A DNA stretch of 64,000 bases from Pseudomonadota bacterium (lineage in GTDB: Bacteria; Pseudomonadota; Alphaproteobacteria; Kiloniellales; J153), in contig JACZVL010000001.1 in NCBI GenBank assembly GCA_022572685.1, positions 3,914-67,913 on the forward strand, given 5' to 3'. A program made the position numbers and the translations under genes. Positions 1 through 64,000 of this stretch are shown here, piece by piece. The notes under the pieces are model-generated. The model did no database searches. It was given only the letters and a program-made list of their open reading frames with translations, and was not told where the DNA came from. Positions within the stretch are counted from its first letter, which is position 1, and the number at the start of each line of letters is the position of its first letter.

Positions 1-704
1 GCATCAGCATCGACGTGGCGAGGGGTGAGAAGCTCTCGATCATCGGGCCCAGCGGATCGGGCAAGACCACGCTCCTGCGTTGCATCAACTACCTGGAGAA
101 GCCGACCGCGGGCCACATCTACGTGGACGATAAGCTGATCGGAGAAAAGCAGGTGAACGGCAAGTTCGTGCACTTGAGCGATCGGGAATTGGCCAAGGAG
201 CGCGCCGAGATCGGCTTCGTCTTTCAGCGTTTCAACCTGTTTCCGCACCTGACGGCGCTCGACAACGTGTCGGTGGCGCCGCGCCGTGTCTTGGGCCTGG
301 AGAAACGCGACGCCGAGGAGCGCGCCCTCGCCATGCTCGAAAAGGTGGGCCTGGCGCACAAGGCCGGCGAGTACCCGGAGCGGCTGTCGGGCGGCCAGCA
401 GCAGCGGGTCGCGATAGCCCGGGTCTTGGTGATGCAACCAAAATTGATACTGCTTGACGAGGCGACCTCGGCCTTGGATCCGGAGCTGATCGGCGAGGTT
501 CTGAAAGTGATCCGCGAACTCGCCGAAGAGGGCCGCACCATGATCATGGTGACCCACGAGATCCCCTTCGCCGAAGAAATCTCCGACCGCGTGATCTTCA
601 TGGACGACGGCAAAATCGTCGAGGAAGGCCCGCCGCACGAGATCTTCTCGAACCCGACGCACGAGCGCACCCGGGTATTCCTGCGCCAGATCATCGATCG
701 TTGA
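1..704 (+). CDS. Polar amino-acid ABC transporter ATP-binding protein (5' partial, runs off the window start)
   Basis: Walker A GPSGSGKTT lies only ~12 aa into the ORF, so the N-terminus is missing. ABC signature LSGGQQQRVAIAR and Walker B LILLDEATSALD are present. Followed by two permease genes. Confidence 0.9.
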   Translation, partial: ISIDVARGEKLSIIGPSGSGKTTLLRCINYLEKPTAGHIYVDDKLIGEKQVNGKFVHLSDRELAKERAEIGFVFQRFNLFPHLTALDNVSVAPRRVLGLEKRDAEERALAMLEKVGLAHKAGEYPERLSGGQQQRVAIARVLVMQPKLILLDEATSALDPELIGEVLKVIRELAEEGRTMIMVTHEIPFAEEISDRVIFMDDGKIVEEGPPHEIFSNPTHERTRVFLRQIIDR

Positions 705-734
705 CCATGGGCAGCGCGGCCGCTCCTCGGTGTA

Positions 735-1412
735 ATGCCTGAGTTCTGGATCAAGATGTGGGAGTGGTGGCCGGAGATCTTTCCGGTGCTTCTCCGTGCC
801 ACCGCCATGACGGTACAGGTCATGATCGGGGCGCTGATCGTGGCGCTGATCCTGGGCATGGCCGTTGCGCTGATGCGCATATCGACATTCAAGCTGCTGC
901 GCTATCCGGCTCTGTTCTATACCGACGTGATGCGCGGTACGCCGGCGCTGGTACAGATTTTCATCATCTATTTCGGCCTATCGGACTTGGGCATCGAGTT
1001 CGATCCGGTCAGCGCCGCGATCATCGGCTTGGGCATGAACGGCGCCGCCTATGTCGGCGAAATCTACCGCGCCGGGATCGAGGCCATCCACAGGGGTCAG
1101 GTCGAGGCGGCGCTGTCGCTGGGCATGACTCCGGTCCGCGCCATGCGCTACATCATTTTGCCGCAGGCCCTGCGGCTGATGCTGCCGCCGCTATGCAACT
1201 ACGCGATCCTGTTGGTGAAGGATACCGCGATCATTTCGACCATCGCGGCGCCGGAGATCATGTTCGAGGCCCGCCGCCTCGTACAGGCGACCTTCATGTA
1301 CAGCATCAGCGGCCAGATCTACCTGATTTGCGCCGGTTTCTACCTGGCCCTGACCCTGCCCCTGTCCCAGGTGGCCAAGCGGCTTGAAAAGGCCAAGGAA
1401 CGGTGGCGATGA
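735..1412 (+). CDS. Amino-acid ABC transporter permease (His/Glu/Gln/Arg/opine family)
   Basis: 225-aa hydrophobic ORF with ATG start. Contains the EAA-loop-like segment GQVEAALSLGMTPVRAMRYIILPQALR typical of polar amino-acid permeases. Confidence 0.85.
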   Translation: MPEFWIKMWEWWPEIFPVLLRATAMTVQVMIGALIVALILGMAVALMRISTFKLLRYPALFYTDVMRGTPALVQIFIIYFGLSDLGIEFDPVSAAIIGLGMNGAAYVGEIYRAGIEAIHRGQVEAALSLGMTPVRAMRYIILPQALRLMLPPLCNYAILLVKDTAIISTIAAPEIMFEARRLVQATFMYSISGQIYLICAGFYLALTLPLSQVAKRLEKAKERWR

Positions 1413-1428
1413 CGCGGGGGGCAGCACG

Positions 1429-2115
1429 GTGATCGACTTCCTGCGAGGTTACGAGGACTATCTCGGCGGTTGGCTCTGGGAGATGGGCATCGCCTCGCTC
1501 GCCACGCTCCAGCTGATGTTCGTGTCGTTCTGGCTCGCCTGCGCCATCGGGATGGTCGCGGCCCTGATCCCCATGGCGCGCATCAAGTCGCTCAACCTCT
1601 TGGTGAAACTGTACATCGGCTTCTTCCGCGGCGTGCCGGTTCTCGTCATTCTCTATTGGATCTATTTCGCGCTGCCGGAAATGGGCTACGAGGTCCTGGT
1701 GGTCTCATCCTATACGGCCGCGATCCTCGGGCTCGGCATACACGGCGGCGCCTTTCTCGCCGAGATCTTCCGCTCGGGGATCGAATCGCTGCACAAGGGG
1801 CAGATGGAAGCGGCCCTGTCGCTCGGCATGACCCCGGCCAAGGCGATGGCCTATATCGTCCTGCCGCAGGCGATTCGGGTCGTGCTGCCGCCGATCGCGA
1901 ACTTCGCGGTCGGCCTGCTCAAGGAAACCGCGCTGTGCTCCATCATCGCCGCGCCAGAGCTGATGCTGCGGGCCAAGGACCTGGCGTCATCGTCCTTCCT
2001 GCCCATGCACGCTTTCGTGATGGCGGCGGTCTTTTACTACATCATGAGTTTCCCGCTGATGCGCGCGGTCGAGTACCTGGAAGTCAAGATGGGAAAGGGA
2101 CTGCGGACCGGGTAA
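1429..2115 (+). CDS. Amino-acid ABC transporter permease (second subunit)
   Basis: Paralog of the preceding permease (GQMEAALSLGMTPAKAMAYIVLPQAIR). The start is uncertain. The track ORF begins at TTG 1384, overlapping the upstream gene. GTG 1429 is the first in-frame start after the upstream stop. Confidence 0.8.
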   Translation: MIDFLRGYEDYLGGWLWEMGIASLATLQLMFVSFWLACAIGMVAALIPMARIKSLNLLVKLYIGFFRGVPVLVILYWIYFALPEMGYEVLVVSSYTAAILGLGIHGGAFLAEIFRSGIESLHKGQMEAALSLGMTPAKAMAYIVLPQAIRVVLPPIANFAVGLLKETALCSIIAAPELMLRAKDLASSSFLPMHAFVMAAVFYYIMSFPLMRAVEYLEVKMGKGLRTG

Positions 2116-2128
2116 GCCCGGATGCCGC

Positions 2129-3223
2129 TCACGCCATGCCGTAGCGCTCGATTGCATCGGCGCGGATATCGGTTCCGATCCCGGGTTCCTGCGGCACCAC
2201 GGCGTGGCCTCGGTCGATCACGACCGGGCGCTCGAAGATCGGGGCCAGCCATGGGATATATTCGATCATCAGGCCGTGGCGCGTGACCGCCATCAGGTGG
2301 ACATCGATCTGCATCAGGTTGAACCCCGCCGGCACCACCGGCAAGCCGAACGAGCGGGCGAGCTCCGCCACCTCCATCCAGCAGGTGATGCCGCCGAGCT
2401 TCAGCACGTCGGGCTGCGCGATGCCCAGTGCCCCGGCGGCCATGAAGTCGCGAAACATGCGCTTGTCGTAGAGCGTCTCGCCGGCCAGGATCGGAATCTC
2501 GGTCTCGCGCGCTAGAGCCGCGTGGGCCGGAACGTCGAAGGGATGCAGGGGCTCCTCCAGCCAATAAGGCCGGTAATCCGCAAAGCGGCGAACGGCGCGC
2601 CGGGCCTCGGCCAGATCCCAACGCCCATTGGCGTCGATCATGACCGGATAGTCGGGTCCGACCGCATCGCGCACGGCGGCGAGGCGCTGGCAATCCTCCG
2701 CGATCTCCGGCTTGCCCACCTTCATCTTGAAGCCGCGGAAACCGGCCGCCTTCACCGTCCTGGCGTTGGCCACCAGCTCCGCCTCGCTGAACCCGAGCCA
2801 ACCGCCGTCGGTGCTGTAGACGGGAACGCGCGTGACGCCGTGGCCTCCCAGGATCGCCCAGAGAGGCTTTCCGGCGGCTTTCGCGATGATGTCCCATAGC
2901 GCGATCTCGGGCGCGGCCACGCCTTGAACCGCGATCCCCGTGATCCCGGTAAAGTGCCGCTCGAGATAGACGGTTCGCCACAGGTGATTGACCTGGAGCG
3001 GGTCCTTCCCGAGAAGCTTCGGTGCGAGATCGACCTCGATCAGGATCTTGAGCGCGGCGCTGCCCTCGGCGAGTGTACAGTTGTAGCCCCAGCCGATGAT
3101 CCCGTCGTCGGTCGTCACGCGGGTGGCGATGACGTCCCAGTGCGTCAGGTCGGTCATGGCATCGGCCACGGCATCCGGCAGCTCGAGACGCAGCCAGAAG
3201 ACCTCGATTTCTTCGATGCGCAT
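2129..3223 (-). CDS. Enolase-superfamily enzyme (mandelate racemase/muconate lactonizing enzyme family)
   Basis: 364 aa with N-terminal capping domain plus TIM-barrel pattern. Motifs include FKMKVG, MIDANGRWD, YWLEEP, AGE and PDVLKLGGIT. Confidence 0.85.
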   Translation of the reverse strand: MRIEEIEVFWLRLELPDAVADAMTDLTHWDVIATRVTTDDGIIGWGYNCTLAEGSAALKILIEVDLAPKLLGKDPLQVNHLWRTVYLERHFTGITGIAVQGVAAPEIALWDIIAKAAGKPLWAILGGHGVTRVPVYSTDGGWLGFSEAELVANARTVKAAGFRGFKMKVGKPEIAEDCQRLAAVRDAVGPDYPVMIDANGRWDLAEARRAVRRFADYRPYWLEEPLHPFDVPAHAALARETEIPILAGETLYDKRMFRDFMAAGALGIAQPDVLKLGGITCWMEVAELARSFGLPVVPAGFNLMQIDVHLMAVTRHGLMIEYIPWLAPIFERPVVIDRGHAVVPQEPGIGTDIRADAIERYGMA

Positions 3224-3232
3224 GGCGCCGGT

Positions 3233-4054
3233 CTATCCGGTCCCGTCGAACAGAAACTTGGCGTTTCGCGCGCAGATAGCGCCGTGCAGGGTTAGGGCCG
3301 CCGCGTCGAACTCGGCCGCCGGGCGCGGCTCGTGCTCGAAGTGGTTATCCGGGTCGGCGCCGCGAACCAGGGTCGCGCTGTCGCTGTCGCCGCGAGCCTG
3401 ACGGACCGTGGTCGGGATATAGCGGATCGAGAAGCCGACGCGGCGGCGATCGGACCGGTTGGGCGCCGAGCCATGGAACAGCTTGGCGTGATGGAGCGAC
3501 ATCTGACCGGGCAGCAGTTCCACGTCGACCGCGCGGGATTCGTCGACCCCCGCCGCGATTTCCTGGCCGCGGCTCAACAGGTTGTGCTCGCCGTAGGTAT
3601 CCCGGTGCGGCATGGCCGCGCCGAGATGGCTGCCCGGAACGACCCGCATGCAGCCATTCTCCGAGCTACTCTCCGAAAGCGCCAACCAGGCAGTGACCAC
3701 ATCGGGGGGTTCCAGCCCCCAGTAGGTCAGGTCCTGGTGCCAGGACACGTAGCGGGGGTCCGCCGAATCCTTCGCGAAGATGCTGGAGCTCCAGGCCAGG
3801 ATGTCGGCGCCCAGTAGATCCTCAACGGCGTCCAGGATCGCCGGTAGATGCAGCAGCTCGTCGAGGCAGCGGAACACCAGATGCGATTTCATCTTGAGCA
3901 CGGCGGCCGCTTCGGTGCGCCCGGCCGCCGCCCGGTCAAGCCGTGCCAGGAAGGCGGCCGCGTCGTCCGGCGCCAGGACCGTGATCGGGCTACAGTAACC
4001 CTGGTCCCGGTAGCGCCCAATCTCGGCCGTCGAAAGTCGCTTCGGCATAGGCAA
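3233..4054 (-). CDS. Phytanoyl-CoA dioxygenase (PhyH) family Fe(II)/2-oxoglutarate oxygenase
   Basis: 273 aa. Contains the WHQD (HxD) iron-ligand motif, a distal LHHAKLFHGSAPN histidine, and R..GFSIRY typical of the PhyH family. Confidence 0.8.
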   Translation of the reverse strand: MPMPKRLSTAEIGRYRDQGYCSPITVLAPDDAAAFLARLDRAAAGRTEAAAVLKMKSHLVFRCLDELLHLPAILDAVEDLLGADILAWSSSIFAKDSADPRYVSWHQDLTYWGLEPPDVVTAWLALSESSSENGCMRVVPGSHLGAAMPHRDTYGEHNLLSRGQEIAAGVDESRAVDVELLPGQMSLHHAKLFHGSAPNRSDRRRVGFSIRYIPTTVRQARGDSDSATLVRGADPDNHFEHEPRPAAEFDAAALTLHGAICARNAKFLFDGTG

Positions 4055-4154
4055 GCCCCGCTGCGTTGCCGCCGCGGCGGCAAGTTGATATCATTCAATC
4101 CTAACGTTTTTTACGACCCGAATTCCAGGTCGCAATTGCCGGGGGAACGCGAAC

Positions 4155-5309
4155 GTGAAGGTCGTCAAACTGGAGGCCTATCCGACCCGGGTGGCCTACA
4201 AGCATACCGAAGTCAGCTCCCTGATCGCACGCGGCGGCGTGACCGATACGATTCTCAAGCTGACCACCGACGACGGCCTCGTCGGCTGGGGCGAGTGCAC
4301 CCGCGCCGCCGATGCGGCCGGGATCGAGAGCGCGGTCAAGGCGATGGCCCCCATGGTCCTGGGTCGGGATCCCTGGGACAAGGAGGCGATCCAGCGCGAT
4401 CTCTACATTGGCGGGCTCTGGGAATTCCAGCCGATGACCGGCAACTTCGCCTACGCCGGGATCGACATGGCGCTCTGGGATCTCTGCGGCAAGGCCTGCG
4501 GCCAGCCGCTCTATCGCCTGTTCGGCGGCGCCCTGCGCGAGGCGGTCGATTATTTCTATTACATGGAACGCGGCGACGAGGCCGAGATCGAGGCGCAAGG
4601 CCGCGACGGCGTCGCGCGCGGCTATACGGTCTTTTATCTCAAGGTCGGCATCGATTCCGACGCCGAGGCGGTCATGCTGGCGGCCCTGCGTCGTGCGATC
4701 GGGCCGGAGCGCAAGATCCGCATCGACGTCAACCAGGCCTGGAATCTGCCCCAGGCCGAACGCCTTCTGAACGCCTGGCACGAAGCCTACGACCTCGATT
4801 TCGTCGAGGCGCCGGTCCCGATCGACCCGGTCGAGAACTTCCTCGAACTAAAGCGCCGGGTCACGGTCCCGCTCTGCGTCAACGAGGGTTTGTGGCGCGA
4901 GGCCGATGCCTACCGCATCATCAAGAGCCGCTGCGCCGATTACCTCTGCTTCAGCTCCTACTGGGTCGGCTCGCTCAGCTGTTTTTTCAACCTGGTCCGG
5001 GTCGCGCATTTGGAGGGCTGGCAGATCTGCAAGCATACCCACGGTGAGCTCGGCCTGACCGCCGCCGGCCAACACATGATGCTCGCCGCACCGAATGCTT
5101 GCGACGGGCATCAACAGACCGCGCAGAATCTGGAAGGCGATATCCTGACCGAATCCTTGCCGATCGCGGATGGCCCCAAGTGGGGGCGCATCGAGCAGCC
5201 GGGGCTCGGCGTCGAGGTCGACGAAGACAAGCTCCTGGCCTTCCACGAGGCCTACCGCGAGCATGGCGAATTTCCACCCTACGGCGACCGCTTCCCTCTA
5301 CAGGGATAG
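4155..5309 (+). CDS. Enolase-superfamily enzyme (muconate cycloisomerase-like subgroup)
   Basis: 384 aa with GTG start. Motifs include LKVG, RIDVNQAW, FVEAP and LCVNEG. Divergent from the PhyH gene. Confidence 0.85.
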   Translation: MKVVKLEAYPTRVAYKHTEVSSLIARGGVTDTILKLTTDDGLVGWGECTRAADAAGIESAVKAMAPMVLGRDPWDKEAIQRDLYIGGLWEFQPMTGNFAYAGIDMALWDLCGKACGQPLYRLFGGALREAVDYFYYMERGDEAEIEAQGRDGVARGYTVFYLKVGIDSDAEAVMLAALRRAIGPERKIRIDVNQAWNLPQAERLLNAWHEAYDLDFVEAPVPIDPVENFLELKRRVTVPLCVNEGLWREADAYRIIKSRCADYLCFSSYWVGSLSCFFNLVRVAHLEGWQICKHTHGELGLTAAGQHMMLAAPNACDGHQQTAQNLEGDILTESLPIADGPKWGRIEQPGLGVEVDEDKLLAFHEAYREHGEFPPYGDRFPLQG

Positions 5310-5374
5310 GCGCGGGAGACACCGCCGCTACCGGTATTCCGCGCAACCTCGATCCGAGAATCACCAGGAAGACC

Positions 5375-5417
5375 GTCGGTGCGGCACCCGTCGTCAATGA
5401 TCGGTTGCCGCACCGAC
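5375..5417. terminator. Stem-loop between convergent genes (12-bp perfect stem GTCGGTGCGGCA/TGCCGCACCGAC, 19-nt loop)
   Basis: Inverted repeat read directly at 5375-5386 and 5406-5417. It sits between the stop of 4155-5309 (+) and the stop of the SBP fragment (-). There is no clear U-tract. Confidence 0.35.
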
Positions 5418-5425
5418 AGCAGAAA

Positions 5426-6421
5426 TTACTTGTCCTTCCACAATTCCCGGAACCGCGGAATCTGGTCGGCGATCCATTCGAAGCCGTGGACGTTCTTGCC
5501 CGTCGCCCCATACTCAACGGCAAAGAACAAGGGCACGTTCGGAATATCCTCGATCAGGATTTTCTGAACTTCCGAATACAGTGGTTTTCGCACCGCGAGG
5601 TCGTCGGTTCCGCGGGCCTCATCCAACAGCGCGTCCATCTTCGGATTGTTGTAGCCGGTGGAATTTGCAAAGCCCTTGCTGTGGAACAGGATGTACAGCA
5701 AACCATCCGGGTCGGGCCGTTGCGTCCAACGGGTCGGCGTGAAGTTGACGAGCCGCTTGACGACGCGACCGTACCATTCCTTCCGTGCCACAGGCTTGAT
5801 CGTGACCGTCATCCCGGCGGCCGCGAGCTGCTCTTGAACGAGCTGGCTGATCTGTTGATAGATGGAAGCGGTCGATGAATAGAGCACCAGCTCCGTACCC
5901 GGCTGGTAACCGGCCTTCACGAGGTATTCCTTCGCCTTGCCCACGTCATAGGAGTAGCTCTTGATGGTTTCATCGTACCACCATAGGCCCGGCGGTGTCG
6001 GGCCGTTGGCGATCTCGGCCTTGCCGGCCATGGTAATTTCCACGATCCGCTTGCGGTCGATGGCGTGCGCGATGGCCCGGCGGAGGTTGACGTTGTCGAA
6101 GGGCGCTTCATACACGTGCCATTGCAGCGAATACCACCTTCCGACCGTGGCCCGGTAGAGCTTGATGTCGGTGTTATTTTCTATCGGCCGAATATCGTTG
6201 GGTGAAAGCTGACCGACATAGTCGAGTTCACCGGTGGCGAGGCGCTGCAAGCCAACGATGGAGGCCGAGGTATCCTGGAAATTGACCGCGTCAAGATATG
6301 GCAACCCCTGTTCCCAATAATCCTTGTTGCGTTCCACCAGAATATGGCTGCCGCGCACCCATTCCTTGAAAACAAAGGCGCCTGTGCCGACCGGATTGCT
6401 GCCGAAATCCTTGCCCCATTT
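5426..6421 (-). pseudogene. 5'-truncated ABC transporter substrate-binding protein, peptide/nickel family 5 (C-terminal ~330 codons only)
   Basis: The reading frame stays open above the annotated Met as ...KWGKDFGSNPVGTGAFVFKEWVRGSHILVERNKDYW, then hits TAA at 6422-6424. The first ~190 aa and the signal peptide expected for this ~500-aa family are absent. No partner permease or ATPase genes are nearby. Confidence 0.7.
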
Positions 6422-6517
6422 TTACGGTTCTTGGCGCAGGGTAGGGCCTTCGAAAATCTCTGCTGTGTTCCGCTCTTTCCCGATATCGCGTATTGCGCGC
6501 TTTCTCATTTTGTCTTA

Positions 6518-6527
6518 TGGTATACCG
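6518..6527. promoter_or_regulatory. Candidate FadR-type GntR operator half-palindrome TGGTATACCg upstream of the LLM oxidoreductase gene
   Basis: 9/10 match to the perfect palindrome TGGTATACCA at 9743-9752. Lies in AT-rich DNA ~70 nt upstream of the ATG at 6595. Confidence 0.35.
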
Positions 6528-6594
6528 TATTATTAAACACGCCAAGCGTGGTTTATAAACCGGCATCGGCTCTTCGGATACAGAGGATAAGGCA

Positions 6595-7773
6595 ATGAAG
6601 TTCGGTTACTTCCACAATATTCACGACATCACGTTGAAGCGGGATTACGAGGATCTGCTGAACGAGATGCGTGAGATCGCGGCGATCTGCGACGATGGTG
6701 GCATCCACTGTTTCTGGTTGCCCGAACATCACTTCAGCATCTGGGGCCGCGAGTTGATGCCCAATCCGGTGCTCATGGCCGCCGACATCGGCGCTCGAAC
6801 CAAAAACATGCGGATCGGGCTGGCGGCGGCGATCATCACCTTTTGGCACCCCTTGCGCCTGGCCGAGGACATCTCTCTCCTGGACAATCTGATCGGAGGT
6901 CGCCTGGAGTTGGCGGTCGGGCGTGGCAACTACGGACTGGAAGCCTTGAATCTGAACCCGGCCGCCGATCCCAACGATCCAGAACGCAATTTCAAGGTCT
7001 TCAAGGAAACCTTCCACATTCTGAAAACGGCCCTGACTAATGAGCGGTTCTCCCACAAAGGAGATCTCTACACTTATCCGGCACCGGGATTCAAGGTGGA
7101 CCGGGCGCACACCGTCGATGACCCCGACTATATCGACCCGGAGACCGGGGAGCTGATTAAAATCTCGATCTATCCGCGGCCGAAGCAGACCCCCTATCCG
7201 CCCCTCTGGCAGGTGGTCAGCGCATCGCCCTTATCGCTTCAATTCGCGGCGGAGAACGACATGGGCATCATCATGTGGCGCCATCCGGTGAAGTTCCTCA
7301 AGAACCGGCTGCGCATGTATCGGGATTTTGCCTCGAAGGCCACCGGCCGGGAGCTCCCCTTCGGCGCCCGAACGGCTATTCTCCGTGACACCTATATCGC
7401 CGAGAGCGAAGCGGAGGCCCGTAAGATCGCCGGGGATGCTGTCATGGGTTCGTTCAATTTCAGCAACTGGCGCGGCCCCGGGGTCTACCTGAATCCCGAT
7501 GAGAAACTGGATCCGGAGCTTGAGGCCAGTCTCAACGACGAACTGACCTTTGATTTCGTGAACCAGCGGTCGCTGTTGTTCGGATCGCCCGAACAGGTCG
7601 TCGACAAGCTGATGGAGCTATGGGAGGAGACCCATATCGAGCAGGTGGCGTTCAAGTGCTCGTGGCCAGGTTTCCCCCACGAACACACCATCCGCAGCAT
7701 CAAACTTCTCATCGGTGAAGTGATTCCAGAAGTCAATCGGCGGCTTCAGGCACAGGCGAACGCCGCTGAGTGA
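6595..7773 (+). CDS. LLM-class (luciferase-like) flavin/F420-dependent oxidoreductase
   Basis: 392 aa with a bacterial luciferase-like TIM-barrel pattern (FWLPEHHF, RLELAVGRG, LLFGSPEQVVDKL). Confidence 0.85.
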   Translation: MKFGYFHNIHDITLKRDYEDLLNEMREIAAICDDGGIHCFWLPEHHFSIWGRELMPNPVLMAADIGARTKNMRIGLAAAIITFWHPLRLAEDISLLDNLIGGRLELAVGRGNYGLEALNLNPAADPNDPERNFKVFKETFHILKTALTNERFSHKGDLYTYPAPGFKVDRAHTVDDPDYIDPETGELIKISIYPRPKQTPYPPLWQVVSASPLSLQFAAENDMGIIMWRHPVKFLKNRLRMYRDFASKATGRELPFGARTAILRDTYIAESEAEARKIAGDAVMGSFNFSNWRGPGVYLNPDEKLDPELEASLNDELTFDFVNQRSLLFGSPEQVVDKLMELWEETHIEQVAFKCSWPGFPHEHTIRSIKLLIGEVIPEVNRRLQAQANAAE

Positions 7774-7785
7774 TTTTTCCGGCTT

Positions 7786-7845
7786 CCCACTGTCTGCCCC
7801 ACTGTCTGCCCCACTGCCCGCCCCACTGCCCGCCCCACTGCCCAC
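7786..7845. repeat. Tandem repeat, 5 x 12 bp (CCCACTGTCTGC x2, CCCACTGCCCGC x2, CCCACTGCCCAC)
   Basis: Read directly. Intergenic, between the convergent stops at 7773 (+) and 7851 (-). Confidence 0.9.
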
Positions 7846-7850
7846 ATCGT

Positions 7851-8831
7851 CTAGTGCCCGCTGTCCCGCGGCGGCCGCGGTTGATAGGCCGCCTCGAGGG
7901 CCGCGACGTCGTCTTCATCCAGACTGATATCGAGGGTCGCCAACGCCTCATCGATATGTTCCGGACGGGTCGCGCCAAAGATCGGCGCCGTAATTCCGGG
8001 TTGTTGCAGAACCCAGGCAAGGGCCACCTGTGCGGTGGTCAAGTTGCGGACGTCGGCGATCTTTTTTGTCGCCTCATAGACGGCGAAATCGCCATCCCGG
8101 TAATAGTACTTGTGAGTATATGAATCGCTCTCCGTCCGTCGGGTCGCGTTCTCGGTCCGCCGCCGGTCGGCACAAAGGAACCCGCGTGCGAAGGGGCTAA
8201 AGGGGATCAGCGCGACGCCCTCGGCGCGGCAAAGGGGGATCAGTTCCCTTTCCACTTCCCGATGGCAGAGATTGTATTCGCACTGCATGGACACGAAGGG
8301 CGGCGCCAGAGTCGTCGCCGCGATATGCTGAATCTTGGCGAAACACCACGCCGGCAGAGTCGTCACGCCGACGTATCGCACCTTTCCGGCACGGACCACG
8401 TCCGCGAATGCGTCGACCAATTCGTCCAAATTCGTCTCAGGGTCCCAGATGTGGGTTTGGTAGAGATCGATATAGTCCGTTTTCAAGCGCTTCAAAGAGG
8501 CATCGACCCCATCGAAGATGTGCTTGCGGGAAAACCCGCGAGCGTTCGGGTGGTCCGACATGGGGTTGCCAACCTTGGTGGCCACGATGACTTCGTCCCG
8601 GGGGGCGTATTCGAGAAGCGCGCGCCCCAGGATGGTTTCACTCTCGCCGATGGAATAGAAATCGCAGGTGTCGAAAAAATTGATGCCGCTGTCCAGCGCC
8701 TTTTTGATAATGGCCCGGCTATCGGAGTCGTCGAGCACCCATTCGCGCCAGTCGCGCGACCCAAACCCCATGGCCCCCAAGGCAAGGCGAGAGACTTTCA
8801 GATTGGATTTTCCGAATCGAATATACTGCAT
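7851..8831 (-). CDS. Aldo/keto reductase
   Basis: 326 aa. Contains SRLALGAMGFG, FFDTCDFY, DLYQTHIWD and the C-terminal IFGATRPEHIDEAL typical of the AKR family. Confidence 0.9.
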   Translation of the reverse strand: MQYIRFGKSNLKVSRLALGAMGFGSRDWREWVLDDSDSRAIIKKALDSGINFFDTCDFYSIGESETILGRALLEYAPRDEVIVATKVGNPMSDHPNARGFSRKHIFDGVDASLKRLKTDYIDLYQTHIWDPETNLDELVDAFADVVRAGKVRYVGVTTLPAWCFAKIQHIAATTLAPPFVSMQCEYNLCHREVERELIPLCRAEGVALIPFSPFARGFLCADRRRTENATRRTESDSYTHKYYYRDGDFAVYEATKKIADVRNLTTAQVALAWVLQQPGITAPIFGATRPEHIDEALATLDISLDEDDVAALEAAYQPRPPRDSGH

Positions 8832-8861
8832 CTCGGTCAGAGCGCTCCTTGGTCGGTAACG

Positions 8862-9569
8862 TCATGTGATGGATTCGTCTTCGTGTTCGCGTAGAACCTT
8901 GGCCGCAAATTTCGCCGACCTTTCAACGAATTCTCGGCAGTGCCTGGCCGTTGCCGGGGCGTCCCGGCGCAACGCCGCGTCAACGATCTCACGCATTCTG
9001 GCGTTGGTTTCCGCCTTGTATTCCGAATCCGACGCCTGCGCGGTCAATGCGCGGAGATAGTTCATGCGGGCCCGCAAGGTGCGGAGAACGGCCTTGGCCA
9101 CGTCGTTTCCCGCGCCGGTCAACAAAACCTCGTAAAATTCGTCGAGAGCCTGCACGTAGGGCATGACGGTGGATTTCTTGACCGATTTTTCCAACCGATT
9201 GAAGGCAGCTTCCAGGGCCTTGAGCTCCTTGTCGCTGGCCCGCTTGACGAACATCCGACCGGCGGCGGATTCGAGTGACGCACGGACTTCGTAAATTTGC
9301 CACGCCTCACCGGCGGATACCGTCGCCACGTAGAGGCCCTTGTTCTGGACCCGTTTGACCAGGCCCTCCGATTCCAGGTGTTGCAAGGCTTCGCGAACAC
9401 AAGTCCGGCTGACACCCGTCTGTTCACATAAGGAGCGCTCGATCAATCTTTGTTTGGGTTTGAAATGCATGCTGAGAATGGCGTTCCTCAGAGCCTCGGT
9501 CGTCAACTCGCGAAGATTCGGAGAGCTCTTGACTACTCTGATTGCGTCATTGGCGGTCAAATTCGTCAT
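8862..9569 (-). CDS. GntR-family transcriptional regulator, FadR subfamily (N-terminal wHTH plus FCD domain)
   Basis: 235 aa. The wHTH is LIERSLCEQTGVSRTCVREALQHLESEGLVKRVQNKGLYV, followed by an all-helical C-terminal domain. Confidence 0.9.
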   Translation of the reverse strand: MTNLTANDAIRVVKSSPNLRELTTEALRNAILSMHFKPKQRLIERSLCEQTGVSRTCVREALQHLESEGLVKRVQNKGLYVATVSAGEAWQIYEVRASLESAAGRMFVKRASDKELKALEAAFNRLEKSVKKSTVMPYVQALDEFYEVLLTGAGNDVAKAVLRTLRARMNYLRALTAQASDSEYKAETNARMREIVDAALRRDAPATARHCREFVERSAKFAAKVLREHEDESIT

Positions 9570-9570
9570 C

Positions 9571-9621
9571 CCGTGGTTCCTGTCTGGCCGTGGTTCCTGT
9601 TTGGCCGTGGTTCCTGTCTGG
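9571..9621. repeat. Tandem repeat, 3 x 17 bp (CCGTGGTTCCTGT[C/T]TGG), starting 2 nt upstream of the GntR start codon
   Basis: Read directly. On the coding (minus) strand each unit reads CCAGACAGGAACCACGG, so each contains an AGGAA Shine-Dalgarno-like core. Confidence 0.9.
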
Positions 9622-9742
9622 GCCGCGCCGGCTTGTCGACCATCGCGCCATGGCGCAGCAAAGACCTCAGCTTATACCCCAGATTCCAATAAATCCCAGA
9701 TCCCCCAGAAATCTCCCTAGGTTGTACAATATTATTGTATAA

Positions 9743-9752
9743 TGGTATACCA
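9743..9752. promoter_or_regulatory. Perfect 10-bp palindrome TGGTATACCA (FadR-type GntR operator candidate) in a divergent promoter region
   Basis: Fits the T.GT...AC.A type consensus known for FadR-subfamily GntR operators. Lies between the GntR gene (-) and the hydrolase gene (+), next to TTGTACAA at 9722-9729. Confidence 0.4.
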
Positions 9753-9786
9753 TAAATAAATCGAAGCACAACAAGGAGCTGGACTG

Positions 9787-10563
9787 TTGTCCCCAAATAT
9801 TCGATTCTTGGTCGAGGGTGAAGGTGATCCCATTACGTTAATTCACGGTGTCGGCTCTAATCTTGAGAGCTGGGATCAGGTCGTCCAGCGTCTACAGGCT
9901 AAATTCTCGGTGCTCCGCATGGATTTGCGGGGGCAGGGCCAATCGAGAGGCATCACCGCCGACTGCACGCTGGAGGATTTCGTCGCCGATGTCCTCGGTG
10001 CCATGGACGCGGCTGGCTTCGGTAAATCCGATCTCATCGGATTTTCCCTTGGCGGAATGATCGCACAACTGTTCGCCCTCACCCATCCGGAACGGGTTGA
10101 CCGCCTCGCCCTTATCAGTGCCGTCGCTGGGCGCACGCCGGAAGAAAAGCAGCGGCTCGCGCAAAGGGCCACAAAGATACGTGAAGAAGGCGTTGGATCG
10201 GTGATCGGCGCCTCCGCCCAGCGCTGGTTTACCGACGCGTTTCTCCGGGCCCATCCCGAGAAGGTGGAACAACGGCTCAAGGAGCTGCTTGAAAACGATC
10301 CGGCATCCTATGCCGAGGCCTATCGTATCTTTGCGGAAAGCGATGTCGGGGACCGTATACACGGCATCCGTCACCGGACTCTGATCGCCACCGGCGAACA
10401 TGATGTCGGCTCCAATCCCCGTATGGCGCGTTTCATGCACGATCAGATCTCGAATTCCGAATTGGTTATCTTTCCGGACCTTCGACACAGCCTTTTGGTC
10501 GAGGCTCCGGATCAGGTCGCCGACCTCATATCGAAATTTCTCGGTGGGCGCTCTCACCCTTGA
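9787..10563 (+). CDS. Alpha/beta-fold hydrolase (3-oxoadipate enol-lactonase-like)
   Basis: 258 aa with TTG start. Contains oxyanion HGVGS, the nucleophile elbow GFSLGG and a C-terminal histidine region (DLRHSLLVE). Confidence 0.85.
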   Translation: MSPNIRFLVEGEGDPITLIHGVGSNLESWDQVVQRLQAKFSVLRMDLRGQGQSRGITADCTLEDFVADVLGAMDAAGFGKSDLIGFSLGGMIAQLFALTHPERVDRLALISAVAGRTPEEKQRLAQRATKIREEGVGSVIGASAQRWFTDAFLRAHPEKVEQRLKELLENDPASYAEAYRIFAESDVGDRIHGIRHRTLIATGEHDVGSNPRMARFMHDQISNSELVIFPDLRHSLLVEAPDQVADLISKFLGGRSHP

Positions 10564-10861
10564 CCTTGGTGGCGATGTCTCGACGGGCGAATTCGAACGC
10601 CGGTCGAAATGGATGGCGGAGGTCGGTGGATGGACGACGTCGCGATCGCGCGATCGCTCTTCCACGGGTTTGCGGACTCCACCATCGCTACGAGCGACCG
10701 GCCGCCTGAACGCCGACCTCCTCACCCCCCGCGGACAGCAACCGTACACACGTCCCCGACCGTGTTGTCCGGATCGAGAATATCATCCACAACCTGGCCG
10801 TCGCGCACCGCCGGTTCCGTCATCCTCTACGATCGATGGTACAGGTGACCCAATCGGGATT

Positions 10862-11059
10862 CTATCGATCGCCTTGCAGCTTGTTCAAGGCGCGACGGAG
10901 GGCCCGCCCGGCGGCCCAGGCCTTGTCTTCCCCGCGGGCGATCTGCCTGGCCTCGTCGACGACGACGCGCGCGGCCTTGGCCGCCGTTTCCCTCACCCGG
11001 GGGTTGGAGGCCAGTTTTTGCGCCGCGTAGCGGGCGATATGGCGCAGGAGGAAAGGCAT
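10862..11059 (-). CDS. Hypothetical small helical protein (65 aa)
   Basis: Only plausible ORF in the 660-bp gap. ATG start and a composition not dominated by Arg/Pro, unlike the shadow ORFs. No family recognised. Confidence 0.3.
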   Translation of the reverse strand: MPFLLRHIARYAAQKLASNPRVRETAAKAARVVVDEARQIARGEDKAWAAGRALRRALNKLQGDR

Positions 11060-11225
11060 GGCGGCACATTAACCAATCGGGTGTGGCTCGTCAAAATCCC
11101 GGGATTCCGGTATTTTACCTGGATTATTATCAGCGCTCTTTGGCATGAGTCGATCCGAGCAGCCTATGTCTCGGTCTGGACGGGGGAGGGGCGCGTCACG
11201 AAGGAGTGGAATCGCGACAGACTCC

Positions 11226-13106
11226 TCATGAACCCCCCGCCGTCACCCGCTTGTTTTTCAGCACCGCGTAAATCACCGCGATCGCTCCGAGAACCAGAGC
11301 CACCGCCTTGACCTCCATGGCCGGCCATATGAAGCAGGTGCCGACCAGGAAACAGAGAAGACGCTCGACCAAGCCCAGCCGGTCCAGCGCCCAGCCCTGG
11401 ACGCCGGATATGATGAAGGCGAAGCCGATGGCGACGGCCAGGGTGTTCAGCGCGATGACCTCCGCGGTGCCGAACAGCAGCAGCGACGGCGTGAAGACGA
11501 TGAGGAACGGCAGCAGATAGGGCACGGCGCTCATCTTCATGCCGACGAAGGCGGTCTCCCAGACGTTGGCGCCGGCAATCTGGGCGCCGGCGAAGATGGC
11601 CAGGCAGACCGGCGGCGTGATGTGCGACAGCAGGGCGAAATAGAACACGAACATGTTGGCCACCAGGGGGTCGACCCCCTGCGCGGTCAGGGCCGGCACG
11701 CCGGCCACCGAAACCAGGATGTAGGCCGCGACCGTGTTCATGCCCATGCCCAGGACCATGCAGGCCAGCCCGACCAGAAACAGGGTTCCGAGAAAATAGC
11801 CGCCGGACATCGAAATGATCGCGCTGCTGACGTTCAGGCCGAGCCCGGTGATCAGAAAGCCGCCGATCACGAAGCCGACGGTCGCGCAGGTGACGACGAT
11901 CAGAACGGCGCTCTTGGCGCCGGTCTCCAGCGCTTCGAGAATCTCCCGGGGCCCGAGCCGGGTCTCCTTGCGCAGCCAGGAAATGATCACCGTGAAGACG
12001 ATGGCGTAAAATGCCGCCCGGACCGGCGAGAAGCCATAAACCAGGGCGCCGATCAGGACCGCCAGCGGCGACATCAGGTGCCCGCCCTTGAGCATGACCT
12101 TGAGGAAATCAGGTTTTTCGTGTCTGGGGATACCGGCCAGCCCGGTCTTGCTGGCCTCCAGGTGGATGAACCAGAGCAGGCCGCCGAAATAGAGCAGCGC
12201 CGGGATCAGACTCGCCATCGCGACCTTGACGTAGGGCACGCCGCTGTAGGCCGCCAGGATGAAGGCGGTGGCGCCCAGGATCGGCGGCATGATCTGGCCG
12301 CCGTTCGACGCCAGGGCCTCGACCGCCCCGGCGACCGCCGGCCGGTAGCCCAACCGCTTCATCATCGGGATCGTGAACTGGCCGGTGGTATAGACGTTGG
12401 CGACCGTGGACCCGGTAACCGAACCGATCATCCCCGACGAAAATATCGCGACCTTGGCCGGGCCGCCTCTGGTGTGACCGGCGATGGAGTTGGCAAGGTC
12501 GATGAAGAATTGGGAGACACCGGCCCTCTCGGCGAAGGCGCCGAAGATGATGAACAGCACGATATAGGTCGCCGCGACACCCAGGGCGATCCCCCAAATG
12601 CCGTTGTCGGTCAAATAGATGTAGTCGAGCATGTGCTCGAAGGTATAGGCCCGGTGCTGCAGCACGAGAAACGGCGAATACTCGCCGTAGTATGTGTATA
12701 AAAGCGCGACCGCCGCCACGATGACCAGCGGCCAGCCCAGTAGCCGCCGGGTCGCCTCGAGGATAAGCAGGGAGGCGAGCACCCCGAAAGTCATCTGCAG
12801 GTCGGTCACCGGGAAAGACGGCGTCATCGGCCATCGATTGGCCAGGTAGTCGCTGTTGAAGGTGATGTAACCGATGACCGGGACCGCCAATAGCGCCAGT
12901 CCCCAGTCATAAAGCGGCACCGGGGCGTCCCGATCTCGGTCCTTGGCGGAGGCGCGCACCGTCAGGAAGGTCAGGATCAAAGCCAACATGACCGGGACCG
13001 AGCGCTGAACGTAAGGATAGAATGTGCCGAAATAGGCGGTGTAGATGTGAAACGTCGACAGGCCGATGGCAATCAGCCGGACGATGTAGGGCGTAATCAG
13101 ATTCAT
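11226..13106 (-). CDS. TRAP transporter fused permease (4TM/12TM fusion, TAXI-associated type)
   Basis: 626-aa polytopic membrane protein immediately downstream of a TAXI receptor gene. Confidence 0.9.
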   Translation of the reverse strand: MNLITPYIVRLIAIGLSTFHIYTAYFGTFYPYVQRSVPVMLALILTFLTVRASAKDRDRDAPVPLYDWGLALLAVPVIGYITFNSDYLANRWPMTPSFPVTDLQMTFGVLASLLILEATRRLLGWPLVIVAAVALLYTYYGEYSPFLVLQHRAYTFEHMLDYIYLTDNGIWGIALGVAATYIVLFIIFGAFAERAGVSQFFIDLANSIAGHTRGGPAKVAIFSSGMIGSVTGSTVANVYTTGQFTIPMMKRLGYRPAVAGAVEALASNGGQIMPPILGATAFILAAYSGVPYVKVAMASLIPALLYFGGLLWFIHLEASKTGLAGIPRHEKPDFLKVMLKGGHLMSPLAVLIGALVYGFSPVRAAFYAIVFTVIISWLRKETRLGPREILEALETGAKSAVLIVVTCATVGFVIGGFLITGLGLNVSSAIISMSGGYFLGTLFLVGLACMVLGMGMNTVAAYILVSVAGVPALTAQGVDPLVANMFVFYFALLSHITPPVCLAIFAGAQIAGANVWETAFVGMKMSAVPYLLPFLIVFTPSLLLFGTAEVIALNTLAVAIGFAFIISGVQGWALDRLGLVERLLCFLVGTCFIWPAMEVKAVALVLGAIAVIYAVLKNKRVTAGGS

Positions 13107-13174
13107 GGCGGACTCCCCGGCGGCGGCGCGGGTCGAGAGTCAGCCGGGCGCGCCGCCGCGATAGGAGCTTAGTC

Positions 13175-13313
13175 TAGAGCAGATCGGGGTTGATTCGAAT
13201 CGCCGATGGCGATCCGATCAACCGCGTGAATCTGCTCTACACTATCGATGTAGACCGGATTCACAGGATTGATCGAACCCACCAGTGGGTTCGATCAATC
13301 CTGATCCGGTCTA
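13175..13313. repeat. Two adjacent long imperfect palindromes (intercistronic stem-loops) between the TAXI receptor and permease genes
   Basis: Hairpin 1 spans 13175-13239, with outer arms TAGAGCAGAT/ATCTGCTCTA and inner arms GTTGAT..ATCGCC/GGCGAT..ATCAAC. Hairpin 2 spans 13251-13313, with arms TAGACCGGAT-TCACAGGATTGATCGAACCC / GGGTTCGATCAATCCTGATCCGGTCTA, and overlaps the receptor stop codon. Confidence 0.8.
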
Positions 13314-14324
13314 GGGCATGTAGCCGTTTTCTTTGTAGAACTTGATAGCGCCGGGATGCAGCGGCGCGGTGCCGACGTTCTGCCAGGCGACCTCCGGCCG
13401 GTAGTACTTGTGCATCCTGTGCACTTTCCAGAACTCTTCCTTGTGGGCGGCCAACGCCGCCGTCATCTTGTAGACCAGATCGTCGGACAGGCCGGTCCTG
13501 ACGCCGAAGGTGACGATCGTCGCCGGCGACCAGTAGGCGTCATTGGTGCCGTTGTTGTCGGCGTAGATGTCGGCCGGAACCTCCATGATATCCTGGCCGA
13601 ATTTCTTCGCGACCTGCTCGGCGACTTCCTTGCTGAGCGGCAACAGCCTGAACGGCCTCTTGGCGCCTAACTTTATGTACTGAGAATGGGGGAAATAGGA
13701 CCCGCCGGTAAACCACATGTCGACCAGGCCGTCCATCATCATCCGGATACCCTCGCCAATGGACGTGAAGATGACCTTGCCGCCCATCGACTCGATTTTC
13801 TCGACGGTGAGGCCGTAGGCCTCGAGCATGGCCAGCGCCTGACCGGTGGCGAGCTGGTGGCGCTCGAACATCGCGATCTTGATCGGGTAATTTTTCTCCA
13901 GAATTTCTTCGAAGGTCTTGATACCGGCGGACTCGACGATCACCGCTTGCGCGGCGCCGGGCTGGCGGAACGCCGCCAGCATGCGGAAGTCGTACTTCTT
14001 GCCGGTCGGTCCGGTGCCTTCCCAGGCCATGCTGGCCAAAGCGTTTTCGAGCACCGCGATGTCGGCGGTTTCGGCCGCGGCGTCGATCCGTTCGATGTTG
14101 GCCCAACCGCCCCCCGGAATCACCGTCGTCGAGGTGCCGGGAATTTCGGCCTTGATGTATTCCGCGAAGGCCGCGGCGGCCTTGAAATAGCCACCACCGG
14201 GCGACCCGGCGGTCAATGTGAGGCTTTCGCCGGCGAAAGCGGGTCCGGACCAGCCGAAAGCAAGAAGTATGGCCGCCGCGGCCGCGCGCCGCACCGTCAT
14301 CGTGATCTCATGTCGAATAGCCAT
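13311..14324 (-). CDS. TRAP transporter solute receptor, TAXI family
   Basis: 337 aa with a signal peptide (AAAAILLAFGWSGPAFA). Contains the TAXI-type motifs LTAGSPGGGYF and GGGWANIERI. Confidence 0.9.
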   Translation of the reverse strand: MAIRHEITMTVRRAAAAAILLAFGWSGPAFAGESLTLTAGSPGGGYFKAAAAFAEYIKAEIPGTSTTVIPGGGWANIERIDAAAETADIAVLENALASMAWEGTGPTGKKYDFRMLAAFRQPGAAQAVIVESAGIKTFEEILEKNYPIKIAMFERHQLATGQALAMLEAYGLTVEKIESMGGKVIFTSIGEGIRMMMDGLVDMWFTGGSYFPHSQYIKLGAKRPFRLLPLSKEVAEQVAKKFGQDIMEVPADIYADNNGTNDAYWSPATIVTFGVRTGLSDDLVYKMTAALAAHKEEFWKVHRMHKYYRPEVAWQNVGTAPLHPGAIKFYKENGYMP

Positions 14325-14518
14325 GGATTTTCCTCCCGATTTGTAGCGGCCCGTCGTTTTTCATTTTGCCGCGGAAACCGCCACCCCAGGGGACGGAACC
14401 GGCTAGTTTGTCGGCCGCGTGCGCTTGTCTGCGCGATCACAATCAAAAATAGCGCCGCGTCATTGCTAAACGTTGTACCATTTCATCCAATGTCCGACCT
14501 ATAAGGCAAATTCAAAGA

Positions 14519-14552
14519 ATAGATATCACATATAGAGTTTCTATATATCTAT
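14519..14552. promoter_or_regulatory. Inverted repeat ATAGATAT-N18-ATATCTAT in the TAXI-TRAP promoter region
   Basis: Read directly in AT-rich DNA upstream of 14324 (-). Adjacent to AATTCAAAGAA at 14509-14519, a motif shared with the LysR divergent promoter. Confidence 0.3.
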
Positions 14553-14597
14553 CTGCGCCCCTGCCACTCATGGGGGGATCGGCTGCCGCGGTCGCCG

Positions 14598-15467
14598 CTA
14601 AACCGATCTCATTTCTTCCGCAAGCTCGAAGAACGCACGTATGGCCCGGTTGTCCTTGCGCTCCTCCAGGCACACGACGTTCACCTGGGCGACGAAATCG
14701 ACATCGCGGATGCGAAGCTTGCACACCGACTGCTCCGGAATCAGCCCCTCGTCGAAGATCATCGCCACACCCACGTTCAGCGCCGCCGCCGCGACCGTCC
14801 CTTCCCGGCTGCCGATCTCGATCACACTGCCGGGTTTCAGGTTGTGGTGCCGCTCCATCTCAACATAGATGCGCCGCAACTCGGACCCGGACTCCCGGAG
14901 AATCAAGGGCTGGCCGTTCAGCTCCCGTACGTCGATCGACTTGCGCCGGCTCCACGGGTGCGTCTTGCCGACGATGGCGATCAGGCGGGACTGGTTGTAG
15001 GCCAAGGTATGAAACTCGGCGCGCCGTTCGACGCGGCTGAACACGGCGATGTCGATGGCATGCCCGAGGATATCGTCCTGAAGCCGCTGGGAATTGGCGA
15101 AACCGAGAGACGAATCGAGATCCGGATAGCGCTGATGAAAGGCCGAGAGCAACTCGATCACGTGGTAGGGGCCGTAGGCGCCGATTCGCATCTGTCCGGT
15201 GTGCAGACCCTGAACCGCCTGCAGATATTCCACGGCATCTTGCTGGTTCGCATAAATTCGCCGGACGATCGACAGCAACTCCTGCCCGGTCGCGGTGAGG
15301 CTTACGCCCCGGCCGTGCCGGTGAAAGAGCTCGACTCCGTAGAGCGTTTCCAAGTCCTTGACTTGCGTGGTGACCGTTGGTTGGCTGACGTTCAGGGCCT
15401 TGGCGGCGGCTGTGAAACTGCCGGCGTTGGCGACCGCAAGAAAGGCCCGAGCCTGGGTCGGAGACAT
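14598..15467 (-). CDS. LysR-family transcriptional regulator
   Basis: 289 aa. N-terminal HTH (FLAVANAGSFTAAAKALNVSQPTVTTQVKDLE) followed by a LysR substrate-binding domain. Confidence 0.9.
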   Translation of the reverse strand: MSPTQARAFLAVANAGSFTAAAKALNVSQPTVTTQVKDLETLYGVELFHRHGRGVSLTATGQELLSIVRRIYANQQDAVEYLQAVQGLHTGQMRIGAYGPYHVIELLSAFHQRYPDLDSSLGFANSQRLQDDILGHAIDIAVFSRVERRAEFHTLAYNQSRLIAIVGKTHPWSRRKSIDVRELNGQPLILRESGSELRRIYVEMERHHNLKPGSVIEIGSREGTVAAAALNVGVAMIFDEGLIPEQSVCKLRIRDVDFVAQVNVVCLEERKDNRAIRAFFELAEEMRSV

Positions 15468-15495
15468 AGAATGAACCTATAGCTTTCATATTATT

Positions 15496-15536
15496 TTTGA
15501 ATTTGATGTATACCACGCCCTTGGCAAGAATTCAAA
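15496..15536. promoter_or_regulatory. Inverted repeat TTTGAATT-N25-AATTCAAA in the LysR/flavoprotein divergent promoter
   Basis: Read directly. The right arm is part of AATTCAAAGAA (15529-15539), which is also found at 14509-14519. Confidence 0.3.
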
Positions 15537-15593
15537 GAAAGCCGGCCTTCCCCTGACGGCCGGTGAATCGTTTCCCACGAAACAGGCGAGGTC

Positions 15594-17237
15594 ATGGCGC
15601 AGAACGCTCGGCAAGGAAACAGCGGCGACCGCTGGGACGAGGCGTTCGACGTCGTGGTGGTGGGTTACGGCTACGCCGGCGCGGTTGCCGCCATCGAGGC
15701 GCATGATGCCGGCAGCAGGGTCCTGCTGATCGAGAAGATGCCCGACCCGGGCGGTATCTCGATCTGCTCGGGCGGGAACGTCCGCACCGCCGAGGACGCC
15801 GACCAGGCCTTCGAATATTTGAAGGTGACCTGCGCCGGCACGACGCCCGACGATGTCTTGCGCGTGCTTGCCGAGGGCATGACCGAGGTGCCCGCCTATT
15901 TGGAGCGGCTCGCCCAAGTAAGCGGGGCGACGCTGGATTGGCGATCGGCCAGCGGGAACTATCCGTTCCCGGGAATCGACACCTTCGGATACATAAGTAT
16001 CGGCAGCGTGCCGGATTTCGATCCGGCGGAATGCTATCCGCACGTCAGCAGCTACCTGCCGATCCACCGGGCGGCCGGGGTCCGCCTGTTCAAGGTTATC
16101 GAGGACAATCTCGCCCAGCGCGAGGTCGCGATCTGGCTCGAGGCCAGGGCCGAACGGCTGCTCCGCGGTCCCGAGGGCGACATCGGCGGCCTGGTCATCG
16201 CGACCAGGGACGGCGAGAAGCGGGTCAAGGTGGCGCGCGGCGTTATTCTGGCCTGCGGCGGCTTCGAAGCCGACGCCGAGATGCAGCGCCAGTTCTGGCC
16301 GGAGAAACCGGTCCTGCTGGCCGCTTTCCTCGGCAGCACCGGGGACGGCATCCGCATGGCGCAAGCCGTGGGCGCCGATCTGTGGCACATGTGGAACTAT
16401 CACGGCACCTATGGCTTCAAGCATCCCGACCCCGACTACCCATACGGTATCCGGTCCAAGCGCCTGCCCGACTGGACACCCGGCCGGCCGCCGCGCAGCG
16501 ACGTGAAGATGCCCTGGATCGTGATCGACCAGGCGGGGCGGCGCTACATGAACGAGTACCCGCCCTACATGCAGGACACGGCGCATCGGGCGATGGCGGC
16601 GTTCGACACGCTGACCCAGAGCTACCAGCGGATTCCCTCCTACATCGTCCTCGACGACGACGCGCGCGGCACCTATCCCCTCTGCTCGCCGACCTTCAAC
16701 GACCGCGGCATGTCCTTCGAGTACGGCGATGAGGCGCTGCGCGCGCTGGAAGACCGCATCGTCTTCCAGGCCGACTCGATCGAGGACCTGGCCGGTAAGC
16801 TGGGAGCGGAGGAAGCGGCTCTGCGCGCGACCATCGAGCGCTGGAACACGCTGTGCGACGCCGGGGAGGACGTGGACTTCGGCCGCCCCTCGCCGTCCAT
16901 GATGAAGATCGCCAAGCCGCCGTTCCACTATGCCCAGGTCTGGCCGATTTGCTCGAACACCCATGGCGGGCCGGTCCATAACGCGCAACAGCAGATCATG
17001 GACGTATTCGGCCAGCCGATCCCGCGGCTCTACGCGGCCGGCGAAATGGGCGGGGTGTTCGGGCATCTCTATCTGGCCGGGGGCAACATGGCCGAATGTT
17101 TCGTCGGCGGCTGGATCGCCGGCCGCCACGCGGCGGGCCTGGAGCCATGGGGGGTGAGCGTCATGGCATCGGTCCCTGACCGGGAGAGGCCGGCGCTTCG
17201 GGAACCGCGGCCGGCGCGGGGAGCCACGCGGGCATGA
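15594..17237 (+). CDS. FAD-dependent oxidoreductase (fumarate reductase/succinate dehydrogenase flavoprotein-like, KstD-like)
   Basis: 547 aa. Contains the dinucleotide fold DVVVVGYGYAGAVAAIEA and the C-terminal LYAAGEMGG motif. ATGA overlap with the next gene. Confidence 0.85.
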   Translation: MAQNARQGNSGDRWDEAFDVVVVGYGYAGAVAAIEAHDAGSRVLLIEKMPDPGGISICSGGNVRTAEDADQAFEYLKVTCAGTTPDDVLRVLAEGMTEVPAYLERLAQVSGATLDWRSASGNYPFPGIDTFGYISIGSVPDFDPAECYPHVSSYLPIHRAAGVRLFKVIEDNLAQREVAIWLEARAERLLRGPEGDIGGLVIATRDGEKRVKVARGVILACGGFEADAEMQRQFWPEKPVLLAAFLGSTGDGIRMAQAVGADLWHMWNYHGTYGFKHPDPDYPYGIRSKRLPDWTPGRPPRSDVKMPWIVIDQAGRRYMNEYPPYMQDTAHRAMAAFDTLTQSYQRIPSYIVLDDDARGTYPLCSPTFNDRGMSFEYGDEALRALEDRIVFQADSIEDLAGKLGAEEAALRATIERWNTLCDAGEDVDFGRPSPSMMKIAKPPFHYAQVWPICSNTHGGPVHNAQQQIMDVFGQPIPRLYAAGEMGGVFGHLYLAGGNMAECFVGGWIAGRHAAGLEPWGVSVMASVPDRERPALREPRPARGATRA

Positions 17238-18109
17238 AGCCGCCGCCGTTCCACTATCACGATCCGCGAAGCCTGGACCAGGCGCTGGCCCTGCTCGCCA
17301 GCCGGGACAACGCCAAACTCCTGGCCGGCGGACAATCGCTCATGCCGATGCTGAACATGCGCTTTGCGCAACCCGACGACATCATCGACCTCAATCGCAT
17401 CGAGGAGCTATCCTTTGTCCGCCACACCGAGGGCGGCAGGATCGAGATCGGCGCCATGACCCGGCAGCGCGAGCTGGCGGACGCCGCGGTGATCCACGAC
17501 CGCTGCCCACTCATGTGCGAGGCCCTGCGCCACGTCGGCCACCGGGCGACCCGCAACCGGGGCACCATCGGCGGCAGCCTGTGTCATCTCGACCCGGCGG
17601 CGGAACTGCCGGTGGTGGCCATGGCGCTCGATGCCACGGTCCACGTCCAGAGCCGGCGCGGCGCCCGCACGCTGGCGATGGCTGAATTCCCGGCCTTTTA
17701 CATGACTCCGGCGATCGAACCCGACGAGATCGTCACCAAAATCAGCTTCGAGCCCTGGCCGGCCGGGCACGGCGCCGCCTTCGTCGAGTTCGCCCGCCGC
17801 CACGGCGATTTCGCGGTGGTCGCGGTGGCGGTGTTGCTGGAGTTGGGCGGCGACGGCGCGATCCACCGCGCTTCGGTGGTTCTTGGCGGCGTCGGGCCGG
17901 GACCGTTGCGGTGTGCGGCGGTGGAGGCCGCGGTGACGGGAAGCCGCGGCGGCTCGGCGTTTCAGGAGGCGGCCGCCACCTGCGGTGAGATCGACGCCAT
18001 GGAGGACGTTCATGCCTCTTCGGCCTACCGGCGGCATCTGGCCGAGGTCTTGACCCACCGGGCGCTTGATACTGCCTTTACCCGGGCCGGCGGAGAACGC
18101 GCCTCATGA
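17234..18109 (+). CDS. Molybdenum hydroxylase FAD-binding medium subunit (CoxM/XdhB-like)
   Basis: 291 aa. Contains LLAGGQSLMPMLNMR and RGTIGGSLCHLDPAAE. Confidence 0.9.
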   Translation: MKPPPFHYHDPRSLDQALALLASRDNAKLLAGGQSLMPMLNMRFAQPDDIIDLNRIEELSFVRHTEGGRIEIGAMTRQRELADAAVIHDRCPLMCEALRHVGHRATRNRGTIGGSLCHLDPAAELPVVAMALDATVHVQSRRGARTLAMAEFPAFYMTPAIEPDEIVTKISFEPWPAGHGAAFVEFARRHGDFAVVAVAVLLELGGDGAIHRASVVLGGVGPGPLRCAAVEAAVTGSRGGSAFQEAAATCGEIDAMEDVHASSAYRRHLAEVLTHRALDTAFTRAGGERAS

Positions 18110-18603
18110 CCGAGACCCGCAAGATCGAGATGACGGTCAACGGCGTCCGCCACCAGCTCGAGATCGAGACCCGGGTCACCCTGGCCGACTGCCTGCGCCA
18201 TCACTTGGGCCTCACCGGTACCCACCTGGGCTGCGAGCACGGCGTCTGCGGTGCCTGCACGATACTCGTCGATGGCCAGGCGGCGCGCAGCTGCCTGATG
18301 CTCGCGGTGCAGGCCGACGGCGCCGCGATCGCCACGGTCGAGGGCCTGGCCGGCGATGACGGCACGCTTCACCCGTTGCAGCAAGCGTTCCACGACAACC
18401 ACGGACTGCAATGCGGCTTCTGCACCCCAGGCATGCTGATGACCCTGGTCGAATTCCTGGAGTCCAACCCCGATCCGAGCGAGACGGAGGTGCGCGAGGC
18501 GCTATCCGGCAACCTGTGCCGCTGCACCGGCTACCAGGGGATCGTGGCCGCGGCGCTCGATGCGGCCCAGCGGATGCGGGCGCAAGCGGTGGGCTTGTCA
18601 TGA
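18106..18603 (+). CDS. Molybdenum hydroxylase [2Fe-2S] small subunit (CoxS-like)
   Basis: 165 aa. Cys clusters [10 protein letters not shown] and CGFCTPGM...CRCTGY. Confidence 0.9.
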
Positions 18604-20936
18604 CCGAGTCGTTTATCGGCGCGCGCATCGGGCGGTTCGAGGACCGGGCCCTGCTTACCGGACAGGGGCAGTACCTCGACGACATTCACATGGCGGGCAT
18701 GCTGGAGATGGCCTTCGTGCGCAGCCCCCATCCCCACGCCCTGATTCGCGGCATCGATGCCGGCAAGGCGCTGGCCCTGCCCGGCGTACACGCCGTCTAC
18801 AGCCACGCCGACTTGGCCGCCGTGCTGACCGCGGACCGGATTCCGCAGGATAAGGGCGGCGCGAAGTTTCCCGACACCACCTGGCCGGTGGTGCTGCCGA
18901 AGGACGAGACCTGTTTCGTCGGCGAACCGGTCGCGGCGGTGGTCGCGGAGTCGCGCTATATTGCGGAGGACGCGGCCGCTCTGGTGGAGGTCGACTACGA
19001 GCCACTGCAACCGGCCGCGGATTGCCGCGACGCGGCGGCGCCCGGCGCGCCCAAGGTGCATCTCGAGGCGAAAGACAACATCGTCGCCGAGATTCGCGCC
19101 GACTACGGCGACTGTACGGCCGCCTTCGCCGCGGCCGACCATGTCTTCGCCATTTCCCTGAAGCAGCACCGCGGCGCGGCCCATTCGATCGAGGGGCGCG
19201 GCATTATCGCGAGCTACAGCGCGGTCGGGGACGAGATGACGGTCTGGGCCTCGGTCCAGACTCCGCACAAGCTGCGCAACGGGCTGATGGAGCTGTTCGG
19301 TGTCGACGAAAGCGGGGTGCGGGTCATCGTGCCCGACGTCGGCGGTGCCTTCGGCGGCAAGAACGTGATCTATCCCGAGGACGTCATGGTGGCCGTGGCG
19401 GCGCGGCTGTTGGAACGCCCGGTCAAATGGGTCGAGGACCGGCGCGAGCATTTCCTGGCGGCGGTCCAGGAGCGCGACCAGTACTGGGACCTGGAGATCG
19501 CCTGCGACGGCGAGGGCCGGATACAGGGGGTCCGCGGCAAGATCATCCACGACCAGGGCGCCTACACCATGATGGGGCTGCACACGCCGCACAACAGCGC
19601 GATCGCGGTTCCCGGACCCTATGTGGTGCCGAACTATCGGATCGACGTGGTCGTGACCGAGACCAACAAGGTCGGCTGCGTGCCGATCCGGGGCGCGGGC
19701 TACCCGGAAGCATGCTTCGCCATGGAACGGTTGCTGGACGAGATCGCGCGCGGGCTCGACTTGGACCGGGCCGAGGTGCGGCGCCGCAACCTGATTCCGG
19801 CCGACCAGATGCCCTACGAGCATCCGATGAAGACTCGCGAGGGGACACCGACGATCTACGACACCGGCGACTTCCCGGCCTGCCAGGTCCAGGCGCTGGA
19901 GACCGCCGATTACGCCGGCTTCGCCACGCGTCAGGCCCGGGCCCGGTCCGAGGGGCGCTACCTGGGCATCGGGGTCAGCAACATGGTCAAGGTGACCGGG
20001 CGCGGACCCTTCGAGTCGGGCGTCGTGCGGGTCGGCCGTTCGGGCCGCGTCAGCATCTACACCGGCGCCATGGAGATGGGCCAGGGCACCAAGACCAGCC
20101 TGGCCCAGATCTGCGCCGAACACCTCGGGGTTCCGCCCGGGGAGATCACGGTCGTCGCGGGCGATACCGGCGCCGTGCTGCACGGCATCGGCGGTTACGG
20201 CAGCCGCCAGACGGTGACCGGGGGCAGCTCGGTCCACCTCGCCGCCATCGAGGTCCGCGACAAGGCGCTCAAGGTCGCCGCCCACACCCTGGAGGTGTCC
20301 GAACGGGACCTGGAGCTCAAGGATGGCGAGGCACGGGTCAAGGGAGCGCCGGAGCTGTCCATGAGCCTGGCCGACATCGCCAAGGCGCTGTCCGGCGCCA
20401 AGGGCTACTCCCTGCCCAAGGAGGTCACGCCCTGGCTGCAGTCGTGCGTCAACTTCCGGCCGCCGGACGTGACCTACGCCAATGCCGCCCACGTGGTCGA
20501 GGTCGAGGTCGATATCGGCACCGGCGGCGTCAGGATTCTGCGCTACGTCATGGCCAACGACAGCGGGCGGCTGATCAACCCGACGCTCGCCGAAGGCCAG
20601 CTTGTCGGCGGCACCGTCCATGGCATCGGCAACACGTTGTTCGAATGGATGGGCTACGACGAGAATGCCCAGCCGGTCACCACCACCCTCGCCGACTATC
20701 TGCTGCCGACGGCGGCCGAGGTGCCGAACTTCGAGATCATCCACGTCGAGCATCCCTCGACCCTGAACCCGCTCGGCGTGAAGGGGATCGGCGAGGCCGG
20801 AACCGTGCCCGTGGCCGGCGCGGTCATCTCGGCGATCGAGCACGCGCTGGAGCCCTTCGGGGTGCGCATCGCCGAGGCGCCGATCTCACCGGGCCGGTTG
20901 ATCGAGCTGATCGCGGCCGGGAAGCAGGGAAGCTGA
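18600..20936 (+). CDS. Molybdopterin-binding large subunit of a xanthine dehydrogenase/CoxL-family hydroxylase
   Basis: Begins [25 protein letters not shown] at ATG 18600, an ATGA overlap with the small subunit. The track ORF start at 18411 is an upstream read-through. The active-site-region motif is PIRGAGYPEA, not the CO-dehydrogenase signature. Confidence 0.9.
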   Translation: MTESFIGARIGRFEDRALLTGQGQYLDDIHMAGMLEMAFVRSPHPHALIRGIDAGKALALPGVHAVYSHADLAAVLTADRIPQDKGGAKFPDTTWPVVLPKDETCFVGEPVAAVVAESRYIAEDAAALVEVDYEPLQPAADCRDAAAPGAPKVHLEAKDNIVAEIRADYGDCTAAFAAADHVFAISLKQHRGAAHSIEGRGIIASYSAVGDEMTVWASVQTPHKLRNGLMELFGVDESGVRVIVPDVGGAFGGKNVIYPEDVMVAVAARLLERPVKWVEDRREHFLAAVQERDQYWDLEIACDGEGRIQGVRGKIIHDQGAYTMMGLHTPHNSAIAVPGPYVVPNYRIDVVVTETNKVGCVPIRGAGYPEACFAMERLLDEIARGLDLDRAEVRRRNLIPADQMPYEHPMKTREGTPTIYDTGDFPACQVQALETADYAGFATRQARARSEGRYLGIGVSNMVKVTGRGPFESGVVRVGRSGRVSIYTGAMEMGQGTKTSLAQICAEHLGVPPGEITVVAGDTGAVLHGIGGYGSRQTVTGGSSVHLAAIEVRDKALKVAAHTLEVSERDLELKDGEARVKGAPELSMSLADIAKALSGAKGYSLPKEVTPWLQSCVNFRPPDVTYANAAHVVEVEVDIGTGGVRILRYVMANDSGRLINPTLAEGQLVGGTVHGIGNTLFEWMGYDENAQPVTTTLADYLLPTAAEVPNFEIIHVEHPSTLNPLGVKGIGEAGTVPVAGAVISAIEHALEPFGVRIAEAPISPGRLIELIAAGKQGS

Positions 20937-20967
20937 GTTGCGCGTCCGGGCGGTTCTTGCGGAGCGG

Positions 20968-21546
20968 TCAGCCGCGCCCGAACAGGCGCCGAATCGCGCC
21001 GCGGATGGCGTCCCACAAGACGCGGAATCCAAGGGCGACGGCGGAGATCGGTCGGGCCGGAGCGGGTTCCGGGAGCGCCGCCTCCGCGCCTTCACGCTTG
21101 GCCAGGGTCGCCTTCAGGCAGTCGGCGAACTGCCCGATCAGCTGCGCGGCGAGCGCGGAGATCATGCCGGCGCCGCGGCCGTATTGCGCGACCGAACCGG
21201 AAAGTTGCAAATCGGTGTGGATCAGCACCCTGGTGACGTTTCCGTCGGGCTCCAGATGGAAATCCACCGTGGCGGCCGCGCCGCCCCGGCCCTTGGAGTC
21301 GCTGCCCGAGGCCTTGACCCGCGCCCGGTATCCGGCCTCGTCGATCTCCTCGAAGCGCGCGGTGCCGTTGAAGACCAGCGCCACCGGGCCGAGCCGGACC
21401 GAAATCTTGCCCTTGAAGCTGGTTTCGTCGACGACCTCGGTCACCTCGGCGCCGGGCATGCAGGGTGCGATGCCCTCGATGTCGGTCAGGATGGCCCAGG
21501 CCTCGTCGATGGGGACGGGCACCTCGAATTCGTTGTCGATCTCCAC
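20968..21546 (-). CDS. CoxG-like SRPBCC-fold protein
   Basis: GTG 21546 is preceded by GGGAGGG. Begins (M)EIDNEFEVPVPIDEAWAILTDIEGIAPCMPGAEV and has the C-terminal amphipathic tail ...VLWDAIRGAIRRLFGRG. The 578-aa track ORF is this gene plus a spurious N-terminal extension. Confidence 0.8.
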   Translation of the reverse strand: MEIDNEFEVPVPIDEAWAILTDIEGIAPCMPGAEVTEVVDETSFKGKISVRLGPVALVFNGTARFEEIDEAGYRARVKASGSDSKGRGGAAATVDFHLEPDGNVTRVLIHTDLQLSGSVAQYGRGAGMISALAAQLIGQFADCLKATLAKREGAEAALPEPAPARPISAVALGFRVLWDAIRGAIRRLFGRG

Positions 21547-21750
21547 TTTAGAATATTCCCTCCCCTTACCTTCCCTTCGACGAAAACGCGCGCGACGGAA
21601 ACGCGCGCGCGTGCTCGTGGAACCGAGCGGCGATCCATTGAACCACGCGCCGGAGGCCGGGTCCATGCATCGGTTGACGGTGTTTGAAGATTGGCAATAG
21701 AGTCGCCGAACCGCCTCTTGGCGGCCGGGTAGGAGGGCGCCATCGCCAGG

Positions 21751-22725
21751 CTGAAACTGACCATCGCGCTGGAGCGTCTCGACCGCCACGTGCCGTTCTT
21801 CATGGGCGCGGTGAGCCTGCCGGAGGGAGTCGAACTGCGGGTCCTCGAGGTCGGGCTGGGCGACGCGGTGCACCGGGACGGCACCGACCGCCACGGCCGC
21901 ATGTTCCGGGACCGGGAATTCGATATCTGCGAGCAGTCCCTGTCCTCCTACATCATCTCGAAGAGCCGGGGCGGCGGGTTCACCGCGGCGCCGGTGTTCC
22001 CGCGCCGGCTGTTCAGCCAGAACTGCATGTTCGTCAACGTCGATGCCGGCATTGCGGAGCCCAAGGACCTGATCGGCAAGAAGGTCGGCGTGGTCTCGTT
22101 CCAGACCACGCTCTCGGTGCTGGCGAAGGGCGACCTCAAGTTCGACTACGGCGTCCCCTGGGAGGGCATCGACTGGTTCGTTCAGTCCGACGAGGAACTG
22201 TCCTGGGAGGCCGGCGCGGACGTTTCGGTCCAAAAGGTGCCGGCGGGCAAGAGGGTCGGCGATATGCTGGCCGAGGGCGAGCTCGACGCCATGTTCCATC
22301 CCCTGCCCCCGGCCTCGGCGGTCGGCCGGAGCGACCGGGTGCGGCGCCTGTTCCCGGATCCGCGTGCCGAGGCGACCCGCTACTTCGGCAAGCACGGCTA
22401 CTGCCCGATCATGCACCTGATGGTGTTTCCCGACGATCTGGTGGCGCGCGAGCCCTGGCTGCCCCGGGCGATGATCGACATGTGGGAGCAGGCGAAGGCG
22501 AAAACCGAGGCCTTCTACGACGATCCCAGCTATTCCCTGCTGCTGTTCGGGCGCAACGAGCTCGAGGCCCAGCGCGCGACCTTCGGCGCCGACCCCTGGC
22601 CCTCGGGACTGGCGGCGAACCGCGCCAACCTGGCGCGCTTCATCGATTATGTCGCCGACCAGGGCCTGATCGACGCGCCGATTCCCGTGGACAGCCTGTT
22701 CCATGACTCGGTGCTGGATACCTGA
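21751..22725 (+). CDS. 4,5-dihydroxyphthalate decarboxylase (PhtD)-like / NMT1-type periplasmic-binding-fold protein
   Basis: Contains REFDICEQSLSSYIISKSRG...APVFPRRLF...PKDLIGKKVGV. The family-typical N-terminus (KLTIALERLDR...) lies upstream of the first canonical start (GTG 21790). CTG 21751 and ATC 21742 are the only candidates after the stop at 21730. Confidence 0.6.
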   Translation: MKLTIALERLDRHVPFFMGAVSLPEGVELRVLEVGLGDAVHRDGTDRHGRMFRDREFDICEQSLSSYIISKSRGGGFTAAPVFPRRLFSQNCMFVNVDAGIAEPKDLIGKKVGVVSFQTTLSVLAKGDLKFDYGVPWEGIDWFVQSDEELSWEAGADVSVQKVPAGKRVGDMLAEGELDAMFHPLPPASAVGRSDRVRRLFPDPRAEATRYFGKHGYCPIMHLMVFPDDLVAREPWLPRAMIDMWEQAKAKTEAFYDDPSYSLLLFGRNELEAQRATFGADPWPSGLAANRANLARFIDYVADQGLIDAPIPVDSLFHDSVLDT

Positions 22726-22748
22726 AGATCAAGCGACTCCCTGGGCAT

Positions 22749-22764
22749 ATTTGTATTGACAAAT
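22749..22764. promoter_or_regulatory. Palindrome ATTTGT-ATTG-ACAAAT upstream of the HutC-type GntR gene
   Basis: Read directly, ~55 nt upstream of ATG 22818. GT/AC-cored palindromes are typical GntR operators. Confidence 0.3.
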
Positions 22765-22817
22765 AGATCCATACCAATCGACACTCGCGGGTCGGGAAGT
22801 GGGAGGAAAGATCGGTC

Positions 22818-23606
22818 ATGACGGGGAAAGTCCCCCAATACCAGGCCGTGGCCGAGGCGCTGCGCCGCGAGATATCCGAGCTGGCGCCCAACACCCTGCT
22901 GCCCACCGAACAGCAGTTGGCCCGGCGCTTCGGCATCAGCCGCGTGACCCTGCGCGAGGCGCTCGATCTTCTGGAGCGCGGCGGCCTGATTTCGCGGTTC
23001 CGCGGCCGCGGTACGGTGGTCAGTCCGCCCAAGATCACGCGACGCTTCTCGCCGTTGTACAGCTTCGAGCGCGACCTCACGGAACAAGGTGTCGCATTCG
23101 AGACGCGGGTCCTGGCCTACCAACCCAAGTCCATCGTGCCCGACTTCATTCGCGCGCGCCTGCGCCTGCCCGGCGATGGTTCGGCCGGGTTCCTGTCGCT
23201 GGTGCGGCTGGTCGACGACCGGATCGTCTGTCATGACCGGCGGCACTACCCCATGGCGATCGCCGCGCGTATCGAGCCGCACCTGATCGAACACCGCGAC
23301 GCCTCGCAAGTTCTCGAGGACCTGGTCGGCAAGCGGATCACCGCGGTCGATTGGGAGAGCGAGATCGTTCCGTCATCGATGGACGTCGCCGCGGCCTTGG
23401 GCCTCTCGCCGGGCGGGCTGATTCTCGCCAACACCTTTACTTACCTGCTGGAGGACGGAACCCCCGTGGAAGCCGGCGTGATCTCCTACCGGATCGACCG
23501 TTGCAAGTTCAAATACGAGGTGCCGTTCGGCCAGGCGGCGGGTGCGGACGACGACGCGGAGCGCCCACAAAGCGGCGCGAGCGAGCGGGCGGCGGGGCGG
23601 AAATGA
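22818..23606 (+). CDS. GntR-family transcriptional regulator, HutC subfamily (wHTH plus UTRA domain)
   Basis: 262 aa. Contains LPTEQQLARRFGISRVTLREALDLLERGGLISRFRGRGTVV, followed by a UTRA-like C-terminal half. Confidence 0.9.
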   Translation: MTGKVPQYQAVAEALRREISELAPNTLLPTEQQLARRFGISRVTLREALDLLERGGLISRFRGRGTVVSPPKITRRFSPLYSFERDLTEQGVAFETRVLAYQPKSIVPDFIRARLRLPGDGSAGFLSLVRLVDDRIVCHDRRHYPMAIAARIEPHLIEHRDASQVLEDLVGKRITAVDWESEIVPSSMDVAAALGLSPGGLILANTFTYLLEDGTPVEAGVISYRIDRCKFKYEVPFGQAAGADDDAERPQSGASERAAGRK

Positions 23607-25657
23607 ACGCGATCCGGCTGGGCGTGGATATCGGCGGCACCTTCACGGACATCACGGTGATGGAAGAGGATAGCGGCCGTGTCACCATCTCCAAGGTCCC
23701 GAGCCGGCGCGGTGATCCCGCCGGCGCCCTGATCGACGCGGTGGAGCGCGGACTGGTGCTGGCGAAGGTCGATGCCGCGCGCGTCTCGCTGCTGGTTCAC
23801 GGCACCACCCTGATTACCAATGCGGTGCTCGAGCACAAGCTGCCCAAGGCGGCGCTGGTGACCACCGAGGGCTTTCGCGACGTGCTGGAGATCGGCCGCC
23901 ACTTCCGGCCCGACATGTACGACCTGTTGCAGGACAAGCCCCTGCCGGTGATCCCGCGCGAGCGCCGCTTCTGCGTCGCGGAACGCACGGCGGCCGACGG
24001 CGAGGTCCTCAAGGAGCTCGATCACGACGCGGTGCGGGGCCTGTTCGACGCGATCCGTGACAGCGGCGCCGAGGCGGTCGCGGTCTGCTTCCTCAACTCC
24101 TTCGTCAACTCGGCCAACGAGGCCTTGGCCAAGGATTGGCTGCGCCAGGGGCTGCCGGGAATCCATGTTTCGGCCTCCCAGGAGGTTTGCCGCGAGATCC
24201 GGGAGTTCGAGCGCATGAGCACCGTGGCGCTGAACGCCGCCGCCATGCCCCTGGTCACGCGCTACCTGGAGGAGTTGGCGCCGCGCATCCGCAGCGTTCT
24301 GCCCAACGCGCAGATCCTGCTCATGCAGTCGAACGGCGGTTCGCTCACGATCGGTGCCGCCCAGGACTATCCGGTTCGCCTGATCACCTCTGGCCCGGCG
24401 GGCGGCGCGCTCGCGGTCCAGCGGATCGGCAAGGCGACCGATCGGGCCAATCTTCTGGGCGTCGACATGGGCGGCACCAGCACGGATATCTCGCTGATCC
24501 ACCGGGGCGAGCTGCGCATGACCACCGAAGGCGGCATTGCCGAGCATCCGGTGATGCTGCCCATGATCGAGATCAACACCATCGGCGCCGGGGCCGGCAG
24601 CATCGCGTGGCTGGACGAAACCCAGGGCCTGCATGTCGGTCCGCAAAGCGCGGGGTCCGAGCCCGGGCCGGCCGCCTACGGCTGCGGCGGCGAGGAGCCG
24701 ACCGTGACCGATGCCAACCTGGTGCTCGGCCGACTCCATCCGGAACGCTTCCTGGGCGGCGAGATGAAGATGGATCTCGATGCCGCGCGGCGGGTGCTGG
24801 CGGCGCGGATCGGCACCCCGCTCGGCCTGTCGGACGAGGCCGCGGCGGCGGGGATCATCCGCATCGCCAACGCCAACATGGAGCGCGCCATGCGGATCAG
24901 CTCGGCCGAGAAGGGCTTCGATCCGCGCGATCTGACCCTGGTCGCCTTCGGTGGCGCCGGCCCCATGCATGCCGCGGCGCTGGCCAAGGAGGTCGGCATC
25001 CCCACGGTCCTGGTGCCCGAACGGCCGGGCGTGTTCTCGGCGATCGGGCTGGTGATGGCCGATATCCGGCACGACTTCGTGCAGACCCGGGTTGCACGCG
25101 GCGCGGGCGTCACGGCCGAGCATCTTGGGCCGCTGTTTGCCGAACTCGACGCCGAGGCCCGCGCGGCGCTGGTCCGCGACGGCGTGCCGGAAGCGGCTCG
25201 CCGGCTCCGGCGCAGCGCCGATTTCCGCTATCTCGGCCAGGCCTACGAGGTCAACGTTCCGGTCCCGGAGGGAGACATCGACGCGCCCGCCATCGAGACC
25301 ATCGTCCAGAGCTTCCACGATCTGCACCAACGGCTCTACGCCCACAATCATCCGGACAAGCCGGTCGAGTTCGTCAGTGGCCGGGTCGCCGGGATCGGCT
25401 TGACCTCGGCGCCGCCGCTCAAGAGCCAGGCGCGCCGGGCCGGCCCGGCCACGCCGAAGGAGCACCGCCCGGTCTACTTCGACGAGGCGGCGGGCTTCGT
25501 CGATACCGCGATCTACGATCGGGACGGGCTCGCCGCCGGCGCCAGCTTCGAGGGCCCGGCGATCGTCGAGCAGCTCGACACCACCACCGTCATTCATCCC
25601 GGACAGCGGGCCGAGGTCGATGAGTTCGGCAACCTGCTGATCCAGATCGGGGAGTGA
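23603..25657 (+). CDS. hyuA: Hydantoinase/oxoprolinase family protein, A (beta) subunit type
   Basis: Begins MNAIRLGVDIGGTFTDI at ATG 23603, an ATGA overlap with the GntR stop. A second GVDMGGTSTD motif is present. The track start at 23351 is read-through. Confidence 0.9.
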   Translation: MNAIRLGVDIGGTFTDITVMEEDSGRVTISKVPSRRGDPAGALIDAVERGLVLAKVDAARVSLLVHGTTLITNAVLEHKLPKAALVTTEGFRDVLEIGRHFRPDMYDLLQDKPLPVIPRERRFCVAERTAADGEVLKELDHDAVRGLFDAIRDSGAEAVAVCFLNSFVNSANEALAKDWLRQGLPGIHVSASQEVCREIREFERMSTVALNAAAMPLVTRYLEELAPRIRSVLPNAQILLMQSNGGSLTIGAAQDYPVRLITSGPAGGALAVQRIGKATDRANLLGVDMGGTSTDISLIHRGELRMTTEGGIAEHPVMLPMIEINTIGAGAGSIAWLDETQGLHVGPQSAGSEPGPAAYGCGGEEPTVTDANLVLGRLHPERFLGGEMKMDLDAARRVLAARIGTPLGLSDEAAAAGIIRIANANMERAMRISSAEKGFDPRDLTLVAFGGAGPMHAAALAKEVGIPTVLVPERPGVFSAIGLVMADIRHDFVQTRVARGAGVTAEHLGPLFAELDAEARAALVRDGVPEAARRLRRSADFRYLGQAYEVNVPVPEGDIDAPAIETIVQSFHDLHQRLYAHNHPDKPVEFVSGRVAGIGLTSAPPLKSQARRAGPATPKEHRPVYFDEAAGFVDTAIYDRDGLAAGASFEGPAIVEQLDTTTVIHPGQRAEVDEFGNLLIQIGE

Positions 25658-25661
25658 GGCC

Positions 25662-27359
25662 ATGCGCGTCGATCCCGTCACTCTCGAGGTCGTCAACAAC
25701 GCGCTGGTGGGCGTGGCCGAGCAGATGGCGGCGACCATTCTGCGCACCTCCTATTCCACGGTGATCCGGGAAATGCTCGACTACTCGACGGCCCTCTTCG
25801 ACCCCAAGGGCCGGATCATCGCCCAATCGTGCCGCATTCCGATCCATCTGAACTCCATGTCGCGCTCGCTGCGCACGACGATCGACGAGACCTTCCCGAT
25901 CGAGGACTGGAAGCCGGGCGACATCGTGGTCACCAACGATCCCTACAAGGGCGGGCAGCACCTGCCCGACATCCAGACCTTCCTGCCGGTCTTCGCCGAG
26001 GGCGAGCTGGTGGCGATCTGCGGATCCCTGGGCCACCACCTGGACATCGGCGGCATGCGGCCCGGAAGCTACGCCGGCGACGCGGTCGAGATCTATCAGG
26101 AGGGCTTGCGCATCCCACCCATCAAGCTGTTCGAAGAGGGCAAGCTGAACGAGCGGCTGTTCGCCCTGATCGCGGCCAACGTTCGCCAGCCCGAGACCAC
26201 CAGCGGCGACCTGCGGGCCCAGACCGCGGCACTCGACATCGGTCACGGCGGCGTTCTCGATCTGGTCGAGCGCTACGGCGTCGCCACGCTCATGGACTGC
26301 ATGGAGCAGGCGGCCGAGGCCTCCGAGGCGCGCCTGCGGGCGAAGCTCCGGGAACTCCCGGCGGGAACCTACGAGGGCACGTACTTTGTCGATGACGATG
26401 GCGTCGTGGACCAGCCGATCCGGGTGGTCACCAAGGTCACCATCGGCGACGGCTCGATCCACGTCGACCTCACCGGAACCGACCAGCAGCGCCGCTCACC
26501 GATCAACGCGACGATCTCGTCTTGCGAGTCGGCGATCTACTTCGCGGTTCTCGCGATCCTGGACCCGACGATCCCGGCCAACTACGGCATCTATAAGCCG
26601 ATCCGAATCACCGCGCCCGAGGGGACCGTGGTGAACGCGCTGCCGCCGGCGCCGGTGGTGGGCCGCAACGCCATCACCCACACCATCGTCAATGCCATGA
26701 TGATGGCGCTGTCTCAGGTGGTGCCGGAGCGGATCACCGCCGCCTACTACGGCATGTCGAACGTCTACATCCTGTCCGGCGACGGCAAGGGCGGGGGCGG
26801 GGGCGGTGGCGACCGGCGCGGCTGGACCTTCTTCGACATCGAGGTCGGCGGCGGTGGCGGGCGCCAGACCAAGGATGGGCTCGACTGCTACTCGCAGGGC
26901 ATCCACAATCTGGCCAATACGCCGATCGAGATGGTGGAGATGACCTATCCGCTGCGCTTCCGGCGCTATGAGTATCTTCCCGATACCGGGGGCATCGGCC
27001 GCCACCGCGGCGGCCTGGGGGTGCGGCGCGACATCGAGTTCCTGGACGAAAGCGGCACGCTCAACACCCAGTTCGACAAGTTCAAGGTCGCACCCTTCGG
27101 CCTGTTCGGCGGCGGCGACGGTGCGACCGGCCGCCTGATCCTCAATCCCGATGGCCCGGACGCCCGCGAGCTTCACTCCAAAACCGTGAACTGCGCGCTC
27201 CGACGCGGCGACGTGCTCAGCATGAGGACCCAAGGCGGTGGTGGCTACGGGCCGCCGGAAGAGCGCGACCCGGCGGCGATCGAACGCGACCTGCGCGAGG
27301 AAAAGACCACACCCCAGCGGAGCCGCGAGGCCTATGGTTACCAGGGGGCGAAGAGATGA
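25662..27359 (+). CDS. hyuB: Hydantoinase B/oxoprolinase family protein
   Basis: 565 aa. Contains MRVDPVTLEVVNNAL...YSTVIRE and DPYKGGQHLPD, typical of HyuB. Confidence 0.9.
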   Translation: MRVDPVTLEVVNNALVGVAEQMAATILRTSYSTVIREMLDYSTALFDPKGRIIAQSCRIPIHLNSMSRSLRTTIDETFPIEDWKPGDIVVTNDPYKGGQHLPDIQTFLPVFAEGELVAICGSLGHHLDIGGMRPGSYAGDAVEIYQEGLRIPPIKLFEEGKLNERLFALIAANVRQPETTSGDLRAQTAALDIGHGGVLDLVERYGVATLMDCMEQAAEASEARLRAKLRELPAGTYEGTYFVDDDGVVDQPIRVVTKVTIGDGSIHVDLTGTDQQRRSPINATISSCESAIYFAVLAILDPTIPANYGIYKPIRITAPEGTVVNALPPAPVVGRNAITHTIVNAMMMALSQVVPERITAAYYGMSNVYILSGDGKGGGGGGGDRRGWTFFDIEVGGGGGRQTKDGLDCYSQGIHNLANTPIEMVEMTYPLRFRRYEYLPDTGGIGRHRGGLGVRRDIEFLDESGTLNTQFDKFKVAPFGLFGGGDGATGRLILNPDGPDARELHSKTVNCALRRGDVLSMRTQGGGGYGPPEERDPAAIERDLREEKTTPQRSREAYGYQGAKR

Positions 27360-28513
27360 AGATCACCGGGCTGGAGACCATCGTCATCGAGTTGCCGGGG
27401 CGCGCGTCCTACACCTGGCGCTCGCTCCAGGTGCCGATCGGGCGCTACGTGATCCTGAAGGTGACCACCGACGCGGGCATCACCGGCCTGGGCGAGGCGC
27501 CGGCGATCCTCAGCTGGGGCGGCGAGCATGGGCGCTACTTCGGCGAGGACCCGGGCATCGTCTGCTACCTGATCCGGGAGTGCTTCGCCCCCATGCTGGA
27601 GGGCGCGGACCCCTTCGCGGTCAAGAACATCCTGGCCCGGGCCGACGTGGCAATCCGCGGCTATCCCTATACCAAGGCGATGATCGAAAGCGCCTTGTTC
27701 GATATCATGGGACGCAGCCTCGGGGTGCCGGTATATCAGCTGCTCGGCGGCGCCGTGCGCAGCGAAATACCGCTGTGCCACAGCGTCGGGATCGCATCGC
27801 CCGAGTCGGCGGCGGAGGAAGCGGCCCAGGTCGTCGCCGACGGCATCAGCTGGCTTCAGATCAAGGTACCCGGCGAGCCGGCGGAGGACCTGGCGATCGT
27901 CAAGGCGATCCGCCGCGCGGTCGGCGACGGGGTCACCATCTTTCCCGACATCAACCGCGGCTACAACAGCGTCAAGACCGCGGCCAACAGCATCAAGGCG
28001 ATGCAGGCGGAGGCGGGCATCTCGGCGGTCGAGCAGCCGGTCGAGGGCGTCGACGCCATGGCGGCGGTCTGCCGCGCGGTCGAGATCCCGGTCATCGTCG
28101 ACGAGGGCTGCTGGACGCCGCAGGACGCCATCGAGGTGGTCAAGCGCGGCTCCGCGGACGTGATTTCGATCTATTTCACCAAGTCCGGCGGCCTGATCCG
28201 CGCCATGGAGATCGGCGCCATCGGGCGCGCGGCGGGGCTTCCGATCAATGTCAACGGCTCCCTGGAGGGCGGCGTCGGCAACGCTTCCAACCTGCACCTC
28301 GCCGCCGCCCTGGAGGGGACCGTCTTGCCCGGCGTGATCACCGTGAACACCCTGGAGGGCCGGGAGCAGACCAAGGTCGGCGGGGTGTTCTACACCGACG
28401 ATATCATCACCGAGCCGTTCGAATACGCCGACGGCTGCCTGAAGGTGCCGGACCGGCCGGGCCTCGGCATCGAATTGGACCCGGACAAGATCGAAAAATA
28501 CCGGGTCGGGTAA
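27356..28513 (+). CDS. Enolase-superfamily enzyme (muconate cycloisomerase/racemase-like)
   Basis: 385 aa with an ATGA overlap with hyuB. Contains LQIKVPG, FPDINRGY, AVEQP and IVDEG. Confidence 0.85.
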   Translation: MKITGLETIVIELPGRASYTWRSLQVPIGRYVILKVTTDAGITGLGEAPAILSWGGEHGRYFGEDPGIVCYLIRECFAPMLEGADPFAVKNILARADVAIRGYPYTKAMIESALFDIMGRSLGVPVYQLLGGAVRSEIPLCHSVGIASPESAAEEAAQVVADGISWLQIKVPGEPAEDLAIVKAIRRAVGDGVTIFPDINRGYNSVKTAANSIKAMQAEAGISAVEQPVEGVDAMAAVCRAVEIPVIVDEGCWTPQDAIEVVKRGSADVISIYFTKSGGLIRAMEIGAIGRAAGLPINVNGSLEGGVGNASNLHLAAALEGTVLPGVITVNTLEGREQTKVGGVFYTDDIITEPFEYADGCLKVPDRPGLGIELDPDKIEKYRVG

Positions 28514-28542
28514 ACGATGGCGCGTCCGGGGAGGAAATTGCG

Positions 28543-29481
28543 ATGCCAGTGAAACTCGGGGTCAGTTGCGGCGGCGATTTGTGGTCGCGGGAGGACATTC
28601 TCGCCACGGAGGAGTTCGGATTCGATTCGTTTTGGACCGGTGAACACATCGTCTATCACCGGCCGATCATGGAGGCGGTGACCCTGCTGTCCTACGTCGC
28701 CGGCCTGACCACCCGGATCAAGATGGGCCCCGCCACCCTGCTGCTGCCGCTGCGCCATCCGACCATGATCGCCAAACAGTTGTCCTGTCTCGACGTGCTC
28801 TCCGAGGGCCGTTTGCTCTTGACCGTCGGCGTCGGCGGTGACTATCCGCGCGAATTCGAGGGCTGCGACGTGCCGATCAAGGAACGCGGCCGCCGCACCA
28901 CCGAGGCGCTCGAGATCATGCGCAAGTACTGGAGCGGCGAGCGCTTCGACTACGACGGCAAGATCTTCCAGCTCAAGGACGTCGACATGCTGCCCCGGCC
29001 GGTTCAACCCAACGGGCCGCCGATCTGGGTATCCGGCCGCCAGGAGGGCCCGATGCGCCGGGCCGCGACTCTGGGCGACGGCTGGCACCCCTACATGTAC
29101 ACGGCCGATCGCTGCCGAGATTCCTTTTTCAAGGTCAAGGAGTTTGCGGAAGAGGCGGGCCGCACCCTGCCGCGCGATTACACCTTCGCGGTCTTCGTCT
29201 ACGTCAGCCTCCACGACGACATCGACGAAGCGCGCCGGCGCGGCGTCGCGGAGATGAGCTACCGCTACGAGCAGGATTTTACCGAGCTGGTGGAAAAATA
29301 TTGCGCCTATGGGCCGCCGGAGCGGATTGTCGACTACCTGGCGCCCTACGTGGCGGCGGGGGTCAACTACTTCATTCTGGCCCCGATCATGCCAGCCGAC
29401 GGCCGGCGCCCCCACCTCGAGCGCATCGCCGGGGAGGTCATGCCGGCACTGGAGAAGCTGGAACCGGGACGGATTCTATGA
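28543..29481 (+). CDS. LLM-class oxidoreductase (probably F420-dependent type)
   Basis: Begins MPVKLGVSCGG at ATG 28543, preceded by GGGGAGG. Contains FDSFWTGEHI and LLLTVGVGG. The track ORF start at 27238 is read-through across the upstream gene. Confidence 0.8.
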   Translation: MPVKLGVSCGGDLWSREDILATEEFGFDSFWTGEHIVYHRPIMEAVTLLSYVAGLTTRIKMGPATLLLPLRHPTMIAKQLSCLDVLSEGRLLLTVGVGGDYPREFEGCDVPIKERGRRTTEALEIMRKYWSGERFDYDGKIFQLKDVDMLPRPVQPNGPPIWVSGRQEGPMRRAATLGDGWHPYMYTADRCRDSFFKVKEFAEEAGRTLPRDYTFAVFVYVSLHDDIDEARRRGVAEMSYRYEQDFTELVEKYCAYGPPERIVDYLAPYVAAGVNYFILAPIMPADGRRPHLERIAGEVMPALEKLEPGRIL

Positions 29482-31154
29482 CCGCTGGGACCACCGGCGC
29501 CGAGGGCTGCTTGATCACCGATCGGCTGTTCGAAATCGCCGAGAAGGACTGCGACCGGGAGCTGATCGTCGATCCGGTGTTCGGGCGCTTTACTTACGGC
29601 GACATCGCCCAGCAGGTCGAGCGGCTGGCGCATGGCCTTCGCCATTACGGCATCGGACCCGGCGACCTGGTGGTCCTGCAGCTGCCGAACTGGACGCCGT
29701 TTCTGACCTTTCACCTGGCCCTGACGGCGATCGGCGCGGTCACGGTCAACATTCCGATCGTCTACCGCGAGCACGAGCTGACGCGCATCTTCGCGCTGAC
29801 CGAGGCCAAGGCCCTGGTTCTGCCGGCGCGCTTCCGCGGCCACGACTACAAGGCCATGGGCGCGGCGCTGCGGCGCGACAACGCCAGCCTGGAGCAGGTC
29901 TTTCTGGTCGGCCTCGACGCGGCGGGGGAGGCGCCGGGCCTGGTCGGCTACGAGGCGCTGATGCGCCATTCCTGGGAGAGCCAGGCCGGGGCCGCGCCGC
30001 CGTCCACGCTCGGGCCGGGCCTGGGCGACATGACCGCGATCGGCTTTACCTCCGGCACCACCGGCGACCTCAAGGGCGCGATCTTCGACACCGAGGTGCT
30101 GATCGCCACCAACAAGGGCCTGATGGATCGCTACGGCCTCAACCAGGACGACCGCGTGTTCTCCTGCTCGCCGCTCGGTCACGCGATCGGCTTCACCCAC
30201 GCCCTGCGCATGACCTTTACCATCGGCGGCAGCATCACGCTGCTCGAATACTGGGACCCGGGACCGGCGATCGAGCTGCTGCACCAGGAACGCTGCACCT
30301 ACATGGCCGCGGCGACGCCGTTCCTCATCGACACGATCAAGCACCCCGCGCTCCGGGCTTGCGGCGGGCTGCCGGCCTTGCGGGTCTTCCTCTGCGGCGG
30401 CACCTCGGTGCCCGAGCAGCTGGTGCGCGACGCCCGGGTCGCGCTGCCCGAGACCTTTACCTCGCCGCTCTGGGGCATGACCGAGTGCGGCGGCGTCACC
30501 ACCTGTCCCTTCGATGCGCCGGAGGAAAAGCTCTACACCACCGACGGACTGCCCTGCGGCGGCATGGAGCTGAAGGTGGTCGATCCCGAGGGCGACACGC
30601 TGCCCCCCGGCGCCGACGGCGAGCTCATGGCGCGGGGGCCCATGGTGACGCGCGGCTACTACCGCCAACCCGAACTGACGGCCGAATCCTACCTGGCCGA
30701 CGGCTACTTCCGGACCGGCGATCAGGCCCGCCTGGACGCGGACGGCTACGTCAAGATCACCGGCCGGATCAAGGACCTGATCATACGCGGCGGGGTCAAC
30801 ATCTCGCCGGTGGAGATCGAGAACGTGATCTTCTCCCACCCGAAAGTGCTCAACGTGGCGGTGGTCGGGATGCCCGATCCCCGGCTGGGCGAACGCTCCT
30901 GCGCCTTCATCATTCTCAAGGACGGGCCCAAGGGCGGGCCCAAGGGCGGACAGAGCCTGGATCTGGCCGAGATGCGGGACTGGATGGCGCGCGCCGGGGT
31001 CGCCAAGCCCAAGTGGCCCGAGCGCGTCGAGTTGGTGGACGAACTGCCGACCACGCCTTCGGGCAAGGTCCAGAAGTTCCGCCTGCGCCAGATCATCGCC
31101 AAGCGCATTGCGGCCGAGGAAAGCGGTCGGATAGCCAGGGACGCCGGCGGATGA
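29478..31154 (+). CDS. AMP-dependent acyl-CoA ligase (adenylate-forming enzyme)
   Basis: Start ATG 29478, an ATGA overlap. AMP-binding motifs FTSGTTGDLKGA, YFRTGDQARLDADGYVKITGRIKDLIIRGG and PTTPSGKVQKFRLR. Confidence 0.9.
   Translation: MTAGTTGAEGCLITDRLFEIAEKDCDRELIVDPVFGRFTYGDIAQQVERLAHGLRHYGIGPGDLVVLQLPNWTPFLTFHLALTAIGAVTVNIPIVYREHELTRIFALTEAKALVLPARFRGHDYKAMGAALRRDNASLEQVFLVGLDAAGEAPGLVGYEALMRHSWESQAGAAPPSTLGPGLGDMTAIGFTSGTTGDLKGAIFDTEVLIATNKGLMDRYGLNQDDRVFSCSPLGHAIGFTHALRMTFTIGGSITLLEYWDPGPAIELLHQERCTYMAAATPFLIDTIKHPALRACGGLPALRVFLCGGTSVPEQLVRDARVALPETFTSPLWGMTECGGVTTCPFDAPEEKLYTTDGLPCGGMELKVVDPEGDTLPPGADGELMARGPMVTRGYYRQPELTAESYLADGYFRTGDQARLDADGYVKITGRIKDLIIRGGVNISPVEIENVIFSHPKVLNVAVVGMPDPRLGERSCAFIILKDGPKGGPKGGQSLDLAEMRDWMARAGVAKPKWPERVELVDELPTTPSGKVQKFRLRQIIAKRIAAEESGRIARDAGG
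30924..30947. repeat. In-frame tandem duplication, 2 x 12 bp (GGGCCCAAGGGC), inside the acyl-CoA ligase gene
   Basis: Read directly. Encodes GPKG-GPKG in a C-terminal-domain loop. Confidence 0.8.
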
Positions 31155-31348
31155 CCGGGGCGGTGGTTTCCTATCCTGGATCGCCCCATCGGCGCCTTCG
31201 GAGGCGATTTTCAGTAGGCAGGTGTCGCGCTCTGATATAGAGTGGGTCTTACTATAGTTAGCACCTTATGCACTCATCGACGCACGGCCCCGGAGCCGGA
31301 TTGAAAATCACAACGATTCGGACGAACCGAAACTAAGGGAGGATCGAT

Positions 31349-32506
31349 ATGAGAACCTGGATCAAGAGCGCGAGTTTCGCTATTGCGGCCACTGCCCTGC
31401 TCGGACTTGCGGGAACCGCGGGCGCGGGCGAGACCATCAAGATCGGCGTCACCCAGCCGTTGACCGGCGCGGTCGCGGCTTCCGGCAACTACGTGGTGCA
31501 GGGCGCCAAGATCGCCGAATCGTTTGTCAACGAATCCGGCGGTGTCCTCGGACACAAGATCGAGTTGATCGTCGAGGACAACAAGAGCAATCCGAAGGAA
31601 GCGGTCGCCACCGCCGAGAAGCTGATCGTGCGCGATAAGGTGACCGTGATGATGGGCGCCTGGAGCTCGACCTATACCCTCGCGGTCATGCCCAAGCTGA
31701 TGGAATACGGCGTGCCGATGGTGGTCGAGACCTCGTCCTCGGGCAAGATCACGACCTCGGGCAACCCCTGGATCTTCCGCATCAGCCCGACCTCGGCCAT
31801 GGAGGCCCAGTCGTTCGGCACCAAGGTCGATCAATTCGACATCAAGAAGGCGGACTTCCTGGTCGTCAACAACGATTGGGGCCGCGGCGCGGCGAGCGAG
31901 TTCAAGAAGATGCTGGAGGGCAAGGGCATATCGGTCGGCGTGGTCGAGACCATGGACGCCAAGGCCCAGGACCTTTCGGCGCAACTGGCCAAGATCAAGG
32001 CTTCGGGCGGCGATACCCTGTTCGTCACCTCCGGCGTCGAGCAGATCACCCTGATACTCAAGCAGGTCAAGGAGCAACGCGTCTCGCACCGGATCATCAC
32101 CACCGGCGGTTCGTCCTCGCCGGATCAGCTGATCGCCCAGGCCGGTGCCGCGGCCGAAGGCAGCTATCACCTGCTGTTCTTCGCGCCCTGGTTCCCGGAG
32201 GCGGCGCCCAATCCGGACGTGGCGAAGAAGTTCGTCGACGAGTGGAACAAGCGCGGCCACAACTTCGCCGGGCTGACCGAGGGTTTCCGCGGCCACGACG
32301 GCATCATGACCATCGCGGCGGGCATCGAGGCGGCCGGCAAGGTCGATTCCGACGCCATCCGCCAGGCCCTCTGGGGCGTCAAGGTCGACGGCGTCAACGG
32401 CGACATCGCCTTCATCAAGCAAGGCCCGGCGGGCAAGGAGAGCGGCCAGAACGTGCCCAACGTCTATATCGTGACCATAAGGGATGGCAAGGTCGCCCTG
32501 CCATAA
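31349..32506 (+). CDS. ABC transporter substrate-binding protein, branched-chain amino acid (LivK/Peripla_BP_6) family
   Basis: 385 aa with a signal peptide (AIAATALLGLAGTAGA). Contains IKIGVTQPLTG. Followed by LivHMGF-type genes. Confidence 0.9.
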   Translation: MRTWIKSASFAIAATALLGLAGTAGAGETIKIGVTQPLTGAVAASGNYVVQGAKIAESFVNESGGVLGHKIELIVEDNKSNPKEAVATAEKLIVRDKVTVMMGAWSSTYTLAVMPKLMEYGVPMVVETSSSGKITTSGNPWIFRISPTSAMEAQSFGTKVDQFDIKKADFLVVNNDWGRGAASEFKKMLEGKGISVGVVETMDAKAQDLSAQLAKIKASGGDTLFVTSGVEQITLILKQVKEQRVSHRIITTGGSSSPDQLIAQAGAAAEGSYHLLFFAPWFPEAAPNPDVAKKFVDEWNKRGHNFAGLTEGFRGHDGIMTIAAGIEAAGKVDSDAIRQALWGVKVDGVNGDIAFIKQGPAGKESGQNVPNVYIVTIRDGKVALP

Positions 32507-32545
32507 GGCTTGGCGACCGATACCGATAACCAAACCGTCGGTCAT

Positions 32546-32580
32546 ATTCCCCGGAGGCCAAGCACCGGCTTCCGGGGAAT
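32546..32580 (+). terminator. Intercistronic stem-loop after the binding-protein gene (ATTCCCCGGA-N15-TCCGGGGAAT)
   Basis: 10-bp perfect inverted repeat read directly between 32506 and 32618. Could be an attenuator or mRNA-stabilising hairpin rather than a full terminator. Confidence 0.4.
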
Positions 32581-32617
32581 AATACCCCCTTAGGGGGCAC
32601 CCGAAGGGGGCGGCTCC

Positions 32618-33490
32618 TTGGATCAATTTCTGCAGCATCTGCTCAACGCCACCATGCTGGGCGGCACCTACGCTCTGCTCGGTATCGGCCTGACGCTGAT
32701 TTTCGGTATCATGCGGGTGGTCAACTTCACCCACGGCGAGCTCTATACCTTCGGCGCCTACATGGTGTTCTTCTTCACCATGACGCTGAGCGCCAATTTC
32801 TTCCTGGCCCTGGTGTTCGCGATGGTGCTCGGCATCGCGCTGGGTGCTGCGATCGAATTCGTCCTGCTGCGGCGGCTCCGGGGCGCCAGCATCGACACCA
32901 CCATGCTGGTCATGATCGGCGCCTGGATCGCCATGCAGAACACGGAGCAGTTGGCCTGGACCGGGGTCGCCAAGTCGGTGAACCATCCGTTTCCGATCGA
33001 CCCGCTGGTGATCGGTCCGGTTTCGGTTTCCTGGATCCGCATCTTCGTATTCTGCGTGGCGATAATGCTGATCGTCGGCACCCACCTGCTGATCCACCGC
33101 ACCCGGCTGGGCAAGGCCATGCGCTCGACCTTCCAGGACCGCGAGACGGCGGCGCTCATGGGGGTCAACATCAACGCCATCCACACCGCCACCTTCGCGC
33201 TCGGCTCCGGCCTCGCGGCCGCCGCGGGGGCGCTGCTGGGGCCGGTCTTCGTGCTGGTGCCGGGCATGGGCGACATGGCCGCGCTGAAGTCCTTCGCCAT
33301 CGTCATCCTGGGCGGGATGGGCAACTTCATGGGCGCGGCGCTGGGCGGCTTCCTGCTCGCGCTGGTCGAGGAATTGGGGGCGGGCTACATCTCGTCGGGC
33401 TACCGGGACGGCATGGGCTTCCTGATCATCATCGTGGTGCTGATCTTCAGGCCGACCGGCCTGTTCGCGCGCGCGGAGCGCATCGGATGA
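32618..33490 (+). CDS. livH: Branched-chain amino acid ABC transporter permease (LivH type)
   Basis: 290-aa polytopic protein with TTG start and an N-terminus (LLNATMLGGTYALLGIGLTLIFG) typical of LivH. Confidence 0.9.
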   Translation: MDQFLQHLLNATMLGGTYALLGIGLTLIFGIMRVVNFTHGELYTFGAYMVFFFTMTLSANFFLALVFAMVLGIALGAAIEFVLLRRLRGASIDTTMLVMIGAWIAMQNTEQLAWTGVAKSVNHPFPIDPLVIGPVSVSWIRIFVFCVAIMLIVGTHLLIHRTRLGKAMRSTFQDRETAALMGVNINAIHTATFALGSGLAAAAGALLGPVFVLVPGMGDMAALKSFAIVILGGMGNFMGAALGGFLLALVEELGAGYISSGYRDGMGFLIIIVVLIFRPTGLFARAERIG

Positions 33491-33509
33491 CCCGCCCGGA
33501 GCGCAATCG

Positions 33510-34529
33510 ATGAATCGCTGGGCGACTGGGCTGTGGGTCGGGTTCCTGTTCTCGATTCCGCTCTGGATGACCGACCAGTACTACCTGCACATTCTGATCG
33601 TTGCGGGCATCTTCATCATCGCGGCGATGAGCCTCAACCTGCTGCTCGGCTACACCGGGCAGTTGAGCCTGGGCCACGTCGCCTTCTTCGGCATCGGCGG
33701 CTACACCAGCGCGCTGGTCTCGCTCGGCTTCGACCTCGAGCTGACCGACAGCTACACCTTCGTGTTCCCGGCCCAGCCGGTCTGGATCGCCTTCCTGGCG
33801 GGCATCGTGGTCGCCGGGTTCTTCGGCTGGCTGATCGGCAAGATCTCGTTCAAGGTTCGCGGCGCCTACTTCGTCATCGTCACCATCAGCTTCGCCGAGG
33901 TCGTGCGCCTGGTCGCGCTCAACTGGATCGATTTGACCGAAGGGCCGATGGCGCTCAACAACATCCCGCCGTTCACATTGGGCGTGCCCGGGCTCTGGGA
34001 ACTCACCTTCTGGCGCAAGATTCCCAACTACTACCTGGTGCTGGTGACCTGCATCCTGTCCTACGTGGTGATCGCGCGGCTGGTCGGTTCGCGCCTGGGA
34101 CGCGCCATGATCGCGCTGCGCGAGAACGAGCCGCTGGCCGCCTCCGTCGGCGTCGACGTGACCCGCTCGCTGGTGCTCGCGGCCGTGGTCTCGGCCGCCA
34201 TCGCGGGCGCCGCCGGCGGGCTCTATACCCACTACATCCGGATCATCGACCCGGATGTGTTCCTGTTCATCTACACCGTGACCATGGTGATCATGGTGGT
34301 CACCGGCGGCAAGGGCACGCTCGCCGGGCCGATCGTCGGCGGCCTGATCTTCGGCATTCTGCCCGAGGCGCTGCGCGAGGTCGCCAGCCCCGAGATGCAG
34401 TGGGTGATCTACGGCGTGCTCATGATCTTGATCGTGTATTTCCTGCCCGATGGCATCGTGCCGGCGGTTTCGTCCTGGTGGAAGGAGCGGTTCGATGCGC
34501 CGCCGAAGACCGGGGAGGAACGCGCATGA
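33510..34529 (+). CDS. livM: Branched-chain amino acid ABC transporter permease (LivM type)
   Basis: 339 aa. Contains LNLLLGYTGQLSLGHVAFFGIGGY, typical of LivM. Confidence 0.9.
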   Translation: MNRWATGLWVGFLFSIPLWMTDQYYLHILIVAGIFIIAAMSLNLLLGYTGQLSLGHVAFFGIGGYTSALVSLGFDLELTDSYTFVFPAQPVWIAFLAGIVVAGFFGWLIGKISFKVRGAYFVIVTISFAEVVRLVALNWIDLTEGPMALNNIPPFTLGVPGLWELTFWRKIPNYYLVLVTCILSYVVIARLVGSRLGRAMIALRENEPLAASVGVDVTRSLVLAAVVSAAIAGAAGGLYTHYIRIIDPDVFLFIYTVTMVIMVVTGGKGTLAGPIVGGLIFGILPEALREVASPEMQWVIYGVLMILIVYFLPDGIVPAVSSWWKERFDAPPKTGEERA

Positions 34530-35342
34530 GCGCGGCCCCAAGGAGCCGGGAGGTGGTTCTCGACATCGACCGCCTGACGATCGGCTTCGGCGGCCTGGTC
34601 GCGCTCGCCAACGTCAGCTTCGACGTGTACGAGGGCGAGATCGCCAGCCTGATCGGCCCGAACGGCGCCGGCAAGACCACGGCGTTCAACGCCATCACCG
34701 GGTTCCTGTCGGTCAGCGGCGACTCGATCCGCTACCGGGGCAAGCGCCTGAACGGCTTGCGGCCGAACCAGATCGCCGACCTCGGCGTGGTGCGCACCTT
34801 TCAGAAGACCAGCGTCTTCGCCGCCAATACGGTGACCGACAACATCATGATCGGACTGCACCGCCACGCCGGAGCGCGCCTCTGGGAGATCCTGCTGGCC
34901 CGGCCCCGGGTGCGCGACGAGGAAAGCCGGCTCCGCGCCCAGGCCGGCGAGATCCTCGAGATGATGGGTCTTTCGGCCCACGCCGAGGAGCTGGGCGGCG
35001 CGCTGCCCTATGGCGAGCAGCGCCTGCTCGAGGTCGCCGTCGCGCTGGCGGCCAAGCCCACGCTGCTGCTTCTCGACGAACCGGTCTCGGGCATGAACCC
35101 CTCCGAGACGGCGCGTTTCATGGCCATGCTGGGCCGAATCCGCGCGGGCGGCATCACCATTCTTCTGGTCGAGCACGACATGCGCATGGTGATGGGCGTT
35201 TCCGATCGGGTCATCGTGCTCAATCAGGGCGCGATCATCGCCGAGGGGGCGCCCGAGGAGATTCAGCGCAACCCGGAAGTGATCCGCGCCTACCTGGGGC
35301 ACGGCGCGGACAAACGGCGCGCCAGCAAGCGGGAGGCCGGGC

Positions 35343-35350
<8 letters not shown>
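34526..35350 (+). CDS. livG: ABC transporter ATP-binding protein (LivG type)
   Basis: ATG 34526, an ATGA overlap with livM. Contains Walker A GPNGAGKTT, LPYGEQRLLEVAVAL and Walker B LLLLDEP. The track ORF start at 33533 is read-through. Confidence 0.9.
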
Positions 35351-36047
<697 letters not shown>

Positions 36048-36150
36048 TCGGTAGTGACTCAGTCTGGAATTATAGGGAAGTGCGCGCCCGTCACTGGGTC
36101 AGGAATATGGTTAACGACGCAATGCGGAAAGTGAGGTAAGACTGGGGAAA

Positions 36151-36179
36151 AAGAAAGTTGCCAAAGAAGCAACTTTCTT
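36151..36179 (+). terminator. Stem-loop AAGAAAGTTGC-CAAAGAA-GCAACTTTCTT downstream of livF
   Basis: 11-bp perfect stem read directly, followed by T-rich sequence (GATTTTCGTGTTTTG). Confidence 0.4.
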
Positions 36180-36369
36180 AGCATGATTTTCGTGTTTTGT
36201 CAATTCACAAAATTACTCCATATTCCAGTATAGTGTAGGCCAGTAGGTCGGAAAATTGGAGAAATATGTCTAAGGGTCCCGAGGACAGAAGCGCCCTGCC
36301 GATATTGTCGGTTGTGCCGTTGCGGTCGCCAGGATCGCGACTGGTGAGGCCGAGGAGGAGTTAGGCAAA

Positions 36370-36483
36370 GTGTCTGGCCGAAGGAAAAGCGGCAAGGTGG
36401 GCGCTGTGGCTCGCGCCGCAGTGCTGACAGCGGACCAACGAAGCGCTATCGCCAAAAAGGCAGCGGCTGCAAGATGGGGATAA
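36370..36483 (+). CDS. Possible small basic ORF (37 aa from GTG; frame open from 36274) with an ...QRSAIAKKAAAARWG tail
   Basis: Its stop (TAA 36481-36483) overlaps the ATG at 36474 of the next gene. There is no canonical start for the longer 70-codon open frame. Confidence 0.3.
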   Translation: MSGRRKSGKVGAVARAAVLTADQRSAIAKKAAAARWG

Positions 36484-37040
36484 GCGAGAATATGTTTAAA
36501 GTCAGGAAAGCAGCACAAGTCGCAGCGTATTTTGCCATGGCAGAAGGCGGAAGCATCAAGGTGCTGAAGCTGGTTAAACTGATCTATTTGGCTGATCGGG
36601 AGTTCTTGGAGCGCTATGACGCCACGATCTTGAATGACAGGTTTGTTTCGATGAATCACGGACCAGTCAATTCAACGACCTATGACTACATCAAGGGTTG
36701 TGAGGAGGATCGTGATAATTGGGAAGAATTTATCGACGACCGCACGGAGCATCGGGTCGGCTTGGCACGCGAAAATATTTCTGAGGACGATTTAGGCGAA
36801 CTCAGCGATGCTGAACTTGCGGTGCTTGCGGACGTGTGGCGGCAGTTTGGCCACATGGATGGTTTTGAGATTCGCGATTGGACTCATGATAATTGTCCAG
36901 AATGGGAAGACCCGAATGGCTCATCCCAATCAATACCATTTGCGCGGGTTCTAAGTTACTTGGGCAAATCCAATGTGCGTGAACTCGCGGCAGGAATTGA
37001 AGCAGAAAGAACTCTCGACAGACTTTTTGCGTCTGATTAA
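36474..37040 (+). CDS. DUF4065/Panacea-domain protein (SocA/GepA-like putative antitoxin)
   Basis: 188 aa. Contains ...AAYFAMAEGGSIKVLKLVKLIYLADREFLERYDATILNDRFVSMNHGPVNSTTYDYIK..., which matches my recollection of the DUF4065 pattern. An alternative start is ATG 36492 (MFKVRK...). Confidence 0.7.
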   Translation: MGISENMFKVRKAAQVAAYFAMAEGGSIKVLKLVKLIYLADREFLERYDATILNDRFVSMNHGPVNSTTYDYIKGCEEDRDNWEEFIDDRTEHRVGLARENISEDDLGELSDAELAVLADVWRQFGHMDGFEIRDWTHDNCPEWEDPNGSSQSIPFARVLSYLGKSNVRELAAGIEAERTLDRLFASD

Positions 37041-37438
37041 TGCCCTACCAGGCTGTGAAGCGGGGTACGCTTCTGATCCCGTCAGGACCAGTCATTTATC
37101 CAGATCAATTACACCTTCATGTGATTCTCACGGACTCTTGTGAGAACAATCGTCATTTGCTCGTTAACATCTCGACGATAAGAGATGGTGCATTTTATGA
37201 TCCGACATGTGTAGTTGAACCCGGGGAGCACTCCTCAGTAACCAAGCGAAGTTGGGTCGTGTATAGGCGGGCGGTGACTCTCCATGCTGACTACATTAAA
37301 AATTGCGTAGATGGATGGTCTTTCAAGCCCAAGGAAGAGGTTCCAGAAGGGTTATTTGCGCGTATTTGTGACGGTGTGGGCGCATCCAGTTTCACCCCGC
37401 GGGATATGAAGCGATATTTCGTGGCTAACAATTCTTGA
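37040..37438 (+). CDS. Hypothetical 132-aa protein, candidate cognate toxin of the Panacea-like gene (no recognisable family)
   Basis: Its ATG overlaps the upstream stop (TAATG at 37038-37042). The ORF fills the rest of the islet, and its codon usage is AT-rich like its partner's. Confidence 0.6.
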   Translation: MPYQAVKRGTLLIPSGPVIYPDQLHLHVILTDSCENNRHLLVNISTIRDGAFYDPTCVVEPGEHSSVTKRSWVVYRRAVTLHADYIKNCVDGWSFKPKEEVPEGLFARICDGVGASSFTPRDMKRYFVANNS

Positions 37439-37497
37439 TATTAATAAGATGCTTGATATAGCGATTTCTCTTGCACTACCGGGTGATTGTGGGCGGG

Positions 37498-38655
37498 TCA
37501 GGAACGGCCGAACAGCGCCTTGAGGCGCGCCCAGAGCACCGAAAACAGCAAGCCCCCGGCATCGAGTTTGGCCTCGAGGGGGGCCGGCGCGGCCTGGCCG
37601 CTGGCCTCGGCGTCGAGCTGCGCCTGGAGGTTCTCGGCGAAGGCGGCGGTCAGGCGGCCGGCCAGATCGGTCACGATCCCGGCGCGGCTGAACTGGGCCA
37701 GCGGGCCGGCCAGCGCGAAGGCGACCTCGATCTCGACCCGGGTCGCCCCGTCCCCCTGCTCGATCAGGCGGTAGGCGATCCGCCCCTTGGCCCGGGTCGC
37801 GCTGCGCTGGTCGCGGCCGCTGCCCTCGATGATCCCCCGGTACGCGGCCTGGTCGAGCGCCAGGGTCGCCGCGCCGGCGAAGGTCGCCCCCATGGGTCCG
37901 AGCTTGATCGCGATGCGGCCCACCAGGTGGCCGTCGCGCGGCGGCTCGGTGAGCGCCGCGCCGGGCATGCAGGCCGCGACCCGTTCCACGTCCTCGAACA
38001 TCGCCCAGACCCGCGCCCGGGGATGGCGCACCACGAAGCTTTGCGCAAGCGTGGTCATGCCCGCGTCGGGCCCCGCGGAGGTCATGCCGGGCACCGTGGG
38101 GGCCACCACGGCGGGTCGGGGTATCGGCGCGGCCGGCCCGCGCACGACGGCGGGGGACGGCGCGGATACCCCTGCCTCGCCCGCGGCCCGGCGTTCCTCG
38201 AGCACGCGGCGCACCGCGGCCACGATCCCGGCATAGCCCGTGCAGCGGCAGAGATTGCCCGCGAGTTCGACCCGGACGCGGGCCTCGTCCGCCTCGGGCA
38301 GGCGGGTCGCGATGTCGCGTGCCGCGATCAACATGCCCGGGGTGCAGTAGCCGCACTGCAGGGCATGTTCCTGCGTAAAGGCCTGGCGCAGCCGCGCCAT
38401 CACCGGGTCGTCGTCGAAGCCTTCGATGGTGCGCACCTCGGCGCCGTCGCAGGCGATCGCGAAGATGATGCAGGCGCGGGCGATCTGGCCGTCGATTTCG
38501 ACCGTGCAGGCGCCGCAGACACCGTGCTCGCAGCCGAGACGGGTGCCGGTCAGCAACAGCTGCTCGCGCAGGAAGTCGGCCAGGTGGGTGCGCGGCTCGA
38601 CCGCGGCGGTCACGGCCTTGCCGTTGACGGTGAGGGTGACGGTGGCCGCGGTCAT
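37498..38655 (-). CDS. Fusion protein: [2Fe-2S] CoxS-like small subunit plus C-terminal CoxG-like SRPBCC domain
   Basis: Starts MTAATVTLTVNGK at ATG 38655, an ATGA overlap with the upstream gene. The N-terminal half has [18 protein letters not shown] and CRCTGY. A Pro/Ala linker follows. The C-terminal half (FVVRHPRARVWAMFEDVERVAACMPGA...) ends ...VLWARLKALFGRS, like the free CoxG at 20968-21546. Confidence 0.85.
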   Translation of the reverse strand: MTAATVTLTVNGKAVTAAVEPRTHLADFLREQLLLTGTRLGCEHGVCGACTVEIDGQIARACIIFAIACDGAEVRTIEGFDDDPVMARLRQAFTQEHALQCGYCTPGMLIAARDIATRLPEADEARVRVELAGNLCRCTGYAGIVAAVRRVLEERRAAGEAGVSAPSPAVVRGPAAPIPRPAVVAPTVPGMTSAGPDAGMTTLAQSFVVRHPRARVWAMFEDVERVAACMPGAALTEPPRDGHLVGRIAIKLGPMGATFAGAATLALDQAAYRGIIEGSGRDQRSATRAKGRIAYRLIEQGDGATRVEIEVAFALAGPLAQFSRAGIVTDLAGRLTAAFAENLQAQLDAEASGQAAPAPLEAKLDAGGLLFSVLWARLKALFGRS

Positions 38656-39461
38656 GACAGGGTCCGGATCGCGCGTTCGAGGGCGACCGCGTGAATCTGC
38701 AGGCTGTAGGCGTCGGCCCCCAGGCCGCCCTCGCGCAGCAGCTCGACCACCGCCGCGCGGTCGCTCCGCGCGACCAGCCGGCTGGCGTCCTCGATGACGA
38801 TGGGCCGGGATTCGGTGGCCCCGGCCACGGCGCGGCAGACCCCGCGCTCGGGATCGTGCAGCACCGCGCCGATGGCGTGGGCGAACTCGCCGGGCTTGCG
38901 GTTCACCTTGTAGTAGCCCCAGCGCGCGCCGGCGCCCAGGCGGGGCACGCGCACCGCCTCCAGGATCTCGTCGGCCTCGAGCGCCGTCTCGAACCCGCCG
39001 CGCATGAACTCGGCCACGGCCAGTTCGCGGCGGCCGGAGGGGCCGTGGACGACGATCTCGGCGCCGAGCGCGGTCAGGCAGGTGATCCAGTCGGCCGCGG
39101 GGTCGGCGTGCGCCAGGCTGCCGCCGATGGTGCCGCGGCTGCGCACGGCGCGATAGGCGATGCCCTGGGCGACCGCCGGCAGCACCCCGCCGGTCACGTC
39201 CGGCACGCGGCCGTCCTCGATCGCCGCGTGGGTGGTGCAGGCGCCGAGCAGCACGCCGTCGCCATCCTCCTCGACCCGGGTGAGCTCGGGGATCCGCGTG
39301 ATGTCGACCAGCAGGTCCGGCTGCACCAGGCGCAGATTGAGCATCGGCCCGAGCGACTGCCCGCCGGCCAGGCACTTCACGACGGTTCCGCGCGTGCCCA
39401 GCAGCGCCACCGCCTCACCGAGGCTGGCGGGCCGCGCGTAGTCGAAGCGGGCCGGCTTCAC
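38652..39461 (-). CDS. Molybdenum hydroxylase FAD-binding medium subunit (CoxM-like), second copy
   Basis: 269 aa. GTG start in a GTGA overlap with the large-subunit stop. Contains LAGGQSLGPMLNLR and RGTIGGSLAHADPAAD. Confidence 0.9.
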   Translation of the reverse strand: MKPARFDYARPASLGEAVALLGTRGTVVKCLAGGQSLGPMLNLRLVQPDLLVDITRIPELTRVEEDGDGVLLGACTTHAAIEDGRVPDVTGGVLPAVAQGIAYRAVRSRGTIGGSLAHADPAADWITCLTALGAEIVVHGPSGRRELAVAEFMRGGFETALEADEILEAVRVPRLGAGARWGYYKVNRKPGEFAHAIGAVLHDPERGVCRAVAGATESRPIVIEDASRLVARSDRAAVVELLREGGLGADAYSLQIHAVALERAIRTLS

Positions 39462-41842
39462 GATCCGCCGCCTTGCGCCCCATCTCGCTGCGCCCCATCT
39501 CGCTGTGCCCCATCTCGCTGCGCCTTCGCGATGGCGGCCAGTAAGCGGCGCGGCGTGATCGGCGTTTCGGTGACCTCGGCGCCGAGCGGCCGGAGCGCGT
39601 CGTTGACCGCGTTGGCGATGGCGGCCGGCGGGGCGATGGCGCCGCCCTCGCCGATGCCCTTGACGCCGAACTCGGTATAGGGCGAGAGCGTCTCCATGTG
39701 CCCGATGCGCAGGGAAGGCACCTCGGTGGCGCCTGGGATCAGGTAGTCGGCGAGGGTCGAGGCGAGCGGCTGGCCGGCCGCATCGAAGGGCATCTCCTCA
39801 TAGAGCGCGGTGCCGATGCCCTGGGCCGCGCCGCCCTGAATCTGGCCGTCGACGATCATCGGATTGACCAGCTTGCCGCCGTCCTCGATCACCACGTAGT
39901 CGAGGATCTCGACCGCGCCGAGCTCCGCATCGACCGCCACCACCACGGCGTGGCTGGCGTAGCTGAAGGTCCCCGAATCCCGTTCCGGCTTGTAGCCGGC
40001 GGTGATCTCCAGGCCGGCCGGATCGACATCGTCGGGCAGGTCCTGGGGGCGCAGGTACCAGACCTGGGCGACCTCGTCGATGCCGACGCTGCCGGCCGCC
40101 CCGCGCACCCGCCCGTCTTCGAGCGCGACCTCCGCCACCGGCACCTGAAGCAGGCCGGCACCGATCTTCATAATCCGCCCCGCCAGCGCGCGGCAGCCGG
40201 TCGCGACCGCGCCGCCGGCCATGACCATGCAGCGCGAGCCCCAGGTGCCGGTCGAGTAGGGCGTGAGCTGGGTATCGCCGTGGACCACCTTCACCTTGTC
40301 GATGGCGATGCCGAGGATCTCGTTGACCACCTGCGCCAGGGTGGTTTCCAGGCCCTGGCCGTGGGAATGCACGCCGACCCGGACCTCGAGCCCGCCATCG
40401 GGGGTGATCCGCAGCGCGGCCTGCTCGTGGCCCGGCACCATGGGGATGCCCCAGCCCGCATAGACCGAGGTGCCGTGGGCCGCCTGCTCGCAGTAGATCG
40501 CCAGGCCGAGGCCGATCAGCCGGCCGTCGGCCTCGCCCCGCTGCTGGCGCGCGCGGACCGCGGGCAGGTCGATCTCGGCGACCGCGCGGCGCAGCGATTC
40601 GGGGTAGTCGCCGCTGTCGAAGTGCTTGCCCGTGATGTTGTCGAAGGGCATGGCCTCGGGCGGGACCAGGTTCTTGAGCCGCACCTCGTGGGGTTCCAGC
40701 CCGGCCTCGCGCGCGATCGCATCGATGATCAGCTCCATGGCGAAGCAGACCCCGGTCCGGGCGACGCCGCGGTAGGGCATGATCGGCGACTTGTTGCTGG
40801 CCACCGACCAGGTCCGGCAGCGGTAGACCGGCAAATCGTAGGGTCCCGGCAGGATGCTGCCGATCTGGGCCGCCTCCAGGCAGGCGGAGAAGGGATAGAT
40901 GGAGTAGGCGCCGGAATCGACCGTGGCCTCGGCGTCGATGGCGAGCAGCCGGCCGTCGGCCTCGGCATAGGCGGTGATCAGGTAGTGGTGCTCGCGGCAG
41001 TTGGCGCCCGCGGTCAGGTGCTCGCGCCGGTCCTCGATCCAGCGCAGCGGGTGCCCGAGCCGCATGGTCAGCCACGACAGGCAGACCTCCTCGGGCAGCA
41101 GGACGCCCTTGTAGCCGAAGCCGCCGCCGACATCGGGCGCCACCACCCGGACCTGGCCGTGATCGAGGCCCAGGCACTCGCACAATCCGGTCCGCGTGAC
41201 ATGGGGCATCTGGGCGGCGCTGTGGACGATCAGCTGATCGAGCCGTGGGTCCCAGGCGGCGACCACGCCGCGGCCCTCGATCGGCATCATGCACTGGCGC
41301 GCGGTCCGCAATTCGCGGGTGACCCGGATCGCCGCCTTGTCCTTGACCGATTCCACGTCACCGTCGACCAGGGACTCGAGAAAGACGTTGTCGCCCCATT
41401 CCTCGTGGACCAGGGGCGCATCGGGCGCGCGCGCCGCGATCATGTCGACCACCGCCGGCAGCTCCTCGAAATCGACCTCGATCTCGGCCGCGATGTCCTC
41501 GGCCTCGGCGCGCGTGTCGGCGACGCAGGCCGCGATCGCCTCGCCGACCTGGCGCACCTTGTTCCGGGCCAGGCAGGGCTGTTCGGAGGGCTTGAAGCCG
41601 GGCAGGCTGGAGACCGCCCGGATCGGTTTCACGCCCGCCAGGTCGGCCGCCGTGAACACCGCGTCGCGCCATTTCCCGGGGATATGGATGTCGCCGATGC
41701 GGGCGTGGGCGAGCGGGCTGCGCAGGAACGCCACTTCCTTCATGCCGGGCAGCTTGATGTCGGCGACGAATTGGCCGCGGCCGCGCAGGTAGCGGTCGTC
41801 TTCCTTGCGCGGGACAGACTTGCCGACCCCCTGCCCGGACAT
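39458..41842 (-). CDS. Molybdopterin-binding large subunit (CoxL/xanthine dehydrogenase family), second copy
   Basis: 794 aa. Contains GKSVPRKEDDRYLRGRGQFVAD. The active-site-region motif is YRGVARTG. The C-terminus carries the repeat-encoded (AQRDG)x3. Confidence 0.9.
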   Translation of the reverse strand: MSGQGVGKSVPRKEDDRYLRGRGQFVADIKLPGMKEVAFLRSPLAHARIGDIHIPGKWRDAVFTAADLAGVKPIRAVSSLPGFKPSEQPCLARNKVRQVGEAIAACVADTRAEAEDIAAEIEVDFEELPAVVDMIAARAPDAPLVHEEWGDNVFLESLVDGDVESVKDKAAIRVTRELRTARQCMMPIEGRGVVAAWDPRLDQLIVHSAAQMPHVTRTGLCECLGLDHGQVRVVAPDVGGGFGYKGVLLPEEVCLSWLTMRLGHPLRWIEDRREHLTAGANCREHHYLITAYAEADGRLLAIDAEATVDSGAYSIYPFSACLEAAQIGSILPGPYDLPVYRCRTWSVASNKSPIMPYRGVARTGVCFAMELIIDAIAREAGLEPHEVRLKNLVPPEAMPFDNITGKHFDSGDYPESLRRAVAEIDLPAVRARQQRGEADGRLIGLGLAIYCEQAAHGTSVYAGWGIPMVPGHEQAALRITPDGGLEVRVGVHSHGQGLETTLAQVVNEILGIAIDKVKVVHGDTQLTPYSTGTWGSRCMVMAGGAVATGCRALAGRIMKIGAGLLQVPVAEVALEDGRVRGAAGSVGIDEVAQVWYLRPQDLPDDVDPAGLEITAGYKPERDSGTFSYASHAVVVAVDAELGAVEILDYVVIEDGGKLVNPMIVDGQIQGGAAQGIGTALYEEMPFDAAGQPLASTLADYLIPGATEVPSLRIGHMETLSPYTEFGVKGIGEGGAIAPPAAIANAVNDALRPLGAEVTETPITPRRLLAAIAKAQRDGAQRDGAQRDGAQGGGS
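39475..39524. repeat. In-frame tandem repeat, 3 x 15 bp (G[C/T]GCCCCATCTCGCT) plus a partial unit, at the 3' end of the large-subunit gene
   Basis: Read directly. Encodes AQRDGAQRDGAQRDG and lies 14 nt upstream of the medium-subunit GTG start. Confidence 0.9.
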
Positions 41843-41846
41843 GGGT

Positions 41847-42608
41847 TCAGCCGGTCCTGGCGTTCAGGAGATCGATATCGAGTCGTATGCAATCGCCGCG
41901 ATAGACGATATCCGCGACGTAGATGGCGACGCCGCGGTCGTCGACCACCACGCAGTGCGCCTCCGCCGTGGGCGCGTTCAGGGCGAGGCCGAGAAGCTGC
42001 GCCGTCTCCATGTCGGCCGCGCCGATCATCAAGGTCTGGTGCGCGCGCGCGATCGTCACGCCCTTCAGCGTCGAGAGGACCGAGAGCGCGGTCCGGGTCC
42101 GGAAGCGTTTCGGCGCCTGCTCGAAAACCTCCTTGGCCACATGCACCCGCGCGAAGGCATAGGGCTCGTTGTCCCGGGACTGCAGGCTCTTGATGAAGGC
42201 ATATTCCTCCGCCGCCGTGCCGTCGCCGGGATCGATGCGCGGCTCGGGCGGCGGTCCCTCGTTCGGGATCACGTGCGGCACGTTGTCCTTGATGCTGTCG
42301 ATCAGGGTTTCCCAGTCGGTCGCCAGGCGCAGCCAGCGGCGATCCGGCGGAATACCGGTGACGAAGGTGCCGCGACCCTGCTGGCGCTGGACCAGCCCTT
42401 CCTTCTCCAGGATATCCACGGCCTGGCGGACGGTGACGCGCGCGACCTGAAATTCGGCCTCGAGCTCTTCCAGGGTCGAGATCTTGTCGCCGGGCGACCA
42501 GCGGCCGTCTTCGATCCGCTGCCGCAGGGTCGCCGCGATCTGCACGTAGAGCGGCGCGCGGCTGCGCTCGTAGGTTTGGGCGAGGCTGTGTGCTGGGTTT
42601 CGTGACAT
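41847..42608 (-). CDS. GntR-family transcriptional regulator, HutC subfamily
   Basis: Begins MSRNPAHSLAQTYERSRAPLYVQIAATLRQRIEDGRW at ATG 42608. The wHTH is LEELEAEFQVARVTVRQAVDILEKEGLVQRQQGRGTFV, followed by a UTRA-like C-terminus. The longer track ORF is read-through. Confidence 0.85.
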   Translation of the reverse strand: MSRNPAHSLAQTYERSRAPLYVQIAATLRQRIEDGRWSPGDKISTLEELEAEFQVARVTVRQAVDILEKEGLVQRQQGRGTFVTGIPPDRRWLRLATDWETLIDSIKDNVPHVIPNEGPPPEPRIDPGDGTAAEEYAFIKSLQSRDNEPYAFARVHVAKEVFEQAPKRFRTRTALSVLSTLKGVTIARAHQTLMIGAADMETAQLLGLALNAPTAEAHCVVVDDRGVAIYVADIVYRGDCIRLDIDLLNARTG

Positions 42609-42630
42609 GGTTCCGACCGGGTCTCCATAG

Positions 42631-42642
42631 TTGTACGTACAA
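42631..42642. promoter_or_regulatory. Perfect 12-bp palindrome TTGTACGTACAA in the GntR/pxpA-F420 divergent promoter
   Basis: Read directly, 23 nt upstream of the GntR start. A further TTGTAC half-site lies ~60 nt downstream. Confidence 0.35.
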
Positions 42643-42795
42643 ACGCAAGGGGGATGGCAACCCTTGCCGGCCCCTGTTTCACCCGCTTTTGGATTGTACT
42701 GTCTTTCTAAACTTAATACCATATGGCAGTGGCATGGAGCCACCGGGAGCGCGCGCCAAAAGCGGGTCCCGAGATGGCGACGAGACAGGCATTCG

Positions 42796-43572
42796 ATGGC
42801 CAGAAAAATCAACCTCAACGCCGATATGTGCGAGGGATTCGGCGCCTACGACATCGGCGACGACGCGGCGCTCTTGAAGATCGTCCGCTCGGCCAACGTC
42901 GCCTGCGGCTTCCACGCCGGCGACCCGGTGGTCATGCGCCGCCTGGTGCTGCGCGCCAAGGAGGAGGGCGTCAGCATCGGCGCGCACCCGGGCTTCAACG
43001 ACCTCTGGGGCTTCGGCCGCCGGCGCATCGAGATGCCCCCGGACGCGCTCGAGTACATGATCGCCTATCAGATCGGCGCGCTGCAGGCGATGGCCGCCTA
43101 TGCCGGACTGAAGGTCACCCACCTCAAGCCCCACGGGGCGCTCAACAACATGGCGGCCGAGGACCGGGACCTGGCGCTGGCCATCGGCCGGGCCATGAAA
43201 ACCGTCGACCCCGGCATCATCTACGTCGCGCTGGCCGGCTCGGAGATGGCGGCGGCGGCCGAGGAGCTGGGCCTGCCGCTGGCCCGCGAGGCCTTCGCGG
43301 ACCGTCTCTACGAGGACGACGGCAACCTGACCCCGCGCAAGATCGAGGGCAGCGTGATCCGCGACCCGGAGGTCGCGCGCGCGCGCGCCGTCGCCATGGT
43401 CGAGGAACAGGCGGTGACCTCGCGCCACGGCAAGAAACTTCCCTGCCGCATCGACAGCATCTGCGTGCACGGCGACGAACCGACCGCGGTCACCGTCGCG
43501 CGCGCGGTGCGCGAGGGCCTGGAGCAAGCCGGCATCGAGGTCGTGCCCCTGCCCCAGATGGACCTCAACTGA
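42796..43572 (+). CDS. pxpA: LamB/YcsF family protein (5-oxoprolinase subunit A, PxpA-like)
   Basis: Begins MARKINLNADMCEGFGAYDIGDD...VACGFHAGDP..., the classic LamB/YcsF N-terminus. Start at ATG 42796. No pxpB or pxpC is adjacent. Confidence 0.85.
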   Translation: MARKINLNADMCEGFGAYDIGDDAALLKIVRSANVACGFHAGDPVVMRRLVLRAKEEGVSIGAHPGFNDLWGFGRRRIEMPPDALEYMIAYQIGALQAMAAYAGLKVTHLKPHGALNNMAAEDRDLALAIGRAMKTVDPGIIYVALAGSEMAAAAEELGLPLAREAFADRLYEDDGNLTPRKIEGSVIRDPEVARARAVAMVEEQAVTSRHGKKLPCRIDSICVHGDEPTAVTVARAVREGLEQAGIEVVPLPQMDLN

Positions 43573-43610
43573 GGGGCTGAGCGGCCAAGAGGCGAAGGCG
43601 GATAGGCAAC

Positions 43611-44294
43611 GTGGCGCAAGATCGACCTGTCATCGCCGTCGTCGGCGGCACCGGCAAGCTCGGCGCCGGGCTGGCGCGGCGACTGGCGAAAGCAGGCTAC
43701 GTCCTGGTTATCGGTTCCCGCGAGGCGGGCCGCGCGCAATCTGCGGCGAGCGCGCTCGCGCGGGATACCGGTGGCCAGGTGACCGGCCAGGCCAATCGCG
43801 CGGCGGCGGCGGCGGCGGACATCGTCATCGTCACCGTGCCCTTCGCCAGCCAGAGGGCGATTCTCGAGGACATCGGCCCGGCCGTGCAGGGCAAGATCGT
43901 GGTCGATACCACGGTGCCCCTGGTGCCCCCCAAGGTGGCGCGCGTTCAATTGCCGCCGGAGGGTTCGGCGGCCGAGATCGCGCGGGCCACCCTCGGCGAG
44001 GGTGTCCGCCTGGTCGCCGCCTTCCACAACGTGGCGGCGCACAAGCTGATCCAGGAAATCGAGATCGACTGCGACGTCCTGGTCTTCGGCGACCAGGTCG
44101 CGGCGCGCGAGGCGGTCATCGAGTTGGCCGCGGCGATGGAGCTGCGCGGCGTGCACGCCGGTCCGCTGGCCAACGCGGTGGCCGCCGAGGCGCTGACCTC
44201 GGTCCTGGTCGGCATCAACAAGCGCTACCAGGCGGACGGCGCCGGGATCCGGATCACCGGGATCGACCCCGGCCCGGCGGCCCGCGAAGCCTGA
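43611..44294 (+). CDS. npdG: NADPH-dependent F420 reductase
   Basis: 227 aa with GTG start. Contains the Rossmann motif IAVVGGTGKLGAGLARRLAKAGYVLVIGSR and the C-terminal GPLANA...E.LT..L. pattern of NpdG/Fno. Confidence 0.85.
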   Translation: MAQDRPVIAVVGGTGKLGAGLARRLAKAGYVLVIGSREAGRAQSAASALARDTGGQVTGQANRAAAAAADIVIVTVPFASQRAILEDIGPAVQGKIVVDTTVPLVPPKVARVQLPPEGSAAEIARATLGEGVRLVAAFHNVAAHKLIQEIEIDCDVLVFGDQVAAREAVIELAAAMELRGVHAGPLANAVAAEALTSVLVGINKRYQADGAGIRITGIDPGPAAREA

Positions 44295-44301
44295 GGCGGC
44301 G

Positions 44302-45096
44302 ATGACCGTCGCACCGGTCACCCTGACCGCGGTTCCCGGCATCCCGCCGATCGGGCCCCGGGACGATGTGGCCGCCATCCTGGTCGCGGCGCTGGTGGCC
44401 GCCGCCATGACGCCCGCCTCGGGCGACGTTCTGGTGGTCGCGCAGAAGATCGTCTCCAAGGCCGAGGGGCGGATCGTCGATCTGAACGGTGTTACGCCCT
44501 CGGCCCGGGCCCGCGAGCTGGCGGCAAAGGTGGACAAGGATCCGCGCCTGGTCGAGCTGATCCTGAGGGAGTCGAGCGAGGTGGTGGCGCACAAACCCGG
44601 CGTCCTGGTGGTCGCGCACAAGCTGGGCTTCGTGCTGGCCAACGCCGGGATCGACCGCTCCAACGTCGCGCCCCCATCGGACTCCGGGCCGGACTCCGGG
44701 CCGGACTCCGAGCCCGTGCTGCTGCTTCCGGTGGACCCCAACGCCTCGGCCGCCGCGCTCAAGGCGCGCCTCGACGACCATTTCGGCGCGGCACTCGGCG
44801 TCGTGGTCAGCGACAGCGTCGGGCGCGCCTGGCGCAACGGGATCACGGGCATCGCGCTGGGGGCCGCCGGCCTGCCGGCGCTGCGCGACCTGATCGGCCG
44901 AACCGATCTCTTCGGGCGCCGCCTGGAGGTGACTCAGACCGGCTTCGCCGACGAGATCGCCGGCGCCGCCTCGCTGGTGATGGGCCAGGCCGACGAAGGC
45001 CTGCCGGCGGTCCTGGTGAGCGGCCTCAGCTGGCGCGAGCCGGCGGCCGACGCCACGGCGCTGCTGCGCCCCAAGGACCAGGACCTGTTCCGATGA
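44302..45096 (+). CDS. cofE: Coenzyme F420-0:L-glutamate ligase (stand-alone CofE, without the FbiB C-terminal domain)
   Basis: 264 aa. Contains VVAQKIVSKAEGR, HKLGFVLANAGIDRSN and SDSVGRAWRNG. Confidence 0.9.
   Translation: MTVAPVTLTAVPGIPPIGPRDDVAAILVAALVAAAMTPASGDVLVVAQKIVSKAEGRIVDLNGVTPSARARELAAKVDKDPRLVELILRESSEVVAHKPGVLVVAHKLGFVLANAGIDRSNVAPPSDSGPDSGPDSEPVLLLPVDPNASAAALKARLDDHFGAALGVVVSDSVGRAWRNGITGIALGAAGLPALRDLIGRTDLFGRRLEVTQTGFADEIAGAASLVMGQADEGLPAVLVSGLSWREPAADATALLRPKDQDLFR
44679..44714. repeat. In-frame tandem repeat, 3 x 12 bp (GGACTCCG[G/A]GCC), inside cofE
   Basis: Read directly. Encodes the DSGPDSGPDSEP insertion immediately after the conserved NAGIDRSNV segment. Confidence 0.9.
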
Positions 45097-46079
45097 GCCC
45101 GGAAACCCGATCGGCCGGGCCCGTGGTCGCGCTGTGCGGTGGCATCGGCGGCGCCAAGCTGGCGCTCGGGCTGTACCGGCACCTGGGCCCGGACCGCTTG
45201 ACCGTGGTGGTCAACACCGGCGACGACTTCGAGCACCTCGGGCTGCACGTCTCGCCGGACCTCGACACCGTGCTCTACACCCTGTCGGGCCGGAACGACC
45301 CGGACAGCGGCTGGGGCCGCGCCGGGGAGACCTGGAACTTCATGGCGGCGCTCGAGGAGCTGGGCGGCGAGACCTGGTTCCGGCTGGGCGACCAGGACCT
45401 GGCCTTGCACGTCGAGCGGACCCGGCGCCTGCGCGCCGGCGAGCCGCTGTCGCGCATCACCGCAAGCATCGCCGAACGCTTCGGGCTGAAGGCCCGGATC
45501 CTGCCCATGTCCGAGGATCCGCTGCGCACCATCGTCCAGACCCCGGACGGGCCGCTGCCGTTCCAGCACTACTTCGTGCGCGAAGGCTGCGAACCGGTGG
45601 TGACGGGCATCGAGTTCGACGGCGCCGCGGACGCGCGCGCCCAGCCGGAAGTCGTGCGAGCCTTGGCCGATCCCAGCCTGGAAGCCGTCGTGATCTGCCC
45701 CTCGAATCCCTACCTGAGCGTCGACCCGATCCTGGCCGTCCCCGGCCTGCGTTCCGCGCTGGCCGCCTGCCCGGCCCCGGTGGTCGCGGTCTCGCCGCTG
45801 GTCGGCGGCCGCGCGGTCAAGGGCCCGACCGCGAAGATCATGGGCGAGCTGGGTATCGCCGCGACCGCTCAAAGCATCTGCGCGCACTATCAGGGCCTGC
45901 TCGATGGTTTCGTGCTGGATGTGGAGGACGCCGAGACCGCGGGATCGATCGGCCTGCCGACGCTTACCGCCCAGACGGTCATGCGCACGCTTGAAGACAA
46001 GCAACGACTGGCGCAAGCTGTGCTTGAATTCGCGCGGGACCTGGCGGCAGGCGCAAAACAGAAGCGAGCAAACTCATGA
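45093..46079 (+). CDS. cofD: 2-phospho-L-lactate transferase (LPPG:FO transferase)
   Basis: 328 aa with an ATGA overlap with cofE. Contains VVALCGGIGGAKLALGL, VVNTGDDF and PSNPYLS. Confidence 0.9.
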   Translation: MSPETRSAGPVVALCGGIGGAKLALGLYRHLGPDRLTVVVNTGDDFEHLGLHVSPDLDTVLYTLSGRNDPDSGWGRAGETWNFMAALEELGGETWFRLGDQDLALHVERTRRLRAGEPLSRITASIAERFGLKARILPMSEDPLRTIVQTPDGPLPFQHYFVREGCEPVVTGIEFDGAADARAQPEVVRALADPSLEAVVICPSNPYLSVDPILAVPGLRSALAACPAPVVAVSPLVGGRAVKGPTAKIMGELGIAATAQSICAHYQGLLDGFVLDVEDAETAGSIGLPTLTAQTVMRTLEDKQRLAQAVLEFARDLAAGAKQKRANS

Positions 46080-46705
46080 CGACCTGGGCCGTCGTTCCCG
46101 TCAAGCGTTTCGCGGACTCGAAGTGCCGCCTCGCGGGCGTGTTGGATCCAGCGGCGCGGCGGCGGCTCTCCCTCCTCATGCTGCGCGATCTGCTCGGCGC
46201 GCTGGCCGCCACCCCCGGCCTCGACCGCGTCGTGCTGGCGACCTCGGAACCGAGTGCCGCGGGCTTCGGCTGTCCGGTCATCGACGACGGCGGCGGCGAT
46301 CTGAACGCCGCGATCGCCCGCGCCGCCGCGGCGCTGGAGGCCGCGGAAGTCGCGCGGATGCTGGTGATCGCCGCCGATATACCGCTCGCGGCGCCGGCGG
46401 AGGTCGCGCGGGTCCTGGCGGCGGGCGAGGAGGCGCCGGTGGTCATCGTTCCCGACGCGCGGGGACTCGGCACCAACGCGCTCCTGCTGTCGCCGCCTTG
46501 CGCGATGGCCCCGTGTTTCGGCACCGACAGCCGCGCGCACCACGCCGCGGCGGCAAGCAACCGGGGCCTGGCAAGCAGGGAGCTGCGCCTGCCGAGCCTC
46601 GGCTTCGACGTGGACGAGCCGGAGGACCTCGCCCGGCTGGCGCGGGTGGCCGCGGATCGGCCGGCCTACCGGTTCCTCGCCCGCACCTTCGAGGCGGCGG
46701 AATGA
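46076..46705 (+). CDS. cofC: 2-phospho-L-lactate (or analogous) guanylyltransferase
   Basis: 209 aa with an overlapping start. Contains WAVVPVKRFADSKCRL and the ADIPL motif. Confidence 0.85.
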   Translation: MTTWAVVPVKRFADSKCRLAGVLDPAARRRLSLLMLRDLLGALAATPGLDRVVLATSEPSAAGFGCPVIDDGGGDLNAAIARAAAALEAAEVARMLVIAADIPLAAPAEVARVLAAGEEAPVVIVPDARGLGTNALLLSPPCAMAPCFGTDSRAHHAAAASNRGLASRELRLPSLGFDVDEPEDLARLARVAADRPAYRFLARTFEAAE

Positions 46706-49152
46706 CGGGAATCGAGCAGGTCCTGGAGCGCGCGCGGGAGGGCGTTCGCCCGTCACCGGCGGAGGCTGTCGCCTTGGCCGGATTCGACGACCTGCCGGCC
46801 CTGATGGCGGCCGCCGAGGCGATCGCACAGGCCGGCCACGGCCGGCGGGTCAGCTACTCGCGGAAGGTCTTCATCCCGCTGACCAAGCTGTGCCGGGACG
46901 TCTGCCACTACTGCACCTTCGCCCAGCCGCCGGGCAACGGCGCGGCCGCCTTCCTGACCCCGGAGCAGGTCATCGAGATCGCCCGCGCCGGCGCCGCGGC
47001 GGGCTGCAAGGAGGCGCTGTTCACCCTCGGCGACAAGCCGGAGCTGCGCTATCGCGCGGCGCGCGAGGCGCTGGCCGCGCTCGGTCACGAGACCACGCTG
47101 TCCTATCTGGAGGCGGTGGCCCGGCTGACCCTGGAGACCACCGGCCTGCTGCCGCACCTCAACCCCGGCGTCATGACCGCGGAGGACCTGCGCCGGTTGC
47201 GGCCGGTCTCGGCCTCCATGGGGTTGATGATCGAATCGGTCTCGGACCGGCTGTGCGAGCGAGGCGGCCCCCATTGGGGCTCGCCCGACAAGCGGCCGGC
47301 CGCGCGCCTGGCGACCATCCGCGCCGCCGGCGAGCTGCGCATCCCCTTCACCACCGGGCTTTTGATCGGGATCGGCGAGACCCGGGCCGAGCGGGTCGCG
47401 GCGCTGCTGGCGCTGCGCGAGTTGCACGACGCCCACGGCCACATCCAGGAGATCATCATCCAGAACTTCCGGGCCAAGCCCGGCACCCGCATGGCGAGCG
47501 CGCCGGAACCGAGCCTGGAGGCGCACCTCTGGACCGTCGCGGTGGCGCGCGTGCTGTTCGGACCCGGGATGACGGTCCAGGCGCCGCCCAACCTGCAGCC
47601 CGGCGCCCGCGCGGCCCTGATCCGCGCCGGGATCGACGATTGGGGCGGGGTCTCGCCGGTCACCCCGGATCACGTCAATCCGGAGGCACCCTGGCCGCGG
47701 CTCGACGCCCTGGCCGCGGAAACCGCGGGCGCCGGCCGGGTCCTGGTGGAGCGGCTCGCGGTCCATCCGGACTATGCGCTGAATCCGGCCGAGTGGCTGG
47801 ATGCCGCGTTGAGGCCGGCCGTGCTCCGGCTCTCCGACGCGGACGGCCTGGCCCGGACCGACTCCTGGTGCGCCGGCGCCCAGACCGCGCCGCCGGTGGG
47901 CGAAATGGCGCCATCGGGGCTCGCCCGGGGGGGGCAGGCATCCGCCGGGCTGGCATCCGCCGAACTGTCGCCGATCCTGGAGCGCGCGCGCGCCGGCCGG
48001 GCCCTGTCGGAAGCGGACATCGTCGGGCTCTTCGCGGCCCGGGGGCCGGACGTCGCGGCCGTGGTGACGGCGGCCGACGCCCTGCGCGCCGAAACCGTTG
48101 GCGACGGCGTCGCCTACGTCGTCAACCGCAACATCAACTACACCAACGTGTGCGTCTATCGCTGCAACTTCTGTGCCTTCTCCAAGGGCCGGACCGCGGC
48201 CGCGCTGCGCGGCCGGCCCTATGATCTGTCCCATGAGGAGATCGCGCGGCGGGTGCGCGAGGCCTGGGCGCGGGGCGCCACCGAGGTCTGCCTGCAAGGC
48301 GGCATCCATCCCGATTACACCGGCCAGACCTATCTGGACGTGCTGGCGACCGTGAAGGCGGCGGCGCCGGACATGCACGTCCATGCCTTCTCGCCGCTCG
48401 AGGTGACCCACGGCGCCGAGACGCTCGGCCTCCCGGTGGCGGCGTTCCTGGGCGAGTTGAAGGCGGCGGGGCTCGGCTCGCTGCCCGGCACGGCGGCCGA
48501 GATTCTCGACGACGAGGTGCGCGCCGTGATCTGCCCCGACAAGCTGGCGACGGCCGAGTGGCTGGAGGTCATGCGCGCGGCCCACGGCCTGGGGCTGCGC
48601 ACCACGGCGACCATCATGTTCGGCCATGTCGACCGGCCCCGGCACTGGGCGCGTCATATCCGGCACGTCCGCGCCCTGCAGGAGGAGACCGGCGGCTTCA
48701 CCGAGTTCGTGCCCCTGGCCTTCGTGCACATGGAGGCGCCGATCTGGCTGCGCGGCCAGTCGCGCCCGGGACCGACCTTTCGCGAGGCGATCCTGATGCA
48801 CGCGGTCGCGCGGCTCGCGTTCCACCCGGTGATCCCCAACATCCAGGTGTCCTGGGTCAAGCTGGGGCCGGCGGGTGCCGCGGCGGCCCTGCGCGCCGGC
48901 GCCAACGATCTGGGCGGGGTGCTGATGAACGAATCGATCACCCGCGCCGCCGGCGCCAGCCACGGTCAGGAAATGAGCCCGGCCGAGCTCGATGATTTGA
49001 TACGCGGGCTCGGCCGCGAGCCCCGGCAGCGGACCACGCTCTATGGAACGCCGCCCCCGGAACGGCGCGCGGCGGCGCGGAGCGCGGGCCCGATCGCGGA
49101 GATCGAGGAGACCCCGCTGGGCCGTCGCAAGCTGGACGTGGCGGCCGAATAG
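46702..49152 (+). CDS. fbiC: Bifunctional FO synthase (fused CofG plus CofH radical SAM domains)
   Basis: ATG 46702, an ATGA overlap with cofC. Two CxxxCxxC motifs are present (CRDVCHYC and CVYRCNFC). 816 aa. The track start at 45904 is read-through. Confidence 0.9.
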   Translation: MTGIEQVLERAREGVRPSPAEAVALAGFDDLPALMAAAEAIAQAGHGRRVSYSRKVFIPLTKLCRDVCHYCTFAQPPGNGAAAFLTPEQVIEIARAGAAAGCKEALFTLGDKPELRYRAAREALAALGHETTLSYLEAVARLTLETTGLLPHLNPGVMTAEDLRRLRPVSASMGLMIESVSDRLCERGGPHWGSPDKRPAARLATIRAAGELRIPFTTGLLIGIGETRAERVAALLALRELHDAHGHIQEIIIQNFRAKPGTRMASAPEPSLEAHLWTVAVARVLFGPGMTVQAPPNLQPGARAALIRAGIDDWGGVSPVTPDHVNPEAPWPRLDALAAETAGAGRVLVERLAVHPDYALNPAEWLDAALRPAVLRLSDADGLARTDSWCAGAQTAPPVGEMAPSGLARGGQASAGLASAELSPILERARAGRALSEADIVGLFAARGPDVAAVVTAADALRAETVGDGVAYVVNRNINYTNVCVYRCNFCAFSKGRTAAALRGRPYDLSHEEIARRVREAWARGATEVCLQGGIHPDYTGQTYLDVLATVKAAAPDMHVHAFSPLEVTHGAETLGLPVAAFLGELKAAGLGSLPGTAAEILDDEVRAVICPDKLATAEWLEVMRAAHGLGLRTTATIMFGHVDRPRHWARHIRHVRALQEETGGFTEFVPLAFVHMEAPIWLRGQSRPGPTFREAILMHAVARLAFHPVIPNIQVSWVKLGPAGAAAALRAGANDLGGVLMNESITRAAGASHGQEMSPAELDDLIRGLGREPRQRTTLYGTPPPERRAAARSAGPIAEIEETPLGRRKLDVAAE

Positions 49153-49191
49153 ATTGGTCTTAATTTCAGCTTCGGAACGATGTCCCAGACC

Positions 49192-49259
49192 CTATTAAAG
49201 GGACACCATACTTAATTCCCGGCACGGGCTATCAATTAAGTATGCTGTCCCTTTAATAG
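49192..49259. repeat. Inverted pair of REP-like elements (CTATTAAAGGGACACCATACTTAATT / AATTAAGTATGCTGTCCCTTTAATAG)
   Basis: Read directly at 49192-49217 and 49234-49259. The same 26-mer recurs at 49294-49319 (inverted) and 50022-50047. Confidence 0.8.
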
Positions 49260-49293
49260 AAGCGCTCTTTAATAGCGTTTCCAATAGCTTACC

Positions 49294-50062
49294 CTATTTT
49301 AGGGACAGCATACTTAATTCGCCTTGCTTCGCTTCGGCTTGGGCCCACGCCTTTGCGGCGCGAGGGTCCGTCCCAAGCGCCTTTCCAGGGCGGCCAGGAA
49401 CGGCTCGCCGCCGAGCGGCCGGCCGCTGCGTTGGTGGCGGCGCAAGGCCTCGGCCGCCGCGGTATCGAGTCCCTCATCGAGAAACCCGGCCCAATCGTCG
49501 ACTAGCGCCAGGAGCGGCCCGGTTTTCACCAGCCGATCGTCCCGGCCCGCCAGATGCGCCGCGGCGCTGCTCCAGGGATAGTCCTGCGCCCGCCGCGCCA
49601 GGCGCGCCCGCACCGGGTTGAGCTCCACGTAGCGCGCCGCACTGAGAAGATAGGCCTCGTCCATCGGAAAGGAGATAAAGCGCCCCTGCCACAGGTGTCC
49701 GGTCCAGCCCTCGCGACGATTGATCCGCAGGGTGTAGCGACGGTGCGCCTCCCCGATCGCCCGGCGCAAGCCATCCGCCGTCTCGGGGGTGGCGATCAGA
49801 TGCACATGGTTCGGCATCAGGCAGTAGGCCCAGATCTCCACGCCACGGCGTCCACACCACTCGGCCATCAGCGCCAGATAGGCGCGGTAGTCCGCCTCCG
49901 AGAAGAAGGTCTCCTGCCGTCGGTTGCCCCGCTGCGTCACGTGGTGCGGCAGGCCCGGGGCGACCACGCGCGCCAATCTCACCATCCGGAAAGACTACGA
50001 CGGCCCGAATGCGCAGACCAGAATTAAGTATGCTGTCCCTTTAATAGCTGTCCCTTTAATAG
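49294..50062 (-). mobile_element. RAYT unit: REP-associated tyrosine transposase gene flanked by inverted REP copies
   Basis: The left REP is CTATTTTAGGGACAGCATACTTAATT (49294-49319). The right REP is AATTAAGTATGCTGTCCCTTTAATAG (50022-50047), followed by the partial duplicate CTGTCCCTTTAATAG (50048-50062). Confidence 0.8.
49314..49985 (-). CDS. REP-associated tyrosine transposase (RAYT; IS200/IS605-like Y1 transposase family)
   Basis: 223 aa. Contains LPHHVTQRGNRRQETFF, the HuH motif MPNHVHLIA, and a catalytic Tyr region (YVELNPVRA...YPWSS). Confidence 0.85.
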   Translation of the reverse strand: MVRLARVVAPGLPHHVTQRGNRRQETFFSEADYRAYLALMAEWCGRRGVEIWAYCLMPNHVHLIATPETADGLRRAIGEAHRRYTLRINRREGWTGHLWQGRFISFPMDEAYLLSAARYVELNPVRARLARRAQDYPWSSAAAHLAGRDDRLVKTGPLLALVDDWAGFLDEGLDTAAAEALRRHQRSGRPLGGEPFLAALERRLGRTLAPQRRGPKPKRSKAN

Positions 50063-50084
50063 GCTGGCCGCGTTGGGTCGCGGT

Positions 50085-51041
50085 TCAGGCGCCCGCCTTC
50101 AGCTTCGGGATGATGTCCCGGGCGATCGCCTCGACCTGCTCCATCTCGTAGCGGTAGGGCACGAAGATGATGCGGTCGACGCCGGTCGCGACGTGGGCCT
50201 GAAGCTGTTCGACGCATTCCTCGGGGGTGCCCATGATCGCGCTCTCGGGCGTCGAGCTGCTCCAGGACGCGAAGTCCCACTCGGTCTTGAGCCATTCGTT
50301 CATCGGCCCCTCGACCTTGTCGCGCGGCCCGACCACGATCGGCAGCTGGTTGCAGCTGATCAGGGTGGCCGGGTCCTTGCCGGCTTCCTCGGCGTAGTCG
50401 CAGACCTTGGTCCAGTCGGCGGCGAAGGCGTCGGGCCGGTAGAAATAGGTCAGCCAGCCATCGCCCTTGACCCCGGCCCGCTTGAGCACGCGGTCGACGT
50501 AGCCGCCGATCAGCAGCGGCGGCCGGGGCTGCTGCACCGGCTTGGGATACATCCGCGCCTGGCGCAGATTGTAGGGCCCGAACTCGCCGGTGACCGAGTC
50601 CTCCGTCAGCAGCGCGTTCAGGATGTCGAGATTCTGGTCCATGATCTTGCCGCGCCGGTGGAAATCCACCCCGACCGCGTCGAACTCGCGCTTGTACCAG
50701 CCCGCCGCCATGCCGAGGGTCAGGCGGCCGTTGGAGATCTGATCGAGCGAGGCGATCTGCTTGGCGAGCACCACCGGGTTGCGCAGGGGCAGCACCAGAA
50801 TGCCGGTGCCGAGCTTGATCTTGCTGGTGCGGGCGGCGACGGCGGCGAGCAGGGTGAGGGAGTCGATGATCGGGAAGCAGGGATCGACGCCCAGCAGGAT
50901 GTGGTCCCAGACCCAAAGCGACTCGTAGCCCAGTTCCTCGGCGCGCTCGGCGAAGGCGATCAGCTCCTGGGGATCCGGGCTGTCCGGATAGGCCTGAAAG
51001 TTGCGCAGCGCGATGCCGTAGGAGGTGGTCTTCTTGGCCAT
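50085..51041 (-). CDS. LLM-class oxidoreductase (luciferase-like; flavin or F420 dependent)
   Basis: 318 aa. Contains YESLWVWDHIL, RLTLGMAAGW and the C-terminal VDRIIFVP. Confidence 0.85.
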   Translation of the reverse strand: MAKKTTSYGIALRNFQAYPDSPDPQELIAFAERAEELGYESLWVWDHILLGVDPCFPIIDSLTLLAAVAARTSKIKLGTGILVLPLRNPVVLAKQIASLDQISNGRLTLGMAAGWYKREFDAVGVDFHRRGKIMDQNLDILNALLTEDSVTGEFGPYNLRQARMYPKPVQQPRPPLLIGGYVDRVLKRAGVKGDGWLTYFYRPDAFAADWTKVCDYAEEAGKDPATLISCNQLPIVVGPRDKVEGPMNEWLKTEWDFASWSSSTPESAIMGTPEECVEQLQAHVATGVDRIIFVPYRYEMEQVEAIARDIIPKLKAGA

Positions 51042-51063
51042 TCTGGGTCCCTCGTCGTGACGG

Positions 51064-51825
51064 TTAGGCTATGTAGAGCCGGTCGGGATCGAGTTCGCGC
51101 AGCACGGCGAGCTCGCGCGCGCTCGGCGGCTCGGTGGTTTCCAGCTCGCCCACCTGAATCTCGAATCCCGTGTTGTCGCGCACCTGGTCGATGGAAACAC
51201 CGGTGTGCAGCGCCTCCACCACCATCTCGCGGCCGGTCTCGGTGAAGCCGAGGATCGCCAGGTCGGTCACCACCTTGAACATGCCGCCCGTGGGCAAGCC
51301 GGATTCGGCGCGGCTGGTGCCGCCTTCGATGAAACCGGGAGAGGTGATGAAGTCGACCCTCTCCACGAAGCGCCGCTTCTCGTGCCTCATGGTGACGATC
51401 ATCTGGGTAAGACTGGATATGTCGTTGCCGCCGCCGGTGCCGGGCAGGCGGATCTTCGGGTTCGCCGGGTCGCCGATATAGGAGCTGTTCAGGTTGCCGT
51501 ACCTGTCGATCTGCGCCCCGCCCATGAAACCGATGTCGACGTAACCGCGCTGCAGCAGCAACAGAACGTCGGTGATCGGCAGCACCATGTTGGCCCGCCG
51601 GGTACAGCGCTGCTCGTTGGTCGAGGGCGGCAACTCGCCGGGCACCACGAAGGGGCCGATCACGCCGCCCTCGAACAGGATGGTCAGGCCGGGGCCGTGC
51701 AGCCGCTGGGCGAGGGTCGCCGCCAGCAGGGGCACGCCGACGCCGGCGAACACGACCTGGCCGTCGCTCAGCAGCCGGGCGCTCATGACCGCGAGCAACT
51801 CCGAGGCGGTGTATCGCTCAGTCAT
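51064..51825 (-). CDS. CoA-transferase subunit B (glutaconate/3-oxoacid CoA-transferase family)
   Basis: Begins MTERYTASELLAVMSARLL at ATG 51825, an 8-nt overlap (ATGACTGA) with subunit A. Contains FEGG and GGAQID. Confidence 0.85.
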   Translation of the reverse strand: MTERYTASELLAVMSARLLSDGQVVFAGVGVPLLAATLAQRLHGPGLTILFEGGVIGPFVVPGELPPSTNEQRCTRRANMVLPITDVLLLLQRGYVDIGFMGGAQIDRYGNLNSSYIGDPANPKIRLPGTGGGNDISSLTQMIVTMRHEKRRFVERVDFITSPGFIEGGTSRAESGLPTGGMFKVVTDLAILGFTETGREMVVEALHTGVSIDQVRDNTGFEIQVGELETTEPPSARELAVLRELDPDRLYIA

Positions 51826-52774
51826 TGTGGATGCTCCGTCCCCGCCGCGCCGCATCGAGCATCTCGTCCAGCCCCAGGAGTTTCAGGTAGTCGTTCCAGC
51901 TGTCGGGCCCATAGTGGAACCGCTCGAGATACCGCTTCACACCGGCCTCGGCATCGTCCTTGGTCGCCTTGGCATAGTCGTCCAGGTGCCCGAAGAACGG
52001 CTCGTAGAGGCCATAGCATTCGTGGGGCGCGGCGCCGAACGGCACTTCGACGACCGCGTCCACCGTGAAGAAGGGGATCTTGGTCTGGTCCGGCGTGCGG
52101 CGGATCTGATCGTTCGAGACGATGCGCTCGGTGGTCAGGATGACCCGCCGCGCCGCCATCGCGATATCGATATCCATGAACTGAAGGCCGTCGAGCTGGG
52201 CGTTGCCGTAGGCGTCGGCCCGCTGCACGTGGATCAGCGCGACGTCCGGGTTGAGCGCGGGCAGCGCCAGCAGGCGATCGCCGGTGAACGGGCAGTCGAT
52301 CTCCCGCGCCGCGTCGCCGATCACCTCGCGCACGCCGGAGCCCATCATCGAGCGCGTCGGCATGAACGGCAGGCCCATGGCGCCGGCGCGGTAGCGCAAG
52401 CCCATGGACATGTGGCTCCATTCCTCGAAGCGCGCCTGGCCGGTCTCGGTGTAGTGGCGCATCACCTTGGAAATGCCCCAGACGATGCCCTGGCTGAACC
52501 AGCTGGTGACGATGTGGCCGCTGACGCCCGATCCGTAGAGCAGATCGCCCTCGGTCGAGACGATGCTGCGCGACACGGTCAGCTCCTTCCGCCGCGCCCG
52601 GATCAAGGCCCAGATCAACGCCATGGGGGTCCGCGACAGGGTGCAGCCGCCGAGCGCCACGTGGTCGCCATCGTGGATGAAGGCCGCCGCTTCCTCGAGC
52701 GATACCACCTTCTCGCGCAAGCTTCGGTCGCGCGTTCGCGTCTCCTCGCGCAACTCAAGATAGGACTTCACCAT
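51818..52774 (-). CDS. CoA-transferase subunit A
   Basis: Contains KVVSLEEAAAFIHDGDHVALGG, typical of the subunit A N-terminus. The start is assigned to ATG 52774 (MVKSYLEL...). The upstream part of the track ORF is Arg/Pro-rich read-through. Confidence 0.8.
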   Translation of the reverse strand: MVKSYLELREETRTRDRSLREKVVSLEEAAAFIHDGDHVALGGCTLSRTPMALIWALIRARRKELTVSRSIVSTEGDLLYGSGVSGHIVTSWFSQGIVWGISKVMRHYTETGQARFEEWSHMSMGLRYRAGAMGLPFMPTRSMMGSGVREVIGDAAREIDCPFTGDRLLALPALNPDVALIHVQRADAYGNAQLDGLQFMDIDIAMAARRVILTTERIVSNDQIRRTPDQTKIPFFTVDAVVEVPFGAAPHECYGLYEPFFGHLDDYAKATKDDAEAGVKRYLERFHYGPDSWNDYLKLLGLDEMLDAARRGRSIHND

Positions 52775-53214
52775 GAGGCCCTCGCCCTCCCCATCACGAT
52801 CGAAATACTCGGCCACATCCTGTCGCTCACGCCGGGGCAAGCCTTCGGGGCCGACGCCCGCCCGGGCAGGTTCCGTTCGACGCTTGCCAAGTTCGGCGCT
52901 TTCAAAGATAGGCGGGAGGACAACATCCGGTATGCGACCCTGGCGAATGGCGTTTGTTGTTCTTGCGCGCGGCCGCAGGGGCCGCCACGGAAGCAGCATA
53001 GCTCAATGATGTTATCATTCCAATATTAGTATGACCGATCCCGCGACCCGCACCGGCGCCCGCCGACGGTCTCTCGATCGCGGGTGGCGTCTCGAGGTAT
53101 CGGAACGGCTTTCTCATCCACGGAGGCCACGGGGCGCGCCTCATCGGCTCGAGTCGGTTTCCCCCGACACCGCCCGTTTCGGCACGGTCGTTCGCCGGCG
53201 TCCATGCGCCGCGA

Positions 53215-53841
53215 TCAATGGGCGAGGATGTTTCGCAGCTGGCGCGCTCCGATGGGCATGGGGGCACTCGACTTGAAGGCCTGCCACAGACACTCCTTGG
53301 GAGTGCCCGCGTAGTGAACCGGCATGTCGTCGCTGTCCTGGTCGAAGCGCCAGGTCGACGCGGCGTATCGCCTGGCCGCGGTCCAGATCTCCTGGGCCTG
53401 CATGCCGAGAGCAAGCTCATCGAGGAAGGTCTCGGCAAAATAGCACAAGGCCGCGTTGCGCTTGCGAATCGCCTCCTCGCGCCACCACGGGATGCCGCCA
53501 CGGGGGAAGATCAGGCCGAGGCCTTCATCGAGGGTGCAAAACTGCCGCGTGAGAAACCCGTCGATCGCCTCGCCCAACCAGGCCGCGAGGTCGCCGTCGA
53601 GCGGCTTGCCTTCGAAGCAACGGGCCATGATCTCCCGTAAATTGTCGATGGACGCGAATATGCCGCTCGACGCCGCCTGGGATACGGTGGATGCGCAAGG
53701 CTGGCTGTCCTGGGACGATGCGTCGAATTCGACATCACGTGGCGCGAGATCGTCATCGCCGCGGGTGGCGGCCGTCGCTGCACCGGCGGGAAAGTAGGTC
53801 GAAGGGACCGGACTGCCTTCGTCATCATCTGTCGCCGTCAT
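53215..53841 (-). CDS. Hypothetical protein (208 aa, acidic N-terminus), no family recognised
   Basis: ATG 53841 is preceded by GGGAG. The C-terminal two thirds look like ordinary coding composition (…IFPRGGIPWWREEAIRKRNAALCYFAETFLDEL…). The upstream 154 codons of the track ORF were rejected. Confidence 0.5.
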   Translation of the reverse strand: MTATDDDEGSPVPSTYFPAGAATAATRGDDDLAPRDVEFDASSQDSQPCASTVSQAASSGIFASIDNLREIMARCFEGKPLDGDLAAWLGEAIDGFLTRQFCTLDEGLGLIFPRGGIPWWREEAIRKRNAALCYFAETFLDELALGMQAQEIWTAARRYAASTWRFDQDSDDMPVHYAGTPKECLWQAFKSSAPMPIGARQLRNILAH

Positions 53842-53975
53842 GCGAATCTCCCGTGTTTTCTGTTCGCTTGTCGTCGCGCTCCCAGGAAACGCGCAGGAGC
53901 GCGCATTCATTCCCGAACACCGGTACCACGCTGCGCCCGGTGGCGGAGGCAATGCAATCACGTCATCGAACTTGT

Positions 53976-53999
53976 TTTGCCACGGAATTACATGGCAAA
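53976..53999. promoter_or_regulatory. Inverted repeat TTTGCCA-N10-TGGCAAA in a divergent promoter region
   Basis: Read directly in the lower-GC 295-bp gap between 53841 (-) and 54137 (+). Confidence 0.3.
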
Positions 54000-54136
54000 C
54001 TATTAAGTGTAAATTTGTGTATGATCCTGCCGGCGCCGTCATGACCGCGTGAGTGAGGACGGCTCGGTACCCGCTTGGCGAGATTATTTGCGGACGGGGT
54101 TGCCATTCTTCCGAGCGGGGGGGAGGGCACGACGGC

Positions 54137-55042
54137 ATGAACGAGGTCGATTGCTCGCGTTCGGACCGCGACGTTGGTTCGGTGCTGAGTGGCGAAGAGG
54201 TCGAGCGCCTGCGCGAGGCGATCGGCTGGCTTCGCGGCCAGCGAGGCCTCAAACTGAAGGACATCGCACTCGGTTGCGACGCGGCCGAGCATACGGTGCG
54301 CAACTTCGCCTACCGCAAGAGCATCCGGCCGGACAACGCCTTCCTCGGAAAGCTCTACAAATTCATCGCCGGGCGCAAGGAGCTGCTGCCCGACGATTTT
54401 TTCGCGGATGGCAAGGAAGCGCCCCCGCGCGGGCGCAGCGAGTTCGTCGGGCGGTTGGGCCGTTTCGACCTCGTGCGCATGGAATTGCCGATCACCAAAG
54501 ACGATCTCAACCGGGTATTCGACCGCTACAGCGGTTTCTACCTCTGTTTCCGGCGGTCCTACCGGCCCGGCAAGGTGTCGGTCTCATGGCTGCATATCCT
54601 GCCGCTCAATCCAAATCTGGACGTCGCCGCCGAGGGCCTGCCGCTCCCCCGCTTCACGTTGTTCATCGAATATCCCGATGCCATCGACCCCGAGGCGAGA
54701 CGCAGCTACATCATCGGCGGTTATGCGCTCCGCCGGAACGGCCGTATCTATCTCGTCGGCCAGAACGATGGCGATCTGAAGTATTTCACGTTCAAAGAGC
54801 CGTCCAGCAGCCGGTTCACCTATATGCAGGGCCTTTCGCTGCTGACCTCGGTCGAAGACGGCGAGCCGTTCGCGACCCGGGTCGTCTGCCAGTATCTCGG
54901 CAGAAAGGCGGCGCGCGAGGATTGGAACGGCAAGATCGGCGTCTTCCCCGACGCGACGTTCCACGACCTGTTCGACAACGCCGACATCATCAAGCGCGCC
55001 ATCGGCGACGGCCCGATTCTCACCGGCGACAATCCGGACTGA
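54137..55042 (+). CDS. Putative XRE-like HTH protein with a large uncharacterised C-terminal domain (301 aa)
   Basis: ATG 54137 is preceded by GGGAGGG. The N-terminal segment LRGQRGLKLKDIALGCDAAEHTVRNFAYRKSIRPDNAFLGKLYKFI resembles Cro/C1-type HTH. No family is recognised for the remaining ~220 aa. Confidence 0.55.
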   Translation: MNEVDCSRSDRDVGSVLSGEEVERLREAIGWLRGQRGLKLKDIALGCDAAEHTVRNFAYRKSIRPDNAFLGKLYKFIAGRKELLPDDFFADGKEAPPRGRSEFVGRLGRFDLVRMELPITKDDLNRVFDRYSGFYLCFRRSYRPGKVSVSWLHILPLNPNLDVAAEGLPLPRFTLFIEYPDAIDPEARRSYIIGGYALRRNGRIYLVGQNDGDLKYFTFKEPSSSRFTYMQGLSLLTSVEDGEPFATRVVCQYLGRKAAREDWNGKIGVFPDATFHDLFDNADIIKRAIGDGPILTGDNPD

Positions 55043-55191
55043 CGGAACCAGCGGTGTCGGCGCCACGCCGCCACGGTGTCCGGAACTCCGCGAGCTTTGA
55101 ATTACCGATACCTGGCCGCAGATTGAGGTCGTAAGGCGGCAAAAGCGCCCCGTCGCCGCGCGGCACCTTCAGCAACGCCGGATGAACGGTC

Positions 55192-56709
55192 ATGAATCCA
55201 GATCTAGCCGCGGCGATCCCGGCCGCTCGGACGTCCCTGCTGACGGCGATAACGCTGATCGCCTGGCTCCTCCCAGGTTGCGCCACGTCGGACCAACCGG
55301 GCAAGCTGGCGGTGACGTCCGGCACGATCCCGGACTCCTCGGGGCACGAACGCGTCGCGGGCCCGTCGGAACGCGACGAGGGGTACAGGTTTCCCGTCCT
55401 GCCCGCCGGTGTCGCCCTGTTCCGCACGCTGGTCAGCAAACCCGCGGCACGGCCCCTGTCGTCCCTCCATCGTCTGGCCTCGTTCGTAACGAACACCGCG
55501 TTCGACACCCTGGACCCCAACTCGGTGGTCTTGGCCAGACGGGGACCCGTTCCGCCGCTTTCACGGGGGCGCGGCATGGACCTCGCGGCCTGGGAAGAGC
55601 GGCTCGACGAACTCACCGGCAGGGCGCCGTCAAAGGGAACGATTCGCTTCCTGGTCGACGGCGACGAGTTCTTTCCCCGGCTCATCGGCGCGGTCGAGGG
55701 CGCCCAGCGCTCGGTCGATATCCGGACCTATATCTTCGACAATGACGACTACGCGACGGCTTTCGCCGACCGCCTGAAGCGGCGTTCCGGGGAGGTGAAG
55801 ATCAGGGTGCTCATGGACGGCCTCGGAACCCTGGTCGCGGCCGGCGTGGCCCCGGATTCGATGCCTCCGGATGCGGTTCGCGCGGGCTGGATCGCGGATT
55901 ACCTGGAGCGGGACTCGGACGTCGACGTAAGGATGCAGTCCAACCCCTGGCTGACCGGCGATCACACCAAGACCATCGTCGTCGACAACGAGGTGGCGTT
56001 CATCGGCGGCATGAATATTGGCCGCGAATACCGCTACGACTGGCACGACTTGATGATGGAAGTGCGCGGCCCGATCGTCGGCGTCATCGACCAGGAGTTC
56101 CGGTTGGCCTGGCGCCGCGCCGGGTTCCTCGGCGAACTCGGTTTCCTGGCCGAACGCCTGTGGCCGAGCGTGAGCCGCGAAGCGGGCGCGGGTTACGCGG
56201 TGCGTATGCTGGTCACCAAACCGTGGAATTCAGAGATCTTCCGCACCCAGCTCGCGGCCATACGCGCCGCCGAGGGCTACATTTACATCCAGAACCCCTA
56301 CTTCTCCGACGACAAAATTCTCGTCGCGCTGATCGAGGCCCGGCGCCGCGGCGTCGACGTGCGTGTCATTCTGCCCTCCCGGGGCGACAGCAAAATAATG
56401 GTCGGCAGCAATGTCGTCGTCGCCAACACCCTGTTCCGGCAGGGCGTCCGCGTGTTCATCTATCCGGGGTTCTCCCACGTCAAGGCGGCGATCTTCGACG
56501 GCTGGGCCTGCCTGGGCTCGGCGAACCTCGACAAGATGAGCCTGCGCGTCAACGATGAGATGAACCTTGCGACGTCGCACCCGCCGACCGTCGCGGCCTT
56601 GATGGCGCGGGTCTTCGACGTCGACTTCGCGAAATCGGTCGAGATGACCGAGCCGCTGCCGCAGAACCTGAGCCACAGGCTCGCCGCCCTGATCGCAAAC
56701 CAGCTCTAG
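55192..56709 (+). CDS. Phospholipase D / cardiolipin synthase-like lipoprotein (two HKD motifs)
   Basis: 505 aa. Lipobox LLPGC after a hydrophobic signal. HKD motifs HTKTIVVDNEVAFIGGMN and HVKAAIFDGWACLGSANLD. Confidence 0.85.
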   Translation: MNPDLAAAIPAARTSLLTAITLIAWLLPGCATSDQPGKLAVTSGTIPDSSGHERVAGPSERDEGYRFPVLPAGVALFRTLVSKPAARPLSSLHRLASFVTNTAFDTLDPNSVVLARRGPVPPLSRGRGMDLAAWEERLDELTGRAPSKGTIRFLVDGDEFFPRLIGAVEGAQRSVDIRTYIFDNDDYATAFADRLKRRSGEVKIRVLMDGLGTLVAAGVAPDSMPPDAVRAGWIADYLERDSDVDVRMQSNPWLTGDHTKTIVVDNEVAFIGGMNIGREYRYDWHDLMMEVRGPIVGVIDQEFRLAWRRAGFLGELGFLAERLWPSVSREAGAGYAVRMLVTKPWNSEIFRTQLAAIRAAEGYIYIQNPYFSDDKILVALIEARRRGVDVRVILPSRGDSKIMVGSNVVVANTLFRQGVRVFIYPGFSHVKAAIFDGWACLGSANLDKMSLRVNDEMNLATSHPPTVAALMARVFDVDFAKSVEMTEPLPQNLSHRLAALIANQL

Positions 56710-58262
56710 ACCGAAAGGTCTTCCGCGAGGTCGTCCGCCAAGGCGCCGCTGTCGTCGGTCACCATGGTGGGCCGGAAGTGGCCTTCGAAGGCCGCGGCGA
56801 CCCGGATCATGGGTGTGTACTGCGGGTCGAGCACCTCGGTGCCGGCGAGAAAAGTCTGCCGGGGCCGCCGGGACCAGATGCTGCTGGGCGAGGTGGCAAA
56901 GGTTTCCATGCAGATCAATGCCCCGCTGAGCGCAACCGAATAGAGTTGCAGCGGCGTCAGCTTGCCGCGGTAGTGGACGAGGGAACCGATCACCTGGCGC
57001 ATGACCCGCCGGCGGTAGCCGCGCAGGCTGGTCAGGTGGCGCGCGAAGCGCACGACGTCGTCGAGCGGGTCCCGGGGGTGCATGGTGACGGTGACGCCGT
57101 CCAAATCGCGCAGCCGGACGTTGGGAAGCAGCAGGCGCTTGGACAGGCAGTCGCGGAAATGGGGCGTGCCGAGGAGGGGAATGACCAGCGTGAAATACGC
57201 CGGCATGGTGATCCCGGGCGTCCCGACGATGAACGCGATCTCGCGGCGCAGATCGGCGAGCCGGCGCGTCGCCGGGTCGAGCATGACGCCATAGGTGAAG
57301 AGGATCCCGGCCTCCAGGCAATTGCGGATCATCTCGACCTGGGGGACCAGCGTGTTGTGGCGCTTGTTGTAGGACAGCAGGATCTCGGTGTCGAAGGACT
57401 CGATGCCGCTGAACAAGGCCTTGCAGCCGGCCTCGCGGGCCAACTCGAGGTTCTCGGTCCTGCCGAAGAAGTCACCGGTGACCAGCGCCGACCAGCCCTC
57501 GATCCGGCGTTCGCGGGTCAGCGTCCTGAGCAGATCGAGCCTGGCCAGGAAGAACCGCCGGTCGTTGCCATAGAAGTTGTTGTCGATGAAAATAATCTGC
57601 TTCTTTCCCGTGGCCAGAATCTGCCGCTCGATGTAGCCCAGGTCGTATTTCGTATAACCTCTGCCTTCCGCGGTCAGCGAGCAGAAGCTGCAGCTGAAGT
57701 TGCAGTTGCGGCTGGACTCGACGTAGCCCAGGATACGCCGCCCTTCCAGCAGGTCGTAGCGGGGAAAGACCTCGTCGGCGATATAGGCCGCGCCGAAGGC
57801 TTCGCGGGCCACCGACTGGAGCTCCTCGATGTCGCCCCTGCAGACGTAGTCGAAGAAGCGCCGAGAACGCCCCGGCATCGCCCGCACGCCGGGGCCGCCG
57901 GCCACGACCACGACACGAGGGTTCAGGCTGCGGGCATAGGCCGTCAGGTGCAGCATCCGGTCGTACGCCGAGGTCAGACCGGTGAGCACCAGCATGTCGG
58001 GCCAGGCGAGGAGGTGCGCGTCGCGAAGCACCCCGCTGTACTGTTCGTTGTAGATGCGCAGGTCGCAAGCGCGCGCCGAGAACGCGCCCGCCAGAAAGCA
58101 CGGGGCCATGGTTTGCGGAACCCGATACGGGCTGCCGGTGGTGCGGCGATATTCGTCGAAGAAAACATTGACGATCAGGACGCGCTTGCGGACGGTCCGG
58201 GGCGCGGCGACCGCGGCTGTCGGAACTGGAGCGGTGGGCTGCATTGTCGTGTCCCTATCCAT
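56706..58262 (-). CDS. B12-binding-domain radical SAM protein (class B)
   Basis: The N-terminal flavodoxin-like segment is RVLIVNVFF...DMLVLTGLTSAY...VVVVAGGP. The radical SAM cluster motif is SSRNCNFSCSFCS (CxxxCxxC). The start is ATG 58262, an 8-nt overlap with the fabF stop, or alternatively ATG 58244. Confidence 0.85.
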   Translation of the reverse strand: MDRDTTMQPTAPVPTAAVAAPRTVRKRVLIVNVFFDEYRRTTGSPYRVPQTMAPCFLAGAFSARACDLRIYNEQYSGVLRDAHLLAWPDMLVLTGLTSAYDRMLHLTAYARSLNPRVVVVAGGPGVRAMPGRSRRFFDYVCRGDIEELQSVAREAFGAAYIADEVFPRYDLLEGRRILGYVESSRNCNFSCSFCSLTAEGRGYTKYDLGYIERQILATGKKQIIFIDNNFYGNDRRFFLARLDLLRTLTRERRIEGWSALVTGDFFGRTENLELAREAGCKALFSGIESFDTEILLSYNKRHNTLVPQVEMIRNCLEAGILFTYGVMLDPATRRLADLRREIAFIVGTPGITMPAYFTLVIPLLGTPHFRDCLSKRLLLPNVRLRDLDGVTVTMHPRDPLDDVVRFARHLTSLRGYRRRVMRQVIGSLVHYRGKLTPLQLYSVALSGALICMETFATSPSSIWSRRPRQTFLAGTEVLDPQYTPMIRVAAAFEGHFRPTMVTDDSGALADDLAEDLSV

Positions 58263-59514
58263 ATGCGGCAAAGACCAGCGACGCGTTGGTCCCGCCGAAG
58301 CCGAACGAATTGGACAGGGTGGCGCGGACGGAACGCTCGCGCGCCCGGTGGGGCACCAGGTCGATGCCGCAATCGGGCGGCGGGTTATCAAGGTTGAGCG
58401 TCGGTGGAACCACGCCGTTGACGATGGCGAGTACGGAAAAGATCGCCTCGACGCTACCGGCGGCGCCCAGCAGGTGACCGGTCGACGACTTGGTCGACGA
58501 CATCGAAAGGCCTTGCACGGCGCCGTCGAACAACCGCGTGACCGCGGCCAGCTCGATCGGGTCGCCGACCGGGGTCGAAGTGCCGTGGGCATTGATGTAG
58601 TCGATGTCCTCGGGGTTCATGCGGGCGTTCGCCAGTGCCGCCTGCATCGAGCGGAACGCCCCGTTGCCGTCCTCGGGCGGCGCGGTGATGTGGTGGGCGT
58701 CTCCCGACAACCCGTAACCCTTGACCTCGGCGTAGATTCGCGCCCCGCGGCGGCGTGCATGATCGAGGGACTCGAGAACCAGCACGCCGGCGCCCTCGCT
58801 CATGACGAAGCCGTCGCGGTCCCGGTCCCAGGGCCGCGAAGCCGCGGCCGGCGTCTCGTTGAAGTGGGTCGACAGCGCGCGCGCCGCCGTGAAGCTAGCG
58901 ATCCCCAGCCGGCAGACCGCGGCTTCGGTACCGCCGGCGATCATGACGTCGGCGTCGCCGAGCTGGATCAGCCGGGCCGCGTCACCGATGGCGTGGGTGC
59001 CGGTCGAGCAGGCCGTGACCACGGAGTGGTTCGGACCCTTGAAGCCGTGACGGATCGAAACGTGGCCCGAGGCCAGGTTGATGCACATCGAATTTGCGAA
59101 ATGCGGGCGCAGGCGTGCCGGCCCGCGCCGGTCGATAAGGGTGGTGGCATGGACGAGGGATTTGATCCCGCCGATCCCCGAACCGATGATCACGCCGGTG
59201 CGTTCGCACGCACGCTCGTCTTCGGGTGCCCACTCCGCGTCCTCCACGGCCTCGGTCGCGGCCGCGATCGCGTAGATGATAAAATCATCGAGGCGCCGCT
59301 GCTGGTTGCGCGCGACCCAGTGATCGGGCTTGAAGCCATGGACCCACCGCCCGCGCGGAATCTGCCCGGCGATCTTGCAGCGTATGTCCGAAACGTTGAA
59401 GTTCTCGATCCTCGAAATGCCCGACTCGCCGCCGAGCAGGCGCTCCCAGCTCGCCTGGACACCGCTGGCCAGGGGCGTGACCATTCCCAGTCCGGTGACA
59501 ACGACACGTCTCAT
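58255..59514 (-). CDS. fabF: Beta-ketoacyl-ACP synthase II (FabF paralog)
   Basis: 419 aa. Contains RRVVVTGLGMVTPL, active-site VTACSTGTHAIGDA, NAHGTSTPVGD and STGHLLGAAG. Confidence 0.9.
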   Translation of the reverse strand: MRRVVVTGLGMVTPLASGVQASWERLLGGESGISRIENFNVSDIRCKIAGQIPRGRWVHGFKPDHWVARNQQRRLDDFIIYAIAAATEAVEDAEWAPEDERACERTGVIIGSGIGGIKSLVHATTLIDRRGPARLRPHFANSMCINLASGHVSIRHGFKGPNHSVVTACSTGTHAIGDAARLIQLGDADVMIAGGTEAAVCRLGIASFTAARALSTHFNETPAAASRPWDRDRDGFVMSEGAGVLVLESLDHARRRGARIYAEVKGYGLSGDAHHITAPPEDGNGAFRSMQAALANARMNPEDIDYINAHGTSTPVGDPIELAAVTRLFDGAVQGLSMSSTKSSTGHLLGAAGSVEAIFSVLAIVNGVVPPTLNLDNPPPDCGIDLVPHRARERSVRATLSNSFGFGGTNASLVFAAYG

Positions 59515-59560
59515 AGGGCCATTTCGAGCCCCACCGCTGGAAGTTCAAAGCCTGTGAAAT

Positions 59561-61381
59561 TCACGACCCCGAGCCGGAGACGCCGAGCGTGAGGACCGGG
59601 ATGTAGGTCACCAGCAGGAGCACGATGACGAGGATCAGGAGGAATGGCAGGGCGCAGCGGTACATGCGAACCAGCGGCTGGTCGAAACGACGGCTGGCGA
59701 AGAACACGTTCATGCCGACGGGCGGCGTCAGGTAGCCGAGCTCGAGGTTGACGAGAAAGATGATACCCAGGTGGACGGGATCGACGCCGAATGCCAGGGC
59801 CATGGGCAGGATCAACGGCACCACCACGACGATCGCCGAAAAGATATCCATGAGGCAGCCGACGACCAGCAGGAACAGGTTGAGCATGAGCAGGAACAGC
59901 AGCCGTGATTCGACGTGCGCCGTGACCCAGGCAGCCGCCTTCATGGGGATCTGCGCGTCGACCAGATAATTGGTCACTCCCATGGCGACACCGAGAATGA
60001 CGAAGACGCTGCCGATGAGCGTCGCGCTTTTCACCAGGATGCGCGGCAGATCCTGGGTGAGACGAAGCTCGCGGTGAATGACGACTTCGACCACGAGCGC
60101 GTAGAGGGCGGTGATCGCCGCGGCCTCGATCAGGGTCGCGAAACCGCCGAAGATGCTGAACAACACCACGCCGGGCAGCAGAATCTCCCACTTCGCCTGC
60201 CAGAGCGCCGCCGCCGCCTCGCGCGCGTCGAACGGCGGTCGTGGCACCCGCGCCCGAAGCGCCGTATAGATTCCGAAACCGGCGACGGCGCCGACCATCA
60301 GCAGCCCCGGTACGACACCGGCCTTGAACAGCGCGGGAATGGGCACATGCGCCACCACGCCGAAGAGGATGATCGCCAGGCTGGGCGGAAACAGCAGCCC
60401 GATCGAACCGGTCGCCGTAAGCAGGCCGAGTGAGAACCGCCGGGGATAGCCGTTGGCCAGCAACACCGGCAGGAGCAGCCCGCCGAGCGCCAGGATGGTG
60501 ACCCCCGACGCGCCGGTGAAGGTCGTGAAAAACGCGCAGACGACGGCGGTGGCGATCGCCAGGCCTCCTGGCAGCCAGCCGAACAGCGCGCGGAACAGCC
60601 GCACCAGCCGCCGGCTCGCGCCGCCTTCGGCGAGCAGGTAGCCGGTCAGCGTGAACAGCGGGATCGTCGGGATCGTCGGCGAGACGATCATGCGGTAGGC
60701 CTCGACCGGGATCGCCGCCACCGGTACGCCTTCGGCGAAGAGCAGCACCAGCGCGGCGCCGCCCAGGACGACGAAAATCGGCGCGCCGAGAAACGCCGCG
60801 GCGACGAGTCCGACCAGCGCCGGCAGGACGATCTCGCCGGCGAAAGGCTCGAGGAAAAACCCGATGCCCGCCGCCGCGGGGATGCCGAGGCCGACGCAGG
60901 CGCGGTCCGTCCAGGTCCCGGCCCGGGCGACGAAGCGGACCGCGATCACGGCGAAGGAGACCGGCAGGATTGCCTCGGCGGCCCAGAGCGGCAGCCAGCC
61001 GCCGATGCGCACCGGCGACTCGAATTCGGCCTGAACGAACCTGAAGCTCGCCCAGGCCAGGCCGGCGGCCACGGCGGTCGAGATCGCGGCCGCGACGATG
61101 TCGGTCAGCCTGTCGACCAGCGGCGGGAGGCTGACCATGCCGGTCGACAGGCTGAGGTGCTGCCCGTCGCGGGTCGCCACCATGGCGCCGAGGAAACCGA
61201 CCCACAGCGTCAGGTGCTGGACGTATCCCGACGAGCCGGGGATGCCGGTATTCCACAGCGTGCGCAAAACCATCTCGAGCACCGGCAACACGGCCATGGC
61301 GAGCAGGGCGGCCGCCATCAGGATGTTCTCGCCTCGCCGCCCCCAGGCCATGGCCCCGGGGATACCGCCCCGCGCGGTCAT
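59561..61381 (-). CDS. TRAP transporter fused small/large permease (DctQ-DctM fusion)
   Basis: 606 aa from ATG 61381, one nt after the DctP stop. The N-terminal ~170 aa are 4-TM DctQ-like. The remainder is DctM-like (…PLFTLTGYLLAEGGASRRLV…). Confidence 0.9.
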   Translation of the reverse strand: MTARGGIPGAMAWGRRGENILMAAALLAMAVLPVLEMVLRTLWNTGIPGSSGYVQHLTLWVGFLGAMVATRDGQHLSLSTGMVSLPPLVDRLTDIVAAAISTAVAAGLAWASFRFVQAEFESPVRIGGWLPLWAAEAILPVSFAVIAVRFVARAGTWTDRACVGLGIPAAAGIGFFLEPFAGEIVLPALVGLVAAAFLGAPIFVVLGGAALVLLFAEGVPVAAIPVEAYRMIVSPTIPTIPLFTLTGYLLAEGGASRRLVRLFRALFGWLPGGLAIATAVVCAFFTTFTGASGVTILALGGLLLPVLLANGYPRRFSLGLLTATGSIGLLFPPSLAIILFGVVAHVPIPALFKAGVVPGLLMVGAVAGFGIYTALRARVPRPPFDAREAAAALWQAKWEILLPGVVLFSIFGGFATLIEAAAITALYALVVEVVIHRELRLTQDLPRILVKSATLIGSVFVILGVAMGVTNYLVDAQIPMKAAAWVTAHVESRLLFLLMLNLFLLVVGCLMDIFSAIVVVVPLILPMALAFGVDPVHLGIIFLVNLELGYLTPPVGMNVFFASRRFDQPLVRMYRCALPFLLILVIVLLLVTYIPVLTLGVSGSGS

Positions 61382-61382
61382 C

Positions 61383-62390
61383 TCAGTCGGTCGCCAGAGA
61401 GGCCCGGTAAGCGTCGCGCAGGCGCTCGACCTCGGCGACCATCGCGGCCGGAACCACCACGTCCACCAGGCTCGCATAGCCGGCCCGGGCGCCCCGTTCC
61501 CACGCGGCGACCGCGTCATCGGGCACTTGGTGCACCACCAGGCCGTGCTTCTTCATCACCTCGACCGCTTCCTCGCCGAGCTTCGGCACCGCCCGCTTCA
61601 GCCGCGCGCCGGCGTCGCGCGCGGCGCGCAAGAGAGCGGGCTTCGCCTCGTCGGGCAGCGCCCGCCAGGTCCGGGTCGAGATCACGACCGCCCCGATCAG
61701 CGGCGCCCATTTCAGGTTCGTCATGTGCTTCGCCAGGCCAAACCACTGGAACGACAGTGCGGCGATGGGCGTCGTCGTGAAGGCTTCGATCAGACCCGAT
61801 TGCAGGGCGGTATGGATGTCCGTCGCCGCCAGGGGCACGGGCCGGAACCCCGCCTTTTGCCAGGCTTCGAGCGTCGCGGTGTCGCCTGACCAGGTGAACA
61901 GCTTCAGCGGCTTGAGGTCGTCGGGATAGACCACCGGCCGCTGCGCGAAGACGTGCACCCAGCCGGCGTCGCCCCAGGTCAGCAGCTTGAAGCCCTTGGC
62001 TTCCAGGATGGCCTCGAGCCGCGGCCCGAGACGCTGTCTGACGTAGTCGAGCTCGGCATCGGAGCGGAACATCATCGGCATCTGCAGGGCCAGGATCTCG
62101 GGTGCGATCTTGGCCAGGCCGACACCCGTCAGGGCGGCGGCATGGAGCTGCCCGATCCGCATCTTCCTGACCATGTCGGCCTCGTCGCCGGCGACGCCGC
62201 CGGGGTAGATGCGGACCTCGATGTCCGCGCCGGGCACCGCCTTCCAAGCCTCGGCCATGTCGCGGATGATCTCGTGCCAGATCGAGCCCTCGGGCGCCAG
62301 CGTCCCGAGCTTGATGGTCCGGGCCGAGGCCGCGGCGCCCGCGCCGTGGACGAGCAGCGCCGCGAGCAACGCGAGGATCGTGCGTTTCAT
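61383..62390 (-). CDS. dctP: TRAP transporter substrate-binding protein (DctP family; TatP-type)
   Basis: 335 aa with a signal peptide (ALLAALLVHGAGAAASA) and the DctP-family pattern. ATGA overlap with the upstream TatT gene. Confidence 0.9.
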   Translation of the reverse strand: MKRTILALLAALLVHGAGAAASARTIKLGTLAPEGSIWHEIIRDMAEAWKAVPGADIEVRIYPGGVAGDEADMVRKMRIGQLHAAALTGVGLAKIAPEILALQMPMMFRSDAELDYVRQRLGPRLEAILEAKGFKLLTWGDAGWVHVFAQRPVVYPDDLKPLKLFTWSGDTATLEAWQKAGFRPVPLAATDIHTALQSGLIEAFTTTPIAALSFQWFGLAKHMTNLKWAPLIGAVVISTRTWRALPDEAKPALLRAARDAGARLKRAVPKLGEEAVEVMKKHGLVVHQVPDDAVAAWERGARAGYASLVDVVVPAAMVAEVERLRDAYRASLATD

Positions 62391-63301
62391 ATCGCGCCCT
62401 CCTCGTCGTTCGCCTCGACGAAGAGGTCGGGAATCCGCGACTCCAACCAGCGGGCCCGCCGTTGGGCGATGGTATTGACCAGCCGAAGCTCGGGCCTGAG
62501 ATCGGGATCGATGGCGAGCGTGGCGCCGATCAGGTCGCGAAATTCCGCCAGGTCCTGTTGCTTGATCGCCACCGCCTCGGCGAGCGCCAGGTGGACGGAG
62601 GCGCGGGCGCCGCCCGACAGCGCCAACGCGCGGGCGTAATGCTCGCGGGCGCGGCCGGCGCTGCCGCCCGGGCGCCCGCCTTCGTAGGCGATGAAGAACT
62701 CGTGGGCGGCGGCGCCCTCGTAGGCCTCGTCGAGCTCGATCACCCGTCCGACCATCGCCGCGGCCAGGGGCAGTTCGGCGAGAAGGTCGAGATCGTCCTT
62801 GGCGGCGCTGAGGGCCCCCGCCCAGGCGGCGCCGCCCCAGTACAGGAACGGAACGTCGGCCACCTCCGTGGTGGCCAGGACGGCGGCGGCATCCTGGCGG
62901 AGGGCCGCGCCGAACCCGGGGTGCGCGACGGCCAGGCCGCGCAGCGCGTAGTCGCGGCCGCGCAGGTAGTGCTTGCGCGCCCTGTCGCGCCGCGCGCGCG
63001 CGCGCCCGAGATCGGTCGCGTCGAGCCGATCCGCCTCTCCTTGAAGCAGAAAGGCATAGGCCGTAAACCCACGCGCCGCCGACAGCAGCAGGGCCTCGTG
63101 CTCGGGCGAGACTTCGAGCAGGCTCTCGTAGGTCTTGAGGCCGAAGGGCATGGCCTCGCGGATCAGCTCGGGGTCGTCGTCCGAGGCGTAGCTGCCCGCG
63201 CCCCCCGAGATCGCGTTGCCGACGATGTCGACCGCCGTCCGCTTGACCGAGCAGGCGGCAAGCGCGCCGACCAGAAGCAGCAGGACTGGAAGCTTACCCA
63301 T
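62387..63301 (-). CDS. tatT: TatT-family TPR-like lipoprotein of a TPR-protein-associated TRAP transporter (TPAT)
   Basis: Starts at ATG 63301: MGKLPVLLLLVGALAACS (lipobox). All-helical, with DDPELIREAMPFGLKTYESLL... and the C-terminal RLVNTIAQRRARWL typical of TatT-family proteins. Gene order tatT-dctP-dctQM. Confidence 0.8.
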   Translation of the reverse strand: MGKLPVLLLLVGALAACSVKRTAVDIVGNAISGGAGSYASDDDPELIREAMPFGLKTYESLLEVSPEHEALLLSAARGFTAYAFLLQGEADRLDATDLGRARARRDRARKHYLRGRDYALRGLAVAHPGFGAALRQDAAAVLATTEVADVPFLYWGGAAWAGALSAAKDDLDLLAELPLAAAMVGRVIELDEAYEGAAAHEFFIAYEGGRPGGSAGRAREHYARALALSGGARASVHLALAEAVAIKQQDLAEFRDLIGATLAIDPDLRPELRLVNTIAQRRARWLESRIPDLFVEANDEEGAI

Positions 63302-63494
63302 GACCTTCCTCCACCCTTGAAGCCGATCCGTCCGGCGAGCGCGGCGACGCGTTCCGCCGGAGGTCTCCACTGGAACCGGGAAGGTGGGAAATTCAAAAAC
63401 TTTGCGCTACCGGGTGGGGATGGAAATTCCCCGCCATCGGCGTTTCAACGTCTTGCGAATTTGGTCTGACAGAGCCGTAACGAACGGAGGCGCG

Positions 63495-63920
63495 TCAGCG
63501 ATGTTTGGAATAAGGGATCACCGCGGTGGCCTCTATTTCGACCTTGGCGCTGTCCTCGACCAGCGCGCTGACCACGACCAGGGACATCGCGGGGAAGTGA
63601 GCGCCGAGCACCGAACGATAGACCTCGCCGATTTCCGGAAGCCGCTCCAGATACTCCGACTTGTCGGTCACGAACCAAGTCAGGCGAACCAGGTGTTCTC
63701 GGCGCGCGCCGGCCTCCGCCAGGACGGCAACGATATTCCGCAGCGTCTGCTCGACCTGACCCACGAAATCCTCGGTTTCGAAGACCTGATCGGAATTCCA
63801 GCCGATCTGACCGCCGAGGAAGAGTGTTTGGCCTTCGGCAAGCACGCCGTTGGCATAGCCCCTGGCGGCCTTCCAGTTTCGCGGGTGTAGAATTCGATGC
63901 GGCGACTCTTGCACGGTCAT
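63495..63920 (-). CDS. RidA/YjgF/TdcF family protein (reactive intermediate deaminase family)
   Basis: 141 aa. Contains GYANGV...LFLGGQIG and the C-terminal KVEIEATAV pattern of the family. Confidence 0.85.
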   Translation of the reverse strand: MTVQESPHRILHPRNWKAARGYANGVLAEGQTLFLGGQIGWNSDQVFETEDFVGQVEQTLRNIVAVLAEAGARREHLVRLTWFVTDKSEYLERLPEIGEVYRSVLGAHFPAMSLVVVSALVEDSAKVEIEATAVIPYSKHR

Positions 63921-63940
63921 TCCGATTTATATGTCCTTGA

Positions 63941-64000
63941 GCTAGCCCGCCGCCGATCGCAGCCGGAAGCGCTGAATCTTTCCGGTCTGGGTCTTCGGCA
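63941..64000 (-). CDS. 3' end of an AMP-dependent synthetase/ligase gene (partial, runs off the window end)
   Basis: The reverse strand reads ...PKTQTGKIQRFRLRSAAG-stop, the conserved C-terminal PKTxxGKIxRxxLR motif of adenylate-forming enzymes. Confidence 0.5.

Follow-up and report, generated by a model that had tools for sequence, protein, structure and literature searches.

How does a 1.4-kb segment with the composition of foreign DNA come to lie between the stop codons of two convergent genes when it carries no mobility gene? An earlier note on the 64,000-nucleotide stretch of alphaproteobacterial DNA analysed here (the window) had described such a low-GC islet, bracketed by short direct repeats, and had suggested that it arrived by an unrecognised mechanism or had lost its mobility genes. 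The native left flank is a livF-type gene for a branched-chain amino-acid ABC transporter ATPase (35343..36047, plus strand; Pfam ABC_tran, E=9e-32, and BCA_ABC_TP_C), ending in a TGA stop at 36045-36047. The right flank, on the minus strand, is a coxS-coxG fusion (coxSG; 37498..38655) that joins a 2Fe-2S subunit to a CoxG domain (Fer2_2, 1e-24; COXG, 2e-11; Fer2) and whose stop reads TCA on the plus strand (37498-37500).

The GC content of the islet is 0.49, against 0.665±0.042 in all non-overlapping 1.4-kb windows (minimum 0.559). In 200-nt windows the values run from 0.62–0.73 left of 36047 through 0.43–0.59 in the islet to 0.73–0.79 on the right. The tetranucleotide distance between the islet and the rest of the window is 0.63 (median 0.26), making the islet the strongest outlier. 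Sliding-window GC and tetranucleotide usage thus bear out the drop between the two stops that the earlier note had reported, and its hand counts of 26/60 and 46/60 G+C proved exact on recount. The whole window lacks tRNA and tmRNA genes, and positions 35500-38000 match no Rfam family. We found no integrase or transposase among the islet ORFs and no integrase in the examined parts of the window; the islet ORFs agree with the claim that the segment holds no mobility gene.

Empty and filled alleles

Alleles without the islet were sought by exact look-up of the LivF protein and by a metagenome search with the CoxG half only; the full CoxS-CoxG protein recovered, among genome contigs, only relatives of ≤53% identity, a comparison dominated by the conserved 2Fe-2S peptide. 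An identical LivF is encoded on 10 metagenome contigs, with the islet present on some and absent from others. Seven same-species alleles are empty (L081-L084, L087, L088 and L090; flanks 98.5–99.4% identical) and L086, L089 and L091 are filled. The islet also occurs at 84–91% identity in L104, L106, L107 and L108, and L102, L103 and L105 have only the coding part (36445-37438) in common with it, not the ends. The same compact unit is found in two species and, in L107, at a second locus. The islet is a presence/absence polymorphism in the window species and also in its sister species. The empty-site alleles that the earlier note had proposed looking for do exist, and of the two observations it had named as speaking against an insertion, fixation of the segment in all relatives and background frequency of the border motifs, neither was found in full.

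Six outgroup alleles (L109-L113 and L118; 80–92% identity) show a single, intact junction without the islet, consisting of TGA, a 12–27-nt spacer and TCA. The junction of the same-species empty alleles differs: the ends of livF and coxSG share 16 nt, and CoxSG is extended by a ...GADHPPR tail. Because an overlap-type junction is also present in the outgroup L113, we regard it as an independent natural variant. Measured against the same-species empty alleles, the break falls at 36051|37508, and a first boundary of 36052-37507 drawn from them placed the coxSG stop within the insert. The outgroup alleles led us to revise this boundary. Their junctions have both the coxSG stop and the spacer, so these are judged native, and the stop with its last codons (...LFGRS*) is of the outgroup type. 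The foreign core then spans about 36096-37473 (36096..37473, plus strand; GC 0.49) and is missing from the seven same-species and six outgroup alleles. These comparisons support the view that foreign DNA was inserted where the two convergent genes meet. The islet is thus real, and we identify it as a 1.4-kb toxin–antitoxin cassette, acquired horizontally and strain-variable, that pairs a Panacea-type antitoxin with a putative toxin of predicted MazF fold.

A duplicated target brackets the islet

All three pairs of short direct repeats noted earlier at the borders are present: CGGGTGAT (36041-36048 and 37480-37487), GGGCGGGTSA (36038-36047 and 37491-37500) and GGGTCAGGAA (36096-36105 and 37495-37504). 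Judged alone, they are weak evidence. The window holds four copies of CGGGTGAT (3.1 expected), three of GGGCGGGTSA (1.05 expected) and three of GGGTCAGGAA (0.07 expected; the copy at 46951 is unrelated), and 4.4% of random site pairs 1.3–1.6 kb apart have some exact 8-mer in common. What gives meaning to the CGGGTGA pair is the comparative data, which show it to be the left edge of a duplicated insertion site. This motif comprises the last codons and stop of livF (36041..36047, plus strand) and has its twin at 37480-37486; it stands immediately before the spacer in every empty allele, and the empty alleles align to the right junction starting exactly there. The other two pairs are short motifs near chance and out of register with the duplication: GGGCGGGTSA has one copy at the livF end and the other in the spacer and coxSG stop, and GGGTCAGGAA has one copy within the islet and one around the coxSG stop, with 8/10 positions matching in the sister species. 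The claim of border repeats thus holds for the CGGGTGA edges of a real duplication but not for the remaining pairs.

In the best-preserved copy, from the sister species (L106), the islet lies between direct copies of a ~55-bp target segment made up of the livF stop, spacer and final 36 nt of coxSG. Within L106 the left and right copies agree at 35/46 positions (z=11), the left copy agrees with the window coxSG end at 32/37 (z=14.7), and L104 independently carries the L106-type left copy. The spacer of the L106 left copy is of the L111 type (41/48, z=9.9), unlike that of its own species. In the window, the right junction (37474..37497, plus strand) reads CACTAC, CGGGTGA (a pseudo livF end, 37480-37486) and the spacer TTGTGGGCGGG (37487-37497), which resembles the L118, L109 and L106-right types. 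The left copy (36048..36095, plus strand), corresponding to the spacer, TCA and the last ~33 nt of coxSG, is degenerate, retaining only TCG, GTGA, TCA and TGCGCGCCC in the correct order. It occupies the position of the well-preserved left copy of L106 and L104; its own match to the target is weak in global alignment (z=2.5, p≈0.016) and not significant in local alignment. The duplication stands out in the sister species and is nearly erased in the window, where only its edges are recognisable. An ungapped repeat finder run on L092, L099, L106 and L107 misses gapped duplications of this kind.

At the second locus (L107), the islet is flanked by imperfect repeats of ~75 nt (z=5.6) that are unrelated in sequence to those at livF/coxSG (z≈0). 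A resemblance between the left insert end in L107 and the livF/coxSG junction, seen by eye and in one alignment, was lost under shuffling controls (z≈0), and the match of the L107 repeats to L128 as native intergenic DNA was not significant.

The islet is a compact, predicted toxin–antitoxin operon

The islet is a compact operon that comprises a hairpin, a candidate promoter, a small ORF (frameshifted here), panA and panT; between the repeats its non-coding margins amount to a leader of ~55–170 nt and a trailer of 35 nt. This content had been missed by the earlier note. The hairpin (36151..36179, plus strand) has a perfect 11-bp stem, AAGAAAGTTGC / GCAACTTTCTT, and a 7-nt loop. Its stem is invariant in five alleles, and the loop differs in each of them, even within a species, in both sequence and length (7–12 nt). 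Downstream, a consensus scan identified a sigma-70-like promoter candidate (36197..36224, plus strand; TTGTCA, 16 nt, CATATT) within a block that is conserved between islet copies. The small first gene (36266..36483, plus strand) is a pseudogene in the window through a 1-nt deletion near 36277. When intact it encodes ~72 aa ending in ...AIAKKAAAARWG, and the intact 72-aa version is found in L105 only. The frameshifts are independent in the window with L086, in L104 with L106, and in L107, so that this accessory gene has decayed three times independently. It matches no Pfam or NCBIfam family, weakly matches phrog_2384 and, like the other two islet ORFs, has no match in PADLOC.

The second gene, panA (36474..37040, plus strand), encodes a stand-alone Panacea-domain (SocA-like) antitoxin. 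It matches PF13274 with E=2.1e-24 and 87.1 bits (gathering score 25.7) over profile positions 1-112 of 113, and phrog_1281 with E=1.4e-29. An alternative start at 36492 (182 aa) is better conserved. Since panA scores 27.5 bits against the NCBIfam SocA equivalog NF047745, whose cutoff is 190, it is not a SocA orthologue.

The third gene, panT (37040..37438, plus strand), encodes a putative toxin of 132 aa, and its start codon shares 1 nt with the stop codon of panA (TAATG). It has no match in Pfam, NCBIfam or PADLOC, and a search of PDB sequences with a profile of its family gave no match; it does match phrog_19071 (E=5e-25). We took advantage of structure prediction, and an AF2 model of high confidence (pLDDT 90.4, pTM 0.86) was compared with the PDB using Foldseek. 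The top 45 matches are all MazF/PemK-type toxins, followed by CcdB; the best match has E=3.3e-4 and probability 1.0, with TM 0.55–0.65. As judged from this model, the likeness of panT to MazF is at the level of the fold only, and two or three C-terminal helices are predicted beyond those of MazF. Both genes are under purifying selection (dN/dS 0.08–0.22 for panA and 0.16–0.44 for panT).

The panT family is large, with 3226 cluster representatives at E≤1e-3 (clusters at 50% identity), and extends to temperate phages and plasmids. A Panacea gene directly precedes the panT homologue, overlapping it or within ~30 nt, in all contexts read: 11 from metagenomes, a P2-like Pseudomonas phage, an E. coli prophage, and plasmids of Endozoicomonas and Phaeobacter. 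The E. coli prophage is present in 208 complete E. coli genomes. There, in several temperate phages and everywhere else, the family is annotated 'hypothetical protein' and lacks a Pfam model; identifying these proteins as MazF-fold partners of Panacea antitoxins helps annotation.

Relationship to known toxin–antitoxin systems

Modules of a Panacea antitoxin and a MazF-fold toxin are often found as small islets without an integrase. PanA-PanT pairs, including translation-inhibiting MazF-fold toxins, have been validated experimentally (Kurata et al. 2022 PNAS, PMC8832971; see also Ernits et al. 2023 PNAS, PMC10440598), and among them are MazF-fold pairs with the antitoxin–toxin order and a -1 overlap (PMC8832971). 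Here too, the antitoxin is a stand-alone Panacea protein lacking an N-terminal domain, its gene precedes that of a small putative toxin, and the gene distance of -1 is that of the Pseudomonas moraviensis pair (cluster T6, predicted EndoA/PemK/MazF fold). Further likenesses are a toxin without a CDD or Pfam match that nevertheless has a predicted MazF-like fold, and an occurrence on chromosomes, phages and plasmids. The cassette differs in the third, small upstream gene of its operon, intact only in L105. It is a further member of the known PanAT toxin–antitoxin modules. Counting against the toxin reading of panT, two predicted mRNases linked to PanA, one from E. coli MOD1 and the other from Salmonella phage Emek (cluster T1), proved non-toxic in E. 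coli (Kurata et al., PMC8832971). Emek is not among the tblastn matches of panT, and the accessions of the E. coli panT homologues, WP_014640052.1 and WP_000458584.1, are not among the entries covered from the supplement of PMC8832971.

The antitoxin domain PF13274 is also shared with SocAB of Caulobacter crescentus, a type VI system of which SocA is the founding Panacea protein. SocB is an inhibitor of DnaN, whereas the partner here is a predicted MazF-fold protein and not SocB, and nothing points to panA acting as a ClpXP adaptor as SocA does. The predicted toxin fold is common to MazEF, PemIK, Kid-Kis and CcdB, yet there is no detectable sequence similarity to MazEF, PemIK or CcdB and no match of panT to Pfam PemK_toxin. 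A conserved 'NISTI' strand of panT may correspond to the strand of MazF that contains the catalytic Thr. The catalytic Arg of MazF is not evident in panT, and an invariant His25 appears to lie in that region. The antitoxin, for its part, is a globular Panacea protein rather than one of the MazE/AbrB or RHH type.

Probable spread by homologous recombination

Divergence between the window and the sister-species allele L106 is uneven along the locus. For both panA and panT, dS is 0.13, against 0.33–0.35 for livF and coxSG. The islet postdates the divergence of the two host species. The flanks are shown to be recombinant mosaics. Over 37678-37824, the L106 coxSG is 96–99% identical to the window species; from 38179 on it is 93–99% identical to L113 and only 73–83% to the window, and the L106 livF shares 97.5% identity with that of the empty allele L118. 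Because L106 is a metagenome assembly, its mosaicism could partly reflect assembly chimerism. Strains and sister species probably exchange this locus by recombining within the homologous core genes on either side, so the unrecognised mechanism proposed by the earlier note is not needed to account for the islet in this genome. The divergence of the left target copy in the window exceeds that predicted from an islet dS of 0.13, and the left junctions of the window and L106 may therefore have separate histories.

Origin of the islet

We consider that the islet is best explained as an acquired, self-contained operon of the PanA/PanT type that underwent one target-duplicating integration and then spread between alleles by homologous recombination, and we hold this to be probable. 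First entry would have been a single integration that duplicated the target, by a circular intermediate recombining at the segment (Campbell-type) or by an att-type event that relied on a recombinase acting in trans. The length of the duplication, ~55 bp, points to an event of one of these types and not to a transposase. A Campbell-type event requires prior homology on the incoming molecule, which counts against it for the very first insertion. Related genomes would later have passed it on simply as an allele, by recombining within homologous livF and coxSG sequence.

The strongest competing account, which we judge unlikely, is that a larger integrative element (prophage, ICE or IME) once entered the livF/coxSG junction by site-specific recombination and that the islet is all that is left of it. 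The ~55-bp repeats would be its attL and attR, everything except the toxin–antitoxin module would have been deleted, and the residue would be CIME-like and mobilisable in trans by a related integrase. CIMEs by definition retain attL and attR and have lost their integration and transfer genes (PMC5704250), and the islet is likewise recombinase-less cargo between direct repeats that span the 3' ends of target genes, as many att sites do. The panT family occurs in temperate phages and plasmids, and the E. coli prophage Lys8385Vzw carries a homologous PanA-toxin pair beside its integrase gene, that is, next to an att end. Unlike in CIMEs, however, the repeats have diverged, one copy is of another species' type, and the pair at the second locus is unrelated, which speaks against a single integrase acting on a single att core. 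There is no trace of other element genes. The operon almost exactly fills the space between the repeats, an outcome that internal deletion at random points would be unlikely to produce, and the same compact unit recurs in the sister species and at another locus. The examined parts of the window hold no integrase, and no integrase-bearing parent element was seen in the ~20 contexts read, a limited search. The suggestion of lost mobility genes is thus still live, but as a minority option.

We entertained a further idea, which we rate as doubtful: small toxin–antitoxin cassettes such as panAT may integrate without a recombinase of their own, duplicating 50–80 bp of the target. The ~55-bp duplication at livF/coxSG and the ~75-nt repeats elsewhere (z=5.6), two pairs unrelated to each other, are consistent with it. 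If true, it would represent a new insertion route, by capture at widely staggered breaks or by a hairpin-guided enzyme acting in trans, for which the hairpin with its invariant stem would be a candidate handle.

We consider it very unlikely that the islet belongs to the non-autonomous transposable or cassette-like elements (of the MITE, PATE or integron-cassette kind), which an enzyme encoded elsewhere would move after recognising their terminal repeats or a hairpin. Its presence at two unrelated loci would suit such an element, as would the strictly conserved stem of the hairpin near its left end. A perfect 8-nt inverted repeat, CGGTAGTG (36049-36056) and CACTACCG (37474-37481), lies at the borders of the same-species break. 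The copy in the sister species lacks this repeat and has TCGCCCTGTGAG at its left border; the repeat is therefore lineage-specific and probably a chance occurrence, and we rejected it as an element end because it is not conserved in L106. Known bacterial transposases produce target duplications of 2–15 bp, a range far exceeded by 55 bp. The islets of L102, L103 and L105 share the coding part only and not the ends, and the window contains no second copy of the ends.

That no insertion took place, the segment being ancestral and the 'empty' alleles deletions, is scarcely credible: the sister species does have the islet too, and the odd same-species empty junction, with its 16-nt overlap and ...GADHPPR tail, could resemble a scar, but six outgroup lineages have a single intact junction without the islet, the overlap-type junction recurs in the outgroup L113, no simple deletion between the repeats of the filled alleles yields the empty sequence, GC (0.49) and tetranucleotide usage are foreign, and the target is present twice in filled alleles and once in empty ones.

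Returning to the acquired PanA/PanT-type operon, it was inserted at the ends of two genes and broke no promoter or reading frame, so the insertion is harmless. By analogy with validated MazF-fold PanTs, the panT product would most likely arrest growth by cutting RNA and blocking translation, and PanA would most likely neutralise it through direct binding. Such a pair would persist via addiction, abortive phage infection or both.

With the exception of its ~55-bp target duplication, the sole non-routine feature, this is an ordinary sort of bacterial gene islet. The chromosomal type II toxin–antitoxin loci of E. coli are said, in work by Ramisetty and Santhosh from 2016 (FEMS Microbiol Lett, as cited in PMC6379469), to be small intergenic insertions lacking an integrase. 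They are similar to the islet in being small, foreign in composition, strain-variable and without mobility genes of their own. The present case concerns another organism and another toxin–antitoxin family, and here both alleles, the outgroups and the target duplication are documented. It offers a clean natural case of a toxin–antitoxin module as a selfish or defensive cassette, with a candidate promoter of its own, that probably passes from one related species to another as an allele, by nothing more than ordinary recombination between homologous flanks.

Composition and polymorphism of the islet

GC content in 200-nt windows falls from 0.62–0.73 left of the livF-type stop codon (TGA, 36045-36047, + strand) to 0.43–0.59 at ~36000-37500, and rises to 0.73–0.79 past the stop of the convergent coxS-coxG gene (coxSG, − strand; TCA on the + strand at 37498-37500). 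At the 1.4-kb scale the islet between the two genes has a GC of 0.49, compared with 0.665±0.042 (minimum 0.559) for all windows not touching it, and its tetranucleotide distance of 0.63, against a median of 0.26, makes it the strongest outlier of the window. Both measures bear out the abrupt drop between the two stops described in an earlier note, whose hand counts of 26/60 and 46/60 G+C proved exact on recount. The whole window contains no tRNA or tmRNA gene, and Rfam gave no match within 35500-38000. A milder second low-GC stretch (~5300-10300 and 14300-14600, 300-nt windows down to 0.49–0.57) carries genes of ordinary metabolism and transport (for a luciferase-like monooxygenase, an aldo/keto reductase, a solute-binding protein and regulators of the GntR and LysR types), with no integrase seen among them.

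Ten metagenome contigs encode exactly this LivF protein, in flanks that are 98.3–99.4% identical to the window (blastn). The islet is absent from seven same-species contigs (L081-L084, L087, L088 and L090) and present in three (L086, L089 and L091, the last found via the putative toxin described below), while L085 ends at the livF/coxSG junction. Six relatives at 80–92% identity (L109-L113 and L118), every one of them empty, were recovered when metagenomes were scanned with the CoxG half of the protein. Not all relatives therefore carry the segment, empty alleles having been found both within the species and at greater distance, and we conclude that the islet was inserted secondarily and segregates as a polymorphism.

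Most of the six distant junctions read livF-TGA, a G-rich spacer of 12–27 nt, TCA and GGAGCGGCCGAACAGCGCCTTGATGCGCGCCCAGAGCACC, and these spacer-type relatives encode a CoxSG ending in ...LFGRS*, the same as in the window. Alignment of the same-species empty alleles to the window breaks at 36051|37508; here the usual coxSG stop is lost, livF overlaps coxSG by 16 nt, and the 389-aa CoxSG ends in ...LFGADHPPR*, its ...HPPR* tail being an antisense reading of the livF end. We considered that this junction might be an excision scar and rejected the idea, since the outgroup L113 has the same overlap; the same-species empty allele is thus a natural variant, and the C-terminal length of CoxSG is a natural polymorphism independent of the islet.

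The islet is a probable PanA-PanT toxin-antitoxin module

Three ORFs, all on the same strand, fill the islet. The second, panA (36474-37040, +), encodes a stand-alone Panacea (SocA-like, DUF4065) protein that matches the full PF13274 profile (E=2.1e-24) and phrog_1281 (E=1.4e-29); a start at 36492 is better conserved than that at 36474. It is not a SocA orthologue, as it scores 27.5 bits against an NCBIfam equivalog cutoff of 190. Its stop shares one base with the start of panT (TAATG), the putative toxin gene, a 132-aa ORF (37040-37438, +) whose product matches phrog_19071, which carries no function annotation (E=5e-25), and no family in Pfam, NCBIfam or PADLOC. A word-indexed search returned only 14 relatives, whereas a profile built from them matched 3226 cluster representatives at E<=1e-3, 1545 of them at E<=1e-10, so that PanT belongs to a large unnamed family. 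With the 14-sequence alignment as input, AlphaFold2 predicts an N-terminal beta-barrel followed by helices (pLDDT 90.4, pTM 0.86). The top 45 Foldseek matches of this model in the PDB are all MazF/PemK-type toxins (best match E=3.3e-4, probability 1.0; TM 0.55–0.65), followed by CcdB; the sequence itself has no match among solved structures in the PDB. Codon comparisons between the window and relatives (dN/dS 0.08–0.22 for panA and 0.16–0.44 for the toxin) indicate purifying selection on both genes.

In every context read, a Panacea gene lies directly 5' of the panT homologue. Such pairs occur on metagenome contigs L092-L108, in the P2-like Pseudomonas phage Sirocco, on an Endozoicomonas plasmid (annotated 'Panacea domain-containing protein' and 'hypothetical protein'), on the Phaeobacter inhibens plasmid pP54_a (L129, 923-2699) and in an E. 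coli prophage found in 208 of 5426 complete E. coli genomes. Kurata et al. (2022) validated PanA-PanT pairs, including translation-blocking toxins with no CDD match but a MazF fold by HHpred, and found two other PanA-linked predicted mRNases to be non-toxic in E. coli (PMC8832971). The islet pair shares its gene order (antitoxin, then toxin) and its −1 overlap with their Pseudomonas moraviensis pair. The conserved pairing and the features of both genes are the signature of a PanA-PanT pair, and the islet is probably a PanAT toxin-antitoxin module, in genomic surroundings of a commonplace kind.

Several of these contexts have features of their own. On pP54_a the record leaves the toxin ORF unannotated, and the gene after the pair, which is convergent with it, is labelled 'abortive infection family protein'. 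The E. coli homologue is annotated merely 'hypothetical protein' (WP_014640052.1). On L092 (3138-4592) a related low-GC islet (0.48–0.52) occupies an unrelated site in another high-GC genome (0.63–0.70) and adjoins a 117-aa ORF resembling, by eye, an IS1595/ISXO2-type transposase fragment. L099 has three to four tandem copies of the 13-nt unit GGTTCGCACGTCT at 4232-4280, ~450 nt 5' of its panA.

The small first ORF of the operon (36266-36483, +) has no Pfam family and is intact in L105 only, where it encodes 72 aa 5' of panA (288-506; MPKGPKGQTRPGNVVGCAV...KKAAAARWR). One base is lost near 36277 in both the window and L086; L104 and L106 carry a 9-nt deletion and a 2-nt insertion; and L107 has a different 1-nt deletion. 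With three independent frameshifts, the gene is dispensable in the chromosome. Upstream lie a promoter-like site (TTGTCA, 16 nt, CATATT; 36197-36224, +) and a hairpin with an 11-bp perfect stem (36151-36179). In an alignment of five copies (window, L086, L104, L106 and L107) the stem is invariant in all, and the loop varies from copy to copy in both sequence and length (7, 8, 11, 11 and 12 nt), even between two same-species contigs. Given the T-run 3' of it on the minus strand, the hairpin may serve as a terminator or an insulator.

PanT would be a growth inhibitor of MazF fold, most likely an RNase hitting translation, and the translationally coupled PanA would restrain it through direct binding. 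The pair may be kept by addiction and/or abortive phage defence, both proposed for PanAT systems (PMC8832971, PMC10440598).

A long target duplication at the borders

L106, a contig from an NCBI metagenome assembly, carries the islet at the livF/coxSG locus of a sister species. Its left junction reads livF-TGA TCGCCCTGTGAG TCAAGAACGGCCAAACAGCGTCTTGATGCGGGCCCA before the islet begins, a second copy of the spacer, stop and last 33 nt of coxSG that is seen independently in L104. This left copy matches the right copy of L106 at 35/46 positions (z=11), the window's real coxSG end at 32/37 (z=14.7) and the empty allele L111 at 41/48 (z=9.9). The right junction in both species is ...CACTAC CGGGTGA spacer TCA coxSG, and alignment of the empty alleles to it begins exactly at CGGGTGA. 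In the filled allele the islet is thus bracketed by a direct target duplication of ~55 bp: (CGGGTGA-spacer-TCA...GCCCA)-islet-(CGGGTGA-spacer-TCA...GCCCA). The window retains little of its left copy (36048-36095): only TCG, GTGA, TCA and TGCGCGCCC persist, in order, giving z=2.5 (p≈0.016) in global alignment and no significant local alignment.

The three border repeat pairs listed in the earlier note all lie where it placed them. The CGGGTGAT pair is the left edge of the ~55-bp duplication; the other two are out of register with it. As bare motifs they are near chance: CGGGTGAT occurs 4 times in the window (3.1 expected) and GGGCGGGTSA 3 times (1.05 expected), and ~4.4% of random site pairs of the window 1.3–1.6 kb apart share some exact 8-mer. 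The observation of a bracketed low-GC insert is confirmed and its interpretation partly right.

A second locus, flanked by genes for an SDR and a fumarylacetoacetase-family protein, holds the islet in L107 and L108 (84% identity over 36111-37431). The empty allele L127, whose flanks match at 92% and 89% identity, has 12 nt where the insert measures 1569 bp. Imperfect direct repeats of ~75 nt stand at both ends of the insert (z=5.6, a score reached in 1/1000 shuffles); they show no relationship to the livF/coxSG junction (z≈0), and comparison could not demonstrate a native intergenic origin for them. The more remote copies L102, L103 and L105 have only the coding part (36445-37438) in common with the islet. 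Together with the unrelated second-locus repeats, this means that the ends do not belong to a conserved mobile element.

That ~55 bp of target were duplicated by one integration event is partly shown. A duplication of this kind would be expected if a circular molecule had joined the chromosome through one crossover, mediated by RecA or an integrase, and is unlike the products of bacterial transposases. The main rival is that the islet could be the last, CIME-like remnant of an integrative element. It would accord with the homologous E. coli prophage pairs that adjoin an integrase; however, the operon fits tightly between the repeats, remnants of any other element gene are lacking, and the repeats of the two loci are unrelated. 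The one feature out of the ordinary is the long target duplication, which may recur at the second site, and we think it unlikely that it reflects something mechanistically new. In Escherichia phage Lys8385Vzw (L130, MT225100.1 25726-26714; L131, E. coli RM8385) the homologous Panacea-toxin pair, at ~36% identity, directly adjoins the prophage integrase gene.

Probable spread of the filled allele by recombination

After integration, the locus would have spread via homologous recombination of its flanks. At 97.5% identity, L106 livF is closer to that of the empty L118 than to that of the window (88%), so the sister species is polymorphic too. Between the window and L106, dS is 0.13 for panA and the toxin gene compared with 0.33–0.35 for livF and coxSG, which makes the islet younger than the host split. 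This is explained by a mosaic coxSG flank in L106, which is 96–99% identical to the window species at 37678-37824 and, from 38179 onward, 93–99% identical to L113 and 73–83% to the window, although part of this mosaicism could be chimeric assembly of a metagenome contig. The left target copy of L106 has an L111-type spacer, and the spacer type of its own species (L118) appears in the right copy. SNPs separating filled from empty alleles of the window species form a mosaic, at its densest over the first 300 nt of coxSG. The dS gap, coxSG mosaic, spacer types and SNP mosaic point to frequent homologous recombination at the locus, both between strains and between sister species. These patterns indicate that the filled allele is probably transferred as an allele, for which the islet would need no mobility function of its own.

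Over 37535-38470, coxS-coxG of L106 is an interspecies patchwork, with ~150 nt at 96–99% identity to the window species followed by 49–83%, but 93–99% to L113. The CoxS-CoxG interdomain linker (~38000-38200) is indel-rich. The gene for a 794-aa molybdopterin subunit (39458-41842, −) encodes a C-terminal tandem peptide, AQRDG AQRDG AQRDG AQGGGS (~39460-39520), which mirrors a 15-nt tandem DNA repeat.

Follow-up and report, generated by a model that had tools for sequence, protein, structure and literature searches.

The F420 biosynthesis operon in the 64 kb of DNA analysed here (the window) begins with a gene for a PxpA-like LamB/YcsF hydrolase and belongs to a rearranged copy of a larger supercluster, which has lost pxpCB and a PLP-enzyme gene and gained a RAYT/REP insert. 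With slightly better than even confidence, we favor the reading that PxpA takes no part in F420 synthesis itself but acts as the hydrolase of a catabolic pathway that depends on F420H2, is controlled by GntR and has the F420 synthesis genes embedded among its own. The supercluster occurs in many Alpha-, Beta- and Gammaproteobacteria, and the pathway is most likely widespread and uncharacterised; we found no description of the supercluster in the searchable literature.

The operon and its upstream DNA

The six genes of the operon lie head to tail on the plus strand in the order pxpA-like, npdG, cofE, cofD, cofC and fbiC, with spacings of +38, +7, -4, -4 and -4 nt, and are divergent from a GntR/UTRA gene (Table 1). 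This layout had been described in an earlier note on this DNA and held with small coordinate corrections. A search of the 38-nt gap between pxpA and npdG identified no terminator-like site, and the pxpA to npdG adjacency is retained in more than 35 loci, npdG being the head of the F420 block and a further support for the link to F420. We infer that pxpA and the F420 cofactor genes are co-transcribed.

Table 1. Features of the supercluster copy in the window, with positions in the window and supporting matches.
Feature	Position	Strand	Evidence
LIV-type ABC transporter: periplasmic binding protein, two permeases, two ATPases	31349-36047	+	Pfam Peripla_BP_6, BPD_transp_2 (twice), ABC_tran
Mo-hydroxylase small subunit, [2Fe-2S] domains fused to CoxG-like domain	37504-38652	-	NCBIfam and Pfam matches
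Mo-hydroxylase FAD-binding medium subunit	38652-39461	-	Subunit-beta-type matches; 64-66% identity to L006 and L091 orthologues
Mo-hydroxylase large (molybdopterin) subunit	39458-41842	-	PDB 1T3Q_B, E = 4e-144
HutC-type GntR regulator, winged HTH and UTRA effector domain	41847-42608	-	Pfam GntR 9e-21, UTRA 2e-11
Perfect palindrome TTGTACGTACAA (TGTA-N2-TACA)	42631-42642		23 nt upstream of GntR start
Conserved 24-nt element GTACTGTCTTTCTAAACTTAATAC	42696-42719	+	~100 nt upstream of pxpA
PxpA-like LamB/YcsF hydrolase, first gene of operon	42796-43572	+	LamB_YcsF E = 1.5e-96; PDB 1V6T E = 5e-72
NpdG/Fno, NADPH-dependent F420 reductase	43611-44294	+	TIGR01915, 188.8 bits (cutoff 149.8)
Stand-alone CofE, F420-0:gamma-glutamyl ligase	44302-45096	+	TIGR01916, 258.6 bits (cutoff 180.65)
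CofD, 2-phospho-L-lactate transferase	45093-46079	+	TIGR01819, 290.9 bits (cutoff 257.45)
CofC guanylyltransferase, predicted 2-PL/PEP type	46076-46705	+	TIGR03552, 167.7 bits (cutoff 105)
FbiC, fused CofG/CofH FO synthase	46702-49152	+	NF006687, 1159 bits (cutoff 1018); two radical-SAM domains
RAYT (REP-associated tyrosine transposase) insert, REP-like inverted repeats at flanks	49187-50097	-	RAYT at 49314-49985
TIGR03619-family F420-dependent LLM oxidoreductase	50085-51041	-	205.6 bits (cutoff 166.9)
CoA-transferase subunit B, glutaconate CoA-transferase family	51064-51855	-	Pfam CoA_trans on orthologues; 70-85% identical orthologues
CoA-transferase subunit A, GctA-like	51818-52774	-	PDB 1POI_A, E = 7e-47

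The GntR protein is probably a repressor of the divergent operons. Orthologues of 50-77% identity occur at 12 of the CofD-seeded loci and at many of the PxpA-seeded ones, and accompany the cluster in most related loci. The perfect palindrome previously noticed between GntR and pxpA is indeed present within the 187-nt spacer and is the single TGTA-N2-TACA in the window; by our own arithmetic, the chance of a perfect 12-nt palindrome anywhere in that spacer is about 0.04. In L101 and L102, the two nearest sister lineages, the palindrome is degenerate, and none of the 40 other GntR orthologues checked has it upstream. It is possibly an autoregulatory operator, though one confined to this population. 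A better candidate is the 24-nt element GTACTGTCTTTCTAAACTTAATAC, also found once in the window, which we rank above TTGTACGTACAA as a predicted operator for GntR, or else a promoter element, in front of the pxpA-F420 operon. Its pattern, GTAy-N16-rTAC at about -50 to -130, occurs upstream of pxpA in 23 of 90 distinct regions compared to 2% of random windows, nearly always at loci of the GntR/F420/module type and at essentially none of the plain pxpCB/pxpA loci. The GntR orthologues, together with this element upstream of pxpA, are particular to the supercluster type of locus.

Synteny and rearrangement of the supercluster

Synteny was analysed in 80 loci seeded through CofD and 61 evaluable loci seeded through PxpA, which are phylogenetically non-independent and whose gene calls depend on tblastn thresholds. 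In its intact order, the supercluster consists of the Mo-hydroxylase, GntR, PxpC and PxpB and, divergently, PxpA, npdG, cofE, cofD, cofC and fbiC, followed by a catabolic section downstream of fbiC (an F420-type LLM oxidoreductase, a glutaconate-type CoA-transferase and a cysteine-synthase-fold PLP enzyme, PALP), and it also includes the LIV-type ABC transporter. The closest intact relatives are L105, L107 and L091, the first two sharing this same order. The window is collinear with L091 over 17 genes at 64-83% protein identity, the exceptions being that pxpC, pxpB and PALP are missing and the RAYT is extra.

By tblastn across the whole window neither pxpB nor pxpC was found, and the PLP-enzyme gene, which follows CoA-transferase subunit A in relatives, is missing, the window yielding nothing PALP-like even at E <= 1. 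Comparison with the intact relatives identified these absences as deletions particular to the window's lineage. The earlier note's observation of a PxpA without PxpB and PxpC stands for the window, but it reflects a local deletion: pxpCB is present at 18 of the 23 F420-linked PxpA loci that were evaluable in the PxpA-seeded set. The RAYT insert (Pfam Y1_Tnp 5e-13; NF047646 72 bits, under the cutoff of 80) has at its borders two copies of a 22-nt stretch from the 3' end of the LLM gene (49165-49186 and 50098-50119). Intact relatives do not have the insert, and the distance from fbiC to the LLM gene in L091 is 21 nt. Other rearrangements include a low-GC mobile-element insertion (36.05-37.5 kb) missing from conspecific contigs and, in L001 and L002, which form the closest other lineage, the movement of pxpA and its promoter into an unrelated context.

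Among the 80 CofD-seeded loci, 9 have pxpA as the same-strand gene just before npdG or cofE, as do 26 of the 61 evaluable PxpA-seeded loci, a strong enrichment of LamB/YcsF directly upstream of F420 genes. The earlier note had tied the role of the LamB/YcsF protein to F420; this co-occurrence is real, but PxpA tracks the larger catabolic module, made up of the Mo-hydroxylase, the F420-type LLM, the glutaconate-type CoA-transferase and the PLP enzyme. Among CofD-seeded loci, PxpA was adjacent in 8 of 17 module-positive versus 1 of 63 module-negative loci (Fisher p = 6.7e-6, for loci that are not phylogenetically independent). PxpA orthologues of 75-80% identity occur with pxpCB beside the LLM, CoA-transferase and PALP genes with no F420 genes between (L003-L006, L087-L088), as do more distant ones of about 70% identity (L121, L155, L174). 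By contrast, L043, L171 and L178 have F420 genes and PxpABC with no LLM, CoA-transferase or PLP gene within the available sequence, indicating that the link between PxpABC and F420 genes does not always depend on a nearby LLM module. An ArgE/DapE deacylase was found in 7 module loci without PxpBC versus 0 of 25 with PxpBC (p = 0.001, again for phylogenetically non-independent loci), and this exclusivity suggests non-orthologous replacement of the hydrolytic step.

A candidate catabolic pathway and other possible roles for PxpA

The genes that surround the operon suggest what such a pathway may do. The LIV-type transporter genes are 72-83% identical to those of L091 (tblastn), and since the same transporter flanks the cluster in syntenic order in L091, L093 and Sinorhizobium meliloti pSymA, it is the probable uptake system; the pSymA cluster additionally carries a PntAB transhydrogenase, another point in favor of the link to F420. 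The small subunit of the Mo-hydroxylase is 65% identical to its L091 orthologue, with orthologues carrying Pfam Fer2, Fer2_2 and COXG. The large subunit, which has orthologues of 63-78% identity in many related loci, falls under the cutoff of all NCBIfam equivalog models, and its nearest solved relative is quinoline 2-oxidoreductase. The LLM oxidoreductase beside the CoA-transferase genes has F420-dependent Mer as its best PDB matches and orthologues of 59-86% identity in related loci; judged by these family matches, it is the probable F420H2-using enzyme of the pathway. Three LLM proteins had been proposed as candidate F420 users, and both this one and that at 28543-29481 (172.6 bits) exceed the TIGR03619 cutoff, whereas that at 6595-7773 passes no F420 family cutoff. 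In L092, a protein that shares a 90%-identity cluster with the window LLM adjoins a fused hydantoinase/oxoprolinase. The nearest solved homologue of CoA-transferase subunit A is glutaconate CoA-transferase.

Deduced from family resemblance, the substrate is probably an N-heterocycle or lactam. The Mo-enzyme would hydroxylate an N-heterocyclic carboxylate to a lactam, the ring would be reduced by F420H2 (with electrons passing from NADPH through NpdG/Fno to the LLM), and hydrolytic ring opening would precede PLP- and CoA-dependent steps. PxpA, normally with PxpBC, would serve as the amide- or lactam-opening hydrolase of this substrate-inducible catabolism, and with the F420 biosynthesis genes presumably in the pxpA transcription unit, the cofactor would be made upon induction of the pathway.

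We think it unlikely that PxpA is instead a housekeeping 5-oxoprolinase that, with PxpBC encoded elsewhere, repairs spontaneously formed 5-oxoproline, a universal damage metabolite, and whose proximity to F420 genes is historical, with no functional link to them or to the catabolic genes. The protein scores 357 bits against a cutoff of 226 in the PxpA subfamily model NF003814 and shares 70-74% identity with the PxpAs encoded at L120, L125 and L148, plain pxpCB/pxpA loci where no module lies within 10 kb. A clade of such plain loci is nested inside the same PxpA subfamily tree, so that proteins of this subfamily may simply be ordinary 5-oxoprolinases. However, the protein is below cutoff in all equivalog-level PxpA models, and, for all the frequent rearrangement, its gene has remained next to F420, GntR and Mo-hydroxylase genes in Alpha-, Beta- and Gammaproteobacteria alike. 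The specificity of the 24-nt element to GntR-type loci and the exclusivity of PxpBC and the ArgE/DapE deacylase in the module also argue against it. More improbable still is a direct role in F420 biosynthesis or maturation, through precursor supply or processing or as a stand-in for a dehydro-F420-0 reductase or 2-phospho-lactate source. The position of PxpA upstream of npdG or cofE would fit such a role, and no FbiB-C-like nitroreductase was found across the window; the source of the saturated lactyl side chain in Proteobacteria with stand-alone CofE is unresolved in the literature (PMC6450877, PMC8764529). Yet PxpA is not adjacent in 30 of 38 npdG-bearing F420 loci sampled, nor in 71 of the 80 CofD-seeded loci overall, and the same orthologue group occurs with pxpBC beside LLM, CoA-transferase and PALP genes where F420 genes are absent, and in plain loci. 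The presence of PxpB and PxpC at most F420-linked loci indicates a three-part ATP-dependent lactamase rather than an orphan enzyme, and LamB/YcsF, a hydrolase fold that is neither redox enzyme nor kinase, fits neither missing step and has no evident part in lactyl side-chain synthesis. A stand-alone FbiB-C-like nitroreductase that adjoins the operon in six related loci is a more obvious solution.

Also compatible with a direct role is the retention of PxpA, under purifying selection (dN/dS 0.2-0.3), beside F420 genes at loci with no pxpBC in view, comprising the window with L101 and L102, L023 with L131, L024, and L179, and representing at least three lineages. Such retention is not predicted by a PxpBC-dependent role unless pxpBC lie elsewhere in these genomes. 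We consider it very doubtful that pxpA in the window's lineage is a functionless leftover, kept after the pxpCB deletion solely because it carries the F420 operon's promoter, operator and 5' end. The loss of pxpC, pxpB and the PLP gene, the mobile-element insertions at the locus and the relocated pxpA and promoter of L001 and L002 would be expected of one, but all copies examined have a full-length ORF and the protein matches 115 of 115 columns of at least 95% conservation. Moreover, comparing the two pxpBC-less lineages gives a dN/dS of 0.275, a value inside the span seen for partnered orthologues (0.12-0.31), and as the pxpBC-less state is common to lineages only 92-95% identical (L101, L102), there was time enough for pxpA to decay. 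Under the favored catabolic reading, the intact PxpA of the window would function either with PxpBC encoded elsewhere or alone.

Side-chain chemistry and known F420 systems

The absence of a reductase domain from CofE, which had been noted earlier, was confirmed, but Proteobacteria normally have a stand-alone CofE, and the window is not unusual in this. The protein has 264 residues, of which TIGR01916 spans 8-264, and the FbiB model NF009810 aligns to it at model positions 11-243 of 449 only, with no FbiB-type C-terminal nitroreductase domain. Based on diagnostic residues whose meaning is taken from PMC8764529, CofC is predicted to be of the 2-PL/PEP type and not the 3-PG type. It has Gly in place of Ser at the 3-PG-diagnostic position and, in alignments with 6BWG and 7P97, F-G-T-D-S and G-L-GTN where the CofC of Mycetohabitans has F-S-G-P-S and G-H-GTN. 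The proposed pathway, if real, could help explain F420 production by aerobic Proteobacteria. No more than trace F420 was detected in Oligotropha and Paracoccus grown in the laboratory (reviewed in PMC8498797), consistent with an inducible operon.

The F420 operon and its side-chain genes

The ORF map and HMM scans of the window confirmed the arrangement described in the earlier note, with six co-directional genes, from pxpA to fbiC, divergent from a HutC-type GntR gene (see table). Spacings between successive genes from pxpA to fbiC were +38, +7, -4, -4 and -4 nt, with cofD overlapping the stop of cofE by 4 nt. No terminator-like site was found in the 38-nt gap between pxpA and npdG, and an Rfam scan of the whole 64-kb window matched zero families. 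CofC, CofD, CofE and an FO synthase (CofG plus CofH) make up a full set, each above its curated-model cutoff, and the F420-reducing Fno/NpdG is encoded within the same operon. Based on these genes, which come from an uncultured MAG, the source organism is predicted to produce F420. At least eight other metagenome contigs of the same population have an identical layout, and the two closest sister lineages (L101 and L102, PxpA 92-95% identical) share the same GntR/pxpA-F420 layout.

Features of the window and of one related locus, with coordinates and supporting matches
Feature	Position	Strand	Match or content
LLM	6595-7773		TIGR03619 48.3, below cutoff 166.9
FAD_binding_2 oxidoreductase, LysR regulator, further Mo-hydroxylase set	14598-20936		
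Mo-hydroxylase set within that stretch	17234-20936		FAD_binding_5, 2Fe-2S and MoCoBD subunits
Second candidate F420-linked module	22818-31154		
HyuA and HyuB	23351-27359		hydantoinase/oxoprolinase
LLM	28543-29481		TIGR03619 172.6, cutoff 166.9
Low-GC stretch	36048-37503		about 56% GC, about 70% around
ORF in low-GC stretch	36474-37040		weakly SocA-antitoxin-like, 27.5 bits, far below cutoff 190
GntR (HutC-type)	41847-42608	-	PF00392 9e-21 (GntR HTH), PF07702 2e-11 (UTRA)
Palindrome	42631-42642		TGTA-N2-TACA
24-nt element	42696-42719		GTAy-N16-rTAC
pxpA-like	42796-43572	+	LamB_YcsF PF03746 1.5e-96; NF003814 357 bits, cutoff 226
npdG	43611-44294	+	TIGR01915 188.8, cutoff 149.8
cofE	44302-45096	+	TIGR01916 258.6, cutoff 180.65; 264 aa, single domain
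cofD	45093-46079	+	TIGR01819 290.9, cutoff 257.45
cofC	46076-46705	+	TIGR03552 167.7, cutoff 105
fbiC	46702-49152	+	CofG/CofH fusion, NF006687 1159 bits, cutoff 1018
RAYT insert with the bounding 22-nt duplication	49165-50119		
RAYT gene	49314-49985	-	PF01797 5e-13; NF047646 72.2, just below cutoff 80
LLM	50085-51041		TIGR03619 205.6, cutoff 166.9; nearest relative F420-dependent Mer
Site of PLP enzyme in relatives	52775-54052		no recognisable gene
ORF	53215-54303	-	no NCBIfam family
ORF	54053-55042	+	no NCBIfam or Pfam family
FbiB-C-like nitroreductase of L043	14791-15441		TIGR03553 148 bits, below cutoff 249.55

The same note had remarked that CofE lacks the reductase domain of FbiB, and this was borne out: the FbiB model NF009810 matches the protein only over model positions 11-243 of 449, and it is not a two-domain FbiB-type ligase/reductase. 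The stand-alone form is no peculiarity of this operon, being the proteobacterial norm. Also upheld was the remark that no obvious substitute is present. A substitute dehydro-F420-0 reductase in the 64-kb window was sought by tblastn with the nitroreductase of L043 (the F420 locus of Cupriavidus numazuensis) and by a Pfam survey of most window ORFs, neither of which found an FbiB-C-like nitroreductase. Six proteobacterial F420 loci (L034, L043, L138, L171, L176 and L178) do have a stand-alone gene of this kind beside fbiC or GntR, which in L043 comes after a beta-carbonic-anhydrase-like gene. Its product is a candidate dehydro-F420-0 reductase, and its presence suggests that some of the carriers, at least, follow a PEP/dehydro-F420 route. 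For CofC, the 3-PG type is recognised by Ser or Thr in the place of residue 162 of the Mycetohabitans enzyme (S162 there, G163 in Mtb FbiD), with His at the H145 position in support (PMC8764529). In alignments to 7P97 and 6BWG the window CofC has Gly at the former position and Leu at the latter (F-G-T-D-S and G-L-GTN), and it is therefore of the 2-PL/PEP type and not of the 3PG-F420 type.

PxpA, its partners and its neighbours

Although the window PxpA exceeds the cutoff of its subfamily model, three equivalog PxpA models remained below theirs; solved homologues matched it at E = 5e-72 to 2e-57. ATP-dependent 5-oxoproline hydrolysis is a putative activity for it. Neither pxpB nor pxpC was found in the 64-kb window, in agreement with the earlier note, but this state proved to be the exception, as pxpCB is present in 18 of the 23 F420-linked PxpA loci that could be judged, out of 26. 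In 13 of the 26 the pair is divergent and next door, and in five it lies a few genes off, in the order PxpC, PxpB (-), GntR, Mo-hydroxylase, PxpA (+); five show no pxpCB, and three could not be judged. The pair adjoins the PxpA orthologue in the intact relatives L091, L105 and L107, in L089 and in many further loci, the PxpB of these orthologous loci being above the TIGR00370 cutoff, with a PxpC-like protein alongside.

The surroundings of PxpA homologues brought out a recurring cluster, of which L091 (PxpA 71% identical) is an example. It begins with a LIV-type ABC transporter (+) and the three Mo-hydroxylase subunits Fer2-CoxG, FAD_binding_5 and MoCoBD (-), continues with GntR, PxpC and PxpB (-) and with PxpA, NpdG, CofE, CofD, CofC and FbiC (+), and ends with LLM, the CoA-transferase subunits B and A, and PALP (-). 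Each gene that the window shares with L091 encodes a protein 64-83% identical, and the two are collinear apart from three points: the window is without pxpC and pxpB, so that GntR faces pxpA directly across a spacer of 187 nt; it is without the PLP gene; and it has a RAYT gene where fbiC meets the LLM gene. The closest intact relatives, L105 and L107 (PxpA 75-77% and LLM 84-86% identical), have the order of L091. As these intact, collinear relatives all carry pxpCB, the orphan PxpA of the window is the product of a lineage-specific deletion. After CoA-transferase A, where relatives encode a 499-aa PLP enzyme, no gene was recognisable in the window, two ORFs there and just beyond had no assignment (see table), and ArgE/DapE and PALP homologues were likewise not found in the window.

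The window PxpA is full length, retains 115 of the 115 columns with 95% or more conservation among the other 87 sequences, and has a dN/dS of 0.275 against L001, the other pxpBC-less lineage, compared with 0.12 to 0.31 for partnered orthologues. These values indicate that the gene is under purifying selection, and its product may act with PxpBC encoded elsewhere or alone. L001 (pxpA at 4281-5057) and L002 are among the closest relatives outside the window layout, with PxpA 92% identical to that of the window and, upstream of the gene, a shared promoter region that includes the GTAC element. Their pxpA follows sulfate-assimilation genes and a DUF2061 gene and precedes genes for an MttB-family methyltransferase and an Oxidored_FMN/Pyr_redox_2 protein; this context is unrelated to that of the window, and the pxpA cassette has therefore moved in that lineage.

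The generality of the PxpA-F420 link was examined in two samples drawn independently of each other, in which genes were called by tblastn thresholds and the loci are phylogenetically non-independent. Among 80 CofD-seeded loci of GTDB species representatives, PxpA (62-72% identical to that of the window) was directly upstream of npdG or cofE in nine. Both Alpha- and Betaproteobacteria are represented, with Cupriavidus numazuensis and an Afipia MAG among the carriers. Eight of these nine were among the 17 loci with an LLM, CoA-transferase, PALP or Mo-hydroxylase (Fisher p = 6.7e-6, for phylogenetically non-independent loci). The PxpA-seeded sample comprised 80 metagenome loci (PxpA 67-95% identical), 61 of them evaluable for the gene directly 3' of pxpA: this was the F420 block in 26, an LLM or PALP in five and an unrelated gene in 30. 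The enrichment of LamB/YcsF genes beside F420 genes, which the earlier note had proposed as a check, was thus positive.

This association could be read, as the note did, as a role for PxpA in making F420. The wider pattern speaks against that reading. In L003-L006 and L087-L088, a PxpA orthologue (75-80% identical) accompanied by pxpCB directly adjoins LLM, CoA-transferase and PALP without intervening F420 genes, the order being that of L091 minus the npdG-fbiC block, and the same F420-free layout occurs with a more distant PxpA (about 70% identical) in L121, L155 and L174. Nine module-bearing F420 loci of the CofD-seeded set are without any PxpA, and five of these nine have an ArgE/DapE-family deacylase, which is also found in L131, L179 and Sinorhizobium meliloti pSymA (L181). 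This deacylase, 64-86% identical across L012, L015, L025, L026, L058, L131, L179 and L181, was present in 0 of 25 module-bearing loci with PxpBC versus 7 of 18 without (Fisher p = 0.001, the loci being phylogenetically non-independent), and in L026 it sits between GntR and npdG, the slot of pxpCB and pxpA elsewhere. In L092, a protein of the 90%-identity cluster of the window LLM adjoins a fused hydantoinase/oxoprolinase. These patterns fit a pathway in which an amide or lactam has to be hydrolysed, with different enzymes supplying this step in different genomes; they do not fit PxpA as an F420-biosynthetic enzyme.

A related possibility, that the F420 block was inserted into an F420-free catabolic cluster, was rejected as a general account, as the F420-containing order is widespread, and basal in both samples. 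A neighbour-joining tree, computed without support values, had the F420-linked PxpAs at its base as a paraphyletic group and the plain pxpCB/pxpA loci in one nested clade. Loci without the F420 block appear to have lost it by deletion.

Regulation, insertions and further F420-type genes of the window

The divergent regulator combines GntR HTH and UTRA domains, as expected of a HutC-type protein; no equivalog model (HutC, PhnF or others) reached its cutoff. Orthologues 50-77% identical lie beside the cluster in most loci. In the GntR-pxpA spacer, the perfect palindrome TTGTACGTACAA noticed earlier was verified as the sole TGTA-N2-TACA site in the 64-kb window. As a conserved operator it found no support, for it is degenerate in both L101 and L102 and lacking upstream of the other GntR orthologues. 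This TGTA-CG-TACA form is restricted to the window's own population, and we consider it at best a young candidate autoregulatory site. It shares the TGTAC half-site with a 24-nt element, GTAyTGTCTTTCyAAAnwTArTAC, about 100 nt upstream of pxpA. The GTAy-N16-rTAC pattern occurred in 23 of 90 distinct pxpA upstream regions, as against 2% of random windows, and its instances came almost all from GntR/F420/module loci.

The RAYT gene has a Y1 transposase domain and belongs to an insert that separates fbiC from the LLM gene convergent with it. REP-like inverted repeats of 26-27 nt flank the gene on either side, identifying it as a RAYT element, and the insert is bounded by a 22-nt stretch of the LLM 3' end that is present twice; the corresponding gap in L091 is 21 nt. 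A low-GC stretch with two small ORFs separates the ABC transporter and Mo-hydroxylase genes, and as these abut in the conspecific contigs L093 and L094, the stretch is a recent insertion.

Three LLM proteins of the window had been put forward as F420 users. Two of them (50085 and 28543) passed TIGR03619, and F420 use is predicted for both. The third (6595) failed that model and reached no F420-dependent LLM family cutoff; its best sub-threshold matches were FMN-type families, which makes it a poor candidate. The LLM at 28543 is part of another candidate F420-linked module, which immediately precedes the ABC transporter genes and also holds a GntR/UTRA regulator, HyuA and HyuB, an MR_MLE enolase-superfamily protein and an AMP-binding ligase; L092 has a parallel layout, with an LLM beside fused HyuAB and an AMP-ligase. 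Nearer the start of the window, a FAD_binding_2 oxidoreductase and a LysR regulator accompany another Mo-hydroxylase set, 35-36% identical to the Mo-enzyme of the cluster.

A possible pathway and its relation to known systems

Why Proteobacteria make F420 is an open question, and none of their F420-dependent enzymes has been studied (2021 review, PMC8498797). Across dozens of proteobacterial genomes, a defined group of genes is linked to those for F420, physically and probably also in transcription. The group comprises a HutC-type regulator, a Mo-hydroxylase resembling quinoline oxidoreductase, an LLM of the F420 type, a CoA-transferase of the glutaconate type and either PxpABC or an ArgE/DapE deacylase. 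The nearest relative of the Mo large subunit was quinoline 2-oxidoreductase (1T3Q, 4e-144), that of CoA-transferase A was glutaconate CoA-transferase (1POI, 7e-47), and that of the PLP enzyme of the related loci was of the cysteine-synthase fold. The position of npdG at the head of the F420 block and the PntAB transhydrogenase of the S. meliloti copy point to reduction of F420 by NADPH, the resulting F420H2 being used as a reductant.

From these nearest relatives we infer a plausible four-stage scheme. The Mo-hydroxylase would turn an N-heterocyclic carboxylate into a lactam, and its ring would be reduced by F420H2 (from NADPH through Fno to the TIGR03619 LLM). PxpABC, or the ArgE/DapE deacylase in other genomes, would open the ring, and PLP- and CoA-dependent steps would complete the breakdown. 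F420 biosynthesis would be substrate-induced and not constitutive. We tentatively propose, as a possibility that we hold to be somewhat short of probable, that the pxpA-F420 operon is one arm of an undescribed, GntR-controlled, F420H2-driven pathway for N-heterocycles or lactams that is widespread in Proteobacteria. Laboratory-grown Oligotropha and Paracoccus contain only trace F420 (PMC8498797), which inducible control would fit. If true, the proposal would give F420 its first physiological role in aerobic Proteobacteria and explain these mere traces. For the window itself, the puzzle of the orphan PxpA comes down to the lineage-specific deletion, and its CofE is ordinary.

The question becomes open to experiment in cultured carriers, among which we saw Cupriavidus numazuensis LMG 26411, Azospirillum sp. 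sgz301742, Xanthobacter sp. VNH20, Kaistia granuli DSM 23481, Mesorhizobium marinum and S. meliloti strains with the pSymA copy. The copy in S. meliloti R28 (L181, CP130049.1, 40736-67024) places the cluster in a genetically tractable species. It has a pyrC-like dihydroorotase, a LIV ABC transporter, npdG, cofD, cofC, fbiC, CoA-transferase A and B, a TIGR03619 LLM, the ArgE/DapE deacylase, PntAB and a Mo-hydroxylase; PxpA is absent from this cluster. FbiC homologues were seen on 58 plasmid records, including those of Sphingobium, Paraburkholderia, Aromatoleum aromaticum EbN1 and Agrobacterium rubi.

The F420 operon itself is of an already known kind. Oligotropha carboxidovorans and Paracoccus denitrificans are reported to carry operons of npdG/fno, cofE, cofD, cofC and fused fbiC (Ney et al. 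2017, as cited in PMC8498797), and these share with the window the same five biosynthesis and reduction genes, the single-domain CofE and the fused FO synthase; the npdG-led order is found in 38 of 80 related loci. Unlike them, the window operon starts with pxpA, and it is part of a cluster, probably under GntR control, that also encodes a CoA-transferase, a Mo-hydroxylase and an LLM of the F420 type. We found no description of this context in the searchable literature, an earlier mention in Ney et al. 2017 being possible, and the larger supercluster that holds the pxpA head gene is apparently undescribed. The mycobacterial fbiA/B/C/D pathway, in which PEP yields dehydro-F420-0 that is reduced by the C-terminal nitroreductase domain of FbiB (PMC6450877), has homologues of the window CofC (FbiD), CofD (FbiA), CofE (FbiB N-terminal domain) and FbiC, but that C-terminal domain is missing from the window CofE. 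The 3PG-F420 cluster of Mycetohabitans (Paraburkholderia) rhizoxinica is, like the window, Gram-negative with a stand-alone CofE (bioRxiv 10.1101/670455; PMC8764529). Its CofC differs, having Ser162 and His145 where the window protein has Gly and Leu.

PxpABC, a LamB/YcsF protein with members of the PxpB and PxpC families, is reportedly the prokaryotic 5-oxoprolinase, an ATP-dependent lactam hydrolase, according to Niehaus and colleagues in 2017. The window subfamily shares the LamB/YcsF fold and exceeds the PxpA subfamily cutoff, but its pxpCB and pxpA point in opposite directions, its PxpA and PxpC fall short of the equivalog-level models, and the window locus is without pxpBC and has F420 and catabolic genes as neighbours. 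In the nicotinate fermentation of Eubacterium barkeri, a Mo/Se hydroxylase is followed by a low-potential ring reductase and then by a cyclic amidohydrolase. The resemblance would be a functional analogy, with no claim of homology: a quinoline-2-oxidoreductase-like Mo-hydroxylase, a low-potential hydride system and a putative lactam opener are likewise encoded together in the window cluster. In place of the iron-sulfur flavoenzyme of E. barkeri, however, the reductase would be an F420H2-dependent LLM, and PxpABC (or ArgE/DapE) would open the ring in place of its enamidase.
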